A DNA stretch of 64,000 bases from an uncultured Verrucomicrobiota bacterium. GTDB taxonomy: Bacteria > Verrucomicrobiota > Verrucomicrobiia > Limisphaerales > SXQI01. The stretch covers positions 5,182-69,181 of the forward strand of contig CAYZKY010000009.1 in assembly GCA_964478815.1 (NCBI GenBank). Direction: 5' to 3'. How positions within the stretch are numbered: the stretch's first letter is position 1; the number at the start of each line of letters is the position of its first letter. The notes below the pieces were generated by a model. The model did no database searches. It was not told the DNA's origin and saw only the letters and a program-made list of their open reading frames with translations. This document shows, in pieces, positions 1-64,000 of the stretch. The position numbers and the translations under genes were made by a program.

Positions 1-140
1 ACCGCGACGACCGGGGCAATGGCCTGCTCGACTCGGTGACCTTCGGCAGCCAGACGGAGGATCGCTCCTACAGCCGCACCTCCGCCAACCCGAACGAATT
101 CGCCATCACGATCCCGACACCGAACCGCGCGAACCCGTGA
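1..140 (+). CDS. 3' end of a CDS cut by the window edge; the tail resembles the end of a lamin-tail-domain-type secreted protein
   Basis: Open frame from nt 3 to TGA 138-140. It translates ...RDDRGNGLLDSVTFGSQTEDRSYSRTSANPNEFAITIPTPNRANP*. The resemblance to LTD domain ends is from memory only. Confidence 0.3.
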   Translation, partial: RDDRGNGLLDSVTFGSQTEDRSYSRTSANPNEFAITIPTPNRANP

Positions 141-167
141 GCCTCCGGCGAAGCAGTCGCCGCAGAA

Positions 168-995
168 TTGCCGCTTGCCAGACCGGAAAATTTCGCGTCT
201 AACCCGCCCGTGCCTGAGTGGATTGAAGTCTTTATTCTGGCCCTGATCGAGGGGGTGACGGAGTTCCTGCCCATTTCCTCCACCGGGCATATGCTCCTCG
301 CCCAACACTGGCTGAAGCACCCGCAGGAGCAGCTTTTCCTCGCCGTGGTGCAATCGGGCGCGGTGCTGGCCGTGCTGATCGTCTTCACCGAGCGGCTTCG
401 GCAGTTGTTCACCCGCTGGCACGAACCGGAGACTCGGACCTTTGTGGCCAAGCTGGCGGCCGCCTTCGCGATCACGGCCGTCGGCGGGCTCATTCTGAAG
501 AAGCTGGATTTTGAACTTCCGAAAGACCCGGTACCCGTGGCTCTCGCCACGCTGATCGGGGGCATTCTCATTCTGGTCGTCGAGTGGTCGCTGAAGCGCC
601 GTTCGCCGAAGGAGTCGGTCTCCTGGCCCGTGGCGCTGGCCATCGGCGCCGGACAGTTGCTGGCGATTCTCTTTCCCGGACTATCGCGCTCCGGGTCGAC
701 CATCCTGCTGGCGCTGGCGCTCGGGGTAGGCCGCCGGCCAGCAACCGAATTTGCCTTTCTTCTGGGGATCCCGACGCTCCTTTCAGCGGGTGCCCTCGAA
801 GTATTCAAAGCGGTGCGGAACCCGGAAGCCACCGCGCCAGTCGATTGGGCTATGGTTCTTTGGGGAACGTTCGTGGCCGCCGTGACGGCCTTTGCCGCCG
901 TCCGGTGGTTGTTGAAGTTTATTCAAACGCACACCTTTGTCGGTTTCGGCTGGTACCGCATTGTGCTGGGCGCTCTGATCCTGCTGCTGGTGTAG
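168..995 (+). CDS. uppP: undecaprenyl-diphosphate phosphatase (BacA/UppP)
   Basis: Hallmark EGVTEFLPISSTGH motif and a multi-TM profile, about 270 aa. The TTG at 168 or the in-frame GTG at 210 could be the start. Confidence 0.9.
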   Translation: MPLARPENFASNPPVPEWIEVFILALIEGVTEFLPISSTGHMLLAQHWLKHPQEQLFLAVVQSGAVLAVLIVFTERLRQLFTRWHEPETRTFVAKLAAAFAITAVGGLILKKLDFELPKDPVPVALATLIGGILILVVEWSLKRRSPKESVSWPVALAIGAGQLLAILFPGLSRSGSTILLALALGVGRRPATEFAFLLGIPTLLSAGALEVFKAVRNPEATAPVDWAMVLWGTFVAAVTAFAAVRWLLKFIQTHTFVGFGWYRIVLGALILLLV

Positions 996-1279
996 CGAGC
1001 CGAACCGCGAAACTGCTTCAGGCGGCGCGGAGCCGCTTGAGGGGAAGGAAGCGGATTTCGATACGGGTGGCGAGAGCGGCGGCAATTCGCCGTAGCATCG
1101 CCATCGAGTGGCCTTCATGCCGCAGATTTCTGGGCTTGGACCATGCCCGAGACGTCGTTAGGCTTAGGGGGTGTTAACCAGATTGGGAAAGGCCGTATCC
1201 GGAGTCGGGCGGATGAAACTGGCACCATCATTGCGATGGTGCAGGCAGTGGCCGGTCCTGCAGCATTAGCATTGCCCGC

Positions 1280-1723
1280 ATGCGCCGGCTGGCTGGCTAT
1301 TTCGCGCCCGGTTTGTGGATGCTGGTGATCTTTCTGGTCTCCACCGATATCGGGTCTTCGGATAATACCTCGCGGATTATCGGGCCGATTTTGCGGTATT
1401 TCTTCCCGGATGTTTCCGACGCCACGATTTCCGCCGTGCAAACCGTGGTGCGGAAGGGAGGGCACCTGACGGAATATGGCATTTTGGCGGCGCTCTTCTG
1501 GTGGGCGCGGCGCTATCAGGTGGGCGGGCCTTGGAGGTGGTGCTGGCGGGAGGCGTGGTGGATTGTGCCCGCGTGCGCGCTGTATGCCGTGTCGGACGAA
1601 TTTCACCAGATGTTTGTCGGCTCCAGGCAGGCGAGTGTCGTCGATGTGGCGATCGACACGGTCGGAGCTTTTCTGGCGCTGGTGGCCATTTGGGCCATCG
1701 GCCGTTGGCGGCGGAAATGGTGA
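1280..1723 (+). CDS. VanZ-like family membrane protein
   Basis: 147 aa, 4 TM. Contains HLTEYGILAAL and SDEFHQMFVGSRQASVVDVAIDTVGA, the VanZ signature. Confidence 0.8.
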   Translation: MRRLAGYFAPGLWMLVIFLVSTDIGSSDNTSRIIGPILRYFFPDVSDATISAVQTVVRKGGHLTEYGILAALFWWARRYQVGGPWRWCWREAWWIVPACALYAVSDEFHQMFVGSRQASVVDVAIDTVGAFLALVAIWAIGRWRRKW

Positions 1724-1726
1724 GGC

Positions 1727-4144
1727 ATGAAGGCGAACCCGCTGGTCGGAGTCGCCCTTGCGTTTGCCGCCGGGATTGTCCTGGCCCGGTTCGCGACCGA
1801 GTTTCTCCTCGGCCTGCCGTTGCTCGCGGCGGGGTTGTTGATCGGCTCTCTCTTCCTGCGCGCACTGCGTCCGTCCGCGATCTGGGGGATCGTCCTGACC
1901 TGCGGCGCTTTGAATTATTGCGTGCGATGGATTGAGGTGCCTCCCGGAGATTTGCGTGCGCTTGGGCTGGCGCAGGAACAGCTCGTCACCATCCGGGGCA
2001 TGGTTCTGGAACGGCCCATCGTGAGAGAATTCCAATCCGGCGGACGCACCAACCGGACGTCCACCGCGCGGGTGCAGGTTGCTGCGATCGGCCGGCCCGA
2101 GTGGGAAACCACGCGCGGGGTGATTCTGGCGAGCACACGCGGCGACCTCCCCGAAACCGTTCAGGCGGGGCGCGAAGTGACGGTGGAAGGGGTGTTGCGC
2201 GTGCCGCCGGGCGCGCGCGCCGAAGGGCTGTTCGATTACGGCCGGTATCTGGCCCACGAGGGAATCTTTTATCAACTGCGCGTCGAGTCCGCCGAAGATT
2301 GGCAGGCCGTGGGAGCCGCGCCGTGCCCGCGCTGGCGGGACGCGTTCGCCGATTGGAGCCGGCGCACGCTGTCGCGCGGATTGCCGAATGACCAAAATCT
2401 GGCGCTACTGCTGGCGATGACATTGGGCTGGGCCGGCGCCCTGGAAGGGGAGGTGGCGGATCCCTTCCTGCGCACCGGGACGATGCATATTTTTGCGATC
2501 AGTGGCCTCCATGTGGCGTGCATCGCCCTCGCGCTGGCGAGCCTGACCCATGCCTTTGGCGTGCCGAGGACATGGACGGCGCTGGGGGTGCTGCCGCTCA
2601 TCTGGTTTTACACGGTGGCGACCGGCTGGCAGAGCTCGGGAGTCCGGGCGGCGATCATGGCGAGCATCGTGTTGCTGGCCTACCCGCTGCGGCGGCCGTA
2701 CGCGTTGCTGAACGCGACGGCGGCGGCTTCGGCGATTCTGATCTTCGAACCGGAGCAGGTCTTCCACGCGAGTTTTCAGCTTTCGTTCATTGTCGTGGCG
2801 AGCATGGCCTGGCTGTTGCCGAGCTGGAAGCGGCTCCGCCAAAAACTGTTCGCGCCCGATCCCTTTCTGCCGCGCGAGTTGCACGGCGGGTGGGCGCGAG
2901 CATGGCGGTGGACGGCGCGAAGGGGCGCCGATGGCTTCGCCGTTTCCCTCGCGGCGACTTTGGGCGCGCTGCCGCTGACACTCTGGTATTTCAACATCGT
3001 CACGCCGGTCGGGCTGGTGGCCAATCTCATCGCGGTGCCGCTGAGCAGCGTTTCGCTGACGGCGGGGCTGGCGAGCTTGTTGATCAGCCTGTTGCTGCCG
3101 CCCCTTGCGCCGATCTGCAACTGGGTGGCCTGGGCATTCATGGCGGCGACCGTGGCGGTGGTGCGCCGGCTCGCGGAATTCCGCTGGGGATATTTCTACG
3201 CGGAAGCGCCGGAGCTGATGGTCATCGGACTGTATTACGTCTGGCTGACGGCGGTGGGACTGCTGCTGGTGCGGCGCACGCCGGGGCGATGGTGGGCAAT
3301 GGCGAGTGCGACCGTGGCGCTGCTGGCGGCCTGGGGATTTCCAGCGACGAGGCCACAGGCTCAGGCAGTGACCGCGCTGCCGGGGGATGGCGGGGTAGTA
3401 TGGGTGGATACGCCTGGCGCAGCACACGACGTGTTGCTGGGTTGCTCGAATGAGGCGACCGGCCGATTTCTCGTCACGCGCTTTCTGCGCGCACAGGGGA
3501 GAGATACGGTGCCCAACATCGTGTTGAGCCACGGCGATGTCGACCAGGCGGGCGGATTTGGAGCGATTTGGGAGGAGTTCCAGCCCCGAAAAGTCTTCAC
3601 CGGCCCCGGGCGGGGGCGGTCGCCTACGTATCAGGCCGCGCTCGCCACGCTTCAAGCGAATCCGGCGCGATGGCGATCAGTGGGACGGGGCGAGGACATC
3701 GCGGGCTGGCAGGTGCTGCATCCCCGGCGCGATTCCCGCTATCCGCGAGCCGACGATAATGCGCTGGTGCTGCGAGGGGATATCGAAGGCTGGCGGGTCA
3801 TTCTGCTCTCCGAGCTGGGGATGCTGGGGCAACGCGAATTGGCGGAGTGGCCCGAGGATTTGAAGGCCGACGTGGTGATCGCCGGTTATCCCGAGCAGGA
3901 CGAACCGCTCCTGCCGGCGCTGCTCGAACGCATCGATCCGCCATTGATCGTTCTGTCCGAGAAGTCCGCCCCGGGGTTTGGCGTGCCCGAACGGCGTGTG
4001 GTCGAACGGCTGGGCGGGGCGAACCGCGCGATAGTGATGGTATCCCGGGAGCGAGCGGTCACCTTGCGCTTTCGCGACGAGACCTGCGAATTGAGCACCA
4101 TGGCGGGGCTGGCTCGCACGTTTCGAAAACCCACGCTTCGGTAA
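1727..4144 (+). CDS. comEC: ComEC/Rec2 family DNA internalisation protein
   Basis: 805 aa. The competence-domain motif GTMHIFAISGLHV sits in a polytopic core. The C-terminal MBL-like domain has degenerate metal motifs (SHGDVDQAGG, no HHGS). ATG lies 4 nt after the VanZ stop. Confidence 0.85.
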   Translation: MKANPLVGVALAFAAGIVLARFATEFLLGLPLLAAGLLIGSLFLRALRPSAIWGIVLTCGALNYCVRWIEVPPGDLRALGLAQEQLVTIRGMVLERPIVREFQSGGRTNRTSTARVQVAAIGRPEWETTRGVILASTRGDLPETVQAGREVTVEGVLRVPPGARAEGLFDYGRYLAHEGIFYQLRVESAEDWQAVGAAPCPRWRDAFADWSRRTLSRGLPNDQNLALLLAMTLGWAGALEGEVADPFLRTGTMHIFAISGLHVACIALALASLTHAFGVPRTWTALGVLPLIWFYTVATGWQSSGVRAAIMASIVLLAYPLRRPYALLNATAAASAILIFEPEQVFHASFQLSFIVVASMAWLLPSWKRLRQKLFAPDPFLPRELHGGWARAWRWTARRGADGFAVSLAATLGALPLTLWYFNIVTPVGLVANLIAVPLSSVSLTAGLASLLISLLLPPLAPICNWVAWAFMAATVAVVRRLAEFRWGYFYAEAPELMVIGLYYVWLTAVGLLLVRRTPGRWWAMASATVALLAAWGFPATRPQAQAVTALPGDGGVVWVDTPGAAHDVLLGCSNEATGRFLVTRFLRAQGRDTVPNIVLSHGDVDQAGGFGAIWEEFQPRKVFTGPGRGRSPTYQAALATLQANPARWRSVGRGEDIAGWQVLHPRRDSRYPRADDNALVLRGDIEGWRVILLSELGMLGQRELAEWPEDLKADVVIAGYPEQDEPLLPALLERIDPPLIVLSEKSAPGFGVPERRVVERLGGANRAIVMVSRERAVTLRFRDETCELSTMAGLARTFRKPTLR

Positions 4145-4274
4145 CGCCGGCAAGCTGCGAGTTCCGGATCGAACTGCACCGATCTGAATCGGCTCTCTCC
4201 CACGCCATCCGGCCGGCCTGGATGAAGATTTCGGATCGCGCCGGCATCGCAGAATCGCCGATGGAACCAGCGCC

Positions 4275-5705
4275 TCAAGAGCGGGGCGGGGGTTTCATTT
4301 TGAGGCCCTGGTGTTTCCAGAGTTTTTGCTTGAGCGACGGGAACAGTTCGAGGGCGTTGTCGCGGAGGATCTGCGTGCCGATGCGGAGAGCGTGGTCTTC
4401 GCGGAGTTCGGCGCGCTCGACTTTTTCGGCGAGCGCTTCGGCGAGGCAGCGGCGGGTGTATTCGGTGGCCGCGTAAATGCCTTCGGCGTGGTGGGCGTCG
4501 GCGCCCCAGAGGATGCGGTTGGAGCCCATGACTTCGAGCCATTCCTGATAGGCGCGCTTGCCCATGGTGTAGCTGATGGTGGGAAGCCAGACGGAATCGA
4601 TCCAAACGTTGCGGTGGCGCGTGGCGATGGCCCCGGTCTCGCCGATCCACGGGTAGCCGCCGTGGAAGAGGATGATTTTGGTCTTGGGGTGGGCGGCGAT
4701 GAGGTCGACGAGGAGCATGGGGTTGCTGCCCTGGATGCGGGCGTGGCCGGTGTGAATCTGGAAGGGGAGATCGAGCTTGGCGCAGAGCTCGACGATGCGC
4801 CACATGACGTAGTCCTGGAAGGCTTTGACATCTTCGGGGGTGGATTGGCCGCGGGGACGGCCCCAGGCTTTTTCGGCACGTTCCTTGGAGGCATTGGCGA
4901 AGTCGAGGGTGCGCTCGTAGGCGGTGGTGGTTTTGAGGCAGACGGCGCCGCGTGCTTTGCCGTGGGCCATGATGCGCTCGATCACGGCGATGTAGTCATC
5001 GAGGGCTTCGAGCTGCAGGTTGTGGGTGGCGGCGAAGTGGTAGGGGGAGTCGTTGGGATTGGAGAAGTCGGAGGGGTGGATGCCGCGAATGAAGGTGGTG
5101 ACATTGATGGTGGGGACGGCGAAGGGGTATTCCACATCGAAGCCAAGGCGGTTCCAGTAAGGATCCATGACGACGAGTTCGATATTGGCGCGTTCGGTGA
5201 GGACTTCGTAGATCCAGGCGGGGTCGCGGTAGTGGTCGAAGATGCGGTCGTTGAGGGCGCGGGCCTGGTCGTCGGTGATGGTTTCGAAGTCGATGCCGTA
5301 AAGATCCGTAAAGGCGGGCAGTTGGTAGCGGTAGAAGCTGGTGGCCCGGGCGTTGTCGAAATCGTGTTTCGCCCGCGGCCACCATTCGGCGAACTGGCCG
5401 GATTGGGGCCAGGGGGTGAGGGGGTTGAACCAGGTGTAGTAGCTGCTTTGCCAGAGGGAGTGGAGGGTCATGCCGCGGCCGCGGGGCGTTTCGACGCGGC
5501 CGGCGATGCGGTCGAACGGGGGAAGGTGATCGTGCGTATCGATGGCAGGAGTGGCATCGAGGTGGGCTTTGATTTTGCGGTAGGTGGCGGTTTGTTTGAC
5601 GTCGATGGATTGGGCGCTGGCGACGAGGGGGAGCGCGGCGGCGGGCGCGGGGCGCGAGGGAGCGAGCAGGGTGGCGGCGAGCAGGAGCAGGAAACGATGG
5701 GTCAT
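4275..5705 (-). CDS. secreted metal-dependent amidohydrolase (TIM-barrel hydrolase family)
   Basis: Start placed at internal ATG 5705 (MTHRFLLLLAATLLAPS..., a signal peptide). IDTHDHL metal-binding motif, HTGH and a later His/Asp. The longer ORF to 6035 is Pro/Ser-rich and looks non-coding. Confidence 0.75.
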   Translation of the reverse strand: MTHRFLLLLAATLLAPSRPAPAAALPLVASAQSIDVKQTATYRKIKAHLDATPAIDTHDHLPPFDRIAGRVETPRGRGMTLHSLWQSSYYTWFNPLTPWPQSGQFAEWWPRAKHDFDNARATSFYRYQLPAFTDLYGIDFETITDDQARALNDRIFDHYRDPAWIYEVLTERANIELVVMDPYWNRLGFDVEYPFAVPTINVTTFIRGIHPSDFSNPNDSPYHFAATHNLQLEALDDYIAVIERIMAHGKARGAVCLKTTTAYERTLDFANASKERAEKAWGRPRGQSTPEDVKAFQDYVMWRIVELCAKLDLPFQIHTGHARIQGSNPMLLVDLIAAHPKTKIILFHGGYPWIGETGAIATRHRNVWIDSVWLPTISYTMGKRAYQEWLEVMGSNRILWGADAHHAEGIYAATEYTRRCLAEALAEKVERAELREDHALRIGTQILRDNALELFPSLKQKLWKHQGLKMKPPPRS

Positions 5706-6218
5706 GGTGTCGGTGGAGAGGGTGGCCGAGCGGGGTGGGGATTTCGAGGCAAAAAGGGGCATTTGGCCGCAGGAAGTCGCAAGACGGGGCTTTTGAGGGG
5801 CGACAAAGGGCAAGGCACGGCGGGAAAGGGATTTCGGGATGCGGCCCCCCGTCCGTTTTGGTTTGGGCAGGCGAGAGGAGGGGCTGGAGTCGACATTTTG
5901 GGGCCACCCCCCCTGTTTTTTGTTGGTGAAGGCGGGGAGGCGGGCGGTGGATTCCCGGGGCGACGGCTGGTGGGACGACCGGAAGGGCAGGCTGGAGGTG
6001 TGGAATTTGTGGAATCTCTGGAATGGCGGGAGCAAGGCGCGAGAGAGGTTCGAGACCCGGGGGCGGATAGGGTTCTTCCGTGCGGGAGGAGGGAGCCGGG
6101 CCGCTCGGCGGAGCCGGCGGGATGGAAGGCAGACCGGATGGGTGTCGCGAGGGGTTTTTGAGACGATAAGGGCGGGGCATTTTGGGTGCAGGAAGTCCTA
6201 TTTACGCGGGTTTCGTGA

Positions 6219-6249
6219 GGGTGTTTGGGGTGGTTGGGGTGTTTGGGGG
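6219..6249 (+). other. canonical G-quadruplex-forming motif (GGG-TGTTT-GGGG-TGGTT-GGGG-TGTTT-GGGGG)
   Basis: Four G-runs of at least 3 nt with 5-nt loops, read directly. It lies in the G-rich spacer 5706-6529. Confidence 0.6.
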
Positions 6250-6574
6250 CCGGAACGGGCGCGGCGGGGCGCGGGGACGGAGGCACGCTCCGGACGGGAC
6301 GGCGCAAGGGTGCGAGGGAGTGCGGGGAGTGGGAACTCCCCGAGGCAAAGGGATAGAGGCAGGGCCATCCGGGGACGGGTCGGAACGGGAGGCTCGGCGG
6401 GAGGCCGGGACTGCTGTTCGGAGACGATCCGGATGACCACGAAACGTGCTTCGCAGTCATGGAAGGAATGTCGTGCAGGAGGGGAGGAGACGCAAGGGGG
6501 ATGACGGGTGAATTTGCGGGAAATGTAGAATGGATCGGTGCAGAGGGGGCTCGACCTGGTGGAGGGGATCGGGC

Positions 6575-7564
6575 ATGGTCGGGGAAATGGCGGGGCAGCC
6601 GGATCATATTTCTGCGGGGACGCAGGTAGTGTCATTGGTGGAGGTGCGGGGCACGAACAATTCGCTCGTGCATCCGCGGGGGGCGGTGGGGGTGGTGACG
6701 CGGACGCCGGCGGCGGAACGGGAGAAGTATCTGGTTCGATTTCCCGACGGTTTCGAGTGTTCGCTGGGGCGGGATCAACTGGAGGTGCTGAAGCATTTCA
6801 AGGATCGGCTTGGGAACGAGAGTCGGGCCAATCCGTTCGCGCCGCCTGCCGCCGACGGCTCGCTGGGGACAGCGAGCCCTACCTTCGATCTGGAGTCGTT
6901 CATCATTTATCGCTGCGTAGTCGGATCACGGGCGTACGGGCTGGAGAGCGATGAATCCGATACGGATCGGCGCGGGATTTATCTGGCCCCGGCCAAGTTG
7001 CAGTGGTCGCTGTTCGGCGCGCCGGAGCAATTCGAGGATAACGCGACGCAGAGTTGCTACTGGGAGTTGCAGAAGTTCCTGACGATGGCGCTGAAGGCGA
7101 ATCCGAACATTCTGGAGTGTCTCTATTCGCCGATGGTGGAGAAGGCCACGCCGCTCGGGAAGGAACTGTTGGCGATGCGGGACGTCTTCCTGAGCCAGAT
7201 GATTTTCCAGACTTTCAATGGCTACGCGATGTCGCAGTTCAAGAAGATCGAGCAGGACATCCGCAACCACGGGGAGGTGCGGTGGAAGCACGCGATGCAT
7301 TTGCTGCGGCTGTTGCTGACCGGGGCGGCGACGCTGCGGGAGGGGCGGGTGCCGGTGCGGGTCGAGGCGCAGCGGGAGCGATTGCTGGCGGTGAAGCACG
7401 GAGAGGTGCCGTGGGCCGTGGTGGATGCCTGGCGAAAGGAACTGCATCGTGACTTTGAGCGGGCCTTGGCGGAGACGAAACTGCCGGAGCGGCCGGATTA
7501 TGAGGCGGCGAACCGGTTCTTGATTCGGGCGCGGCGGGTGATGGCGGACGCTGTTCCTTTCTGA
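6575..7564 (+). CDS. DNA-polymerase-beta-superfamily nucleotidyltransferase (COG3541/pfam10127-like) with a small N-terminal SH3-like domain
   Basis: VVGSRAYGLESDESDTDRRGIY matches the GS...DxD NTase motif of this family. ATG 6575 is preceded by GGAGGGG (6561-6567) at 7-nt spacing. The upstream ATG 6530 has no RBS. Confidence 0.7.
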   Translation: MVGEMAGQPDHISAGTQVVSLVEVRGTNNSLVHPRGAVGVVTRTPAAEREKYLVRFPDGFECSLGRDQLEVLKHFKDRLGNESRANPFAPPAADGSLGTASPTFDLESFIIYRCVVGSRAYGLESDESDTDRRGIYLAPAKLQWSLFGAPEQFEDNATQSCYWELQKFLTMALKANPNILECLYSPMVEKATPLGKELLAMRDVFLSQMIFQTFNGYAMSQFKKIEQDIRNHGEVRWKHAMHLLRLLLTGAATLREGRVPVRVEAQRERLLAVKHGEVPWAVVDAWRKELHRDFERALAETKLPERPDYEAANRFLIRARRVMADAVPF

Positions 7565-7670
7565 ATCGCGCCACCGTAACCTCAGCCAAAGCTTTTGGAG
7601 CTTTCCCTCGAGGTCGTCAGTCGATATGCTGAGATGGATTTGAATGAAGTCCTGAACCGGAGTTGAGACG

Positions 7671-8402
7671 ATGTCTTGGCAAACTCTCAGCCTGCATTTC
7701 AAGCAGGAGTACGATGGCGCGTTCCGGTATCTCGACCGGTGCGGGGAATTCATGCTTGCAGCGGTGGACAAGTTGGATTTTCTTCCTGGCGAGATAAAGC
7801 CTTCCGGAGCCAAGCTCGAAATCCCAGAACGCGGCTTGACGGCCACAGTGGACACACTGGAACTCGTGATAGCTCAGGAGATGCCGGGTGCCGATCACGA
7901 GTCATTCTTAAAATCCTGTGAAGACCTTTCCGAATTGGTCAATGAACATTTCCAGCCTAAGCGACGTATCAGGAATGGGTTTGCCTGCAAATCCTACTGG
8001 CCTATCCCTAACGCGAACACGCTTCTTGCGGTCAGTCTCAGATTTGGGGGGGAAGTTCACAATGAACTCGGCAAACAATTAGGCATGGTGCCTGAACATA
8101 AACGCCTCGATTTTAACTTTACGTCCGGCAGTATGGATCTGCACGTTTTGCTCCAGCCTGTTACTTTCGACAAAGTGTCGGTTAGCCGCCAGAATCCCAA
8201 CTTGAAAGCGACTTCCGTTCAGAAAGAAAGGATAGAAAGGCGGAACAAATTTGCGGAGAAGCTGGATGTGCACCTAAGCCACGCGCTGATGCTTGAAGTC
8301 GATTTAATGGAAATCGACCCACCCGAGCATTCTTTGAGGCGGCACTTTACTGAATTGATGCGATACACTACCCTCCTTCGAAGCCAGTTTGACGCTTCAT
8401 GA
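7671..8402 (+). CDS. hypothetical protein (243 aa), first gene of the low-GC cassette
   Basis: GGAG lies 9 nt upstream of the ATG. The ORF is clean in a roughly 50% GC stretch where random ORFs should be short. No motif recognised; its size loosely recalls the uncharacterised TIGR04255 family, which is unverified. Confidence 0.6.
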   Translation: MSWQTLSLHFKQEYDGAFRYLDRCGEFMLAAVDKLDFLPGEIKPSGAKLEIPERGLTATVDTLELVIAQEMPGADHESFLKSCEDLSELVNEHFQPKRRIRNGFACKSYWPIPNANTLLAVSLRFGGEVHNELGKQLGMVPEHKRLDFNFTSGSMDLHVLLQPVTFDKVSVSRQNPNLKATSVQKERIERRNKFAEKLDVHLSHALMLEVDLMEIDPPEHSLRRHFTELMRYTTLLRSQFDAS

Positions 8403-8917
8403 GCACTTTAGCCCTCAGCTATCAGTTATCCTCTGCATCCACGGTTTCTGACCGCAGCAACGCCGTCTCGATTCTGGCGCATGAACCCCGTGTCGTTCAC
8501 TCTTACGGAGGTGCCTTTACCGATCCTGTATCTCTCAAGTTCCAACCAGCTCGAAAATGGTCTACCAAAGAAGACTCCCGTAAGCATCCTGCAGTACGGA
8601 CAAAGCGGCGGCTGAAAGGATTCCTAGTGGAGTTGCAGAAGGATGACGCGCGTGTCGCTTTCGTTGAGAATGGCCAGACCATCTTCTATGACCTGCCTGC
8701 AGATCAGATCCGCAAGGCCGGAATCAATGAGCGGAATCAGCCGTTCCAGATGGACGAAATCGAAACGGAAGATGAGCAGGGCTCGTTAATTGTCGGCTAT
8801 CGGTTTCTGGCGCTGGCCAAACCTTCGGATGCCTACATCGAGGCGTTGAATTTCGATGATGAGCGCATACGCAAACGAGACCTCATCCTCAAAGAATTTG
8901 GCAAAGCTCAGGCTTGA
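8399..8917 (+). CDS. hypothetical protein (172 aa) with a basic patch, second gene of the cassette
   Basis: ATGA start/stop overlap with the upstream gene (8399-8402). Basic stretch KHPAVRTKRRLKG followed by an acidic segment. No recognisable family. Confidence 0.55.
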   Translation: MSTLALSYQLSSASTVSDRSNAVSILAHEPRVVHSYGGAFTDPVSLKFQPARKWSTKEDSRKHPAVRTKRRLKGFLVELQKDDARVAFVENGQTIFYDLPADQIRKAGINERNQPFQMDEIETEDEQGSLIVGYRFLALAKPSDAYIEALNFDDERIRKRDLILKEFGKAQA

Positions 8918-9944
8918 TTTCTACGAGTCAGGAGTTGGCGACACCATTATCGTCACCTTCCCGTCAGGCGGCCTTGGCATCGTGGACGCGCACCCGTCGC
9001 GGCACGCCCATCGGCCTGGCATCCGCCAACTCGTCACTGGCCGCAAAGTGCATTTCATCTGTCTCACCCATCCTCACGCCGACCACGGGGTCGACCTGAT
9101 TCCGGTGCTCGAAGAGCATCCAGAGGTCGCAGAGTTTTGGTCAACAATCTTTGAGATCCCGGCCTTCATCTTTGGCGTCGAACAGACCGTGAATTTTCCC
9201 AGCCCCGTTCGGCAGTTTGCCGCGAAGATGAATCAGGATTATGGCGAGTTCCTCGTCGATCTTTTTGGCGCAGTCGTCGAGAGAAAGATTTCACGGCGCG
9301 TTCTCCACAGTGGAACACGCGAATCTGTCATCGATGGCGTCGAAGTGCATTGTCTGGGCCCAGATGAATCGGTTCAAAACTCATTTTTTGACGCCTACAT
9401 GGAGAAGTTATCTGATCCCAAGGTCCGCGTTCCCGATGCAAATTCCATTTCAGCCATCCTCGCCCTTAAATTCGGCCAGAGCTTCGTGCTATTGGGAGCG
9501 GACGCACTCAGCAAAAATTGGGAGAGCGCGGTGAAGCATCATCGCAAGCTCAATCTGCCCAAAGCGCGGGTGCTAAAAATCCCGCACCACGGGGCCAGAA
9601 ATTCATTCTCCCTGCAGCAGGGTGCCGCCACCTACCTCGACCTTTGCTCGCATGCGCCGAAGGCCAAGGCGGTGCTCTTCGCGGGCGACGCCAAACATCC
9701 CGACCGGGACGTGTATGCTCGCCTGTGCAGCCGCGCCGAGGTCTTTTGCCTGTCGAACGGCACTCGGCCTTCATCGGTAGAAGGCAATCCGCTGAAACTT
9801 CGAATTCCAGGTGCGAGAGCCGTTCAGCCATCTCTCGTCTGCAATCCAATCGTCAGCTTTGAACTGGACAAGGAAGGCAACGTGACCGTGCTGGCAGGCG
9901 CAGGGTGCGAGAATTGCGTGCATTCCCGCCACGATGACCACTGA
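8856..9944 (+). CDS. MBL-fold metallo-hydrolase, ComEC-type (predicted nuclease)
   Basis: LTHPHADHG (HxHxDH), LLGADA, and VLKIPHHGARNS, which matches the ComEC-type (V/L)K(V/I)xHHGS signature. C-terminal Cys/His cluster GCENCVHSRH. The only ATGs in frame (8856/8859) overlap the previous gene by about 60 nt. Confidence 0.75.
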   Translation: MMSAYANETSSSKNLAKLRLDFYESGVGDTIIVTFPSGGLGIVDAHPSRHAHRPGIRQLVTGRKVHFICLTHPHADHGVDLIPVLEEHPEVAEFWSTIFEIPAFIFGVEQTVNFPSPVRQFAAKMNQDYGEFLVDLFGAVVERKISRRVLHSGTRESVIDGVEVHCLGPDESVQNSFFDAYMEKLSDPKVRVPDANSISAILALKFGQSFVLLGADALSKNWESAVKHHRKLNLPKARVLKIPHHGARNSFSLQQGAATYLDLCSHAPKAKAVLFAGDAKHPDRDVYARLCSRAEVFCLSNGTRPSSVEGNPLKLRIPGARAVQPSLVCNPIVSFELDKEGNVTVLAGAGCENCVHSRHDDH

Positions 9945-10020
9945 CCCACGACTTGATCGCATTGTGGCGGCGCAGCCGTATCCGTTGTCGTTTGCGACGA
10001 TCAGTGGGGCGCCGGTCTGA
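9934..10020 (+). pseudogene. 28-codon remnant resembling the N-terminus of a second COG3541-type nucleotidyltransferase
   Basis: ATG 9934 to TGA 10018-10020 gives MTTDPRLDRIVAAQPYPLSFATISGAPV*. From memory, members of this NTase family begin ...PYPLLFATxSGxHLYGF. A shifted frame continues GLRGFAGDVEY..., a decayed GF..D.D-like string. Confidence 0.3.
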
Positions 10021-10067
10021 GGGGATTTGCGGGCGACGTCGAATATGGCGGAACAGCGCGAGGCAAA

Positions 10068-10242
10068 GGGGGAAACTGATGCAACCGCTTTCAGGGTTGG
10101 AGAGATTGGAAACGATAACCTGGGGTAGCCGTAGGGCGGCAACCCCAGGCTAAATGCTGGAATCCCGTTGGGATTCGGGAGTGGCGGAGGCCTCAGGGGA
10201 TGGCGCACGGCGGTCGGTGGCTCAGAGACCTCGAATTGGGGG
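10068..10242. repeat. copy A of a ~170-bp dispersed (REP/MITE-like) repeat with internal hairpins
   Basis: Aligns by eye at roughly 85% identity with 10585-10759. Contains hairpins cctgggg...ccccagg and aatccc-gtt-gggatt. Confidence 0.75.
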
Positions 10243-10261
10243 TGGCGACTCCTCACCCCAG

Positions 10262-10288
10262 CCCTCTCCTCGAACGAGGAGGAGAGGG
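10262..10288. repeat. perfect 10-bp stem-loop (ccctctcctc / gaggagaggg, 7-nt loop)
   Basis: Inverted repeat read directly. It is followed at 10300-10380 by a further palindromic unit (cccaggg...ccctggg). Confidence 0.6.
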
Positions 10289-10584
10289 AGAAGAATTATT
10301 GGGGTTCGGTAACCCAGGGTGGCGCTTCCGTTGGGCGCTTTGCCCTGGGCTAGTTTCTGTCGGGCCTTCAGCCCTCGCAGATGCGGCGTAAGAGGCAGTC
10401 GAGTCCGACCGGCGGGATTGAATTGGAATGAGGAGAACCAGTGAGCGTGGGGCGTGATGCGCCTAGTTTCGCAGGTTTGTTATTAAGTTGTCTCGATCAC
10501 TCTTTGCCAGGAGTCGAAGGTCTGTGGATGAAGTTCATCCTTGCCAGGCGACGGCGGTGGCGCGGGGGAGGCTTGGAATGCCAC

Positions 10585-10759
10585 GGGGAATCGATGCAAC
10601 CACTTTACAAGGGTTGGAGAAATTGGGGACGATAACCTGGGGTAACCGCAGGGCGGCAACCCGAGGCTAAATGCTGAAATCCCGTTGGGATTCGGGGGCG
10701 GCGACGGCATCAGGGTGTGGCGCACGGAGGTCGGTGGCTCAGAGACCTCGGAAGGGGGG
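10585..10759. repeat. copy B of the ~170-bp dispersed repeat
   Basis: Direct repeat of 10068-10242 in the same orientation, about 515 bp apart. Confidence 0.75.
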
Positions 10760-10892
10760 AGGCGAAGGGGACGGAGGAGGAGTCCGTCCGGGAAGACGGG
10801 CTGGGGGAAGAAGACGTTCGGGCGAGGCGCCCGAACGGGACAGGCGGGGGCGCCTGTGCCACCCAAGGGAGAGCGAAGTTCCGGGAAAAGGA

Positions 10893-10916
10893 CCCACCGT
10901 GGAGACGGTGGGTTTT
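10893..10916 (-). terminator. intrinsic-terminator-like hairpin downstream of prsR (bidirectional appearance)
   Basis: cccaccgt-ggag-acggtggg, an 8-bp perfect stem. It is followed by TTTT on the plus strand and by tccttttcc on the minus strand, and lies 26 nt beyond the prsR stop. Confidence 0.55.
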
Positions 10917-10941
10917 CATCCGAGCGAAGGGCGGGGACGAG

Positions 10942-12309
10942 TTAGTCCTCGGCTTCGGGTTTGCGGAAGCCGAAGCGTTCCATGAGTTCGTACATGGTGG
11001 GGCGGCTGATGCCGAGCTCGGCGGCGGCGGCGCTGACGTTGCCGTTGTGGCGGTGGAGGGAGCGGGTGAGGAAGTCTTTTTCGAGGGCTTCGCGGGCTTC
11101 CTTGAGGGTGGTGCCGGAGCGGGGGACTTCGAGGAGGGAGAGTTCGAGGTCGCGCTCGTTGACGCGGCTGCCTTCGGACATGATGACGGCGCGGCGGATG
11201 CGGTTTTCCATCTCGCGGATGTTGCCGGGCCAGTGGTATTGCTCCATGGCTTTGAGGGCTCCGGCGGTGAATTTCTTTTTTTCGGCGCCGGTTTCGGCGG
11301 CGAATTTGGTGAGGAAGCTCTGGGCGAGGATGGGGGTATCGCCCTGGCGCTCGCGGAGGGGGGGGAGCTTGAGCTTGACGACGGCGAGGCGGAAGAAGAG
11401 GTCTTCGCGGAATTTGCCTTCGGCCATGGCCCGGGAGAGGTCGGCATTGGTGGCGGCGACGAGGCGGACATCGACGGGGATGTCTTTGCGGCCGCCGACG
11501 CGCTGGATGACTTTTTCCTGGAGGAAGCGGAGGAACTTGACCTGGAGGGGGGGCGGGAGTTCGCCGATCTCATCGAGGAAGAGGGTGCCGCCGGAGGCGG
11601 TCTCGACCTGGCCGAGGCGGGTGGCGTGGGCGCCGGTGAAGGCTCCCTTTTCGTGGCCGAAGAGTTCGCTCTCGATGAGGTTTTCGGGGATGGCGCCGCA
11701 ATTGATGGCGACGAAGGGGCCGGGCTTGCGCTTGCTGGATTGGTGGATGGCCTGGGCGACGCGCTCCTTGCCGGTGCCGCTTTCGCCAAGGATGAGGACG
11801 GGGAAATCGGTGGCGGCGACTTTGCGGATGGTGGCGAACACCTCGAGCATGGCGTGGCTGGAGCCGAGCATGCCGTGGAACCCGCCGGTGTGGAGCTGGC
11901 GCTCGAGGTCGCGGTTTTCGCGTTCGAGGCTGACGAGATGGCAGGCGCGGCGGAGGATGATCTTGAGTTCCTCGGTATCGACGGGTTTGGCGAAGAAATC
12001 GTAGGCGCCTTCGCGGATGGCCTGGAGGGCGTTGGTCTTATCGGACTGGCCGCTGACGATGATGATCTTGGTCTCGGGCGAATCGGCGAGCATGGATTGG
12101 AGGGCGGCCATGCCTTCCGTGGTGCTGCCGGGCGAAGGGGGCAGGCCGAGATCGAGCAGCACGACATCGGGCTGGGCGGAGCGGAAGGCGGCGAGCCCGG
12201 ATTCGCGGTCGCCGGCGAGGGCGATCTCATAATCCTCAGTGAGGGCCCAGCGCATTTGCGACCGGATTTCTTCGTCGTCGTCGACGATTAAAATTTTCGA
12301 TTTATGCAT
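10942..12309 (-). CDS. prsR: sigma-54-dependent response regulator, PEP-CTERM-box type (PrsR)
   Basis: Receiver (ILIVDDD, DVVLLDLGLPP), AAA+ domain (GESGTGKE, GAFTGA) and C-terminal Fis-type HTH, adjacent to prsK/prsT. ATG 12309 is preferred over the TTG at 12321. Confidence 0.9.
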   Translation of the reverse strand: MHKSKILIVDDDEEIRSQMRWALTEDYEIALAGDRESGLAAFRSAQPDVVLLDLGLPPSPGSTTEGMAALQSMLADSPETKIIIVSGQSDKTNALQAIREGAYDFFAKPVDTEELKIILRRACHLVSLERENRDLERQLHTGGFHGMLGSSHAMLEVFATIRKVAATDFPVLILGESGTGKERVAQAIHQSSKRKPGPFVAINCGAIPENLIESELFGHEKGAFTGAHATRLGQVETASGGTLFLDEIGELPPPLQVKFLRFLQEKVIQRVGGRKDIPVDVRLVAATNADLSRAMAEGKFREDLFFRLAVVKLKLPPLRERQGDTPILAQSFLTKFAAETGAEKKKFTAGALKAMEQYHWPGNIREMENRIRRAVIMSEGSRVNERDLELSLLEVPRSGTTLKEAREALEKDFLTRSLHRHNGNVSAAAAELGISRPTMYELMERFGFRKPEAED

Positions 12310-12363
12310 GAACAACGGCAAACTCGCGGAGGCCCAGCGGGGGCGGGGTGCCGCTCACTTCGT

Positions 12364-14496
12364 TTAATCGGCAGAGCGTGGAGAAAGTGTAGAAGCAGGG
12401 GGCAGAAGGGGCAAGAGGACGCGGAAGGTGGTGCCCTGCCCCGGCTGGCTCTCGACTTCGATGCGGCCGCCGTGGGCTTCGACGATGGTTTTGCTCTGGA
12501 ACATGCCGATGCCGATGCCGCCTTTTTTGGTGGTTTGGAAGGGGCGAAAGAGGGAACGGGAGAGGAATTCCGGAGCCATGCCGCAACCATTGTCCTTTAC
12601 GGCGATAATGATCCAACTGCCCTGCTGGGAGGTCTCGACTTCGATGGAGCCGTTCTCGCGGAGCGCTTCGCGGGAATTGAGGAGGAGGTTGGTGACGACT
12701 TTGTCGATCTGGGAGGGGTCGAGCTTGACCTTGGGGATGGGGCCGAGGCGCATGACGAGGGGCGCGCCCTCGCCGAGGCAAGCGGCACTGGCGGTGATCA
12801 AGGCGTTCACATCCGTATCGCGAGGTTGAATCTGCAGATTCTGGCGGAAGAGGGAGAGGCGGGAGATGAGTTCCTGGATGTGGTGAACGCTCTTGCCGAT
12901 GGCTTTGAGGGCGTCCTTGCGGAACTCGGGATTGTCCCAGTGCTTGGGGAGGTTCTGGAGGGTGAGGTTGAGGGAGGAGGCGGTGTTCTTGAGATCGTGG
13001 ACGAAGAAGGCGGCGATGGTCTGGAAGGCCTCCATTTCGCGCGCCTGGAGGAGGCGGCGGGAGAGATGGAAATTGAGGAGGCCGGAGGCGATCTGGTCGC
13101 CGACGCATTTGAGGAGATCGAACTCTTCGAGACCGAAGGGGACGCCATCGACGCGGTGATTGAGGGTGATGAAACCGAGGAGCCGGCCGGCGGAAAAGAG
13201 CGGGACGCAGACGCGGCTGCCGGGGACGTCGTGAAAGTGCGACGGGTAACATTTGGTCAGGCAGGCGGCCCATTCTTCGGTGCGGGAATCGAGGAGGAAG
13301 GGGTTTGGTTCATTACGCAAGGCGGCGGCGACGGCGAGCACTTCGTCGCGCGAGAGGGGGCTGGTCTCTTCGGGCTTTTCGGTCAAGCCGGTGGAAGCGG
13401 CGAGGGCGAGGCGGGTTTGTTCTTCCTCGTAAAGCCAGACGGAGACGGAGAGGACGCGGAGGGTCTCGGAGATCCAGTTGGCGGAGAGCCGGCAGAGGGA
13501 GGGGGCATCGACGACGGTGGAAGTTTTCTCGGTGAACGAGAGCCAGGTGGCGCGGTAGTTGTAGATGGAGCGATGGAACTGGCGGCTGAGGTAGCGGCGA
13601 AGGCGATCCCGGGCGCGCTCGGAGAGCAGGAGCACCGCGAGGCCGGCGAGGGCGAGGAGGAGGAGGAACGCCTTGAGCGCAAAGGCTTCGGTGCCGCCCA
13701 GGGACCCGAGGCGCTTGGAGGTGGCTCCGACGACGATGAGGTAGGCCCCGACGCAGAAGCCGACGATGGAGTAATCGGAGGCGCGCTCGGCGGGGTAGAC
13801 CTCGACGAGGAAGGTATTGGGGCGAAGGAGGGCGCGAGCGAGGAAGCCGGTCGAGATCAACAACGCCACGGCGCGGATGATGTCGGACGAACTATCCGAC
13901 TGGCCGAAAAGGACGGACTGGCTGGAGGTATAGAGCCGGGCGGTGAAGATGAGCCCGACGCCGAGGATGATGAACTTGATGCGCCAGCGAGAGGTTCCGA
14001 CCGAGGCGCGGAAGGTGCGCTCGAGATTGACCAGAACCAGGGCCGATCCGGCGAGGATGCTAAGCTGGATCAGGAAGCCGGGGAGGCCGAGCTTGAACTC
14101 CCAATTGGCGATCCCCCGGGAGGTCTCGATGATGAGCGCATCTTGAAAGATGAAGGCAGAGGCGACCGGAATGGCCAGGCTGGCGGCGAGGACAACCGAC
14201 CAGCGTTGAAGAAAATGGCGATAATTCCCGCGGGAATAGACAATGCTGAAGTAGAGCCAGGAGAAGGGGATGAGAGCATGGGCGAGAAAGCACCAGCCTT
14301 TCCAGGAGGCGGCTTCGGCGGCGGTGTCGCTCGACGCAATGAAGGCGGCGAGGATCGTCTCGGCGGCGAGGAGAAGAAGCCCTCCGACGAAGGCTTTGTG
14401 GCCCGGGGCGCCCCATTCGCGGATGGCCGCGACGATCGCGAGGCCGGCGGCCAGACCCGCCGTGACGAGGAGGAGGATGAGCAGAGGGTCCATCAC
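12364..14496 (-). CDS. prsK: PEP-CTERM system sensor histidine kinase (PrsK)
   Basis: 710 aa with a long polytopic N-terminal domain. H-box FFVHDLKNT, N-box NLLLNSREA, DNGCGM and GGIGIGM. Gene order is prsT-prsK-prsR. Confidence 0.9.
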   Translation of the reverse strand: MMDPLLILLLVTAGLAAGLAIVAAIREWGAPGHKAFVGGLLLLAAETILAAFIASSDTAAEAASWKGWCFLAHALIPFSWLYFSIVYSRGNYRHFLQRWSVVLAASLAIPVASAFIFQDALIIETSRGIANWEFKLGLPGFLIQLSILAGSALVLVNLERTFRASVGTSRWRIKFIILGVGLIFTARLYTSSQSVLFGQSDSSSDIIRAVALLISTGFLARALLRPNTFLVEVYPAERASDYSIVGFCVGAYLIVVGATSKRLGSLGGTEAFALKAFLLLLALAGLAVLLLSERARDRLRRYLSRQFHRSIYNYRATWLSFTEKTSTVVDAPSLCRLSANWISETLRVLSVSVWLYEEEQTRLALAASTGLTEKPEETSPLSRDEVLAVAAALRNEPNPFLLDSRTEEWAACLTKCYPSHFHDVPGSRVCVPLFSAGRLLGFITLNHRVDGVPFGLEEFDLLKCVGDQIASGLLNFHLSRRLLQAREMEAFQTIAAFFVHDLKNTASSLNLTLQNLPKHWDNPEFRKDALKAIGKSVHHIQELISRLSLFRQNLQIQPRDTDVNALITASAACLGEGAPLVMRLGPIPKVKLDPSQIDKVVTNLLLNSREALRENGSIEVETSQQGSWIIIAVKDNGCGMAPEFLSRSLFRPFQTTKKGGIGIGMFQSKTIVEAHGGRIEVESQPGQGTTFRVLLPLLPPASTLSPRSAD

Positions 14497-14568
14497 GGAA
14501 GGGACGCGCGATTCAGGCCGCAGGGAAGCGGGCCGGCGAGTTCCGCGAAGGACGGAGGGGGAGGAAGG

Positions 14569-17500
14569 CTATTTGATTTCCTCAATGGCTTTGAGGGCTT
14601 CCGCCCGGAGGGGGGAATTGGCGTTCATGGCGAGAGCGCGGGTGAGAGAATCCTTGGCCTGCTTGTCCTTCAGCCGATGCTGGGCCAGGCCCAGGTAAAA
14701 GAGAGTTTCGGAATCGGTGGGGCGGGCCGAAACGGTCTGGGCGAGGAAGCGGGCCGCTTCGCGAAAATCGGACTTCCGGTAAGCGATCCGGCCCAAGGCT
14801 TTGTTCAGATCGGCGTCGTTGGAAAACTCCGAGCGCAGGGTGGTCGCCATTTGCCAGGCTTTGTTGTCGTCGAGCTGATGCGCAGCCAGGAGCAAGACGA
14901 GCCCGCGCTGCGCCTGGAGGTTCTGCGGGCGAGCGCGGACAAGGTTTTCGAGGAGCGCCCGGGCGCCGGGGACGTTGGCCTTGGCTTCCTCCAGGCGAGC
15001 GGAGGCCAGCACCGCAGGAGGAAATTCGGGTTCCGACTTCAAGAACTCGGCAGCGATTTGGCGGGCGGGCTCGGGATTGGCGCCGGAAGCTTCAAATTCG
15101 AGGAGGGCGAGGGCGCGCTGGGCCAGCGCGGTTTCGGGAGCGTCCGGTTTGCCCGCAGCGGCGGCCCGGAGTTGCTCCGCCGCCCGAGCGGTGTTGCCGA
15201 GACTGTACAAGCAAAGCCCGAGATAATAGGCAGGGGGGCCGGAGGAATCGGCCGACACCGCCTGCTGGAGGATGGGAGAGGCCCAGCGGTACTCCCCGGC
15301 CCGGTAGCCGACCCGCCCGAGCATGGGCGCGGCGGCGGCGCTGGGGGCCTGCTCCCACGACTGACGCGCGAGTTCCATGGCACGCGCCGAGTTGCCGAAG
15401 CGCTCGGAATAGAGGGCGGCGAGCGGGGCGAGGACCGAACCGGCGCGAGGATTGATGCGGAGAGCCTTCTCGTACAAATCGCGGGCCTGGTCGAATTGCT
15501 GCCGGGACTCCATGGACTGGGCAAGGCGAATATGAGCGAACAGGTCCTTGGGGTCGGCTTCGATGGCCTTGCGAATCAGCTCGACGGTCGAGGCCGGAGC
15601 ATTCGCGGACGTATCGGCGCTCAGGACGGCGAGAACGCGCGTGGCCTGTTCCTTGCCGGTGAAGTCATTGGTGGACGACACCGCGGACTGGAGCGCCGCG
15701 CGCGCGGCGGGTTCGGCCCCCATCATGTAATTGACCATGCCGAGGTGGTAGCGAACCTCGGGCATCTCGGACATGCCTTCGCTGGCCTGCCGGATGAGAT
15801 TCAGCGCGCGAACATAATCGCCTTGCTTGAAGAGAATCCACCCGTAGGTGTCCGCCGTGTGGGTGTCGAGCGGGCGAAGATCGTGCGCCTTCTGAGCAAG
15901 CGGGGCCGCGCGCTCGACTTCGCCAAGATGCTCGCTGAGGACATAGGCGAGGTTATTCAAGGCCGGGATGTTATCGGGCTTGAGCGCCAGGAGTTTTTCA
16001 TACGTCTCGCGCGCGCCCCGGTAATCTTTCGTGATTTCGAGCAGCATGCCGAGCTGAAGCAAACTGGCCAGATCCTTGGGCACTTTCTGGACGATCTCGC
16101 GATACTTGGCGATGGCCGATTCCAGTTGCTTGGTGCGGGAGTAGAAATCGGCGAGGGACTTTTGCGCGAGGTAAAAGTCGGGAGCGAGCTGGATCGCCTT
16201 TTGGAGGGCGGCTTCGGCTTCAGCGGGTTTGTTGTGCGCAAAGAAAACCTTGGCTTGCAGCGTCAGCGGCAAGGGGTGCTCCGGGTGCTTGTCGACGTAG
16301 ACCTGCACGCGGGAGAGGGCGGCATCGAAGCGCCGGGCGGCGATATCGATTTCGATCAAGTCGTCCAGCGGCTGCAAGAGCGCGGGATTAATCGCGAGGG
16401 CGGCTTCGAAGGCTTTGTAGGCGTCGTCGAACTTGCGCTGGAGGCGGTAAGTGACTCCCATTTCCTGATGAGGCCGCGGTTCCTTGGGCGTGAGTTTGGC
16501 GATGGCCTGGTAAATCGCGATGGCGTCGTCGTAGGTTCCGCGAGAACGATGCGCGGCGGCCAAAAGGTATTGGGCCTGGATGAGCCTGGGGTACTGCGCC
16601 ACGACCCGGGTGAGGGTAGGGATGGCGGCCGCGGCTTCATTCCGGCGCAGGAGGAGTTCGCTGCGGACGAGGACCGCCTCGACGAAGTTGGTGTTCAGCG
16701 TGAGCGCGCGATCCAGCTCGGCCAAGGCCTGGGTCGTGTCGTTCTGGGCGAGCCGGACAAGGGCGGTCTGATAAGGGACTTGCGGATCGTTGGCGTAGGC
16801 ACGCTTGATCGTTTCGAGATCCGCGATGGCGCCGGCATGATTGGCCTGCAAGAGACGGAGGCGGGACCGATTCAAGAGGCTGGCGCGGTGGTTGGGATCC
16901 ACCTTGAGCGCGCGTTCGAGCATGATGGAACATTGATTCGTATCGCGCTCCTGCAGGGCCATCTCCGCCAGAGTATTCATGGCGACGATAAAATCCGGCA
17001 CTTTCTCGATGGCATCTTCGAGGAGCTTTTTGGCGCCGGCGGCGTCGCCCTGACGGGCCCGGAATTCGGCGTAACGCAAACGTTCGAGGGATTTGGGCGC
17101 GGCGTGATCCGAGGCGAGCTTGAGGGAAGCTTCGGCTTCGTTGGTCCGGCCAAGCTGCCAGTAGAGATTGCCCAGGCCGAGGGCGGCGGTGGAATTGGTC
17201 GGACTTAACTTGAGAGATTGTTGGTAGGCCGCCTCGGCTTCGCGGGCTTTGCCGGTCCGCTCATAGAGACGGGCGAGGGCCTGAGGCACCGCCGCGTTGG
17301 CCGGTTGCATCTGGGCCAACGCCTGGAATCGCTGATGCAGTTGGACGATCTGCTCCTGCGAATTGGCGAAATTGGCCAGCATCTGGAGCGCCTCGGGATG
17401 GCCGGGAGACCGGCTGAGGACGAACTCCACTTCGGAAACCGCGTTCGAGAGCTGACCTGCCACCGCCATCAGACTGCCCAGCTTAAGGCGGACGTTGATA

Positions 17501-17805
17501 TTGGTGGGGGTCAATTCCCGCGCCCGCGCCAGGAAGGGGCCGGCGGAGGAGAATTCCGACCGCTCGAACATGATCAGCCCCAACTGGGTGATGGCATGGG
17601 CGCTTTGGGAGTCGACCCGGAACGCATTCAAATACTCGATCCGGGCCGTTTGGAGGTCTCCCTTGCGATAGGCGGCGTCGCCCCGCTTGAGGTGCCGTTC
17701 AAGCCGGGCGCTTTTCGAGCAACCGGACAGACAGAACGCAACACTCAGCAGCAAGGAAAGCGCGATGCGCGAGCAGCGTTGGGCATTCATAGGGAACGAT
17801 AGCAT
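14569..17805 (-). CDS. prsT: PEP-CTERM system TPR-repeat lipoprotein (PrsT)
   Basis: Lipobox LSGC after a signal peptide, then about 1050 aa of consecutive TPR repeats. Its position upstream of prsK is typical. Confidence 0.85.
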   Translation of the reverse strand: MLSFPMNAQRCSRIALSLLLSVAFCLSGCSKSARLERHLKRGDAAYRKGDLQTARIEYLNAFRVDSQSAHAITQLGLIMFERSEFSSAGPFLARARELTPTNINVRLKLGSLMAVAGQLSNAVSEVEFVLSRSPGHPEALQMLANFANSQEQIVQLHQRFQALAQMQPANAAVPQALARLYERTGKAREAEAAYQQSLKLSPTNSTAALGLGNLYWQLGRTNEAEASLKLASDHAAPKSLERLRYAEFRARQGDAAGAKKLLEDAIEKVPDFIVAMNTLAEMALQERDTNQCSIMLERALKVDPNHRASLLNRSRLRLLQANHAGAIADLETIKRAYANDPQVPYQTALVRLAQNDTTQALAELDRALTLNTNFVEAVLVRSELLLRRNEAAAAIPTLTRVVAQYPRLIQAQYLLAAAHRSRGTYDDAIAIYQAIAKLTPKEPRPHQEMGVTYRLQRKFDDAYKAFEAALAINPALLQPLDDLIEIDIAARRFDAALSRVQVYVDKHPEHPLPLTLQAKVFFAHNKPAEAEAALQKAIQLAPDFYLAQKSLADFYSRTKQLESAIAKYREIVQKVPKDLASLLQLGMLLEITKDYRGARETYEKLLALKPDNIPALNNLAYVLSEHLGEVERAAPLAQKAHDLRPLDTHTADTYGWILFKQGDYVRALNLIRQASEGMSEMPEVRYHLGMVNYMMGAEPAARAALQSAVSSTNDFTGKEQATRVLAVLSADTSANAPASTVELIRKAIEADPKDLFAHIRLAQSMESRQQFDQARDLYEKALRINPRAGSVLAPLAALYSERFGNSARAMELARQSWEQAPSAAAAPMLGRVGYRAGEYRWASPILQQAVSADSSGPPAYYLGLCLYSLGNTARAAEQLRAAAAGKPDAPETALAQRALALLEFEASGANPEPARQIAAEFLKSEPEFPPAVLASARLEEAKANVPGARALLENLVRARPQNLQAQRGLVLLLAAHQLDDNKAWQMATTLRSEFSNDADLNKALGRIAYRKSDFREAARFLAQTVSARPTDSETLFYLGLAQHRLKDKQAKDSLTRALAMNANSPLRAEALKAIEEIK

Positions 17806-17817
17806 GATGGGGAACCT

Positions 17818-18789
17818 TTAGCGAACGCCGACCGCAGGAGCGCCGCGGCGGGATTCGGAGCGGCGAAGAAAAAGCAGGAAGAGAAAGAAGGGGATCAAGG
17901 AGAGCGCGAAGAAGATCGGCCCGCCGCGATGGTGGATGGGGCCATTGATGACTTCGGGATCCCAATTGATGGTCAGGACGGCGAGCACCCAGATGCGGAA
18001 GGCATTGCGAACCAAGCCCAACGGGATGACGAAGAGCGCGAACGCAGACCGTTTCCAAGAGGACCGAAGAAACATATAGCCGGCCAGCAGGCTGGTAATC
18101 AAGAGGACCAGGCTGGAACGAATGCCACTGCATTCCTGAGCGACTCGCAGCGAAAGGCCGGGAAGCGCGAAGGTCTGAGAATCGCGCAAATACGAGATCT
18201 GCGAGATGTCCAGCATCCAACTGAAGACCTCGGCCGAAGCGTACTGGGAGGCGGTTTCCAAGGCGTTGGCCACGGCTTCGGGAAACGGAATCATCCAGAG
18301 CAAAAACAGCCAGGGAAACAGCGTAGCCACAAAGAAGGTCTCGCCCAGGAAAAAAATGGCCCCGGCATACAGACAGCAAACGAAAGCGGGAACAAGAACG
18401 GCCAATTGATTATTCAGCGAGAGATTCCGACCGGAGAGCGCAAACAAGCCCCACAACCCGATGAAGAGGAGCCCAAGCGCGACACACAGCCCGGCCGGCC
18501 CAGGACTCCCCCGCCGAATGGCCGGCAAGGAGCCTTTCATCTGCCAGATAAGATACGCCGAGATCGCAGGGATAAGGACAATATGCGAATAAAGCTCCTG
18601 GCCGAGGCTAAACCGGGTCAACAGGTATAGGACAGGACTGAACAGCGCACAGAGGACTCCGACGAAAATCCAGAAGGGGGCGGCCGAGGCGCCTGGCCGG
18701 CGAACGGGAGCGCGCGCCGACGTTCGGTCGGTCATCGCGGCTGGATTGCCCGGGGGGTAAGTGCCCATGGATTTAGGGGAGTTTATCAT
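17818..18789 (-). CDS. exosortase family protein (subfamily not assignable by eye)
   Basis: Polytopic, with the conserved VAQECSGIRS (catalytic Cys), NAFRIWV (Arg) and a later HH. The start is uncertain (M1, M8 or M19). Confidence 0.85.
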   Translation of the reverse strand: MINSPKSMGTYPPGNPAAMTDRTSARAPVRRPGASAAPFWIFVGVLCALFSPVLYLLTRFSLGQELYSHIVLIPAISAYLIWQMKGSLPAIRRGSPGPAGLCVALGLLFIGLWGLFALSGRNLSLNNQLAVLVPAFVCCLYAGAIFFLGETFFVATLFPWLFLLWMIPFPEAVANALETASQYASAEVFSWMLDISQISYLRDSQTFALPGLSLRVAQECSGIRSSLVLLITSLLAGYMFLRSSWKRSAFALFVIPLGLVRNAFRIWVLAVLTINWDPEVINGPIHHRGGPIFFALSLIPFFLFLLFLRRSESRRGAPAVGVR

Positions 18790-18986
18790 AGGAACACGGG
18801 TTGTAAAGGAAGGGAGAGTTGCCGGATAGCGACACCGGACTCCGGGAACTATAGGGCCGGGCCTGCCGGGAGAGCCCGGTCAAGGCTCGGGGCGCAGACG
18901 CCTTTGGCTCGTCCAAGCCGCCGCAAAATCGACGGCGGGGCCGAAGACACTCATCACGCCGCCGAAACGAGGCACCCTGCAACGGA

Positions 18987-20279
18987 TCAGAATCGATATC
19001 CGATCTGCAACCCGTACTGGTCGGTGGTGAAGGAAAATCCGTTGGCTCCCGTTTCGTTGTTGCCGTGCTGATAAAACACGGAAACGGTTCCGCGCCGGAG
19101 CCAACTGGTCCCGAGGGAGGTGCGGATGAACGAGTAATCGTCCGAGCGATTCACCGCCAAGCCGGCCGCCGTCGACTGGTACTCCGTGCTGCGAATGCCT
19201 CCGGCGAGCCGGAAATTCAACCGGCCCAGCAACCGTTGCGAAACTCCGAGGGTTACCTCCGTCGCCTCGGTGATTTGATTGGCCAGCAGGGAGGATTCGA
19301 CCGATCGATCGATATCCGCGGTGAAGCGGGTATGCTGCCATGGGGCGTAACTGGCCGTCAGGCCGACCAGCGGATTCAAGCGGTCCTCCACGGGCGCATC
19401 GATGAACTGACGGATTTCAAGCCCGCCGTTCAGGAAGATCGAGAGCTTGGGGCCGGGTCTCCACCCGAGCCGGCCTTGGATCTGCTCGTAGGTCATGTCC
19501 GAGCCAAGATCGACATCGACATAGCCGAAGCCGGCGCCCAAACCGGCGAAGAGGGTGTCGGTGAAATGATAGTCCACCCAGTTCATGGTCGACCAGGAGC
19601 GGGAGCTGTTCAGGCCTTTGGAATCCTGAATTTGCTGGCTGGCCGTGAGGTCGAAACTGAGCTTTTCCGAGTAGCGATAGGTCGCCGAAAGACCGGTGGA
19701 ATGGATGGTTCGGTCCGTTTGAGTGGCGGTCTCGATAATCGGCGAGGAACTCGTCTGGAAGAGGTGGGACAGGCCGAAACGCCAATCGCCGTGCGTGATT
19801 CCGGCGGCGAGCGAAGCGCGGTGATCGGTCGTGTCCTTGAACTTCGAACTCGAATAGTAATTCAGGCTGGGGGTGTAATCGAGGCGGAGATGAGGAGCGA
19901 CGGCGGTCACTCCCGGAGAAATCAGGTGATGAAAGGTATTCTCGCGGACGCCGGGACGGGCGTTCAGACCATTGCCGTAGGTGAGCCGGTAGTCGGCATG
20001 GGGCAGAATGTCGAAGGGCCCCCATTGGAGCGCGGTCGGGGCGGTGCGGGGGCGGGTTCCAGAGGCGAGCGCCGTGGCCTGGGAGAGACTCGATCCAACC
20101 TGATCGGGAAGCCCAGGAGCGCCCAACGCCGGAGTGCCGCCGACCCGCGAGGTGCCGTAGAGGCTGGCGGGCGTGGAACTGAAGGGCTCCGCAAAATGGG
20201 GGGAACCTTCCGGCCGGGTTTGGGCCGACGCCGAAACGACTAACGAGATTCCTCCAAGAACGGATGCGGAGCGGAACAT
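18987..20279 (-). CDS. outer-membrane beta-barrel protein associated with the exosortase/EPS locus (EpsL-like?)
   Basis: Start at ATG 20279 gives MFRSASVLGGISLVVSASAQ (a signal peptide). The sequence alternates amphipathic strands rich in Y/G/S/T and ends ...GLQIGYRF (terminal Phe). Confidence 0.75.
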   Translation of the reverse strand: MFRSASVLGGISLVVSASAQTRPEGSPHFAEPFSSTPASLYGTSRVGGTPALGAPGLPDQVGSSLSQATALASGTRPRTAPTALQWGPFDILPHADYRLTYGNGLNARPGVRENTFHHLISPGVTAVAPHLRLDYTPSLNYYSSSKFKDTTDHRASLAAGITHGDWRFGLSHLFQTSSSPIIETATQTDRTIHSTGLSATYRYSEKLSFDLTASQQIQDSKGLNSSRSWSTMNWVDYHFTDTLFAGLGAGFGYVDVDLGSDMTYEQIQGRLGWRPGPKLSIFLNGGLEIRQFIDAPVEDRLNPLVGLTASYAPWQHTRFTADIDRSVESSLLANQITEATEVTLGVSQRLLGRLNFRLAGGIRSTEYQSTAAGLAVNRSDDYSFIRTSLGTSWLRRGTVSVFYQHGNNETGANGFSFTTDQYGLQIGYRF

Positions 20280-20339
20280 GGTGCGTCGGGGATTAATGGA
20301 AGGAGGGTGCGGCGTCAAGATCAGAACGGGCGCGTGCGG

Positions 20340-21113
20340 TCACACCATCCACTGCTTCCAGGCGAGCGAGCGATCGCCCACGGCGATAAATCCCTGGTTC
20401 CGGAAATCCGGTTTTTCGTAAACGAACGGATCGCCCTGGAGGGTCAGGACTGCGCCCCCCGCGGCCTCCACCACACATTGGGCGGCCGCGGTATCCCATT
20501 CCATGGTGGGGCCGAAGCGAGGATAGAGATCCGCGCGCCCCTCGGCCACGAGGCAAAACTTGAGAGAACTGCCCATGCTCAGAAGGTCTGCCTGAGGGAG
20601 CTGCTGGAGAAGCCGTTCCACCTCCGGGCCCGCGTGATCCTTGCTGGCGACGACGGCGAGATGGCCAGGGTTGGCGACGCGTGTTTTGAGGAGCAACGGT
20701 TTCGGATCGCCGTTCTGTTTCCAGGCGCCCCGGCCGATTTCCGCCGTGTACATCAAGTTTTTCGCCGGGGCGTAGACGACTCCGAGGATCGGCCGCCGGG
20801 CCTCGATGAGCGCGATGTTGACGGTGAAGTCCCCGGTGCGTTTGAGAAATTCCTTGGTTCCATCGACCGGATCGACCAGCCAAAATCGACCGCCGCTGGA
20901 GGGCAGCTTCGTCTCCGCCTCTCCCTCCTCGGAGACGATCGGGATGCCCGGAGTGAGTTCGCGCAGGCGCTGGCAGATGATTTGATGCGAGCGCCGGTCA
21001 GCTTCCGTCAACGGAGATTTATCGTCCTTGTATTCCACCGCGATCGGGCCGTGGTAGATGCCCAAGATTTCGGAACCGGCTTCGCGAGCGATGGAACAAA
21101 TCTGGTCGAGCAT
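20340..21113 (-). CDS. cysQ: 3'(2'),5'-bisphosphate nucleotidase
   Basis: Inositol-monophosphatase-fold motifs VSEEGE and WLVDPVDGTKEF. Adjacent to cysNC and cysD. Confidence 0.85.
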   Translation of the reverse strand: MLDQICSIAREAGSEILGIYHGPIAVEYKDDKSPLTEADRRSHQIICQRLRELTPGIPIVSEEGEAETKLPSSGGRFWLVDPVDGTKEFLKRTGDFTVNIALIEARRPILGVVYAPAKNLMYTAEIGRGAWKQNGDPKPLLLKTRVANPGHLAVVASKDHAGPEVERLLQQLPQADLLSMGSSLKFCLVAEGRADLYPRFGPTMEWDTAAAQCVVEAAGGAVLTLQGDPFVYEKPDFRNQGFIAVGDRSLAWKQWMV

Positions 21114-21116
21114 GGG

Positions 21117-22976
21117 TTAGCGGGTGCGGTTGAGGTGTTTGACAATGGCCGAGACGCAATCCGGCAGAGGCGTGGTATCGGTCTTTAGTTCCAAGTCCGG
21201 ATGAAGCGGTGGTTCGTACGGTGCGGAAACACCGGTAAAGTCGGCGATTTCGCCGGTGCGAGCCTTGGCGTAGAGGCCCTTGGGATCGCGCCGCTCGCAT
21301 ATTTCAAGGGGCGCATTGAGATATACCTCAACGAACCTTCCAGAGGCCACTAACGAGCGGGCGTGCTCGCGATCCGCACGGTAAGGAGAGATCGAAGCGA
21401 CGATGACGATGAGGCCGGCTTCGGCAAACAAGGACGCGACCTCGGCCAGCCGGCGGATGTTTTCCTTGCGTTCGAGCGGGGAGAACGCGAGGTCGGAGGA
21501 AAGGCCATGACGCACTTTATCACCATCGAGGGCGTAGACCTGGCGGCCCGCGCGAAAGAGGGCGCGCTCGAGTTCGGCGGCGATGGTGGATTTGCCGGAG
21601 GCGGTCAAGCCGGTCAGCCAGACGACCGCCCCGGGATGGCCGTTGCGGAGGGTGCGCTCTTGCGCGGTGATCTCCGCATCCGACCAGAAGATATTGGTGC
21701 TTTTGTGCAGGGAATCGGCGGTGCGATGCGGATACTTGTCGTCCACGACGATGCCCCCTCCGGCGACTTCGAAGCGATCGACGATCACAAAGCGGCCAGT
21801 CGGCGCGATGGCGTCATGGAGATCGAAGGCAATGGGGCTTTTGGTATGAAGGGTGAGTTCGGCCACTTCATGGCGAGCGACGTACTCGCCGTCCGAATGA
21901 TGGATGGGATCGAGAGTCGAGGCATCGATGATTTTATCGATGGATTCGATTTCGCAGAGGACCTCCTGAGTCGCGAGTTTGAGCTTGTAAGCCCGGCCTT
22001 TGCGGAAGGGCTCCCGGCCGAGCCAGAACAAGCGGACTTTTAGACGAGCCAGTTCGAAGGGAGGCGCCTGCTCGGTGGAACCGATGGTTCCGCGCTCGAT
22101 GAAAATCTGTTCGCTGAGCGTGAGGCCAACCGATTCGCCCGCCGCCGCCTGACTGGGCGGGGGGGAGTTCCACCGCTCGATGGCTTTGACGGTGCTCACC
22201 CTTCCTCCGGGGCTGAAGAGAAGCCTATCGCCAACCTTGACGGTGCCTGATTCGAGGCGGCCGGCCACGATGCGCCGCTCGTCAAAGCGGTAGACATCCT
22301 GGACCACGAAGCGGAGGGGTTTATCGAGGGCAGGAGGGACGATCTTAAAAGCATCCAGCGCCTCCATGAGAGTCGGACCGGAGAACCAAGGCATGGCTTC
22401 CGCACGCTGGACGATGTTGTGGCCGAGCTTCGCGGAAATGGGGATGAAGTAACGCGGCTTGATCCCCAGGCTCGAAAGGAATTTGCGGTACTCTTTTTCG
22501 AGAAGTTCGAAGCGTTCCTGCGCGTTATCCAGGAGGTCCATCTTGTTAATCAAGACGGCGACCTGCTGGATGCCGAGCAAGTGGAGGAGGTATCCGTGCC
22601 GGCGGGATTGTTCCTGGACACCCTCTTTGGCGTCGACGAGCAGCAGCGCGGCCTCCGCGCTCGCGGCGCCGGTGACCATGTTCTTCAGGAACTCCTTGTG
22701 CCCGGGCGCGTCGATGAGCACATATTCGCGCTTCTGGCTGCGAAACCAGATTTGCGTCGTATCGATGGTGATATTCTGATCGCGCTCCGCCTGGAGGGCG
22801 TCCATCAGATTCGCCCACTCGAAGGGGACACCGCGCCGTTCGGCCACTCGTTGCAAATGCTCGAGTTTACCCTCCGGGAGGGAGCCGCTATCGTGAATCA
22901 GGCGTCCCACGAGAGTGGATTTGCCGTGGTCGACATGGCCGACCACGACAATCTTCAACTGTTCCGACGGAGTCAT
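21117..22976 (-). CDS. cysNC: bifunctional sulfate adenylyltransferase subunit 1 / adenylyl-sulfate kinase
   Basis: Start at ATG 22976 ([22 protein letters not shown]). GTPase G1/G3/G4 motifs (DAPGH, NKMD). C-terminal APS kinase P-loop GLTASGKST. Confidence 0.9.
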
Positions 22977-23001
22977 GCGATAGGGAAAGCCTGGAAACGA
23001 T

Positions 23002-23814
23002 TTACATGTAGCCGTCGCGGCGCAATTTTTCGAACGCGTCTTCGCTTTCCTTGTCCTGGGCGCGTCCGGAACGTTCGGGAGACTTGGTGAGCCGGAGTTC
23101 CTCAATGATCTCGCGCACGGTGCTGGCGCGCGATTTGATGGCGCCAGTGCAGGGCGCACAACCCAGGCTGCGGTAACGTTCGCCCTTTTCGTTGGCGAAG
23201 TACAGCGGAATAATGGGCATGTTCTCGCGCTCGATATATTCCCAAATATTCAGCTCGGTCCAGTGGAGCAGCGGATGGATGCGGATGTGCGTGCCCTTGT
23301 CGAAATCCGTCTTGAACTGATCCCAGAGTTCCGGGGGCTGATCCTCGACGTTCCACTCCATGTTCTTGTCGCGGGGGCTGAAATAGCGTTCTTTCGCCCG
23401 AGTGGGCTCCTCGTCGCGCCGGACGCCGACGATCACACCGGTGTAGTGATGCTTCTCGAGAACGGCCTTGAGTCCGTCCTTCTTCAAGGTTCCGCAGCAT
23501 TCGACGCGCGTGGCTTTCCCGTTCGGGAAGGTCATTCCGCTCTTGAGAACTTCCTCGTTCTTGCCCACGACGAGGTCGAGCTTCCATTCGCGGGCGATGC
23601 GATCCCGGTACTCGATCATGCTGGCGATCTTGTAGGTCGTATCGACATGCACGAGGGGGAACGGGACATGCCCGAAAAAAGCCTTGCGAGCCAGCCAGAG
23701 GAGCACGGTGGAATCTTTGCCGATGCTCCACAACATGGCGAGGTTGTCAAACTTGTTGAACGCCTCGCGCATGATGTAGATGCTCTGATTTTCCAGTTTC
23801 GATAGGTAGTCCAT
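23002..23814 (-). CDS. cysD: sulfate adenylyltransferase subunit 2
   Basis: Start at ATG 23814 ([18 protein letters not shown]...). PAPS-reductase-like fold with [12 protein letters not shown] and a typical CysD C-terminus. Confidence 0.9.
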
Positions 23815-23849
23815 AGCAAAATTTAACGTGGCATGAATGGGGGCGCGGA

Positions 23850-24476
23850 TCAAGCGACAGCGAAACCGGGTGCGGCGGCCGAGGCCGCCGCTTTCGCAAA
23901 CATCTCCTGCTCCATGAGTTCGCAAAGTATATGCCCGATGGTGATATGACACTCCTGCACGCGGGCAGTGGTGCGACAGGGCACGAGCAGCGAAAAATCC
24001 ACGATGCGAGCGAGTTCGCCTCCATCCTTGCCGGAGAGACCGATGGTTTTCAGGTTGCGCCGCCGGGCCTCATGGATGGCCGCGAGGACGTTTGGGGAGC
24101 CGCCGCTGGTGCTGATGCCGATGGCGACATCGCCCGGCTGGCCGAACGCTTCAACCTGCCGCGAAAAGACTTTGTCAAAGCCGTAATCGTTGCCGATGGC
24201 CGTGAGGATCGAGGAATCCGTGGTGAGCGCGATGGCGGGCAAGCCGGGCCGCTCAAGCACGAAGCGTCCGACGAATTCAGCCGCCAAATGTTGGGCATCC
24301 GCCGCGCTGCCGCCATTGCCGAAGAACAGCAACTTTCCGCCTTCTCGCAAGCAATGGACAACGGCCGCAGCCGCTTGCACGATGACCGGCCCAAGGTCGG
24401 CGGCCAACTGGAGCCGGAGACGCGCACCCTCTTCGAAGGACTTTTGAATGTGCTGTAGCGCGGATGGAGATGTCAT
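23850..24476 (-). CDS. gmhA: D-sedoheptulose-7-phosphate isomerase (SIS domain)
   Basis: Start at ATG 24476. [22 protein letters not shown] and [10 protein letters not shown] motifs. Confidence 0.85.
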
Positions 24477-24481
24477 AACAT

Positions 24482-25747
24482 TTATTGCACTCCCAAACGG
24501 GCGTAGATGGACGCCGTGGTTTCGGCCACGGTTTTCCACGAGTAACGTTCGCGCGCGTATTCACGAATCCTCTGCCGTCGAGTGCTCAGATCACGAAAGA
24601 GCTGGCTTTCGAAGTATTGAGCCAGCTTGGCGGCGAGATCGCTTGAATCTTCGGCACGACAGACGAAACCGGTTTCGCCCTCCACGATTTCTTCCCGCAG
24701 GCTGCCGACATCGGCCGCGATGACGGGCAGGCCGAAATTATACCCGAGCGACAAGACACCGCTTTGGAAGATGTAGGTGTACGGGAGAACCAGGGCATCG
24801 GCGGCTTTGAAGTACCGCTCCACTTCCTCATCGGCGATGAACTCGGTCTTCAACGTGATCCGATCCATGTTGGGGGATTGCGCGATGGCCGTTTGCAGGT
24901 TCTGTGCGTAAACCGGCGAGCATTTGAGACGGCCCGCCACCAGCAGGCGAAGACGCGGCGCGCGTGGAGCGAGTTGCGAGAACGCTTCCACCAGCAGGTG
25001 CAGTCCTTTGTATTCCGCGATGTTCCCAAAGAAGAGAACGACCTGATCCTCCGCGCCAAAGCCAAAGCTCTTCCGAGCCTCCGCGTGGGTCAGCGAGGTC
25101 TGCGGGTTCGTTTCATTGATGCCGAAAGGGATGACGCTGACTTTGCGGTCAGAAATTCCGAACTGGGCCAACACCTCTTCCTTCATTTTTTGCGTATGAA
25201 CGAAGACGTGATCGACCAGACGGTATTGCAGCCTCAACGTGAACCGATTAAACGCGGTGTCGCGAGCATCACGCGCCTCCGTATTCACGTTGTGCGCGGT
25301 GAAGACGAGGCGCTTGCCGAAAAGGCGATAGTAAAGAAGGAGGATCGTTCGGTCGAAGTGCAGGAAGTAGTTGTGCCAGAGGATATGGAACACCTTGGCT
25401 TTGCTGCGCGGAGCGTAGGCCAGGAGCCGCAGGTAGTAGCGCACAATCCGCTGGACTTTGCGCAAAAGACCGGCCTTGTTGCTTTGGTTCCCGCGGAGAT
25501 TCAGAAAGACGGTGTGCGGGAGCTCGCGAATCTCCGGAACGTCGAGTTCGTCGCTGCCGATCAAGTCGTGGGGCAAACCGGCCGCAGAAAGCGCCGTGGC
25601 GATGCCAATGGCATACGGCTTGTCTCCTCCGCCGGTCAAGACCGCAACCGCGGATGCGCGGCGCGCGGCCTCATGCCCCGGACTTCTTTCCGCAGCGCAA
25701 GCACCCTCGGCGCGCGAGGGCAGGATGGCAGGCTGGCTGTCGGTCAC
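24482..25747 (-). CDS. glycosyltransferase, GT4-like (GT-B fold)
   Basis: C-terminal GLPVIAADVGSLREEIVEGETGF (E-x7-E region). GTG start overlaps the upstream stop (GTGA). Confidence 0.75.
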   Translation of the reverse strand: MTDSQPAILPSRAEGACAAERSPGHEAARRASAVAVLTGGGDKPYAIGIATALSAAGLPHDLIGSDELDVPEIRELPHTVFLNLRGNQSNKAGLLRKVQRIVRYYLRLLAYAPRSKAKVFHILWHNYFLHFDRTILLLYYRLFGKRLVFTAHNVNTEARDARDTAFNRFTLRLQYRLVDHVFVHTQKMKEEVLAQFGISDRKVSVIPFGINETNPQTSLTHAEARKSFGFGAEDQVVLFFGNIAEYKGLHLLVEAFSQLAPRAPRLRLLVAGRLKCSPVYAQNLQTAIAQSPNMDRITLKTEFIADEEVERYFKAADALVLPYTYIFQSGVLSLGYNFGLPVIAADVGSLREEIVEGETGFVCRAEDSSDLAAKLAQYFESQLFRDLSTRRQRIREYARERYSWKTVAETTASIYARLGVQ

Positions 25748-26652
25748 ACTCGGGCCGCGGCTGGTTCGGCGGTTTTGCGCAGATGAAATTGGACGGCCGC
25801 GTAGACTTCCTCGAGTCCGATCGCGCGCGTCGCCCGTTCATCGAACGTCCTTTTGTAGAAGAATTCGCCGATGAGCGGAGAGACCAGTTTAGTCTGGATT
25901 CCATATCCCCAGATTTCCCATGGGCTGGTGCAGTTGAAGATGGCGACGTTGTGGACGCCCATTCCCAAGGCAAAATGCATCGGCAAACTATCCCCTCCGA
26001 CGAGGCAGCGATGCCCCCGGACATCGCCGAGATGCTCGAGCATGGTGTCGCGCTTCGGCAGCAGGTTGACCGTGAGCCCCTCGGCGCGGAGCTTCCCGGC
26101 CAGCTCGGAATAATACGCCCACTTCTTCATGGGCCAGACCGGGCCGGCCTCCGCCGCGATCGCGACATCGCCCACGAGATCGGTCGCCGGCGGATTTGGA
26201 AGCACGTAGCTCTCGCCTTTGAACTGGAACCCCAAACCGTCGAACAGGAGCTCTTGATACGTATGACGATTGCGATACTTCAGCTCGTCGGCCTTTTCGC
26301 GGCCATGAACGCTGATCAGGCTCAGATCGAACCAACGCTTGGCGGTATCGGTGTAACGAAGCGAATTATCCGGCGCGAGGTAAGCCCCGAAAGTGGAACG
26401 CGCCCGGACGGTGGCAAGGAACCCAGCCACATCGGGAGTATCCTCGAGATTGATAATCAGGTCGTATTCGGAATCCCGTGCTTCTTCGCGCTCCTCCCAG
26501 GACAGACAGCGCAAGTCGAACGGAATATCCTGGAGCAAAACGGCGTTCTTGGCCGCGGTAATCCAAGTAATCTCGCCCTCCAGCCGGCGAAGCAGCGTGG
26601 TGGTCCGAACCACGTCACCCGTGGCTCCCAGTTTGGCAATCAATATTTTCAT
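25744..26652 (-). CDS. glycosyltransferase family 9 (heptosyltransferase-like)
   Basis: N-terminal MKILIAKLGATGDVVRTT, typical of GT9. C-terminal GGDSLPMHFA. Confidence 0.75.
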   Translation of the reverse strand: MKILIAKLGATGDVVRTTTLLRRLEGEITWITAAKNAVLLQDIPFDLRCLSWEEREEARDSEYDLIINLEDTPDVAGFLATVRARSTFGAYLAPDNSLRYTDTAKRWFDLSLISVHGREKADELKYRNRHTYQELLFDGLGFQFKGESYVLPNPPATDLVGDVAIAAEAGPVWPMKKWAYYSELAGKLRAEGLTVNLLPKRDTMLEHLGDVRGHRCLVGGDSLPMHFALGMGVHNVAIFNCTSPWEIWGYGIQTKLVSPLIGEFFYKRTFDERATRAIGLEEVYAAVQFHLRKTAEPAAARV

Positions 26653-26691
26653 GCGGCTCCAGTTACGATTCGGCGAAGAGAGTGGCCCACT

Positions 26692-27663
26692 TTAGCAAGC
26701 GGGAGCGGAGGATTTAAGCCGTGACACATAATCTGCCACGGCATCCTCGAGCGAAATGTCGCGCAAACGCAAGCCAGCTCGCGCAGCCTTGGCCATCGTT
26801 GCTTCCGTAAAGTATTGATATTTTCCGCGCAGATCCTCGGGCATCGGAATGTACTCGATAGTCGGCACGAGGCCCAGAGCCCGGAAGGTCGCCTCGATCA
26901 AGTCCTTGAAGCTGCGGGCGCGCCCGGTGCCGAGGTTGAAGAGGCCGTTGATCTCGGGATGATCGATGCACTGAAGGATCATATCCACGACTTGCTCGAT
27001 GTAGACAAAATCGCGCAACTGGCCTCCGTCCCCATAGCCTTCCTTGTGGGACTGGAACAAACGCACGCGGCCTGTCGCCAGAATCTGGTTGTAGCCATGA
27101 AAGACCATCGAAGCCATGCGGCCTTTATGGGCCTCGCCAAACCCGAACACGTTGAAAAACTTGAAACCGACGCATTGAGCGGGGCGCTTTTCTTTCGAAG
27201 CTTCCCGGTCTCGCACCCAAAGATCGAAATCGTGCTTGGAACGGCCGTATAAGTTGAGCGGCTGCAACCGAGCCAAGTCTTGCTCGTCATCGAAACCCTC
27301 GGCCCCGTCGCCATACGTCGCGGCACTGGATGCGTAGATCAAGCGGCGGTTGTGCTCGGCGCACCAACGCCACAAGGTCTTGGAATACTCAAGGTTATTA
27401 TCACGCAAGTAGTCCCAGTTCGTTTCCGTGGTACTGCTGCATGCTCCCATATGCACAATTATTTCAGGCGCGATCAGCCCCTCGTGCAGTTCCTGCAAAA
27501 ATGCAAGATGGTCGACAAACCGGATGCCAGGAAAAGCATTGGCACTTTTGGAGGCAACGAGAGGATGATCCACTGCCAATAAAGTGGAATGCCTGCCCCG
27601 GCGCGGCAGCGCTTCCATAATCCGGCTGCCGATAAATCCGACTGCTCCTGTAACGACAATCAT
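26692..27663 (-). CDS. hldD: ADP-L-glycero-D-manno-heptose 6-epimerase
   Basis: VTGAVGFIGS Rossmann motif, YASSAATYG and YGRSK catalytic region, about 320 aa. Confidence 0.8.
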   Translation of the reverse strand: MIVVTGAVGFIGSRIMEALPRRGRHSTLLAVDHPLVASKSANAFPGIRFVDHLAFLQELHEGLIAPEIIVHMGACSSTTETNWDYLRDNNLEYSKTLWRWCAEHNRRLIYASSAATYGDGAEGFDDEQDLARLQPLNLYGRSKHDFDLWVRDREASKEKRPAQCVGFKFFNVFGFGEAHKGRMASMVFHGYNQILATGRVRLFQSHKEGYGDGGQLRDFVYIEQVVDMILQCIDHPEINGLFNLGTGRARSFKDLIEATFRALGLVPTIEYIPMPEDLRGKYQYFTEATMAKAARAGLRLRDISLEDAVADYVSRLKSSAPAC

Positions 27664-27669
27664 GCGAAA

Positions 27670-29262
27670 TCAAATCTCCGGTTCGGATGGCGCCGCGCGA
27701 CCTTTCCGGCGCAGGCGCAGGGCGGACAGGGCCATCCGGTCCTCTGGATCGAACCCGAGAAGCCAAAGTCCGGCGCAAACAACGAGCACAAGCACCGTTC
27801 CCGCAATGCCGACAATCGCCATGGCTCCAAATCCAGCGCTCACCAACCACAATCTGAGGTAGAACGCCAACACGCACCCTGCCCCGATGGCCAGAACGCC
27901 TTTGAGATGCCCGGGGGTAAAGGCATGGAATTTGTAAATGCAGTAGACCTGGACTGCCTTGACCAGGCTCATCACCGTAATCGTCGACGCGGTGGCAATC
28001 GCCGCGCCGAGGATGCCGTAGCGGCGGACCAAGAGGAGATTCAATGCCAAATTCACGATGAGCAACACCGCGGTATTGGCGATTTCCCACTTTTGCCGCC
28101 CCGTCATGATCAGCACCTGACCGGTAGGGCCGCCGAGCGAGCGAAAAAGCTGACCCAGACAAAGGATAAGGATGAGCGGGGCTCCCGCCGTGAAGCCGGG
28201 CCCGAAGAGCAATCGCAGGAGTTCGACCCGGAAGACCATGAGGAACGCGCAAGCGGCCAAAGCACCGTAGAAGATCCACTTGGTTACACTACCGAACAGT
28301 CCCCGGAGAGCAGGCAAATCCTTCTCTTCGTGTAGTTGCGAGAACAACGGCGCCAGAATCGGCAATACGACTTCGATCCCGACAGCGACGAGTGCCGAAA
28401 GCCGGACGGCCACGGAATAGACACCAACCTTCTCCTCATCGACAAAGTAGCCCAGGATAATAATATCCAACTGGCCGATCAGGTAGTAGCTGAGGCCGAT
28501 CAACCACAAAGGCGACGAGAAACGCAGGAACTCGGCGAATCGCTGCGATTCGGGCGAAGCAGCGCTTCGCTTCGGAAGTTGCCGCAATAGGAAAGCTACC
28601 AAGAACCCCAGCGCCAGCGCGTGCGAGAGGGTTCTCACCCAGACGACCGAGACCAATTGTCCGCCAAGAAAGGCTACCGCGGCAAGCAGGGCCAGATTGG
28701 CGGCCGGCCACAGCATATTGGTGATGGAAGATGCATAGTCGGCGCGCTTTAACGCGATGACCCCGGCCGCGGAAAGCGTCACCATCGCCAAAATAGGCAG
28801 GTAGAACGCATAAGCCCGCAATGCTGTGACCATGCTCGCTGAGTGAAAGTAGTGATTCGCCAAAAATGGGGCACCATAATATAACACTGCGCTGAACACA
28901 CAAGAAGCCAGGAGGACAAACGAGAGGCTTCGAATGAAGAGCGTTCGCTTGGCCTCCGGACACCGAGCTTCCAGGACAGGAAGGTACCGCATGAGTCCTT
29001 TGTCCTGCCCCAAAACGCAAAAGCTGCTCGCCAATTGCGCCACCACCAAACCCAACTGGTATTGCCCCAACGCCGCCGCTCCCAGCATCCGAGCCAACAG
29101 GACGTTGATGCCAAGTCCGATTAAAAAGAACGCTCCTTTGCCGAGAACGACTGCGGCAGCTTGACGAGTGACGCTGGTTACTGCCTTCGCGAGACTCTTC
29201 CCGCCGGCGCTGGAACCGGGCAAGCGGGCCGGAGATTCGACTTGGACAGTGGTGTGCGCCAT
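27670..29262 (-). CDS. Wzx-type oligosaccharide flippase (polysaccharide biosynthesis protein, MOP superfamily)
   Basis: Start at ATG 29262. About 12-14 TM helices with a typical N-terminal ...GKGAFFLIGLGINVLLARMLG. Confidence 0.75.
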   Translation of the reverse strand: MAHTTVQVESPARLPGSSAGGKSLAKAVTSVTRQAAAVVLGKGAFFLIGLGINVLLARMLGAAALGQYQLGLVVAQLASSFCVLGQDKGLMRYLPVLEARCPEAKRTLFIRSLSFVLLASCVFSAVLYYGAPFLANHYFHSASMVTALRAYAFYLPILAMVTLSAAGVIALKRADYASSITNMLWPAANLALLAAVAFLGGQLVSVVWVRTLSHALALGFLVAFLLRQLPKRSAASPESQRFAEFLRFSSPLWLIGLSYYLIGQLDIIILGYFVDEEKVGVYSVAVRLSALVAVGIEVVLPILAPLFSQLHEEKDLPALRGLFGSVTKWIFYGALAACAFLMVFRVELLRLLFGPGFTAGAPLILILCLGQLFRSLGGPTGQVLIMTGRQKWEIANTAVLLIVNLALNLLLVRRYGILGAAIATASTITVMSLVKAVQVYCIYKFHAFTPGHLKGVLAIGAGCVLAFYLRLWLVSAGFGAMAIVGIAGTVLVLVVCAGLWLLGFDPEDRMALSALRLRRKGRAAPSEPEI

Positions 29263-29312
29263 CAATATGTGCCGGGAGGAATTCCCTCGATAGCAAGACC
29301 AGTTTTCGTGAC

Positions 29313-30251
29313 TCAAGCAAACTGTCGGGGCACCTGCCACGCGGGACGGTAACCGCACAGCTCGCTCAAAGCTTCAGGCTCGTGCGCGTAATACTCCCTG
29401 ACCAAACGCCTGATCTCCCCGGACATGACCAGCGAGTCATCTTCCGTGACATTGACCCGCGTGTAGAAGCGCTGAACCCCCGGCTTTAGCAGAAGAAAGA
29501 GCTTTCGCACTGGAGCCAGCGGACGGACCGCGCTGCGAAGTTGTTGGAGAAAGGTTGTATAGAATTTATGAACCTTCGGGAAACGGACCTGGCGGCCTTT
29601 GTTAAATACTTCGAAATTGTAGTTCGCGTAGAGAGAGGCATCAATGCCGGCGAACTCACAGAGCGATGACATGAAAGCTGCCGGGTTTTCACTCAGGGTA
29701 TCGTAGGAAAGAATGCGGACGGCATCTCCGCCGAACGCCTCCACGAAAGATTTAAGATACACAGAATATCGCCCGCTCTGAAGCGCGCAAAGCGCGGGAT
29801 GCGGCAGCCCCTCGGGATAATAGCTTTGGCGCGCGGCCTGACGCTGGATGAAATCATCGAAGTGGATGTCGGAAGGCAATTCGTTCATCGCCTTGCCAAA
29901 GCGATACCACGAAAGTAATCGCGAAATCGGCTCCCTCAAAATGAAGACGAACCGGACCGTGCCCAAACTGTCCCGCATGTTCTTGGCCGTCCCGCGTGAA
30001 TGGAGATAGTCCGGCGTCGCTTCAAATCGCCACGCTTGAGCGTTCCCCGCCGGAAAATACGTGTCGTATTCGGCGGCTCCATGGGTCGAAAACCGCCGCT
30101 CCGACGGCAGTGGATAATCCGCATCCAGGAAAAATCGAGTCTCTTTGGCCCGGGCTGGAGTGATCTGTGGATGGCCGGCAAGGTAATTGAATACCGAGGT
30201 GGTGCCGGCTTTGCTGGTCCCGCCGACTATGAGATACCGGTTATCCTTCAT
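29313..30251 (-). CDS. PAPS-dependent sulfotransferase
   Basis: 5'-PSB loop GGTSKAGTTS and 3'-PB motif LREPISRLLS. Cytoplasmic, 312 aa. Confidence 0.8.
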   Translation of the reverse strand: MKDNRYLIVGGTSKAGTTSVFNYLAGHPQITPARAKETRFFLDADYPLPSERRFSTHGAAEYDTYFPAGNAQAWRFEATPDYLHSRGTAKNMRDSLGTVRFVFILREPISRLLSWYRFGKAMNELPSDIHFDDFIQRQAARQSYYPEGLPHPALCALQSGRYSVYLKSFVEAFGGDAVRILSYDTLSENPAAFMSSLCEFAGIDASLYANYNFEVFNKGRQVRFPKVHKFYTTFLQQLRSAVRPLAPVRKLFLLLKPGVQRFYTRVNVTEDDSLVMSGEIRRLVREYYAHEPEALSELCGYRPAWQVPRQFA

Positions 30252-30271
30252 GCTGCTGAGCTTGGTTGGGA

Positions 30272-32140
30272 CTATCCGGCAATAGCTGCCGCGAGAGTAT
30301 GATCAGCCTTCGAACGCATGACGCCGCGGACCGTGTCAGGCCCAGGATTGGCGGAGTTGCTCATCATCAATCGATCAACCGCCTCCAAGGTCAAGGCGGC
30401 ATTGATTTCCAACACGAAATTCTTCCGGCCGCTTGCGTGAGCCTCGCTCATAGCAGCCAGCCCTGTCCTATCCAGGCAGGAGAGTTGTGCAGCGCGATCA
30501 AGCCGATCACGCACCGTTTCAACCAACTGCGTTCGAAACCATCGTCGGTAGTGAAGGTGCTTATGGATGCCCAAGAGTCCGAAACTCGCGGAGAAGAATT
30601 GGAAGAGCCCCTCCAGCGGTGCCAATGCGTTGGGGTAGCCTTCATTGTTCATGTAATCCAGCTTGAACGTGAACTTGGACCAAGCGGAGCGGCAAATCCG
30701 ACGGAATTCGGAATCATTCCCAAGATCACCTTTGTCCGTTGCTATGCTGGCAAGCTCTGGACTTAAGGCGCGCACCAAATTCAAACCGGGCAGCCGAGAC
30801 GCCCGGCTTTCGACTGGCGCCCGATAGGCCAAGGCGACAAAATCGTTGTCTAGATAAGGTGTGCGAAACGTCAGTTGAGAGCGTCCTGCCGCCATCGTGC
30901 CAAATAGGCTCCACGGCACTTCATGAAACGCAGCGAATGTCACCGGGTGATGGCGGGTCTCTGACCATGCGGCTGCGGCGCTCTGAGTCGCCGATTCGAG
31001 GCCGGGCGCCAAAAATGTTCGTTGCAACGGAAGAGGCTTAAATGTCGAGACGCCTCGAAGAATCTCGCCCCCGAAGTTGCCGGTAACCCGGATCGGAGCC
31101 AATTTCCGCGCCTTGCGGCTCATGTAGATCTCGTGGCTTCCCGTCACCCCCGCACAGCCATCGGTCACGTAAACGGTCTTGTCGGCGAGCTGGCCAAAAT
31201 CCCGGAAAAAATCCGGCTCGATCCGCAGCAGATGGTGCGGCAGATGCAACCGCCCGGCCACCGCCTTCGCGATGCTGCCGTCGAGTGTCGTGGCGTGCTC
31301 ACCCGCATAGGTATAACACTGAGGCGCCGAGCTAAATTTCTCCACCGCCGCCAAAATCATGCGTGTGTCCAGTCCAGCGGTGAGAGAAACGCCGACCGGC
31401 AGCTCCGAGTCAAAATACGCAGGGGCAACCGACTGGAGCTTTTCCCGCAGCTCTACTTCATACCGGGACGGAGGAAGCGCCTCTTGACTCTCCCAAGCGG
31501 AAGGTCGGAAATAAACGTCTCGCGCAAGCCGGTTGCCGTCCCATGCCAGGATGCTGGCCCCTGATTCAAGCTCTACTCCGCGGAACAGCGTCTTGCGACC
31601 GAGCTGACATCCAAAAGTGATAAACTGCGCGACTCCTTCGCTGTCGAAAGCGCGACAATCCGGAAGCACCCGGAGCAGCGCTTTTGCCTCCGAAGCAAAA
31701 AAGACACCATCGCTGGTCTGCGCCGAATATAACCGCTCCACGCCGTAGCGATCATTGAAGACGTACGAGGTTCGGGAGCGTGCGTCGATGATGACACCGG
31801 CAAACAATCCATTCAACCGTTCGACAAATCGGATTCCCTCCTTCAAGTAAGCGTTCAGCCAATGCTCAAGCAATGCTGCTCGTGATAGTTTGGCCCGGGG
31901 GGACTGAAACAATTCTCCCGTCAGCAGCAAGGTGACAGCGCCTCCGGCAGCGACCCCTGGTGGATGGGAACCAAGGGTTCCGGGCAGGGCCGACCAGCCG
32001 ATATAAGCACCTTGCGATGCGTAGGACTTGGAATCAACGAGATAGAACGGCTCGTGCTGCAATGAATCCAGCATCGTACGAAGCGAAACTTCGCACAACT
32101 CCGCGGGCAAGTTACTCAGAATGCCGACGATGCCAGGCAT
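30272..32140 (-). CDS. asparagine-synthase-like protein with degenerate catalytic motifs
   Basis: AsnB-like architecture, but the N-terminus is MPGIVG (no Cys2 nucleophile) and the PP-loop reads SLTAGLDT instead of SGGLDS. Confidence 0.7.
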   Translation of the reverse strand: MPGIVGILSNLPAELCEVSLRTMLDSLQHEPFYLVDSKSYASQGAYIGWSALPGTLGSHPPGVAAGGAVTLLLTGELFQSPRAKLSRAALLEHWLNAYLKEGIRFVERLNGLFAGVIIDARSRTSYVFNDRYGVERLYSAQTSDGVFFASEAKALLRVLPDCRAFDSEGVAQFITFGCQLGRKTLFRGVELESGASILAWDGNRLARDVYFRPSAWESQEALPPSRYEVELREKLQSVAPAYFDSELPVGVSLTAGLDTRMILAAVEKFSSAPQCYTYAGEHATTLDGSIAKAVAGRLHLPHHLLRIEPDFFRDFGQLADKTVYVTDGCAGVTGSHEIYMSRKARKLAPIRVTGNFGGEILRGVSTFKPLPLQRTFLAPGLESATQSAAAAWSETRHHPVTFAAFHEVPWSLFGTMAAGRSQLTFRTPYLDNDFVALAYRAPVESRASRLPGLNLVRALSPELASIATDKGDLGNDSEFRRICRSAWSKFTFKLDYMNNEGYPNALAPLEGLFQFFSASFGLLGIHKHLHYRRWFRTQLVETVRDRLDRAAQLSCLDRTGLAAMSEAHASGRKNFVLEINAALTLEAVDRLMMSNSANPGPDTVRGVMRSKADHTLAAAIAG

Positions 32141-32204
32141 GAAATCTTTACAGAATCGGAGGCGATCACCCGGTGAATTCCAAGGGATCGCAACAAGCTT
32201 TACT

Positions 32205-33197
32205 CTAAGTCGAACTTTGCGCCGGCGCGGGGGCTTGTGCCAGCGCCGCTTCGCTGGCGTGCTGCTTTTGGTAATACGACGCGCGCAATTTGAGCAACCA
32301 CTGAGTCAATCCGAACGGGAGAAACGTCTTCGGATCGCGATAAAGCCGGAGTCGAACCGCCAATTGACCCTTCAAAGTCAACGGAACGAAATAACGAGGG
32401 TACTCCCGTTCTTCAAACCCGTTGTGGCGCTTGAACTCGGTCAGAGAACTTGTCTTCTTGCCGGAAAAACGATATTCGCCATAAACGAAGTAAGCAATTC
32501 CCTTTGCGGCGCACACCTCGACCGCTTTGGCAAGCAGGGCGTTCGTGGGCCGCTTACTGTGATATTTATCGCCACTGATGACATGCATGGTCTTCGCGAA
32601 GTTGTCGACGTAAACCATCTTGATGAAGCCGACCATTTCATCGCCCAGAAAAGCCCCGATATACTCCGCGCGCTCGCAATAAGTCCCGACGATGTCTTTG
32701 ACCTGTTCGAACGATTTGTTGAAGTGCCAGAACCTGCGTCCCTGCCGGTAGGGCGTTTCGTCGAACAACCGCTTGACCGCCGCGACGAAAGTGTCGTCGA
32801 ACGGAACCACCCTGGCTTCGACCCCTTCCCGTTTCGCTCTTCGAATGTTTTCCTTCACGTCCTTTCGGATGCGGTTCTTGAGCCAATCGTCGTAGGTGGT
32901 GATTGGAATCACCGCGAAATTGTGCCGCTCGCAGTAGTAGGGGAAGTGCGGTTCCGGGTCGGCAAATTTTTGAGGAAAAATAAAAATATCCGGACGCCCC
33001 TTCCACTCCCGAAGCCGGTTTACCGCCCCGACAGGATCAGGCAACACCTCCCCATTGACGAAGGTTTCATCCTTCACGGTGGCGATCTTCAGCCATTTTC
33101 CGGCGACGAGGATCGTGCGGCCATGCAGTTCAATCGCCGGCAACACTGTATCCTGACCTCGAATCCGACTGGTAGTTTGGGTAATCTTGAGTTCCAT
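32205..33197 (-). CDS. FemAB-like / Acetyltransf_6 GNAT-fold protein
   Basis: Start at ATG 33197 (MELKITQ...). Family call is by resemblance to EPS-locus FemAB-like proteins; no catalytic motif verified. Confidence 0.55.
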   Translation of the reverse strand: MELKITQTTSRIRGQDTVLPAIELHGRTILVAGKWLKIATVKDETFVNGEVLPDPVGAVNRLREWKGRPDIFIFPQKFADPEPHFPYYCERHNFAVIPITTYDDWLKNRIRKDVKENIRRAKREGVEARVVPFDDTFVAAVKRLFDETPYRQGRRFWHFNKSFEQVKDIVGTYCERAEYIGAFLGDEMVGFIKMVYVDNFAKTMHVISGDKYHSKRPTNALLAKAVEVCAAKGIAYFVYGEYRFSGKKTSSLTEFKRHNGFEEREYPRYFVPLTLKGQLAVRLRLYRDPKTFLPFGLTQWLLKLRASYYQKQHASEAALAQAPAPAQSST

Positions 33198-33214
33198 AGG
33201 AACGGAAATGGCTG

Positions 33215-35105
<1,891 letters not shown>

Positions 35106-35131
<26 letters not shown>

Positions 35132-36398
35132 GATGATCTCGCACCTTCCGCGATGCTCCGCTGGTTTCGAACTCGTAAAACGCCAAGGCGCGGAACATCT
35201 GCGATTGAGCCCAGCGATGCATCGGAACGTTGTCCCATCCGATATGGAGCATGCGCGCCCGGAACGAGCCGTCCGGCTTGATCCAGTGGGTCGCGATATC
35301 CCGGACGACAGCACCGAGATTTGCGTCCAACTGTGGAAACCGGTCGCGCAGCAGCAGGCAAAGATTGATGGCTTCCGCACAGTCGTAGAGCTCCCGTTTG
35401 TAAACGGTGAGGCGCGGAGCCTTGGAAAAAGGTTGAGGAAGCCCCTCGGCGTCGAACAGATGCCGTTGGTAGTAGGCAACGCCCCGGGCCAGCGCCTCCA
35501 ACGTCCGAGCATGGCCGGTCAAGGAATGGAGCTTGGCCAGCGCCTTCATGACGAAGCAGGTGTGGAAGTGGTCGACGAAATCGCGAACGCCATCGACGGC
35601 GTAGTACCAAGAACCATCCGGATTCTGGTGGTCGAGCACGAAGTTAAGATTCTTCTCGGCAATGGTCCAGTAATCCTCCCGCTCGAGGGCTTTTGCCGCC
35701 GCCGTCAGCATGAACGCGCGATAGGCCGAGGCATTGATCACTCCACCCTTTTCGTCCGGATGATACGAACAGGTGCTGGCGGTCGACGACACTGGAAAAT
35801 CCTTGATGTCGGTGGTCGCATGCCGGGCAATCGACTCCAAGAGTTCCCGCCGGTGCGGCACCGCGCTGAGCGAGTCGACCTGCTGGATGGCTTCGAAAAC
35901 GTAGGGCGTGCTCGTGATCAGCGGCGTCTGAGCCTTGATGGTGCCGTTCCGGGTCACCCAGTCGAACGGATAGCCCCAACAAAACTCCCTGAATCCGGGG
36001 CAGCGCGTCGTTTCGAGAACTTCGATAAAATGCTCGGCCTTGGCGAGATCCTTCGGCTCACCGGCGGTTTGATAGCGATAGCCGAACCCCATCGCGTAAT
36101 GCGCATCGGCGATCGGGAAGCGAATCGGCTTGTGAAACAAGCGGCGCGCGGAAGGCACAAACGCCTCGCAGAAGATCATCGGAGCAACCGCGGCCGTCCC
36201 CAGAAGCCGCCCCTTTGTGTAGTAGAACTCCTTGGCCCGGCTGCCGATCGGTCCCGCGAAGAAGCTTTGGTGGTCCCACGAGAGTTCCCCGTAACCTTCA
36301 AGCCAGCGCGTAAACGACTCCAACGCCACAGAGACCCGCTCCAACACGGGATCGTGCGGAGGACTTGGCCGCGTTCGCCGATCTTCGTTGGTCGTCAT
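35106..36398 (-). CDS. hypothetical protein, possibly an (alpha/alpha)6-toroid fold enzyme
   Basis: ATG 36398 forms an ATGA overlap with the upstream stop. About 430 aa, with repeated aromatic-rich helical segments (DGSWYYAVD..DHFHTCFVMKAL). The fold guess is weak. Confidence 0.5.
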
Positions 36399-38194
36399 GA
36401 GCACTTCACCCCGTCCATCGATTCGCCAGAGGTCATGGATTTGGATCCGCGGGCCGTGAAGGTCCTCTTGGCCTTGACGACATAATTGTCCCTGACCTCG
36501 GAAAGGTACCGGCGCAGCATCGTCTTCATCTTCGACCGGGCGCTCTCGCTACTTAACACCTTGCCCGCATACTTCTGAAATGTAATAGCGACATCGGCGG
36601 ATTGCCCCGGCTCCAAGGCCACTTCGAATCGAGCAAGTCCCTTCAACGCGGACCACTCGATTTTCAGGCCATTCGCATGAATCTCCCGGATGGCCGTAGC
36701 GCTGGCTTCCTTTTTTTGGATTCGGTAGATCAAACGCGAACCGGTTCGATTCTCCAAACGGAGTTCGGCTCCGAACATTTCGATCTCCATCAGGCCCGGC
36801 GCCGCCTGACGTTGGCGGTAGCCTCGTCGAACCACTTCTCCCAAACTCCGCCAGACTGGACGAGGAACCAATCGATTGAGCTGGTCGACGAGCCGGGTGA
36901 TTCCCGCACACTGGTCCTGGCAGTAATCGTGATGAATCACAATCAAGCAGGGCTTGCCCAGCAAGACGTCGAAGGCGAAGTTTTCGATTCCCTGGTTCGG
37001 ATAGCGGCGGGTGAAGAGAGGAAAATCGCCATAGGTCATCGCCGCGACGTTCCAGACATCGGCAATGGTGACTTTCGGAGGCTTCGGGTCGGTGCTCACC
37101 ACCTCCGTATTCACCGCCGCCGCAAAACCGCTCTGCTTGAGCACTTCCATCGCGGCGTTGGAGAAAATGCCCTGGGGAAACACCATCACCCGGTCATGCG
37201 CGATGCCGGTGCTCTGTTCGTGCCGAGACATGCGTTCGACGGCCTGGCGAGCCTTCCACGCCAATAGTTCAATATCCGGAGTCCCAAACTCTCCCGCGGT
37301 GTGGTCGCAGCCATGCACCGAAAGGGAGTAACGGTCCGCATGATCGCGGAACATCTTCGCGATGCGCGAACTGCTCCGGCGCCAATTCCAGGGGATGAAG
37401 GCGATATTGGTGGAAAAATCATGCCGGAGCATCAGCCGCAAGAGTTCATCGTAATTCACGAATCCGTATTGCGGTTTGAGCAATGGATCATCGATGATCA
37501 GGCAGGCATTGTTCTCCGGCGCGTGCCAGGCCGACATCGGGAACGCCCATCGGATATACATCACGACGGGAGCGGCCGATAGCAGATGGCCGCGGACATC
37601 GAAATTGTGCTCCGCCAGTTCCTGTTCGAGATCCAGCACCTCCGCGACGGAGAGGATGATCGGAACGCCCAAGCAGGCTCCGCGGACCATGGCGGAAGCC
37701 GATCCCGAATCGAGGAGAGACACGAGGCCGGAAGCGACTTGAAACACGACCGCCGGGAGACCTAGAAGCCGATCACCCGAAACCCCCAGACCGGTGAGCG
37801 GACCCGTCAACTCCCCATGGTCGCTGGCAACTGTCCAACAAGTCTTCCCGCCCGGAAAGGGCACGGCGATCGAGCCGGGCGAGAGATGCCGCAACAAATC
37901 GTTCCAGCCCTCGACTTCAGAATGGGAGGAGACAAACGCCGAATGAACGGTGCCACGCCACCAGTCTGCCACCGCTGGCTGCCCTGAACAATGGGCTAGG
38001 AGTTTCGCCAACACGTCCGCAGATGCGAACAATCGAACTTTCGAACTTGCCGACGGCCCGGGGACGACCTCGGCGAGCAATTGGGCCGGCGGGACGACTC
38101 GCCATTTCACGCCGAAAAAGTCGAGAATTCGGGCGACTCGACCCAATGGTCCGGCGGGGCCGAACTCGCCCAACAACCACGCTTCTTCGTCCAT
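36395..38194 (-). CDS. polysaccharide-deacetylase-like protein with an N-terminal domain of unknown function
   Basis: Start at ATG 38194 (MDEEAWLL...). Central LIIDDPLLKP...FIPWNW...SVHGCDHT region resembles NodB/DUF2334-type deacetylase folds. Confidence 0.5.
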   Translation of the reverse strand: MDEEAWLLGEFGPAGPLGRVARILDFFGVKWRVVPPAQLLAEVVPGPSASSKVRLFASADVLAKLLAHCSGQPAVADWWRGTVHSAFVSSHSEVEGWNDLLRHLSPGSIAVPFPGGKTCWTVASDHGELTGPLTGLGVSGDRLLGLPAVVFQVASGLVSLLDSGSASAMVRGACLGVPIILSVAEVLDLEQELAEHNFDVRGHLLSAAPVVMYIRWAFPMSAWHAPENNACLIIDDPLLKPQYGFVNYDELLRLMLRHDFSTNIAFIPWNWRRSSSRIAKMFRDHADRYSLSVHGCDHTAGEFGTPDIELLAWKARQAVERMSRHEQSTGIAHDRVMVFPQGIFSNAAMEVLKQSGFAAAVNTEVVSTDPKPPKVTIADVWNVAAMTYGDFPLFTRRYPNQGIENFAFDVLLGKPCLIVIHHDYCQDQCAGITRLVDQLNRLVPRPVWRSLGEVVRRGYRQRQAAPGLMEIEMFGAELRLENRTGSRLIYRIQKKEASATAIREIHANGLKIEWSALKGLARFEVALEPGQSADVAITFQKYAGKVLSSESARSKMKTMLRRYLSEVRDNYVVKAKRTFTARGSKSMTSGESMDGVKCS

Positions 38195-38226
38195 GATTCT
38201 GCCCAGGGGCGCCTTCCAACTCCCTG

Positions 38227-39180
38227 CTATTTCGCCGCAGCCGGCTTTTGCGCCACCACCACGGATCGCATCGCCCTGGACGAAGCGACGCCGTTCAATA
38301 GCGGTGTCATCGCCCGCAGAAAGCGGCACATGAAGGGGCCGGCAGAATGGGGAATCCAGCAGAAGTGGCCCTGGCGAAGAACCTTGAAACCGGCTTGCTC
38401 GAACGGCGTCACATACTGCTGGAGGCTCGGGATAAAGCACTCCTCGTCCGACTCCTTCGTGATGCCCAGCCGATTCTTGATGGCACTCCGGAAGAACAGG
38501 AAGCGATCACTCATGTCGATGTTCACGCACACTCCGCCGGGAGCGAGCAGTTTGTAAATGTCGCGCGTGCAATCCAGCTCCTTTTTGGCCCGGTGGCAGT
38601 AACGGAAGGTGTTGACGCCGAAAATAAAATGGAACGACCCTTCGAGTTCGGCCTTGGCAAGGCCCGTTCCCGCGGAGAGGTCTTGCACAAGAGTTTCGTT
38701 CAGGCCGACGAAAAACTCGGGCTTCACGCGCGCCTTGTCGCTCAAGTAAGTCTTGGCCTCTTTGCGGGCCGCCTCGATCAGGACGGGCGAAAAGTCCGTT
38801 CCAAACGCTCGCTCCACCTTCGTATCCGATTTCCCCAAAATGGATAGCAGATGGACCAGGTTCATCCCGCCGCCACAGCCGAACTCCAATACCCGAATTC
38901 CTCGCCGGCGGGTTTCCGCCGGGATGAGGTTCAAGGCGTTCATGTATACTTCCTTGTAATCGTTCTCCAACAGAAAGCTGATGCCATACCCGGCGGTCGC
39001 TTTCGTATATTTTTGGATGGCTTCGTCCGACGTGTACTCGATGAAGAATGGATCGCTTTGCGTATTCGTTTGCATAATCTGTAATTTGTTTTGGGTGGCC
39101 CCATCCGCCTCCCTCCGCAGCGCGCGGACGTGGGTGGGAAGGGATGGAAAAGTAACGGTGAATTTTGTTCGATCTTTCAC
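38227..39180 (-). CDS. class I SAM-dependent methyltransferase
   Basis: Motif I VLEFGCGGGMN. The alternative start ATG 39075 is equally possible. Confidence 0.75.
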   Translation of the reverse strand: MKDRTKFTVTFPSLPTHVRALRREADGATQNKLQIMQTNTQSDPFFIEYTSDEAIQKYTKATAGYGISFLLENDYKEVYMNALNLIPAETRRRGIRVLEFGCGGGMNLVHLLSILGKSDTKVERAFGTDFSPVLIEAARKEAKTYLSDKARVKPEFFVGLNETLVQDLSAGTGLAKAELEGSFHFIFGVNTFRYCHRAKKELDCTRDIYKLLAPGGVCVNIDMSDRFLFFRSAIKNRLGITKESDEECFIPSLQQYVTPFEQAGFKVLRQGHFCWIPHSAGPFMCRFLRAMTPLLNGVASSRAMRSVVVAQKPAAAK

Positions 39181-39209
39181 CGGAAGATGAGGCCGGCGAA
39201 AGGGTTTCT

Positions 39210-40136
39210 CTATCTGGGTTGTTCTGCCTGAGTGCCGACTTGAAAGCTATCCACCTTCTTGAATTGCAGGAGGGCGGAGAAAATGGTCTTTAGTTTGCTC
39301 ATTTGATCGCGGCGGTGGTACTCCATCATCTCACGGCTCACCGGCCTGTGCGTGCGAGTGAGGGCCGACCAGCAATAACCCCAAAACAGGGCCAGCGCTC
39401 CGACCAGGAACGGCTTTCGCGGGATGCGGTACACCACCCGAAACAAATGCCAGAGCGGGGATCCCCCCAGGTAATAAGCGCGTTCGCCGTATTCGAAACT
39501 CGCCCGCAATTTGCTTTTCTCGGCCGTGCCCAGCGGGCGGTAGTGGTGGAAACGCTTCTCCCGAAAGCATCGAACCTTCCAGCCTTTCATCCGCGCCGCC
39601 ATCACGGCGATCCAATCGATCCCTCCAGCCCGGTTGGGCACATACCCCCCGACCTCACGAAAACACTGGGAGCGAAACAATTGGCATCCGCCCGCCACGT
39701 AGTTCTCCCCTTCAAAACTGTCCGTGGCCGAATCGTACCCGTCATCCTGGGTAAAGGGGGTCCCCGCCACGCCCAACTTCGGATCCTGCTCGAAGCGGGA
39801 CATCAGAAACTCGAAATACTGCGGTTCGAACGAGAGGTCGGCATCCAGGTTTCCCACCACCTCGTACTCCAGATCCTTGACCCGCTCGTAACCGGCGTTG
39901 AACGCCTTGACTTTGGCGGCAAAACTCCGGTCTTCCCGGGCGCCGCGCCGAACCAGTTCGATCCAAGGATGCTGCCGCGCGTATTCCGCCACGATTTCGG
40001 CCGTGCGATCCGTTGAGTTATCGTCGACAACCACGTAACGTTCCGGACGATGCGTTTGGCCGACGACGGAATCGAGAAGCCGTCCGATGTTGGCTTCTTC
40101 GTTGCGCGCGGGACTGATAATGACGTATTTGATCAT
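39210..40136 (-). CDS. glycosyltransferase family 2
   Basis: VIISPARNEE, VVDDNSTD and the NLDAD (DxD) motif. C-terminal TM segments. Confidence 0.8.
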   Translation of the reverse strand: MIKYVIISPARNEEANIGRLLDSVVGQTHRPERYVVVDDNSTDRTAEIVAEYARQHPWIELVRRGAREDRSFAAKVKAFNAGYERVKDLEYEVVGNLDADLSFEPQYFEFLMSRFEQDPKLGVAGTPFTQDDGYDSATDSFEGENYVAGGCQLFRSQCFREVGGYVPNRAGGIDWIAVMAARMKGWKVRCFREKRFHHYRPLGTAEKSKLRASFEYGERAYYLGGSPLWHLFRVVYRIPRKPFLVGALALFWGYCWSALTRTHRPVSREMMEYHRRDQMSKLKTIFSALLQFKKVDSFQVGTQAEQPR

Positions 40137-41248
40137 GCGGTTGCGAGGGCTGGCTGGGGCCGCGGCAGGGCATTTTCCTGATAAATCTGCGCGAATATCT
40201 CGTCCATGATCCGGGCGGTCAGCACGATCTCACGATAAGGAATCGGCGGATCGCCCTTTATCCGTATACTCCAATAAAACTGATCGATCAACTCTTTCAT
40301 CCCGGCATCTTGGTGGAGCCGCCCCCGGACAAAGTCGGCCACATTCCGCACCCCGTTCCGCAGGTACTCCATTCCGGCCTTGATCGGCGGCACAAAATAC
40401 GCGAGGTAGCTTTTGTGCGAACCCGCCCGGTGCCGGACGATCGTGCCGCTCGAATGATCCACGATGAGAGAATTCTTCGGCCCGCAAATCCGCAACTGAT
40501 TCAAGCCGGGCTTGATCTGAGTGCTGAAACAGAGGAAAGCCGTGGTGCCATGACGGTCACGGATCATCACCCGCAATTCATCCAGGACATCCTGCCCGTT
40601 CATGGCCCTTAGCTTCGCGCTCTGCTGGGCGCTCGCAAAGACTTCCGTGATTTCGTCGTCGAGAAACTCCGCGAGCTTGGCGACCGGATGGCTGATGATG
40701 TTATGGAGCAATTGGCCGGGCAATTGTCTCACCCAGTGGTTTTTGCTCCCCAACACCGGCCCGATGTAGGTCGGATCGTCGAGGCCGTACGGAAAATGAC
40801 TCTCCACATGGACCGCCCGACCGCCAAGATACCCGCTTCGGACGAGCCGCCGCATCTCCAACATCTCGAGCGTGAACTGAAGATTGTGGCCGGCGGTGAT
40901 CCGTAAATCGCGACTTTCCGCCAATTGAACCAAACCGATCGCTTCCTCGGCGGTTACGGTAAACGGCTTCTCGAGGTACACATGACAACCCGCCTCGAGA
41001 CATTGCCGCCCCAGACTGAAGTGGCTCTGGGGAGGAGTCGTGATGTGGACTACGTCGGGCTTCTCGACGCGCAGCAACTCGCCGAGATCGGCATAGGCAC
41101 TCGAAAGGTTGAATCGCTCGGCCAATTGACGAGCCATCAGGAGCTCCCGGTCGCAGACAGCCACGACGCGCGCCGTTCGCAGGCGGTCGACCGCCTGCAC
41201 ATGCTGATCGGCAATCTTGCCGCAGCCGACAATCGCAACTCTAAGCAT
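40133..41248 (-). CDS. Gfo/Idh/MocA family oxidoreductase
   Basis: Start at ATG 41248 (MLRVAIVGCGKIADQH), an 8-nt overlap with the upstream gene. EKP motif (YLEKPF). Confidence 0.8.
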   Translation of the reverse strand: MLRVAIVGCGKIADQHVQAVDRLRTARVVAVCDRELLMARQLAERFNLSSAYADLGELLRVEKPDVVHITTPPQSHFSLGRQCLEAGCHVYLEKPFTVTAEEAIGLVQLAESRDLRITAGHNLQFTLEMLEMRRLVRSGYLGGRAVHVESHFPYGLDDPTYIGPVLGSKNHWVRQLPGQLLHNIISHPVAKLAEFLDDEITEVFASAQQSAKLRAMNGQDVLDELRVMIRDRHGTTAFLCFSTQIKPGLNQLRICGPKNSLIVDHSSGTIVRHRAGSHKSYLAYFVPPIKAGMEYLRNGVRNVADFVRGRLHQDAGMKELIDQFYWSIRIKGDPPIPYREIVLTARIMDEIFAQIYQENALPRPQPALATA

Positions 41249-42320
41249 GGGAATTGACAGGCTCGAATTGTCCCAGATAAGCGGCCAGCGCATCCTGCAT
41301 CGGCACCCGGGGTGCCCAGCCGAGACGTTCCTTCAATTTCTGGTTCGAATACAGGTTCCCTCCCCATTCGGATGCGCAGCGCCGGCGGTTGAAAACGGGT
41401 GGCAACTGCCCGCCCGAGAAGCGTGCATAGGCCTCCCAGGCTCCGCATAAAAGCCGGGTGCAAAAATAGGGAACCGGCAGGGCAAAAAATCGGCGGCGGC
41501 TGCGGTAAGCCCGCAGCAGTTCCCGGCTCGTCGGGAGATCGTCGTCCACGATATTGAAAATTTCGCCATCGATACCCGGAGCCAATCCAGCCAGGACGAT
41601 GGCCTCGGCGCAATTGTCCACGTAAGTCAGGGGAATGCGATTCGAACCGCCGAGATGGAGGAACACTCCGAAGGTATCGATTCCGACACGGCCGGTCAGC
41701 GCGGGCTTCCCGGGGCCAAACACCGATCCCGGGCGAAGGATGACGTAAGGCACTTTAAGCCGCGGCGCGTATTCCAGGACCACGTCATCCTGCTTGATCT
41801 TGCCGAAGCCGTAGGCATCGTGGCGATCGCGATACGCACGCTCGATCGGACAACCTTCATCCAGCACCGCTCCACGCGGCAGGTTGATGTTGGAGTACGC
41901 CGCAAAGGAACCGACATTTACGAATCGGCGGGCGAGGCCGGTGCCGCCGAACGCCTCCAGCAAATTCCGAGTGGCCAGCGCTGAATTCATGAAAGCGCCG
42001 GCGAACGACTTTTCAATCCCCGCAGCTAGATGATAGACTACCGAAACGCCTTCGACCGCCCTCCGGCAATCCTCGCGGGAAAGCAGGTCCCCTTGCACCA
42101 ACTCCACCTTGCTTTCGGCTCCGAGTCCCTTCAGCACGTCCTGCAGTCTTCCGAGGCGGCTGGAGGGGCGGACGAAGCAGCGCAGCCTCTCGAATCCCAT
42201 TCCAAGCAATACTTCGACCACTTTGGCCCCGATGAAGCCGCTTCCGCCAGTGACCAGAATGCGATCCTGCGGTGCCAGGATCTGGCCTCCTCTCCTCTGA
42301 CTACTCATCGGCCCTGCCAT
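41241..42320 (-). CDS. NAD-dependent epimerase/dehydratase (extended SDR)
   Basis: ILVTGGSGFIGAK Rossmann motif and YGFGK (YxxxK). Confidence 0.8.
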   Translation of the reverse strand: MAGPMSSQRRGGQILAPQDRILVTGGSGFIGAKVVEVLLGMGFERLRCFVRPSSRLGRLQDVLKGLGAESKVELVQGDLLSREDCRRAVEGVSVVYHLAAGIEKSFAGAFMNSALATRNLLEAFGGTGLARRFVNVGSFAAYSNINLPRGAVLDEGCPIERAYRDRHDAYGFGKIKQDDVVLEYAPRLKVPYVILRPGSVFGPGKPALTGRVGIDTFGVFLHLGGSNRIPLTYVDNCAEAIVLAGLAPGIDGEIFNIVDDDLPTSRELLRAYRSRRRFFALPVPYFCTRLLCGAWEAYARFSGGQLPPVFNRRRCASEWGGNLYSNQKLKERLGWAPRVPMQDALAAYLGQFEPVNSHA

Positions 42321-42322
42321 GG

Positions 42323-43747
42323 CTAGAATTGGAAATAAATGAATGGAGCGACTTCCGCAGCGGCAAATATGCTCAGCAAGACCGCTACCGAAGCATAAGC
42401 GCCGATTCGCACCGGCAGCGGACTCTGGGGAATTTCATGCGCCCAGTTGCGATCTTTGCGGATCGCGAGATGGGCGGCCACCACCACGGCCAGTGCCCCC
42501 AAAATCTGAGGGGCGACGAGACGCGTTCCGTCCGGAGCCATCGTCACCATGCGGTTGAGATACATCACCGCGGCATCCCAACTTTGAGCGCGGAAGAAAA
42601 TCCAGCCGACAAGCACGATGGAAAGCGTCGCAACGCGAGCACCGATGTTGGAGAGGAAGGCCAGCGCTGCGTTCGCCGATTCTGAAGCCTCACCCCGCCA
42701 TTGGCTCCAAAGGCGGTGAATGGCCAGGGCCACTCCATGCATGCCGCCCCAAAAGATGAAATTCCAACTCGCCCCGTGCCAAAGCCCGCACAATACCATC
42801 GTGATAAGCAGATTCACGTACGTTCGCACGGGACCTTTGCGGTTCCCCCCCAGCGGAATGTAAAGATAATCCCGAAACCAGGAAGAAAGCGAGATGTGCC
42901 AGCGGCGCCAGAATTCGGTGATGTTCACGGCGCTGTATGGCATCTGAAAATTTTCCATGAACCGGAAACCCATCATGCGCGCGCAACCGATCGCCATATC
43001 CGAGTATCCTGAGAAGTCGCAGTAAATCTGAATGGCGTATCCCAAAGCTCCGACGAGCAGCGTTATGCCATCGTAACGTCCGGGGTCTCTGAAGATCAAA
43101 TCCACCGACGAAGCGATTTGATCCGAAATTACCAGCTTTTTGACGGCCCCCAGGCAGAACTGCGCCAACCCTGTCTCAATATCGAACCAATTGGCCCGAA
43201 CTCGCTGCCCAAATTGCGGAAGCAAGTCTTTAGCGCGGTTAATCGGGCCGGCCAACAATTGGGGAAAGAACGCCGTGAAGAGCAGAAAATCGCGAGGACT
43301 ATGACAGACCGGGATCGAGCGCCGATAAGTCTCGATCGTGTAGGTCATGCTCTGAAAAGTGAAGAACGAAATCCCGGCGGGGAGGATAATATCGTAGTGC
43401 CACGGCCCTGCCGCTATCCCGAATGCGTTCAGCGCAGCCGCGGCATTCGCGAGAAAGAAGTTGGCGTACTTAAAGAAGGCCAGCACCCCGAGGTTGGCCA
43501 CGATGCTGATTACTAGCAGCCATTTGCGCTGCCGTTCGTCGCGCAGCTTCTCCAAACCCGCGCCCACGGCGTAATCCACCAGGGAAGTCGCGAGCAGCAA
43601 AAATCCGCACGGGACGCTCCAGCTCATGTAGAACGCGTAGCTGGCCACCAATAAGAAATTCTTCTCGATGGAGAAATCGCGGATAACGCTCCGCACACCC
43701 AGCGCAAAAATAAAAAAAAGGACAAATTCGAACGATGTAAAAATCAT
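42323..43747 (-). CDS. MBOAT family O-acyltransferase (AlgI/DltB-like)
   Basis: Polytopic, with the hallmark FWRRWHISLSSWFRDY containing the conserved His. Confidence 0.85.
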   Translation of the reverse strand: MIFTSFEFVLFFIFALGVRSVIRDFSIEKNFLLVASYAFYMSWSVPCGFLLLATSLVDYAVGAGLEKLRDERQRKWLLVISIVANLGVLAFFKYANFFLANAAAALNAFGIAAGPWHYDIILPAGISFFTFQSMTYTIETYRRSIPVCHSPRDFLLFTAFFPQLLAGPINRAKDLLPQFGQRVRANWFDIETGLAQFCLGAVKKLVISDQIASSVDLIFRDPGRYDGITLLVGALGYAIQIYCDFSGYSDMAIGCARMMGFRFMENFQMPYSAVNITEFWRRWHISLSSWFRDYLYIPLGGNRKGPVRTYVNLLITMVLCGLWHGASWNFIFWGGMHGVALAIHRLWSQWRGEASESANAALAFLSNIGARVATLSIVLVGWIFFRAQSWDAAVMYLNRMVTMAPDGTRLVAPQILGALAVVVAAHLAIRKDRNWAHEIPQSPLPVRIGAYASVAVLLSIFAAAEVAPFIYFQF

Positions 43748-44862
43748 TCGGAAATGGGCTTGGAATTCAGTTGTGCCAGGAAGGCCTCCGTCGCCAGTCG
43801 TCGCCCGGCGCTATTCAGATGAACCAGATCGCTGTAGTACTCGTTTGAAGCCAGCGTCGTGAGTCGGTCGAGGCGAATCAAAGTGATCCCTTGGTAATTG
43901 CGCTCGACCTCCTGCAGAAATTCCTCGAACGCCGCTTTGGCCGCAGGATCCGGAAACGCCTCGTAATAAGCCGGCGAAACCGGCATGACGGCGACGATGG
44001 TGCGTCCCGACTGGATCGCCCGCTTCATCATCCGATCGAAGGCCAGGCGCTTGGGCCCCTCAAAGGCATGCCGACCCTGAATGTGACTGTGCATCAGCGC
44101 TCCGCGGCGCAGCTTCTTGCCTGCCGGCCAATCGCTGACTTTCTCCTTATCTTCCCCGAATTGCAGCACTGAACCGGGCAGCACCACTCCGCCCAGCGCG
44201 CGGTCATCGGCGCTCCCTCGGGCCGGCCGCAATTCGCGGAGCTTTTTGCGGAGACCGACCAACACGGCGTCAGACCGGGCCGCCGTGGGAAAAGCCTGGC
44301 GAAGATAGGCGAGCGGATACTGGCTCAACAAGCGTTTCGAAAACTCCCAACTCGAACCCGAGTTCCAAAGGTCGGAGATAGTTCGGAGAAGCGGCACCAA
44401 ATCCGCCCGGGCTTCGCAAAGATGATACTCGTTCAGGTCGTAGATCGACACGCCGATGATCGCCCCTTCGGGCTTGGCCGGGAAGGATTGGAACACTTCC
44501 CACTCGCTCGGAGTAGAGCCGCCCACTCCCCAGCATTCGATCCCCTGCCCAAGCACTGGCCACAATTGCGGCCAGTCGAGCCCGAACTGAAGCAATGATG
44601 AACCGGCGGCGAATAACTGCCCGCCCGTCTCGGGACCGATCCGCCGATAGGTCGGGGTGCCGCGCGACAGCGACACCCAAGCCGCGATCCCATGACTCAG
44701 CACGGATGCGATCAGCACCGCCGAGAAGACAGCCAGCGCGAAGGTTTGGAAGGTGCGGCGATTGGAAACGCTTGAATCTCCCGCCCGGGGTCCAAGCTGC
44801 TTCTTCAAGGAAGAAGGAGCAATCGATGGATCGTTTTCCAGACTCGGTTGGCCTGCTGGCAT
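43744..44862 (-). CDS. SGNH/DltD/AlgJ-like partner of the MBOAT acyltransferase
   Basis: N-terminal TM anchor. C-terminal SDLVHLNSAG (DxxH catalytic-dyad-like). 4-nt overlap with the MBOAT gene. Confidence 0.5.
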   Translation of the reverse strand: MPAGQPSLENDPSIAPSSLKKQLGPRAGDSSVSNRRTFQTFALAVFSAVLIASVLSHGIAAWVSLSRGTPTYRRIGPETGGQLFAAGSSLLQFGLDWPQLWPVLGQGIECWGVGGSTPSEWEVFQSFPAKPEGAIIGVSIYDLNEYHLCEARADLVPLLRTISDLWNSGSSWEFSKRLLSQYPLAYLRQAFPTAARSDAVLVGLRKKLRELRPARGSADDRALGGVVLPGSVLQFGEDKEKVSDWPAGKKLRRGALMHSHIQGRHAFEGPKRLAFDRMMKRAIQSGRTIVAVMPVSPAYYEAFPDPAAKAAFEEFLQEVERNYQGITLIRLDRLTTLASNEYYSDLVHLNSAGRRLATEAFLAQLNSKPISE

Positions 44863-44926
44863 AGTGCGTGTCGAAACGAGTCACCCTGAACGAAGCGGGC
44901 TGGCTCGATCAGGGTTGACCTTCGCG

Positions 44927-44952
44927 AAGCCGGCAGGAATTGCCGCCGGCTT
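44927..44952 (-). promoter_or_regulatory. GC-rich stem-loop in the 127-bp gap after the beta-helix gene (attenuator or processing site?)
   Basis: aagccggc...gccggctt, an 8-bp perfect stem with additional inner pairs. No T-tract follows on either strand. Confidence 0.35.
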
Positions 44953-44989
44953 GCGTTACCTTAATGAAGATCCCCGGCCCGGAGAGGGC

Positions 44990-46612
44990 TTACTTGGAAA
45001 CTCGCAGATTGGTCGGGGGATCGATACTCGGAAGAGTCGCGCTTTGGTCGACCAACGGATGCGGGAAGATCAATGGGGCATACCCCGGCTTGGTCGTATC
45101 GTTCAGAAAATCGGTTCCTTCGCGAATCGTCGTGAACTTCGTGATGACCTGCCCATTCTGGCCATTGATCCAATTTCCCCACTCATAAATCGGCTCGAGA
45201 ACCTGATTCAGCCAGCGCGGTTGCGGGGCTTGCCCCGATAGCAGATCACCTGTCGAACGACCGCATTGATCGATGAGGGCGAGAACCTTCACGATGCGAT
45301 ACTGGTCGCCCACGTTGAAGGCCATCATCGCGGATTGCGCGGCGACGGTGTAATAGATGGAATCGGTCGTGTTCGAGGTAATGCAACTGAACCGTTCCGC
45401 GTTCAGATTTCGCAGCGTAAATCCGGCCCACTGGTTCGGAGTCCATTGCGCGCCTTCCACTCGCAGGAATTTGGCGTTCGCGGTTCCGTTGTGGGTCCCT
45501 TCCGCGTAGATTCTTGGGTCATTCAGATCCCACCCGGAAGTCCCATCCGCTCCTGGCCAATCCGGAAAATGATCGGTCGCCCGATAGTTGATGACTTGCG
45601 CAAAATTGCGAAAATTTCCGGTCACGGTATTGCTCCACACCACGCCCGTCCCGCTTCGCCAGTGAATCGCTTCCGAAGCGCCACCCGCGGTGCTGTCGAC
45701 GAACTCGTTCTTATACAATTCAAAACTCCGCGTGCCGCGGTAACGCGAGGTGCTTTCCGTTCCATGCACACCCACGATGCAATCGCGCAGCCGGTTGTGC
45801 CGAAAGACCCAGCGGGCACCGCCGTAGGAATCCAGCACGGCCGGATGATTCCCCCCGGGAGCGGTGAAGAAGTTGCTCTCGATGTAAACCGCGTTCGTGC
45901 TGCCCCAATCGACCGGCTCAGCCCAGGAACCGTCCCCCCAAGAATGCCCACCCCACGTCCGATGAAAAACGGCCAGACCCTGTTGCCGATCCAGATCGAA
46001 CACGCAGTTGTCGATGACCCCGACGGCCGCATCCACGATGTAAATCGCTCGATTCTTCAGCATTGAAAACCGGCAATTGTCGATCCGGAACGTTTTCGTG
46101 CTTCCCGTAACCCGAACGGCTCCGCCTGAATACACCGGACTCCTCGTGCTGCCGTTTCGAATCTCCAGTCCGGACAACCGGTACAGTCGTCCGGGCACCG
46201 TCGCAAACGCAAATACCGCTTGCTGATCGTTTTGCGTGCCCGTCACGTTGTCCAAAATGATCGTTTTGTCGAGACCGGCGCCTCGAACCGTAATCCCCTT
46301 GTTGATGATGAGCGCCGTGGTCCATGTCGAGGTTCCCTCCGGAATTTCCACCGTGTCTCCATCCCGGGCCAATGCCACCGCACTCCCTACATGTTCGCGA
46401 GAAGTGCTTGCGGCGGCAATCGTAGCCGCCGTGTTGTCGGCAGCGGAAAAGACCAAAGCCACCAGCATCAATGCGCTCCAGCTCGGAATGCGCGCGGAAA
46501 TACGCCTGAAAATTCCCAGCCGGCGGGAGTCGCCGCGGGGCATCAGGCAAAAACGAGACTCAAACATCATAGGCAACATCGCGAAGCAAGGAGTATGCCA
46601 CACCATCGCCAA
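44990..46612 (-). CDS. secreted right-handed beta-helix protein (pectate-lyase-fold; candidate polysaccharide lyase/depolymerase)
   Basis: Signal-like region ...RRISARIPSWSALMLVALVFSAA, so the likely true start is ATG 46543. Repeated NxxF/I coils (IDNCRFSML, IDNCVFDLD). Confidence 0.6.
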   Translation of the reverse strand: MAMVWHTPCFAMLPMMFESRFCLMPRGDSRRLGIFRRISARIPSWSALMLVALVFSAADNTAATIAAASTSREHVGSAVALARDGDTVEIPEGTSTWTTALIINKGITVRGAGLDKTIILDNVTGTQNDQQAVFAFATVPGRLYRLSGLEIRNGSTRSPVYSGGAVRVTGSTKTFRIDNCRFSMLKNRAIYIVDAAVGVIDNCVFDLDRQQGLAVFHRTWGGHSWGDGSWAEPVDWGSTNAVYIESNFFTAPGGNHPAVLDSYGGARWVFRHNRLRDCIVGVHGTESTSRYRGTRSFELYKNEFVDSTAGGASEAIHWRSGTGVVWSNTVTGNFRNFAQVINYRATDHFPDWPGADGTSGWDLNDPRIYAEGTHNGTANAKFLRVEGAQWTPNQWAGFTLRNLNAERFSCITSNTTDSIYYTVAAQSAMMAFNVGDQYRIVKVLALIDQCGRSTGDLLSGQAPQPRWLNQVLEPIYEWGNWINGQNGQVITKFTTIREGTDFLNDTTKPGYAPLIFPHPLVDQSATLPSIDPPTNLRVSK

Positions 46613-46631
46613 GAATCCACCAATCTAAATC

Positions 46632-48017
46632 TCAAGCCGGCGCCCAGGACAGCGATCGTTGCGATTCCGCCGTCTCGGTCTCCGTCTGTTCGTCCGAAGC
46701 TTCCACCACCTCGCGCCGCGGATAATCCAGGGCGATCAGGAAGAACATGAACCACACCAGGTGCAATCCCTTAAACCCGGCTTCGGTCCAGTTATACACG
46801 ATAAAAGTGAGTAAAAGCGCGAGCCTCCAACGGGCGGTCAAGGGGTCCGACCAGAGCTGGCGTCGCCCTTTCCGAAACGTGACCATCAGCAATCCAAGCA
46901 GCAGGAACAACCCGATCCCACCCAGATTTAGGAAGGTCTCCAAGTATCCGTTGTGGGCCTGCGTCGGCTTCCACCAATAGATGTCCGCCAAGGCCTGGCT
47001 GCGATACCCCAGCCAGAAGCTCTCGAACCCGATGCCCACCACCGGATTTCCCCGAAGTTCCCAAACGTAGCCCCACAGGTCGGTGCGCCCGGTGAGCGTG
47101 GCGTCCTTGCCCAGCGCATGAAACACCGGAACGAAAATATCGAACATCACATGGGCCAGAAGGATCATGGAAAGCAGCGCCACAACCACCGGCCCCGTCG
47201 CTTTTCGCTGGATGGACTGAAAACCGAGCAAAAGCATGATCGTAATGCCCAGCGACGCACAGATGATCCCCGTGGAACTGGGCGCGAGCTTGAACAGATA
47301 AGCGATCATGACGAGGAAGAAAACGCTCAACCAAATCTCACGGCGCCGCTCGCGCCCCGGCGGCAGTTGGCGCGCGCGGATCCAGTTCCAAGCCAGAAAC
47401 ATGGTGAGGATCATCAAATCGTATCCCAAACTGTTTTTGTTCCCGGCCACACCGGTGTTTTGGGCCATTCCATTCCATTCCGAGAACGTGCGGCCGATAT
47501 GCGGAAAATACTTGATCAGGACAATCGACAACGGCACCACCACGTACGTCGCTCGCTTTAGCAGCAGCACCAGGGCATTTACCGGATTCAATTCGGTCAA
47601 CACCAACAAGGCCATCACGGGGTGCCCCAAGCCCTTGATCCATCGCTTGAACGACACAAAGGGAAAGTCCGACCACACAATCGCGAGGAGGCAGTATCCC
47701 AAATAAAGCGCGAACCATCGATTCTGACTGAGGATCGTGGCAAAGCGAACCCCCCGCCGGGACAGCTCCCTGATCCCCAGCATCGTCATGGTAAAATAAA
47801 TCGTCGCGTCGACCGCGCTCCCCTCCTCGATCGAGGTTCCGCCGACGTTAATGCCGGCGAAAGCCAGCCATTGGGTGACGGCCCGGCTCGAAATGATGAG
47901 CAGCCAGCATAATGGCAGGGCGATGGCCCAGCTTATGCCCTGGCTTTTCCGATCATCGCGCCAGAACAGATAAGCGATGAAGAGGAAGCAGAGGAATAAC
48001 GGAACGATGGGAGGCAT
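46632..48017 (-). CDS. O-antigen ligase/Wzy-like polymerase family protein
   Basis: About 11 TM helices with a Wzy_C-like loop ...AHNGYLETFLNLGGIG. Confidence 0.75.
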   Translation of the reverse strand: MPPIVPLFLCFLFIAYLFWRDDRKSQGISWAIALPLCWLLIISSRAVTQWLAFAGINVGGTSIEEGSAVDATIYFTMTMLGIRELSRRGVRFATILSQNRWFALYLGYCLLAIVWSDFPFVSFKRWIKGLGHPVMALLVLTELNPVNALVLLLKRATYVVVPLSIVLIKYFPHIGRTFSEWNGMAQNTGVAGNKNSLGYDLMILTMFLAWNWIRARQLPPGRERRREIWLSVFFLVMIAYLFKLAPSSTGIICASLGITIMLLLGFQSIQRKATGPVVVALLSMILLAHVMFDIFVPVFHALGKDATLTGRTDLWGYVWELRGNPVVGIGFESFWLGYRSQALADIYWWKPTQAHNGYLETFLNLGGIGLFLLLGLLMVTFRKGRRQLWSDPLTARWRLALLLTFIVYNWTEAGFKGLHLVWFMFFLIALDYPRREVVEASDEQTETETAESQRSLSWAPA

Positions 48018-48056
48018 CCTGCTAGAATCTCAGAAGCTCGGTTCGATCCATATCCC

Positions 48057-49577
48057 TTAAGGGACCGGCACCGGGCATTTGAACTCGAAAGCCTTGGGCT
48101 CGCTGCGAAGCCCGAGCTCGGCGGGATCGATCCGCCGGTCGAAATCGGCACGCTGGCCCGAGAGGATCGCCTCGGCCGCCTCGATCCCGGCAAGGCTGGC
48201 GAAATCGGTTTCGGTGCGGGCGATGAAATAGAGGTTCTCGAACGGCTTGAGCTCGTTCAGCAAGGCCATGCGAGCCGGATTCATCCAGTTGTCCCGATTC
48301 TGGGAGGCGTCCGCGCCGGGCAGGCGCAGCACGAGCGTGTCGTAAACCTTGGTCCGATCGATCAGTTTCGAGCGATGGCAATACTCGATCGTCTTCTCGA
48401 TAAACTGTTGATCGTTTTCTTGGATCAGCGGCTCTTCGTCGTAGCAAAAATACTCGCAACAGATGCAACTTTTGCCCTCCGGCACCATCCGCCCATTGAA
48501 ATTCGAGTAGTTCGTAATGCGCCCGATTCGCGTATCCGGGCAGGTCACGTTCAGCCAGGCTTGCGGGAACATCGACGGGCTGTTCTGGAACAGGTAAACG
48601 AGGATCGACGTCCGTTTCCGGAACACGGACGACTTTTTGGGATCCGGCTTCTTGCCGAGGACGGACTGCGCCAGCAACTCCAACGGAATGCTCGACGCGA
48701 GGTATTGCGGCTTGAATTCGATGGCTTCGCCGCCGATCTCCGCCGTGACGGCTTCCACCCCATTCGGCCTGGTCTTGATTCCGGTGACCTTGACGCTGTT
48801 GAAAATCCGGCCGCCGTGCTCGGTGATGCCCTTCGCCAGCGCATCCATGATCTGGCCGGTTCCCTCCGCCGGGTGCCGCCAGATGCCCTTGTACGTATTG
48901 ACCTCCTTCTTCGAGAAGGTTCGTTCGAACGCCGCTTTCATCGTCGCGGCCAGACTCCGGTCATCGCCGTTCGTGTGATTGTCCGGAACCGGAATGTCGG
49001 CCCACCGCCGGCCGAGCAATTTCTCCTGAAAGGCTTGCGAAAACACGCGCGTCGTGCGGAGCCCGCGCTTCTGATAAAAATATTCTTCGACGTTGCGGGG
49101 TTTGGCTCCGTTGCGCAACACCTGCGCCTTGGCGAAATCGACCACGCAGCCCAGGAACATTCCCCAAGGGAGGCCCCGACGCGCGCCTTGGAATGCCGGG
49201 GACTGATCGAAAATTACTCCCTTGTAGAGAATGCCTCCCCGATGCGGATACTCGCGATAATCGGACCCGAGCAGCTCGCTCCAGAACGCATCTACTTTGG
49301 CCAGGCGATTATACAGCTCCTTGCGGCCGACATCGATGGTAAAGTCCTTGTGGTGCAGGGAGCGCATCAGCCCGCCGGAGAACTTGTCGCGCTCGAGCAG
49401 AACGGGCTTCAGGCCGGCCTTGGCCAGCACATAACCAGCCGAGAGGCCGGAGGGACCGGCGCCCAGCACGAGGGTATGCACGGATTCGCTTTTCATGTCT
49501 GATTTAATCATCGGCGGAGCCTTCCGGGCGCCGCCCACTTGCCTATTCTCTCGGATCGAAGCGCTGAAGTTCCCCAA
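48057..49577 (-). CDS. FAD/NAD(P)-binding oxidoreductase (amine-oxidase/UDP-galactopyranose-mutase-like fold)
   Basis: VLGAGPSGLSAG dinucleotide motif followed by ERDKFSGG. The alternative start ATG 49511 (MIKSDMK...) is likelier. Confidence 0.65.
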   Translation of the reverse strand: MGNFSASIRENRQVGGARKAPPMIKSDMKSESVHTLVLGAGPSGLSAGYVLAKAGLKPVLLERDKFSGGLMRSLHHKDFTIDVGRKELYNRLAKVDAFWSELLGSDYREYPHRGGILYKGVIFDQSPAFQGARRGLPWGMFLGCVVDFAKAQVLRNGAKPRNVEEYFYQKRGLRTTRVFSQAFQEKLLGRRWADIPVPDNHTNGDDRSLAATMKAAFERTFSKKEVNTYKGIWRHPAEGTGQIMDALAKGITEHGGRIFNSVKVTGIKTRPNGVEAVTAEIGGEAIEFKPQYLASSIPLELLAQSVLGKKPDPKKSSVFRKRTSILVYLFQNSPSMFPQAWLNVTCPDTRIGRITNYSNFNGRMVPEGKSCICCEYFCYDEEPLIQENDQQFIEKTIEYCHRSKLIDRTKVYDTLVLRLPGADASQNRDNWMNPARMALLNELKPFENLYFIARTETDFASLAGIEAAEAILSGQRADFDRRIDPAELGLRSEPKAFEFKCPVPVP

Positions 49578-49625
49578 CTAAAATTGGCCATCAACACCCG
49601 CTGATTGGCAATTGGCGGGATTCGA

Positions 49626-50378
49626 TCAATTCGCCCGCCATCCCTTCCAGCCGTCGATGCCGGCATTGTCGACCTTGATCTGGTTGGATTTTTCCACGGC
49701 GTCCAAAATGCCCGAAGTGAAATTCTGCTTGAGGATGCGAATATTGGGCATCACGCAATGCCCCCCAATCACCCCGGGGAAGTATTTGACCGGCGGGAAG
49801 AAACCGATCTCCTCGTAAAAGGAGATGACGTCGTCGTAATTCGCGCCGACGGCTTGGCAATACCGCTCCACCTCCTGCGCCCAGGCAATCATGACTCCGA
49901 AATAGGTCGTCTCGGTGAGCTTGGCCAGCTCCGCTGCTTCCGGCGTGCCCACGACCCGGGTCTTCATCCCCACCGTGGCAAAATGCTCCGCGGCACGCTG
50001 GCCGACCTCCAAGGTCATGCCCCCCACGAACTTCACGTAATGCATCATGTCCTGCTGCATCTTGGCGTGCTTGCCGCGCACCGGGCTGTAGGCGAGCGCC
50101 GTGGTCCCCGCCTTTTGCGAAATGCGCCGGGTGGTGCCGGGGCCGACGGTGCTATTGATAATCGTCAACTGGGGTTTGTACTTTTCGATGTAACGCGCCA
50201 CCTCGGTCACGAATCTGGCGTCCTCCAAGTACGGGAAGCACACATGCATGATCTCGCACTGGGGTATATCCGCCACCGGCTGAATATCCACCCCATGCGT
50301 CTCATGTTTCGTCCGCAGAATTTCGCGCAGCGGACCGCCCACTTCCCCAAGACCGACAATCAAGACTTTTGTTCCCAT
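49626..50378 (-). CDS. short nucleotide-sugar-dehydrogenase-like protein (NAD-binding plus central domain only)
   Basis: MGTKVLIVGLGEVGG Rossmann start and a GVIGGHCVMPN segment resembling the catalytic-Cys motif of the UDP-glucose/GDP-mannose dehydrogenase family. At 250 aa it lacks the C-terminal domain. Confidence 0.5.
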   Translation of the reverse strand: MGTKVLIVGLGEVGGPLREILRTKHETHGVDIQPVADIPQCEIMHVCFPYLEDARFVTEVARYIEKYKPQLTIINSTVGPGTTRRISQKAGTTALAYSPVRGKHAKMQQDMMHYVKFVGGMTLEVGQRAAEHFATVGMKTRVVGTPEAAELAKLTETTYFGVMIAWAQEVERYCQAVGANYDDVISFYEEIGFFPPVKYFPGVIGGHCVMPNIRILKQNFTSGILDAVEKSNQIKVDNAGIDGWKGWRAN

Positions 50379-50381
50379 ACC

Positions 50382-51563
50382 TTAATTATTCTCAACCAAC
50401 GAATCGACCAAACGGTAATAGCCCTCTTTCTGGGCCTCCCAGTTGAATTTCTCGTTAAACCGAATCGCATTCCCGGCCAGATCCCGCCGGGCCTGCGGAT
50501 TGCGATAGAGCTGCAGAATCGAATCCGCCAGTTCCTTTTCGTCGCCCGGTTTCACGAACTTCACCATTTGATCGTCGAAATAAGTTTGAATCGTTTCCGT
50601 GCGGGTCACGATGGACGGAATCCCGAGATGGACATACTCCATCAGTTTGAGCGGCAACATGTACCGCGTAAACTCATCGTACAGGATCGGAATGACCCCT
50701 ACATCCGCCTGGCTCAAAAACGCCGGCAGCTTTTCGAGCGGCATCCGTCCATGGAATTTCACGATAGCGCCCAACCCCAGCTCGGCCGCCACGCCCTGAA
50801 TTCGCTCGTAGTCGTCCCCATGACCAATGACCAGAAACTCCAGGTCCGGCGTTTGATCCTTGATCCGCCCAATGGCCCGCAAGGCGACCTCGAGCCCGTG
50901 CCGTCGGGCGACGGTGCCATGATAAACGAGCCGAAACTTATTGTCCGCCCGGACGTGACCGTTCAGCCTCGCTTTGAAGATGTGCGGGTCAGGCACATTC
51001 ATCAAGACCTCGAACTTGCTGGCGGGATTCCCATGCCGGATCAGCGCATCGCGATGCGGCACATGCACCGCCAGCGCCCGATCCGCAAATCGGATGCTCA
51101 ACCGTTCGATCCAGGTGATCAGCCGCACCATCCAATTGTCCGCCTTCTTAAACTTGCAGATGTACAGTTCCGGCATCAGATCGTGGACATCCAGAATCAC
51201 CTTCGCCCCCATCAATTTCGGCAGGAGAGCGGTGAAGACCAGAAAATCCGGCATGGTGTGGACGTGGATCAAATCGTATCGATTCTTAACATGGAGCCGG
51301 GCAAGCAGGAAGCTGGCTTTAACGAAAAACCAGAGGTAGATGAGCATGTAGCGCAGGGTGCTGGCCCCCTGGTACCTCCCCACGGCCAGGGGATACAAAC
51401 GCACTCCCATCAATTCTTCGGAGCCCTTCGAGGCGCCATCCTCCGTGCAAATAAAGTGGATCGTATCCCCCCGCGCGGCCAAGGCTTCCGCCTCCCGGCG
51501 GACCCTCGGGTCGCTCTTGTAGAAGGTGTAGGCCACCATGCACACCTTTTTCGGCATAGGCAA
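50382..51563 (-). CDS. glycosyltransferase, GT4-like
   Basis: GT-B architecture. The C-terminal half resembles the sugar-donor-binding region of GT4 enzymes, but the E-x7-E region was not clearly identified. Confidence 0.7.
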   Translation of the reverse strand: MPMPKKVCMVAYTFYKSDPRVRREAEALAARGDTIHFICTEDGASKGSEELMGVRLYPLAVGRYQGASTLRYMLIYLWFFVKASFLLARLHVKNRYDLIHVHTMPDFLVFTALLPKLMGAKVILDVHDLMPELYICKFKKADNWMVRLITWIERLSIRFADRALAVHVPHRDALIRHGNPASKFEVLMNVPDPHIFKARLNGHVRADNKFRLVYHGTVARRHGLEVALRAIGRIKDQTPDLEFLVIGHGDDYERIQGVAAELGLGAIVKFHGRMPLEKLPAFLSQADVGVIPILYDEFTRYMLPLKLMEYVHLGIPSIVTRTETIQTYFDDQMVKFVKPGDEKELADSILQLYRNPQARRDLAGNAIRFNEKFNWEAQKEGYYRLVDSLVENN

Positions 51564-51578
51564 ACTTCTGAAAACCGG

Positions 51579-53240
51579 CTAATTCGCCAGGACCATTTCC
51601 GCTTTTCCGCGAGCCCCCGAAGGCCCGGAATGTCGAATCGAATCCCTTGGGGAAACCCCCTCTGAAAGTGAAAGCCGCACATGGCGCCGGCCCCCGATTG
51701 CCGCTTCAACCTGGCGCAACTGCCCGGAATCGGTCGACCAGGTTAATCGCAATGCCACATCCTCCTCCTGAGTTGCCGGAACCTCGGCCAGGCTGACCAC
51801 CACATCATCCCCTTCGCCACGAGTGTTCTGAAACTGGATCTGGCGTCGTTTGCCGAACCATTCGACGGCCTGTTTCGCGGTGGCGAACCAGGCGCCGCGC
51901 TCGTCGAGTCGCTTCAGAAAGGACTCGTAAAACGAGCCCCACAACCGCTCCGGCACCAGACTCCGGTCGTGCCAGTTCAAAGTCACGGTTCCCCCGGCTT
52001 CCGCGGCGTGATCCATGATCCGCTCGCAGAGCTCCCACGCCTCCCCGGGGCGAAGATTCATGCGATCCGGAAAGAATAACGCGCAATCCTGGACATGCAT
52101 CGGCAGCTCGAGCATCCGGGTCGAAGACAGAGGACGAAAGACCTGAGTCGTGCCGGCCTTGTACCCGGCCGCCTCGTTATACCCGGAAGTCGATTCGTAC
52201 TGGAAACCCGCGCGGTCCAATAATTCGTGGGAACCCTTGTCGAAATACAGCCAGTGCATGCGCACCCCCGCCGGCGGCTCTCCCGTCACGGACGCCATCC
52301 GAGCCGATTCGTCTCGCGCTGCACCTTCTGCCGACCACGCATCGATGCCGTGCAACGCCACCTCGCATCCGGCTTCCTGCACCATCTTGACGTAGCGGGG
52401 AATCTCCGTGACATCGTAGCGAACGCCGCGCTTGGCATGGTCGGTCCGGCCGCAAGGCGAGCCTGGACGGTTCTTGATCGGAATAATAAAGAACGTCGAA
52501 GGCTTGCCCCCCTCGACCTGCAGATACCGCGAAAAGGGTTCCCAATAGTCCTCCGCCACCCCCATCTGGACCAAGGGCAACTGCAACGCCGCCAGGACGT
52601 TCCGGCTCATCTCTCCAACGGTCTTGCGCCCGGTGGTCCAATCGATGATCGACCCGACCGTCGCCCGGTAGAGAAAGCCCGCCATGGTGTGATCGAATCG
52701 ATGCTGGCGCAGGCGCAGAAAATCGATGTCGTGCGTCAAACAGCAGATGAACGGCCGCCCTGCCGGAGCCGGAGGAATTTCCACCACCACCAATCCGGCC
52801 TGAACCATCAACTTTCGGAGAATCTGAATATGCCGATCCAAGGTGGGGATTGCGGCATGCGAGGCGGGTTGGCCGATCGTCAGCAGATACTCGATCTCAG
52901 CCCAAAGCTGGTAGCCGAGCTGCACGGTCAGCGTCGCTTGCGAACTCTGTTTCGCGCAATACCCCGGCGCCGGTCCGGTCATAGCCGACGTGTAGAGCGG
53001 AATCTCCTCGCCTTCCACCGTCGCCAGCGCCTGCGGCACGGTGGCGGATGGAGCAACGCCCCCCTCCGCACCATGAACAATCCGAAGCCGGACTCCCGGC
53101 GCTTCGGCCGCGGCATCCTGACCGGCGATGACAACGTCGTACGTCCGTCCGGCGCGATACGGTTCCCACGGCGTCTTGAAGAGTTGGAAAAACTCTTCCA
53201 CGATCCGCAGCTCCTTCGGATTTGCGATAACTCCGATCAT
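51579..53240 (-). CDS. polysaccharide-deacetylase-like protein with an N-terminal domain of unknown function
   Basis: Start at ATG 53240 (ATGA overlap with the upstream stop). CLTHDIDFL and ALHGIDAW resemble NodB motifs 1 and 2. Confidence 0.55.
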   Translation of the reverse strand: MIGVIANPKELRIVEEFFQLFKTPWEPYRAGRTYDVVIAGQDAAAEAPGVRLRIVHGAEGGVAPSATVPQALATVEGEEIPLYTSAMTGPAPGYCAKQSSQATLTVQLGYQLWAEIEYLLTIGQPASHAAIPTLDRHIQILRKLMVQAGLVVVEIPPAPAGRPFICCLTHDIDFLRLRQHRFDHTMAGFLYRATVGSIIDWTTGRKTVGEMSRNVLAALQLPLVQMGVAEDYWEPFSRYLQVEGGKPSTFFIIPIKNRPGSPCGRTDHAKRGVRYDVTEIPRYVKMVQEAGCEVALHGIDAWSAEGAARDESARMASVTGEPPAGVRMHWLYFDKGSHELLDRAGFQYESTSGYNEAAGYKAGTTQVFRPLSSTRMLELPMHVQDCALFFPDRMNLRPGEAWELCERIMDHAAEAGGTVTLNWHDRSLVPERLWGSFYESFLKRLDERGAWFATAKQAVEWFGKRRQIQFQNTRGEGDDVVVSLAEVPATQEEDVALRLTWSTDSGQLRQVEAAIGGRRHVRLSLSEGVSPRDSIRHSGPSGARGKAEMVLAN

Positions 53241-54391
53241 CGAACAACCAGGGGGGGCGGTGTGGCTGCGGCCGCTGGTGGCGCAAAGGCTGCCCATGCG
53301 TGCTTTCTCCAGAATCCCGCCAAATCCTTCGGCAGCGGATTCCAATACGCGCCTTCGTACTCGGCCCGCACATGTTGGAGCAACTCTTCCAAATAGCGGC
53401 TCGGGTAATCGTGCTCGCTGCCGCCAGGGCCAAAGTCCATGTAGTCTGGATGCACGTTCACCAATGCCATGCCGCCATGTTTGGCGATCCAGGCCAGCTT
53501 CTGTTTCCAGATCCCGATATCGCGCTGCTGCAAGAACCGGAAAAGCGTCGAATCCTGGGCCAGCGTGTAGGGCAGCTCCACATAACCCTTCCCGCCTTTC
53601 GGGCTGGGAATCATGAAGGGGAAGATCGTTCCCACCCCATCCGGTTGCGGTTCGAACGGATCGGTGTCGAAGCCGGACGCATCGTATTCGATATTCAGGT
53701 CGTGCAGCCACTCGAACTCGTGATGCATGAACCCGGAACGAAATCCGACCGCCTCCCAGTCCTGCAGGTAAGTGTTGATGCGCCGCGCATTTTCTCGAAA
53801 AATTTCGCGCGAACGATACAACTTGCCATCGTGGCGCAGATCGTGAACCCCCACCTCGAAGCCCGCGTCGACGATCCGTGCTCGAACTTCCGCCGAGAGC
53901 CTATACTCGCCCTCAGGCACAAAATTGAAGGAACCGGCAAACCCAAGCCGTCGATCCAGCTCCAGCAAGCGTTCCACTCGTTCAAACCCACGCGCACCTT
54001 CCACGTCGTGCGTCAGGATGAACGCGAATTTCTTCCCGCCAGGCCAGCCCTCCCACCGGGCCGGCGGACGGGCGGCGGACGGATCGATCGGCCAGACGGC
54101 CCGCGATCGTTCCAAGGCCTGCCTCGCCAGCACTCGGCGGAGCATCAACCGCAGCCGGGCAGGAATGAACGGCTTCGCGTCGTAATATAAACGGCGGAGA
54201 AGGGACAAGGGGAGATGTGGGTTGCCCTGCGAGAAATCCGCATGCAGGGCTTGTCCGCCCTCCATGGCGCGATTTGCGCGTCGAGCGCCGCTTCGGGCGG
54301 CGTCCGACGCCGGGACTTTTGCTGACGCGTTTCGCCAGCCGACTTTGCCACGCGCGCCTACACGCGGGGCTTTGCCTTCAGACGAAGGCAA
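53237..54391 (-). CDS. polysaccharide-deacetylase-like protein
   Basis: FILTHDVEG and VGVHDLRHDG motifs. Start is uncertain (54391 or ATG 54265). Confidence 0.6.
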   Translation of the reverse strand: MPSSEGKAPRVGARGKVGWRNASAKVPASDAARSGARRANRAMEGGQALHADFSQGNPHLPLSLLRRLYYDAKPFIPARLRLMLRRVLARQALERSRAVWPIDPSAARPPARWEGWPGGKKFAFILTHDVEGARGFERVERLLELDRRLGFAGSFNFVPEGEYRLSAEVRARIVDAGFEVGVHDLRHDGKLYRSREIFRENARRINTYLQDWEAVGFRSGFMHHEFEWLHDLNIEYDASGFDTDPFEPQPDGVGTIFPFMIPSPKGGKGYVELPYTLAQDSTLFRFLQQRDIGIWKQKLAWIAKHGGMALVNVHPDYMDFGPGGSEHDYPSRYLEELLQHVRAEYEGAYWNPLPKDLAGFWRKHAWAAFAPPAAAATPPPLVVR

Positions 54392-54418
54392 AATGATCGG
54401 GGGATCGGACGATTGGGC

Positions 54419-56821
54419 TCAAATATCCTGGTTGAGCGATTTGGGCCCATAGGTGTGCGTCTTGTTCAGAACGGTCACTAAATTGGTGCGGGATGAGGCG
54501 AGCAGCTTCTGGGCGCGCTCCACCTTTTCGCGGTCGGTTTCCTCGGCCTCGATCACCAGCAGCGTCCTTTCCACCTGGCTGGCCAGGCGCAACGAACCGC
54601 TGGTTTGGTCGATCGGCGGCAAATCGAAAATGATATAATCGTAATCGCTCGCCTTCAACTTCGGCAGGAGGTCGCTGAAACTCTGCACGATGCTTGCACC
54701 GTTGACGCTCCGGCCCGTGGTGGCTAGCGCAGTCAGGTTCTGGCGCACCAGCGCGTGGTCGGCCCCCTTGGGTGTCTCGTCCGGCAATCCGGGATTCGGC
54801 CGCCCTTTTGCGAAAAAGGTCACCGCCACCTTGTTCCGCTCGAGGCCGATGTAAAGCACGTTCCTTTCGACATCGCGGGATAATGCCGCGGCCAGCCCGG
54901 TGGCCAGGCGGGTCACGCCGGCCCCCTTGTTGCAACTCGTCAATCCGACGATCTTCGGTTTGTGCAGATCCCCGGCATAGGACATGACTACCCGGTCGCG
55001 CAACGCTTCGTAATACGGAAGCATCGGATCGTTCTCATCCCACGGCTGCACTTCCCCGTCGAAAAAGCCTGTCACTTCCGGCAACGCCCGTCCGTCGGTC
55101 GGCGCCGGCAGCCTCAGCATGGAATGTCCATTGGCTCCAAAATCAGGGATCGCCGCGAAAATCGGCAGTTTGAGCGCCGCCTCGACCTCTTTCGCCCGCT
55201 TGAACGTCCGATCGAGGTAAAGCTCCGAAACAAACGCCAGCAACAGCCCCACTGCCAGACCGCCCGCGATGCAAAGGGCAATCATCTGGTAGAATTTCTT
55301 GGTGTCCCGCCCGGAGAACCCGGCGGCCTGCACCACGCTGATGTTGTTGATCTTCGCCACGTCCAGAGTCTCCTCGACACGCGCCCGATCAAGCTGGTCC
55401 GTCAAGTACGCCAGCCTCTTTTCGAACCCGTCTTTTCGTCGCTGCAAATCGAGGATTTGCACCTCCAACCCATCGATCAGGTTCGCCCGGGCCACCACAT
55501 CCGCCTGCTGCCGCCGTTGAGCCTGCAATTTCCCGTTCAAGCCTTGGATCTGTTCCCGGGCCGCCTGATAATCGAAAACCGGAATGATGGGACGGGACGG
55601 TGCCGGATTGGCAGCCGTCGCGGGAGCAGGCGCACCGGCCGTCGTCGGCCGGGCGGCACCCCTTTGCCGCTGCGCCACGAGCGCGGCGGGATCGATGCCC
55701 AATTCCTTGATCGAACGCTCGGTGTCCTCGATCAATTGGCGATGCTGGGTAATCACCCGGCTTCCCGGCTTCCATGTCGCCAGGAGCCGCAGTTCGTCCG
55801 CTTTCAGACTCGCGAGCTGCTGGTTCAGTCGTTCATAGCCCGCGAGGACCGTGGGAGACGGCATTTCCGGTTCCGGCGCCTCCGCCTCCTCCACCGTGTT
55901 GGTCGCGGGTTGAGTGGCTGCGGCCGCTAAATTCGTCTCGCTGGCTGCACTCGTCACCGCATTGGTCGTGGTCGCAGCCGCCGTCGCCACCTGGTTTGTT
56001 TCGCCGCTCCCCGCGGGTGCATTGGTCGTTGCCCCCAGCTCCGCCGGGCGTTTCATCGCCTCGTTATACAGCGCCACGCGTTCCGCCAGACTGCCTTCGG
56101 TTTCGAATATGGCTTTGCGGATCAGGCTCAGTTCCGTGGTGATTTCCAGCTTCGCCTGATCCAGCGAGAGCACCGCCGCCTGCTTCTTTTTATCGCGCAA
56201 GGCATTCTCCGCCTCCGTCAGCCGGTTCCTCACATCGTCCACCTGCGCGGTCAAGAATTCCAGACTGCCCGAAGGCCGGTGAGCCTCCCCATGACGCCTC
56301 AAATATTCGGTGATAATCTGCGACAAGGTTTCCTGCGCCACCTGCGGATCGCGATGCTTCAAACTCACATTGATCACGCTGCTGTTCCGGCCGACCCCGA
56401 CCGTCATGTTGCGAAGCACCTGCCCCATGGCCAGGGCTTCGCCGCTCGTCGCATTGGTGTCGCTCGGCTGGTCGGAGACGATGCGCGCCGCCCCCACCGC
56501 CTTGACCGCCGCCCGCACGGTGTCCGCGTTCCGCAAAATCTCCATTTCGGAATTAAGGATCGTTTCGCCGCGGGCATCTGGCGAACGGACCATCGTGCCG
56601 TCCGGCAGCGAATTCACCGGCGCTTTGATGTCGTTAATGTAGCGGACCAGGAGCTTGGCATCCGATTGCGGCAAAGGCTGCTGCAACACAAACACCGCGG
56701 CCGCGCCGCCGATCCCCAGCAGGGTGCAAAGGATGATCTTCCACTTCTGCCGGAACAGAATATAGGCCACGTCTTGGGCCTTCAGGCCGCCGCCCGGATT
56801 GGTTGCGTCTTTTGGGTTCAT
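54419..56821 (-). CDS. polysaccharide co-polymerase (Wzz domain, coiled coil) fused to a BY-kinase-like P-loop domain (Wzc/GumC/EpsF-G-like)
   Basis: N-terminal TM plus Wzz-type region, a long coiled coil, a second TM, then the ParA/MinD-like GLTSCNKGAGVTRL and DYIIFDLPP. Confidence 0.8.
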   Translation of the reverse strand: MNPKDATNPGGGLKAQDVAYILFRQKWKIILCTLLGIGGAAAVFVLQQPLPQSDAKLLVRYINDIKAPVNSLPDGTMVRSPDARGETILNSEMEILRNADTVRAAVKAVGAARIVSDQPSDTNATSGEALAMGQVLRNMTVGVGRNSSVINVSLKHRDPQVAQETLSQIITEYLRRHGEAHRPSGSLEFLTAQVDDVRNRLTEAENALRDKKKQAAVLSLDQAKLEITTELSLIRKAIFETEGSLAERVALYNEAMKRPAELGATTNAPAGSGETNQVATAAATTTNAVTSAASETNLAAAATQPATNTVEEAEAPEPEMPSPTVLAGYERLNQQLASLKADELRLLATWKPGSRVITQHRQLIEDTERSIKELGIDPAALVAQRQRGAARPTTAGAPAPATAANPAPSRPIIPVFDYQAAREQIQGLNGKLQAQRRQQADVVARANLIDGLEVQILDLQRRKDGFEKRLAYLTDQLDRARVEETLDVAKINNISVVQAAGFSGRDTKKFYQMIALCIAGGLAVGLLLAFVSELYLDRTFKRAKEVEAALKLPIFAAIPDFGANGHSMLRLPAPTDGRALPEVTGFFDGEVQPWDENDPMLPYYEALRDRVVMSYAGDLHKPKIVGLTSCNKGAGVTRLATGLAAALSRDVERNVLYIGLERNKVAVTFFAKGRPNPGLPDETPKGADHALVRQNLTALATTGRSVNGASIVQSFSDLLPKLKASDYDYIIFDLPPIDQTSGSLRLASQVERTLLVIEAEETDREKVERAQKLLASSRTNLVTVLNKTHTYGPKSLNQDI

Positions 56822-56900
56822 GCGAACCTTTCGGTTAGTGTTGCCAAAGGGTTGGTCAGGGTTGGAAGAAAACGGGGGATCCGTTGCTGCGTCGGTAGAT

Positions 56901-58022
56901 TCATGCGATATGCCGGTAAAGCGCCGCGCCGATCAGCCGGCTCGCCGCCAGCGGCAGGTGTTGAAAAACCCAATTGTGCCAGCCGTGCGCCAGATCCGGT
57001 TTCTCGACGAAGTCGTTCCGCCGCAGGCTGTATTTCGTATAAGATTTCATGTGCTCGAGAGCCGCCCAATTCGTCTTGAACCGGCGCAACCCTTCATTCG
57101 CCATCGAGGTGCGTCCGAGGGACATGCTCTCGCAGCCCAGCCGCATGGCTTGCCGCATCCCCGCCCACATCACCGAATTGTTCGCCCTGAGTTGCTGGAA
57201 CCTCTCGTCCGAAGCCCCGAACTTGTAAACCGCCCGCTTCCCGAAATAACCGAATAGCGACGCGGCGACTGGTCTATCCTCATACTCTGAAACCGCCAGA
57301 AAGGCAAGTCCGGCCTTGACAAGCCGTTCCTGCACTACTCGGAAAAAGGACCGCGGCTGCGGCGGCAACCCGTGCCGCCGCCGGGTTTGGCACTGTAATC
57401 CATAGAAGGCGTCCATCGCCGCGGAATCCGTTCGAATTTCCACTTTCACGGAAGCCTTCTCCGCTTTCCGAATCGCCCGCCGCACGCTTCCATCGAACTC
57501 CCCGAACAGGCCCTCTCCCCGGCGCAGATCCACCGTGTGTTCGTAAAAACGGATCGAACTCCTCATCGACTCGGGACGTCCTTCACAACTTCGAATCTCC
57601 AGCGATTTCCAGCCCCGTTCCTTTCCGAGTTCCAACGCCTCGGCGAACATCTCCTTCCAGCCGAATTCCGCCGAGACAAGCGGCGAACACTCATCGCTGA
57701 ACGGAAGGCCAATCCCTCGCCGGCCCGTCAGCCGGCTCTCGACCTCCATCAGCGGGAGGATGGCCGAACCATCCTCCCTCCGGGAGACCAGGTAACACGG
57801 CGTATATCCATACGCCTCGCAGAGCGTCTCGCACCATTCCCGCGTGTGGAAAAGCGACCCGCCCCCGTGGTTGAGAACCTTCGCATTCCACTGCCCATCC
57901 GCCCGCGGATCGGCCACGCGGAACGGTTCGGCCCTCCGCACGGAGGACATGGCGCGATGAGCATCGCTTGGCACACGGCTCTCACCGGCGGCGGCAGTGG
58001 CAATGGCGGCGGTTCCAGGCAT
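56901..58022 (-). CDS. FemAB-like / Acetyltransf_6 GNAT-fold protein (second paralogue)
   Basis: ...GGSLFHTREWCETLCEAYGY... is typical of EPS-locus FemAB-like proteins. Start at ATG 58022 or ATG 57950. Confidence 0.55.
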   Translation of the reverse strand: MPGTAAIATAAAGESRVPSDAHRAMSSVRRAEPFRVADPRADGQWNAKVLNHGGGSLFHTREWCETLCEAYGYTPCYLVSRREDGSAILPLMEVESRLTGRRGIGLPFSDECSPLVSAEFGWKEMFAEALELGKERGWKSLEIRSCEGRPESMRSSIRFYEHTVDLRRGEGLFGEFDGSVRRAIRKAEKASVKVEIRTDSAAMDAFYGLQCQTRRRHGLPPQPRSFFRVVQERLVKAGLAFLAVSEYEDRPVAASLFGYFGKRAVYKFGASDERFQQLRANNSVMWAGMRQAMRLGCESMSLGRTSMANEGLRRFKTNWAALEHMKSYTKYSLRRNDFVEKPDLAHGWHNWVFQHLPLAASRLIGAALYRHIA

Positions 58023-58024
58023 CC

Positions 58025-59149
58025 TTAGGCCGCCACGGCCATCGGCTGCCTCACGAAGCTCTTCACTCCGGCGACGACCGCCTCGATGTCCTGCGGCGTG
58101 AGTTCCGGATACATGGGCAGGGACACCAGTTCCCGCGCCACCCGCTCGCTCACCGGGAAGCTGCCCGGCCCTTGGCCCAGGCTCCGATAAGCCTCTTGCA
58201 GATGCAACGGCAGCGGATAATGGATCGCGCACGCGATATCCTTCGCCGCCATCGCCTTGATCAATCCCTCGCGATCCTTCACCCGCAGCACATACAAATG
58301 ATAGACATGCTTCGAATAGCTGGCCTCGGTCGGCGTGATGACTTCATCCGTGTCCGCGAACATGCTGGTGTAGCGAGCCGCATGCGCCCGGCGCGCGTTC
58401 GTCCAATGCTCGAGGTGTTTCAGCTTGATGCTCAGGATCGCCCCCTGGAAGCCGTCCATGCGCCCGTTCCAGCCCACCACATCGTGGAAATACTTCTTCG
58501 CCTGGCCGTGATCGCGGTAGGTGGCCATCTTCGTGCGCAGCTCGGCGCTGTTCGTTGTGCAACCCCCGCCCTCTCCGCACGCTCCGAGATTCTTGCCCGG
58601 ATAAAAGCTGAAGCAGCCCACCTCGCCGATCGTTCCCGCGCGGCGCCCCTTGTATTCCGCGCCGTGCGCCTGGCACGCGTCTTCCACCACCGGCAAGCCA
58701 TGCTTCCTGGCAATGTCCATGATCGGATCCATGTCCGCCATCTGGCCGTAGAGATGCACCGGGATGATCGCCTTGGTGCGCGGCGTAATCGCGCGCTCCA
58801 GCAAGGCCGGATCCATCGTACAGGTCTGCTCGTCGATGTCGACGAACACCGGCTTCGCCCCGCAATAAGTGATCGCCTCCGCCGTCGCGATAAACGTATT
58901 CGGCACCGTGATCACTTCGTCGCCCGGCTTCACGCCGAGGGCCAACAGCGCGAACCACAGCGCGTCCGTGCCGTTCCCGACCGCCACGGAATGCTTCGCG
59001 TGGCAATACTTTGCGAATTCCTCCTCGAACTTCGTCACATAAGGACCGCCGGCGAACGCCGTATTATCGATCACTTCGGACACCGCCGCGAGAATCTCGC
59101 TTTTGAGCGCTTGATGCTGAGCCTTAAGATTAAGAAACGGAATTGGCAT
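58025..59149 (-). CDS. DegT/DnrJ/EryC1 family PLP-dependent sugar aminotransferase (WbpE-like)
   Basis: Typical N-terminus MPIPFLNLKAQH and the PLP-lysine region SFYPGKNLGA. Confidence 0.85.
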   Translation of the reverse strand: MPIPFLNLKAQHQALKSEILAAVSEVIDNTAFAGGPYVTKFEEEFAKYCHAKHSVAVGNGTDALWFALLALGVKPGDEVITVPNTFIATAEAITYCGAKPVFVDIDEQTCTMDPALLERAITPRTKAIIPVHLYGQMADMDPIMDIARKHGLPVVEDACQAHGAEYKGRRAGTIGEVGCFSFYPGKNLGACGEGGGCTTNSAELRTKMATYRDHGQAKKYFHDVVGWNGRMDGFQGAILSIKLKHLEHWTNARRAHAARYTSMFADTDEVITPTEASYSKHVYHLYVLRVKDREGLIKAMAAKDIACAIHYPLPLHLQEAYRSLGQGPGSFPVSERVARELVSLPMYPELTPQDIEAVVAGVKSFVRQPMAVAA

Positions 59150-59152
59150 GTG

Positions 59153-59650
59153 TTAACTGTTTTTCTTGTTGATTCGTAAAACTCGCGCCGGGTTCCCGGC
59201 CACGATCGCGTCCGCAGGTACATCCTTGGTCACCACGCTCCCCGCCCCCACGATCGCACGTTCGCCGATCGTGACCCCGCACAGCAGCGTCGCACTCGAA
59301 CCGATGGAAGCCCCCTGGCACACCCGCGTCGGGCGGCACTCCCAATCCTTCTCGGTCTGCAATTGCCCTCCCGCCGCCGTCGCCCGCGGATACAGGTCGT
59401 TGATGAACGTCACGTTGTGTCCGATGAACACCTCGTCCTCGATCGTCACCCCTTCGCAAATGAAGCTGTGGCTCGAAATCTTGCAGCGCTTCCCGACCTT
59501 GGACCCCTTCTGGATCTCGACAAACGTGCCGATCTTCGTCTCATCCCCGATTTCGCAACCGTACAGGTTGGTGAACGCGAAGATCTTGACGCCCGCGCCG
59601 ACTTTAACGTCGGGCGCGATCCGCTGGAACATCGAAGGATCGCTCGTCAT
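59153..59650 (-). CDS. hexapeptide-repeat sugar N-acetyltransferase (WbpD-like)
   Basis: Left-handed beta-helix hexapeptide repeats throughout. 165 aa. Confidence 0.8.
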   Translation of the reverse strand: MTSDPSMFQRIAPDVKVGAGVKIFAFTNLYGCEIGDETKIGTFVEIQKGSKVGKRCKISSHSFICEGVTIEDEVFIGHNVTFINDLYPRATAAGGQLQTEKDWECRPTRVCQGASIGSSATLLCGVTIGERAIVGAGSVVTKDVPADAIVAGNPARVLRINKKNS

Positions 59651-60774
59651 ACCGTTGTCGCCACTCGCCGGTGCGAACCGTTCGTTCCCGTGGGGGCCGC
59701 GGTCCGGTGAGGAGCCGCCGGATTCGCTCCCGCCTCGGACGCATGGCCGGCCAGGTGCAGATGCACCGGCGCACCCTGCTGGCGGATCGATTCCGAAGAG
59801 GCCTCGAGAATCCGCACCAGCTCCATGCCGTGATGCCCATCCGTCAGCGGCTTGGTGCCGTTCTTGATGCTGTCGAGGAAATGCTGCGTTTCCACCTTCA
59901 GCGGTTCCTCCTGCTTCACGTACGGCACGTAAATGTCGCCGTAGTGGTACGAGTAGGTGAATTCGGCGAACGTGTTGTAATGCGGCGGACGGTCCACGCG
60001 CGCGTCGTAAATCTTGATCTTCTCCAGCGGCTCGACGTCATCGTAAACGATCATCCGGCGCGTCCCGACGATCGTCATTTCCCGAACCTTGCGCGGATCC
60101 AGCCAGCTATTGTGGATCGTCGCCATCTGGTTGTTCCGGAACGAGAGCGACATCGTCGTCACGTCCTCGATCCCCGGCGTCACATGGCAATTCCCCCGGC
60201 AATTCACGCTCACCGGCGCTTCATCCATGATGTACAGGATGATCGAAAGATCGTGCGGCGCGAGATCCCAGGCCACGTTGATGTCCCGCTGATACAAACC
60301 GAGGTTCAACCGGCGCGAGGCGATGTAGCGGATGGCTCCGAGATCGCCGTTCTTGATGATCTCCTTGATCTTCCGCACCGGCGAGGAATACAGAAACGTA
60401 TGGCCGACCATCAGCGTCAGCCCCTTCGCCTTCGCGATGGCATTCAATTCCTCGCATTCCGCCACCGAGGTCGCCATCGGCTTCTCGATAAAGGTGTGCT
60501 TGCCCGCTTCCAGCGCCTGCTTCGCCATCTTGTAATGGAAGCGCACCGGCGCGGCCACCACCACGGCCTCGATCGCCGTATCCGCCAGCATCCGGTCGAA
60601 ATCGGTCTCCGCGTGAACCTCGGGGTACAGAGACTTGAGCTGCTTTAAGCGCCCCTCGTCCTTGTCGCAGATGGTCTTGACGATGCAATCCGGCAAGGAT
60701 CGAAAATTCCGGATCAAATTCGGGCCCCAATAGCCGCACCCGACCACGCCGACCGTTACAGTTTTAGTTTTCAC
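59647..60774 (-). CDS. Gfo/Idh/MocA oxidoreductase (WbpB-like UDP-sugar 3-dehydrogenase)
   Basis: VGVVGCGYWGPN and FIEKPMA motifs. An unusual low-complexity C-terminal tail of about 45 aa overlaps the next gene's start. Confidence 0.75.
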   Translation of the reverse strand: MKTKTVTVGVVGCGYWGPNLIRNFRSLPDCIVKTICDKDEGRLKQLKSLYPEVHAETDFDRMLADTAIEAVVVAAPVRFHYKMAKQALEAGKHTFIEKPMATSVAECEELNAIAKAKGLTLMVGHTFLYSSPVRKIKEIIKNGDLGAIRYIASRRLNLGLYQRDINVAWDLAPHDLSIILYIMDEAPVSVNCRGNCHVTPGIEDVTTMSLSFRNNQMATIHNSWLDPRKVREMTIVGTRRMIVYDDVEPLEKIKIYDARVDRPPHYNTFAEFTYSYHYGDIYVPYVKQEEPLKVETQHFLDSIKNGTKPLTDGHHGMELVRILEASSESIRQQGAPVHLHLAGHASEAGANPAAPHRTAAPTGTNGSHRRVATTV

Positions 60775-61621
60775 AAGTCTCTTTCTTGTTTTTGTTGCTT
60801 CGAGTTTCCTTCAGTTGCGAAAGCAGCACCGGAAATGTCCGCAGCATGATCTTGAAGTCCAGCCACGGCGAAGAGCGCCGGGCGTACTTGATATCGAGCT
60901 GGATCATTTCGGTGAAAGTCGTGCGATTCTTTCCGCTCACCTGCCACAAGCCCGTCAGCCCCGGCAGCGCGTCGAATCGCTCCTTGTGCCACGGCTCGTA
61001 ATGCTCGTACTCGTACGGCGTGCACGGCCGCGGCCCGACGATGCTCATTTCCCCTTTCAGCACGTTGATGAGCTGCGGCAACTCGTCCAGGCCGCTCGAA
61101 CGCAGAATCCTTCCAAAGGGAATCAAGCGCGGATCTCCATTCTTATCCATCTTCGTCATCGGCGCGTCGGACTTAATCAAAGATTTCAAATGATCCTGGT
61201 GTACCCCGGTGTCCGCGTTCACTTTCATCGTCCGGAATTTCAGGCAATTAAAGGGCCGCCCCTTGTACCCGACCCGCTCCTGGCGGAAAAAAACCGGCCC
61301 GGGCGACACCACCTTGATCGCCGCCGCGATCAGGAGCATCAGCGGAAACGCCGCCGGCAGCGCGGCCAGCAAGCACAAGCAATCCTGCACCCGCTTCCAC
61401 AGCGGGGCTCGCGGCTTGGCGGCGCTTTCTCCAGCGGAAGCGTTAGGACTTTCCAACATCTTCGCCTGCAATAATCCCGTCTCCGCTCCCATTGGGCCTG
61501 CCGTTTTCATCGTGCCCCGCGGCGCGCTCCCGGCCCTCGCCGGGTTCCCTGATGGATCGCTCGCTTTGGCATCTTGCTTCGTTTCCTGCCCAGCTTTGGA
61601 ACCCGGTGGCGCGCCGCCCAA
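60764..61621 (-). CDS. polyprenyl-phosphate sugar-1-phosphate transferase (bacterial sugar transferase family, priming enzyme)
   Basis: VSPGPVFFRQERVG, LDELPQL and MSIVGPRP motifs. Start is uncertain (61621, 61510 or 61459). Confidence 0.85.
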   Translation of the reverse strand: MGGAPPGSKAGQETKQDAKASDPSGNPARAGSAPRGTMKTAGPMGAETGLLQAKMLESPNASAGESAAKPRAPLWKRVQDCLCLLAALPAAFPLMLLIAAAIKVVSPGPVFFRQERVGYKGRPFNCLKFRTMKVNADTGVHQDHLKSLIKSDAPMTKMDKNGDPRLIPFGRILRSSGLDELPQLINVLKGEMSIVGPRPCTPYEYEHYEPWHKERFDALPGLTGLWQVSGKNRTTFTEMIQLDIKYARRSSPWLDFKIMLRTFPVLLSQLKETRSNKNKKETCEN

Positions 61622-61767
61622 TCGGCGCCGCCGCCGGACTAATTCCGAACGCTTGGGACAAGGCTCCGCACTTGGTCGAGGTAATCACCCCACCTCCAAA
61701 TCGTTTCTGGCGCGGCATGTCTCAGTCCCAGTCCCCCATCGCATCCCCTCAGCCGTGAATCGGCTCC

Positions 61768-61783
61768 TGGCACTCCTGATGCA
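61768..61783 (+). promoter_or_regulatory. sigma-54 -24/-12-like box TGGCAC-N5-ATGCA, on the strand opposite to the EPS operon
   Basis: Matches the TGGCAC-N5-TTGCA consensus at 10 of 11 fixed positions, with GG and GC correctly spaced. It lies in the 723-bp intergenic leader. No convincing plus-strand gene lies downstream. Confidence 0.35.
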
Positions 61784-61833
61784 CTAATATTTGTCGGCGA
61801 AGCACTTCCAAGTTTCAATCCAGAGCCATTATC

Positions 61834-61919
61834 TTATCCTGACAACACCCAACAAAGGCTTATCTTGAGGCGACAATTTATCGAATCGCGACAGGCTGGC
61901 TTATCGAAACGCGACAGGC
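61834..61919. promoter_or_regulatory. array of four TTATC-N(2-5)-G(C)GACA units, including two near-identical 19-mers
   Basis: ttatcgaatcgcgacaggc (61878-61896) and ttatcgaaacgcgacaggc (61901-61919) match at 18/19 with a 23-bp period. Degenerate units start at 61834 and 61860. Confidence 0.5.
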
Positions 61920-62036
61920 CCGAATGCCCATTCGAAAACCTTTTGCGTCGGAATAAAAAGAAGAAGGGGGTGGAATTGCGGAAAGAAGAGGCTCCGCGGA
62001 CCTGGCGCATCGCGATTCACGCGATGCCAGAACCGA

Positions 62037-62213
62037 TCACATGCCGGCCAAGGCGGCCACGCCCGCGGCGGTGACCACCTCGGTGTCGTGCGCCGCCGGA
62101 GCCCGGCTCGCTTCGAATTCCGGCATCGGCCGCTTCGCCGCCGCTGCCACTGCCAGCATTCCGGCCAGCCCGGCCGTGCTCACCGCTGCGTAGATTATCA
62201 AACCAATCATCAT
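62037..62213 (-). CDS. possible 58-aa small membrane protein (below the ORF-track cutoff)
   Basis: My translation is MMIGLIIYAAVSTAGLAGMLAVAAAAKRPMPEFEASRAPAAHDTEVVTAAGVAALAGM*. One clear TM helix, no obvious RBS. A hairpin at 62007-62027 lies 10 nt after the stop. Confidence 0.25.
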   Translation of the reverse strand: MMIGLIIYAAVSTAGLAGMLAVAAAAKRPMPEFEASRAPAAHDTEVVTAAGVAALAGM

Positions 62214-62344
62214 GGCTTGCTTATAGCATCGGCCATGCCCGTCTCAGGGTTGAGAAGATTTCTATCCCCAGGAACAATGCTCTCCCCGCGCCTCCCTCCA
62301 GCCCGGCCCAACCCGGCAAATCCTGCCCAAAATCCCCCGCCCAC

Positions 62345-62890
62345 TCACGCCGCCGACTCATTCACCAAATAGCTCGGGTTCACAATCACGGAAGTGGCGC
62401 GCCCGAGCAACTCCAGCAACACTTCCACCCGCTGATAGGGGTTCAGCACCCGCAACACCGAAGCGCGCATCCCTTGGAACGGCCCATCCCCGATAATGAC
62501 CGAATCCCCCGGCTCCACATGCTCGTCCCGCTCGCACACCTCCTCCTGCCCGTACGTCTCCCGCAAATCCGCGATCACCGCGTCCGGCACTTGGGGAACT
62601 TTGTCGCCGAAATGCACCAGGCTGCTCACGCTCGGGCTGTACCGCACCTTCTCGAATCCCGTGCGGAAATCGAACCGGGCGAAGAAATAGTTTGGAAAGA
62701 GCGGCTCCACGAAGGTCACCACCCCCCGCCGCGTGGCGCGCCGGATGCGCGTCCGGGGGCAGAACACCTCCAACCCCGCCAGGCGGCCAAGCTGCGCCGC
62801 GGCGATATGCTCCCGTTTCGGTTGGGACCGCACACAATACCATGCGATGACTTCCTCCACTTCCCGACCCGGCTCTTCCGAATGCATCAT
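62345..62890 (-). CDS. NusG-paralogue transcription antiterminator (RfaH/UpxY-like)
   Basis: NGN domain (WYCVRSQPKREHIAAAQL...EVFCP...PLFPNYFFARF) and KOW motif (GDSVIIGDGPFQGMRASV). Sits at the head of the polysaccharide gene run. Confidence 0.8.
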   Translation of the reverse strand: MMHSEEPGREVEEVIAWYCVRSQPKREHIAAAQLGRLAGLEVFCPRTRIRRATRRGVVTFVEPLFPNYFFARFDFRTGFEKVRYSPSVSSLVHFGDKVPQVPDAVIADLRETYGQEEVCERDEHVEPGDSVIIGDGPFQGMRASVLRVLNPYQRVEVLLELLGRATSVIVNPSYLVNESAA

Positions 62891-63075
62891 GGCTCACGCC
62901 CTGCCCCCCTCCTCGGGGCGGACAAGCCAACTTTGGCTGCACCGCTCGAATCTGCAACCAGATTGTTTCACCGGTCCGGCGCCCAGAGAATTTGGTTCAC
63001 TTCAGCACCCGGCATGCCGATAACATCTTCGACAAGGGCGCACCGAAGCGCCTCGCCAGATCAAACAGAATAGCA

Positions 63076-63104
63076 TTGACAGAATCCGGCTCGGTTCCTA
63101 AAAG
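63076..63104 (+). promoter_or_regulatory. sigma-70-like promoter for the AraC-type gene (TTGACA-17 nt-TAAAAG)
   Basis: A perfect -35 hexamer with a 17-nt spacer and a 4/6 match at -10. It ends 30 nt upstream of ATG 63134. Confidence 0.4.
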
Positions 63105-63133
63105 GGACGTCCAACTGTACTACAAAGGCGTAT

Positions 63134-63520
63134 ATGAGTCAGCGATTGAGTATAATTCAGGAGTGGCAAGCTCTGGCCCACCAGGCCCAGTTCAGAGCGC
63201 ATGAGCTTGCCGATCTTTGCCAGGTGTCCCTGCGCACGTTGCAGCGGCATTTCCGGCAAAACTACGGCCTCACCGTCAGCAAGTGGCTGAGGGATATCCG
63301 GCTGCGGCAGGCTTACAACCACCTCTTGCACGGCTCGACCGTGAAGGAAGTGGCCTACAGCCTCGGCTACAAGCAGCTCTCCCACTTCTCCCGCGATTTC
63401 AAAGATTATTTCGGCGTCTCTCCCAGCTATCTGCTCGGCTCTCCCAAGATCACCGAGTTCCCGAGCGCCGATTTCATCTCTTCGGTGCCCGTCGCGGCGG
63501 AACAAGCCCTCGCCGTTTAG
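63134..63520 (+). CDS. AraC/XylS-type helix-turn-helix protein (DNA-binding domain only)
   Basis: LRTLQRHFRQNYGLTVSKWLRDIRLRQA...GYKQLSHFSRDFKDYFGVSP is a typical double HTH_18 domain. At 128 aa it has no sensor domain. Confidence 0.8.
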   Translation: MSQRLSIIQEWQALAHQAQFRAHELADLCQVSLRTLQRHFRQNYGLTVSKWLRDIRLRQAYNHLLHGSTVKEVAYSLGYKQLSHFSRDFKDYFGVSPSYLLGSPKITEFPSADFISSVPVAAEQALAV

Positions 63521-63549
63521 GCCAGTTCCACCCGCCGATCCGCCGCCCC

Positions 63550-63831
63550 CTATCGGCCGGTCTGGTCGGTCGTCAAAATCCGCTCGATCCAGCGCTCGCA
63601 CGACAACGCGACCGCCCGGCTTGAGTTTTGCCGCAAGCGGAACAGGGTCGCCAGCAGCACATCCTGAACGACCTTGTCGGAATCGATCGCCGGCAGAGGC
63701 AGCGGAGCCGGCATCGCGGCCAATGGGCCGCTTCCGCCACCTTTAATACCTGCTGCATTCCTCCTTCCGAACCCGCTCTCGCCCCGGACTTTCGTCCCCA
63801 AGGCGAACGGAGTGTTCCTGTGTCGCTTCAT
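63550..63831 (-). CDS. hypothetical small protein (93 aa)
   Basis: ATG 63831 is preceded by AAGGAG at about 9-nt spacing. No recognisable motif. The longer ORF to 63909 lacks an RBS. Confidence 0.4.
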   Translation of the reverse strand: MKRHRNTPFALGTKVRGESGFGRRNAAGIKGGGSGPLAAMPAPLPLPAIDSDKVVQDVLLATLFRLRQNSSRAVALSCERWIERILTTDQTGR

Positions 63832-64000
63832 AGCTGCGACTCCTTGCAAGCTTATTTCGAGCCAACTCCCCCAATAAGCGTTACGGATGGCTCTTCCACT
63901 GTCGCGCATCGGGTTGAAGAACGAGAGGCGGCCGATCCCGGACCAAGCTTGAAAATGTTGTCAGCGAACGATTTGAGAGAGTTTCCATGGTCCCATCCCT

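Follow-up and report, generated by a model that had tools for sequence, protein, structure and literature searches.

A mobile three-gene cassette with a ComEC-like MBL-fold protein at an RlaP gene junction of uncultured Verrucomicrobiota: a candidate defence system

What three small, overlapping genes of unusual base composition are doing between two RNA-repair-type nucleotidyltransferase genes is the question raised by a locus of an uncultured Verrucomicrobiota bacterium. A first-pass annotation, made from the letters of a 64,000-nt stretch of DNA (the window), had described these genes as a horizontally acquired, unnamed candidate defence module with a DNase-type effector. Our analysis supports this proposal by genomic association. 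The block at ~7547–9930 is a mobile three-gene operon, and judging by its position and neighbours it is most likely an anti-phage or anti-plasmid defence system, a reading that we hold with moderate confidence. The locus is composed as follows.

6530–7564, forward strand: RlaP1, RNA-repair-type nucleotidyltransferase (PF10127), conserved left flank of the slot and outside the cassette
7547–7670, forward strand: left junction of the inserted block with its leader, from comparison with empty-site junctions
7671–8402, forward strand: g1, 243 aa, unannotated family, remotely TIGR04255-like
8399–8917, forward strand: g2, 172 aa, variable N-terminal tail predicted to be disordered (1–65), basic RRLKGF patch, predicted five-strand OB-like barrel (67–138) and C-terminal helix
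8856–9944, forward strand: g3, 362 aa, MBL-fold, putatively metal-dependent hydrolase of ComEC/HamM type, extended at its C terminus by a Cys-rich segment
9934–10020, forward strand: RlaP2 remnant, right flank of the slot, 28 codons (MTTDPRLDRIVAAQPYPLSFATISGAPV) and a stop, the remainder of the gene being deleted

The three coupled reading frames lie where they were first placed, with g1 and g2 joined by an ATGA overlap at 8399–8402 and the frames of g2 and g3 overlapping by 62 nt, originally estimated at about 60 nt. The hand counts behind the reported abrupt GC drop (51, 28 and 31 G+C per 60 nt) are exact, and the composition of the region is indeed atypical within the window: the trio has a GC content of 0.539 against a window mean of 0.603 (sd 0.027), forms the lowest-GC 2.3-kb block of the 64 kb (lowest 0.5% of sliding windows) and overlaps all sliding windows with a GC content below 0.56. 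Its GC3 values of 0.57–0.65 compare with 0.79–0.85 in the ComEC, RlaP, NtrC and histidine kinase genes of the window; RlaP1 itself has a GC content of 0.63 and a GC3 of 0.80. Purifying selection acts on each of the three genes (dN/dS 0.08–0.20 overall; 0.08–0.09 for g1, 0.13–0.20 for g2 and 0.12–0.16 for g3). Promoter and terminator scans of the cassette gave nothing above chance.

The cassette is inserted exactly where the two RlaP nucleotidyltransferase genes join. RlaP1 matches the Pfam RlaP family with an E value of 2.6e-45, and metagenome contigs yielded more than 535 confirmed relatives, the best 80 of them at 75–83% identity. When the left junction was compared with five empty sites (L110, L111, L123, L144 and L146), the homology of RlaP1 to the empty-site loci stopped after ...GTGATGGCG (~7546), and the final RlaP1 codons together with a 106-nt spacer are specific to the window locus. 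On the right side, the ATG of the RlaP2 remnant at 9934 lies inside the terminal codons of g3; these codons, GAT GAC CAC TGA, form part of the RlaP2 start-codon junction, and the conservation of the protein does not extend to them. RlaP2 of a related locus, L008, aligns with the window at 53% identity over 57 aa (tblastn, E 2e-10). Neither att-like, terminal nor flanking repeats were found around the cassette, and the absence of a flanking tRNA noted at first reading was confirmed over positions 1–20000 of the window.

Some defence hotspots are bounded by conserved genes, for example those of P2/P4 satellites and the defence islands of core genomes. The RlaP junction behaves in a comparable manner. 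Among 38 related metagenomic loci holding both RlaP genes, 8 have an empty slot in which the two genes overlap, and the other occupied slots carry unrelated cargo between them. This cargo includes an RT_UG5-nitrilase DRT (E 1e-277), a TIR protein matching PDC-S66 at 7e-56, a restriction-modification enzyme of type IIG (1e-23), an ATPase resembling AriAB/GajA/OLD (OLD/Gabija-like; 1e-26), DruA (7.6e-45) and Pnkp/Hen1, together with unannotated proteins of, among others, 208, 326, 373, 446, 789 and 1644 aa. An RNA ligase was also found in the slot in other genomes. P2/P4-type hotspots likewise consist of two conserved flank genes around a slot that is empty or filled by one of many unrelated defence systems, but the flanks are here two overlapping RlaP genes that belong to an RNA-repair locus of uncultured Verrucomicrobiota, and our literature search found no paper describing a hotspot at this junction. 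RtcB-like and CCA-adding-like genes, judged by motif reading only, adjoin some of the RlaP pairs, whose loci share no outer synteny with the window. As the slot at the gene junction is shared with unrelated cargo, exchange through the conserved flanks is suggested, and the cassette probably reached the RlaP slot, a recombination hotspot, by this route. Since RNA-repair genes also occupy the hotspot, however, the slot position alone is no proof of defence.

Homologues of the three genes do co-occur in the order first seen in the window: every one of the 20 genome loci in which g3 is at least 35% identical has the same genes, order and overlaps. Carriers comprise Verrucomicrobiota, Victivallales and one viral contig; on an IMG/VR contig, the trio adjoins a terminase-like ORF. 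In L012, a 74% identical relative, homology to the window is confined to 7653–9910 and the flanks are unrelated, and the trios of L008 and L012 differ by a dS of 0.3–0.4 yet reside in unrelated contexts. Together with the atypical composition, these observations support the proposed horizontal acquisition. Adjacency to RlaP is restricted to the window and the L008–L011 lineage, all other trio loci being devoid of RlaP. About half of the trio loci outside the window adjoin restriction-modification, BREX, integrase or conjugation genes, with neighbours such as an integrase with excisionase and type I restriction-modification, MmeI restriction-modification, a Dsr1-like gene with BREX, BREX alone, a type III restriction enzyme, a conjugative element and D5 primase/P63C. 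The hotspot cargo and these neighbours support a defence-like setting; on the other side, about half of the trio loci are surrounded by housekeeping genes. In tblastn searches, no homologue of the window g3 was found among PLSDB plasmids or INPHARED phages, nor were homologues of the Mesorhizobium g3 or g1 found among PLSDB plasmids. Across phyla, the pair of a g2-like and an MBL gene keeps its position and the first gene changes: in the planctomycete and myxobacterial versions unrelated proteins replace g1, with no detected homology to it. For the g2 domain, the evidence of homology across phyla consists of profile matches below the threshold (probability 40–58%).

The end gene g3 belongs to the MBL-fold superfamily by its metal-binding motifs, as the motif I Asp, HxHxDH, motif IV Asp and C-terminal His are all present. 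The HxHxDH motif had been read as intact, and 47 homologues share without exception HPHADH (H72, H74, D76, H77), D44, D216 and PHHG (H244, H245); the Pfam families Lactamase_B and Lactamase_B_2 match at an E value of ~0.01, which is under the cut-off. The C-terminal Cys/His knot suggested by the first-pass annotation was retained in part: C298 and C329 are invariant in the 47 homologues, C351 is nearly so and the second Cys of CxxC is usual, whereas the histidines are not conserved. In an hmmsearch of the g3 profile against the PDB, the ComEC C-terminal MBL domain was recovered twice (9ic4, E 8.9e-6; 30bt, E 4.3e-4), each time over the HxHxDH and DxNxxS...PHHG segments, and no other PDB family was matched. 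The PADLOC models PDC-M48B, LmuA and RTasMBL matched g3 with E values of 1e-7, 8e-7 and 8e-5, respectively, and g3 with its distant relatives matched defence-MBL models at 1e-7 to 8e-13. These results back the ComEC-type assignment made at first sight, and g3 appears to be a relative of the ComEC-type MBL nuclease domain by weak but specific similarity. Because g3 falls far short of the cut-off of every family (PDC-M48B, for instance, gives 28.8 bits), its substrate could be DNA or RNA; matches to RNase Z models are at noise level (E 0.03–0.14). Some g3 homologues carry the JGI label 'ribonuclease BN'. By its sequence relatives, g3 is a putative DNase effector.

Several defence proteins share the overall design of g3. 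HamM (Hachiman-MBL), the MBL proteins of Avs1/2/4, LmuA (Lamassu), the MBL partners of DRT systems, PDC-M48B and RTasMBL are likewise stand-alone MBL proteins of ~350 aa that are related to the ComEC nuclease and act as terminal effector of a multi-gene cassette. Defence MBL nucleases have been shown by experiment to be DNases (PMC12799240, PMC12642450, 10.1101/2025.09.03.673762), and HamM-type MBL zymogens are activated by double proteolytic cleavage (PMC12799240, PMC12642450). The protease-MBL systems possess a trypsin-, caspase- or subtilisin-like protease, in most cases fused to the sensor, as well as a helicase, STAND or SMC sensor, and cleavage takes away two inhibitory loops that cover the active site of their MBL protein. 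The trio encodes neither such a protease nor such a sensor and, unlike HamM-type systems, combines its MBL protein with an unannotated 243-aa protein and a predicted OB-fold protein. No protease of the three kinds was detected in g1 and g2 (Pfam, NCBIfam, PADLOC) or among the neighbours in 10 annotated contexts. The double-cleavage activation cannot apply to the trio as described (PMC12799240, PMC12642450), and the absence of an adjacent protease led us to reject the trio as a protease-MBL module of the HamM/Avs/Lamassu/DRT kind. Membership of g3 in PDC-M48 was discarded on score and missing partners.

The ComEC/Rec2 MBL domain (9ic4, 30bt) is the best solved-structure relative of g3 by profile, with HxHxDH, DxNxxS...GD and PHHG aligning. 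Unlike ComEC, g3 lacks the membrane competence domain and the OB/DUF4131 N-terminal domain, has the stretch from motif II to the DxN segment lengthened by ~40 residues and ends in the Cys-rich C-terminal extension. With 17.2 bits against a TIGR00361 cut-off of 190, and only the MBL domain aligning over its 362 aa, g3 is not a ComEC/Rec2 itself; nor is it a duplicate of the window's ComEC domain, as that protein has a C-terminal domain with a degenerate HxHxDH to which g3 is not similar. 6A-MBL (NCBIfam NF058524), also an MBL-fold enzyme of an anti-phage system, matches g3 weakly over the PHHG region (E 8.5e-4). It is described with ubiquitin-related elements (PMC13276650), and the trio was rejected as a 6A-MBL system since such partners are absent and the score reaches 18.5 bits against a cut-off of 220.

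For g1 and g2, the first-pass annotation had been unable to name a family, and neither a metabolic, a competence nor any other match emerged from Pfam, NCBIfam, PADLOC and PHROGs. Sequence and profile searches of both proteins against the PDB returned only noise (All3327, E 1.1; bL35, E 0.58). Residues 67–138 of g2 are predicted to form an OB-like domain with five strands and a helix between strands 3 and 4; in the AF2 model, the barrel has a pLDDT above 90 over 70–140 and the topology b1–b3, helix, b4–b5, while the N-terminal 65 residues are variable and predicted to be disordered. Foldseek matched g2 to the LysRS anticodon-binding OB domain, the cold-shock domain, ModE and CST with E values of ~3e-3 and a TM score of ~0.3 over the whole chain, and the motif NQPFQMDE is invariant in g2 homologues. 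A 96-aa product in the source collection (72,408-bp contig) matches the C-terminal 56% of g2; the long, ATGA-coupled form is nevertheless kept in relatives.

The first protein, g1, is modelled as a two-repeat alpha+beta protein (AF2 pLDDT 88.7, pTM 0.85) with many invariant polar residues, and its family numbers 190 cluster representatives among 1.84 billion. Foldseek against PDB and BFVD gave low-TM matches to RepD, TBP, AdoMetDC and one unnamed viral protein, the best PDB match being the rolling-circle initiator RepD (E 9e-4, TM ~0.3); at such low TM scores, homology to TBP or Rep was dropped. A thiol protease was considered on account of C24, invariant at a helix start, and abandoned because this residue is not conserved in the alpha- and acidobacterial homologues. 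UniRef names a remote homologue from Mesorhizobium neociceri (WP_181060710.1) a TIGR04255 family protein. This uncharacterised, sporadically distributed family of ~250 aa is similar in size to g1, but its NCBIfam model misses g1, and the sole link is the UniRef name on the remote homologue; g1 was not accepted as a member, since the best of even 10 remote relatives has an E value of 0.55 and scores 10 bits, where the cut-off is 30. The R-x-G-(I/L)-R-(F/Y) strand of g1-type proteins is what we take to be a TIGR04255 feature, and no literature on this family was found.

Read locus by locus, the cassette is conserved, patchily distributed, mobile and located near defence genes or in the hotspot, the operational association by which defence systems are recognised. 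A horizontally acquired operon that ends in a ComEC/HamM-like DNase-type gene and sits in a slot holding known anti-phage systems probably represents an undescribed phage-defence system. As a working model, g3 would be the effector, a Zn/Mn metal-dependent MBL nuclease of the ComEC/HamM lineage that degrades DNA. The predicted OB-fold protein g2, presumably made in fixed proportion to g3 by way of the overlapping reading frames, may bind nucleic acid, g3 or both, and could keep the nuclease inactive or steer it to its substrate, while g1, occupying the variable first position, might serve as sensor or regulator. As no protease is encoded, activation would be non-proteolytic, possibly by partner release or by the binding of a ligand or nucleic acid.

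The same architecture could also describe a toxin-antitoxin or addiction module, in which the nuclease g3 would be the toxin and g2, perhaps with g1, the antitoxin, stabilising itself or a mobile element without any phage sensing. Small, translationally coupled genes in a cassette that moves independently and often lies beside other toxin-antitoxin and mobile-element genes would suit such a module, and the disordered g2 tail would fit a labile antitoxin. The strict conservation of three genes and the invariant polar residues of g1, which an antitoxin would not need, make this explanation unlikely, although it overlaps with the defence reading, as many toxin-antitoxin systems are abortive-infection defences.

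Many MBL enzymes are RNases, and the trio might accordingly be an accessory of RNA processing or repair, with g3 as RNase and g2 as S1/cold-shock-like RNA binder working with the flanking RlaP enzymes. Its place between two RlaP genes, the Pnkp/Hen1 and RNA ligase genes in the same slot elsewhere, the RtcB-like and CCA-adding-like neighbours of some RlaP pairs (motif reading only), the JGI label and the activity of RlaP on damaged RNA (PMC12776372) are in line with this role. We nonetheless consider it quite improbable, because RlaP adjacency is limited to the window and one lineage, and because by sequence g3 is closest to ComEC and the HamM-type DNases, its RNase Z matches being noise.

A further reading, that the trio replicates or mobilises a small selfish element, g1 being a Rep-like initiator, g2 an SSB-like protein and g3 a nuclease, would draw on the RepD fold match, the OB-like g2 and the mobility of the cassette; given the TM score of that match, the lack of terminal or flanking repeats, an insertion at a gene junction that unrelated cargo also occupies and the absence of homologues from the plasmid and phage collections, there is very little to be said for it. 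A competence or DNA-uptake accessory tied to the ComEC gene at 1727–4144, 3.5 kb upstream, is effectively refuted for want of conserved linkage, no competence gene being among the matches listed around other trio loci, whose neighbourhoods were read from annotation or scanned for families (the top 25 in two bulk scans), and although g3 resembles the ComEC nuclease domain, it is unlike that of the window's own ComEC and the composition of the trio points to a separate origin; the proximity is coincidental.

Returning to the defence reading, we see evenly balanced chances that the trio constitutes a new type of defence system, in which an OB-fold partner together with a TIGR04255-like sensor, instead of proteolysis, would license an MBL DNase of the ComEC/HamM lineage, and that a hitherto unrecognised defence hotspot lies at the RlaP junction in the RNA-repair loci of soil Verrucomicrobiota, its unannotated cargo comprising further new systems. 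If confirmed, the trio would establish a protease-independent control of ComEC-like MBL DNases, whose known immune representatives have so far all been zymogens activated by proteases, and would provide the first functional context for two protein families without annotation. With defence genes lying beside many unannotated ones, the RlaP1|RlaP2 junction offers a ready discovery site in a poorly studied phylum, and the physical linkage of defence cargo to RNA-repair operons invites the question whether these bacteria coordinate immunity with repair.

The candidate cassette comprises three co-directional ORFs, g1 to g3 (the trio), which lie where a first-pass annotation of the sequence had placed them, downstream of an RlaP nucleotidyltransferase gene.

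Genes of the cassette and its upstream neighbour
6530-7564, + strand: RlaP nucleotidyltransferase (RlaP1), upstream of the trio; PF10127, E 2.6e-45
7671-8402, + strand: g1, 243 aa
8399-8917, + strand: g2, 172 aa; ATGA overlap with g1
8856-9944, + strand: g3, MBL-fold protein, 362 aa; 62-nt overlap with g2

The trio forms the lowest-GC block in the entire 64 kb: its GC content is 0.539, while the window averages 0.603 (sd 0.027, 2.3-kb windows), and its GC3 is 0.57-0.65 versus 0.79-0.85 in the surrounding genes. The manual G+C counts of the first-pass annotation were reproduced exactly upon recomputation, and its statement that no tRNA flanks the cassette also held, none being found within window positions 1-20000. 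L012, a 74% identical relative, aligns with the window across 7653-9910 only, and its flanks, encoding SMC and a tRNA synthetase, are unrelated to those of the window. Furthermore, the trios of L008 and L012 are separated by a dS of only 0.3-0.4, although the former lies between RlaP genes and the latter does not. Taken together, the composition, the lack of shared flanks and this discordance identify the trio as the unit of transfer, in agreement with the horizontal acquisition that had been proposed for it.

More than 535 relatives of RlaP1 were confirmed in metagenome contigs, and the best 80, 75-83% identical, were fetched. A second PF10127 gene, RlaP2, is found downstream of the trio in L008-L011. 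Only its first 28 codons are present in the window (9934-10020), with the ATG located within the last g3 codons; similarity to RlaP2 extends up to 10059, while the remainder was deleted and has repeat-containing non-coding DNA in its place. Among 38 loci with both RlaP genes, drawn from loci L097-L176, eight represent empty sites in which the two genes directly overlap, and the other slots hold 0.3-6 kb of mostly co-directional cargo from at least 20 unrelated protein families, with many unannotated proteins among them. The junction sequence reads identically in empty and filled sites, and in related Verrucomicrobiota the overlap of RlaP1 and RlaP2 forms a slot with hypervariable cargo. As RlaP1 homology stops after ...ATGGCG (window about 7546) and picks up at 9934 with ATGACC(A/T)..., the start of RlaP2, the inserted block spans about 7547-9930, which essentially equals the low-GC interval noted at first reading. 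Direct repeats flanking this block were searched for and not found, so that a recombination exchange through the conserved flanks would be the simplest insertion route.

The insertion site of the trio is a defence hotspot. Its cargo in other loci includes an RT_UG5-nitrilase DRT in L147 (PADLOC E 1e-277), a TIR protein in the L133 class (four loci of this size class; PDC-S66 7e-56, ThsB 3e-33), a type IIG restriction-modification enzyme in L128 (1e-23), an AriAB/GajA/OLD-like (OLD/Gabija-like) ATPase in L167 (1e-26) and HEAT-ARM_XIII in L115 (9e-18). Pfam models added DruA (7.6e-45), a WD40 protein and an RNA ligase in one locus each, as well as Pnkp/Hen1 in two loci. The trio itself was found in the slot of none of the 38 loci. 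By motif reading, a CCA-adding/poly(A)-polymerase-HD-like gene is an outer neighbour of the RlaP pair in 7 of 18 loci (461 aa in L110, 39 nt after RlaP2) and an RtcB-like gene in 4 of 36 (512 aa in L139, 1.6 kb before RlaP1), and these recurrent neighbours suggest that the hotspot lies inside a tRNA/RNA-repair operon.

Two repeat elements are located downstream of the trio. An about 180-nt direct repeat is present in two copies (10070-10248 and 10585-10765, 86-88% identical), each holding a 16-nt hairpin (10116-10131 with 10137-10152); it has no further copy in the window or any fetched locus and no Rfam match. The second element, a palindrome of about 68 nt (10308-10375), recurs in either orientation beside RlaP loci of other genomes (L008 5552-5619, L124 with three copies, L151 and L175) and may be a REP/MITE-like repeat; its match to Acido-Lenti-1 RNA is sub-threshold (29.4 bits versus a gathering score of 37).

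Homologues from word-indexed searches numbered 54 for g1, 70 for g2 and more than 211 for g3; nearly all were from Verrucomicrobiota metagenome bins, and all were unnamed. Scanning one genome per species with a g3 profile yielded 80 loci. In all 20 loci with g3 at least 35% identical, from Verrucomicrobiota, Victivallales and one bin labelled Gracilibacteria, homologues of g1 and g2 are encoded immediately upstream with order and short overlaps kept, which answers the question of co-occurrence raised by the first-pass annotation. Pairwise dN/dS values of 0.08-0.09 (g1), 0.13-0.20 (g2) and 0.12-0.16 (g3) are similar to that of the flanking RlaP gene (0.11). A lone truncated g1 homologue in L007 (8001-8840, residues 1-181 only, lacking g2 and g3) looks like a decayed cassette copy. 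A divergent complete trio was also observed on the predicted viral contig IMGVR_UViG_3300005259_000069 (L096 4359-8831), directly downstream of a 773-aa terminase-like ORF.

Of some 21 independent contexts of the trio, about half have defence or mobile-element genes within 8 kb, and other loci have housekeeping surroundings. In L015 and L094 the order is integrase, excisionase, trio, ASCH and type I restriction-modification; L023 has a Dsr1-like gene upstream and BrxC and PglZ downstream. Other neighbours are MmeI-type restriction-modification (L093), BrxC (L017), a type III restriction enzyme (L021), relaxase, primase, coupling protein and ArdC (L004), D5 primase and P63C (L095) and NERD (L006). 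Four kb upstream of its trio, L021 encodes a second, weakly related MBL ORF (4866-6068, E 2e-6 to the g3 profile) near the type III restriction enzyme.

All MBL metal ligands are kept in g3 (D44, H72, H74, D76, H77, D216, H244, H245), and its C-terminal extension carries conserved cysteines. The ComEC-type assignment made on first reading was borne out, since a profile of 47 g3 homologues matched only the ComEC MBL nuclease domain among solved structures (9ic4, E 8.9e-6; 30bt, 4.3e-4). PADLOC matches to PDC-M48B, the MBL-type LmuA partner and RTasMBL were weak (1e-7 to 8e-5), reaching E 8e-13 for remoter superfamily members; an identity as 6A-MBL was rejected (NCBIfam 18.5 bits versus a cut-off of 220). 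Three papers of 2025 showed defence MBLs of this class to be DNase zymogens freed by two cuts of an associated protease (PMC12799240, PMC12642450, 10.1101/2025.09.03.673762). In contrast, no protease domain was detectable in g1, g2 or their neighbours. In the ComEC of the host itself (1727-4144, 805 aa) the MBL motif is degenerate, reading LSHGDVDQAGG instead of HxHxDH, and its nuclease domain may therefore be inactive.

Neither g1, nor g2, in which the first-pass annotation could likewise name no motif, is covered by a model in Pfam (2025), NCBIfam (June 2026), PADLOC-DB 2.0 or PHROGs; the same annotation had named none in g1. The g2 model (pLDDT >90) predicts an OB-like barrel of β1-β3, a helix and β4-β5, with a C-terminal helix after it. 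Ahead of the barrel lie 65 disordered residues of variable sequence and a basic patch, RRLKGF, that is conserved. Among known folds, the LysRS anticodon-binding OB domain, a cold-shock domain and CST are matched weakly (E about 3e-3). The confident g1 model (pLDDT 88.7, pTM 0.85) displays two alpha+beta repeats, for which the fold matches are uninformative, namely RepD, TBP and AdoMetDC (TM about 0.3) and one unnamed viral protein (TM 0.55-0.64). Members of the g1 family are rare and account for 190 of 1.84 billion cluster representatives.

Relatives of g3 at 21-30% identity occur in Planctomycetota, Terriglobia, Alphaproteobacteria (including the isolates Mesorhizobium neociceri and Lichenibacterium minor) and Myxococcota, and most have two co-directional ORFs ahead of them, one of about 230-250 aa and one of about 160-220 aa. 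The alphaproteobacterial and acidobacterial first gene is a g1 homologue by way of an intermediate profile, built from remote relatives of g1, which matches it in hhalign (probability 96.8%, E 3e-10, 215 columns) and matches the g1 family profile A1 with a probability of 100%. The TIGR04255 model did not score on the Mesorhizobium protein, despite its UniRef name 'TIGR04255 family protein'. The planctomycete first gene encodes a helical protein unrelated to g1. Nine myxobacterial loci (L056, L060, L065, L076, L079, L080, L086-L088) show a four-gene variant in which an about 690-aa protein and a ParA/MinD-like ATPase (PF01656, E 9e-10) replace g1, followed by an about 160-aa protein and the MBL. 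Middle genes are linked across clades by co-linear, consistent, sub-threshold profile matches (probability 40-58%, E 1e-4 to 3e-4; reversed controls at most 0.5%) while the first gene differs, so the OB-like protein and the MBL apparently form the conserved core, to which an exchangeable first gene is added.

The best-supported reading is that the trio is an undescribed defence cassette, in which g3, a DNase of the ComEC/HamM lineage, would be the effector under control of g2 and g1, no protease being involved. Its heaviest rival is a toxin-antitoxin module, a reading that shares ground with abortive infection. Less weight is given to a role in RNA processing linked to RlaP, as RlaP adjacency of the trio is confined to one lineage, and the replication module of a selfish element ranks below it, given weak fold evidence and repeats that were not found. 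Least weight falls on a competence accessory: among the gene families listed around other trio loci no conserved linkage to competence genes was seen, and g3 does not resemble the corresponding domain of the host ComEC. A literature search found no paper describing the trio or the RlaP hotspot. For the defence cassette, the effector class is already known, whereas the partner set and the absence of a protease are new.
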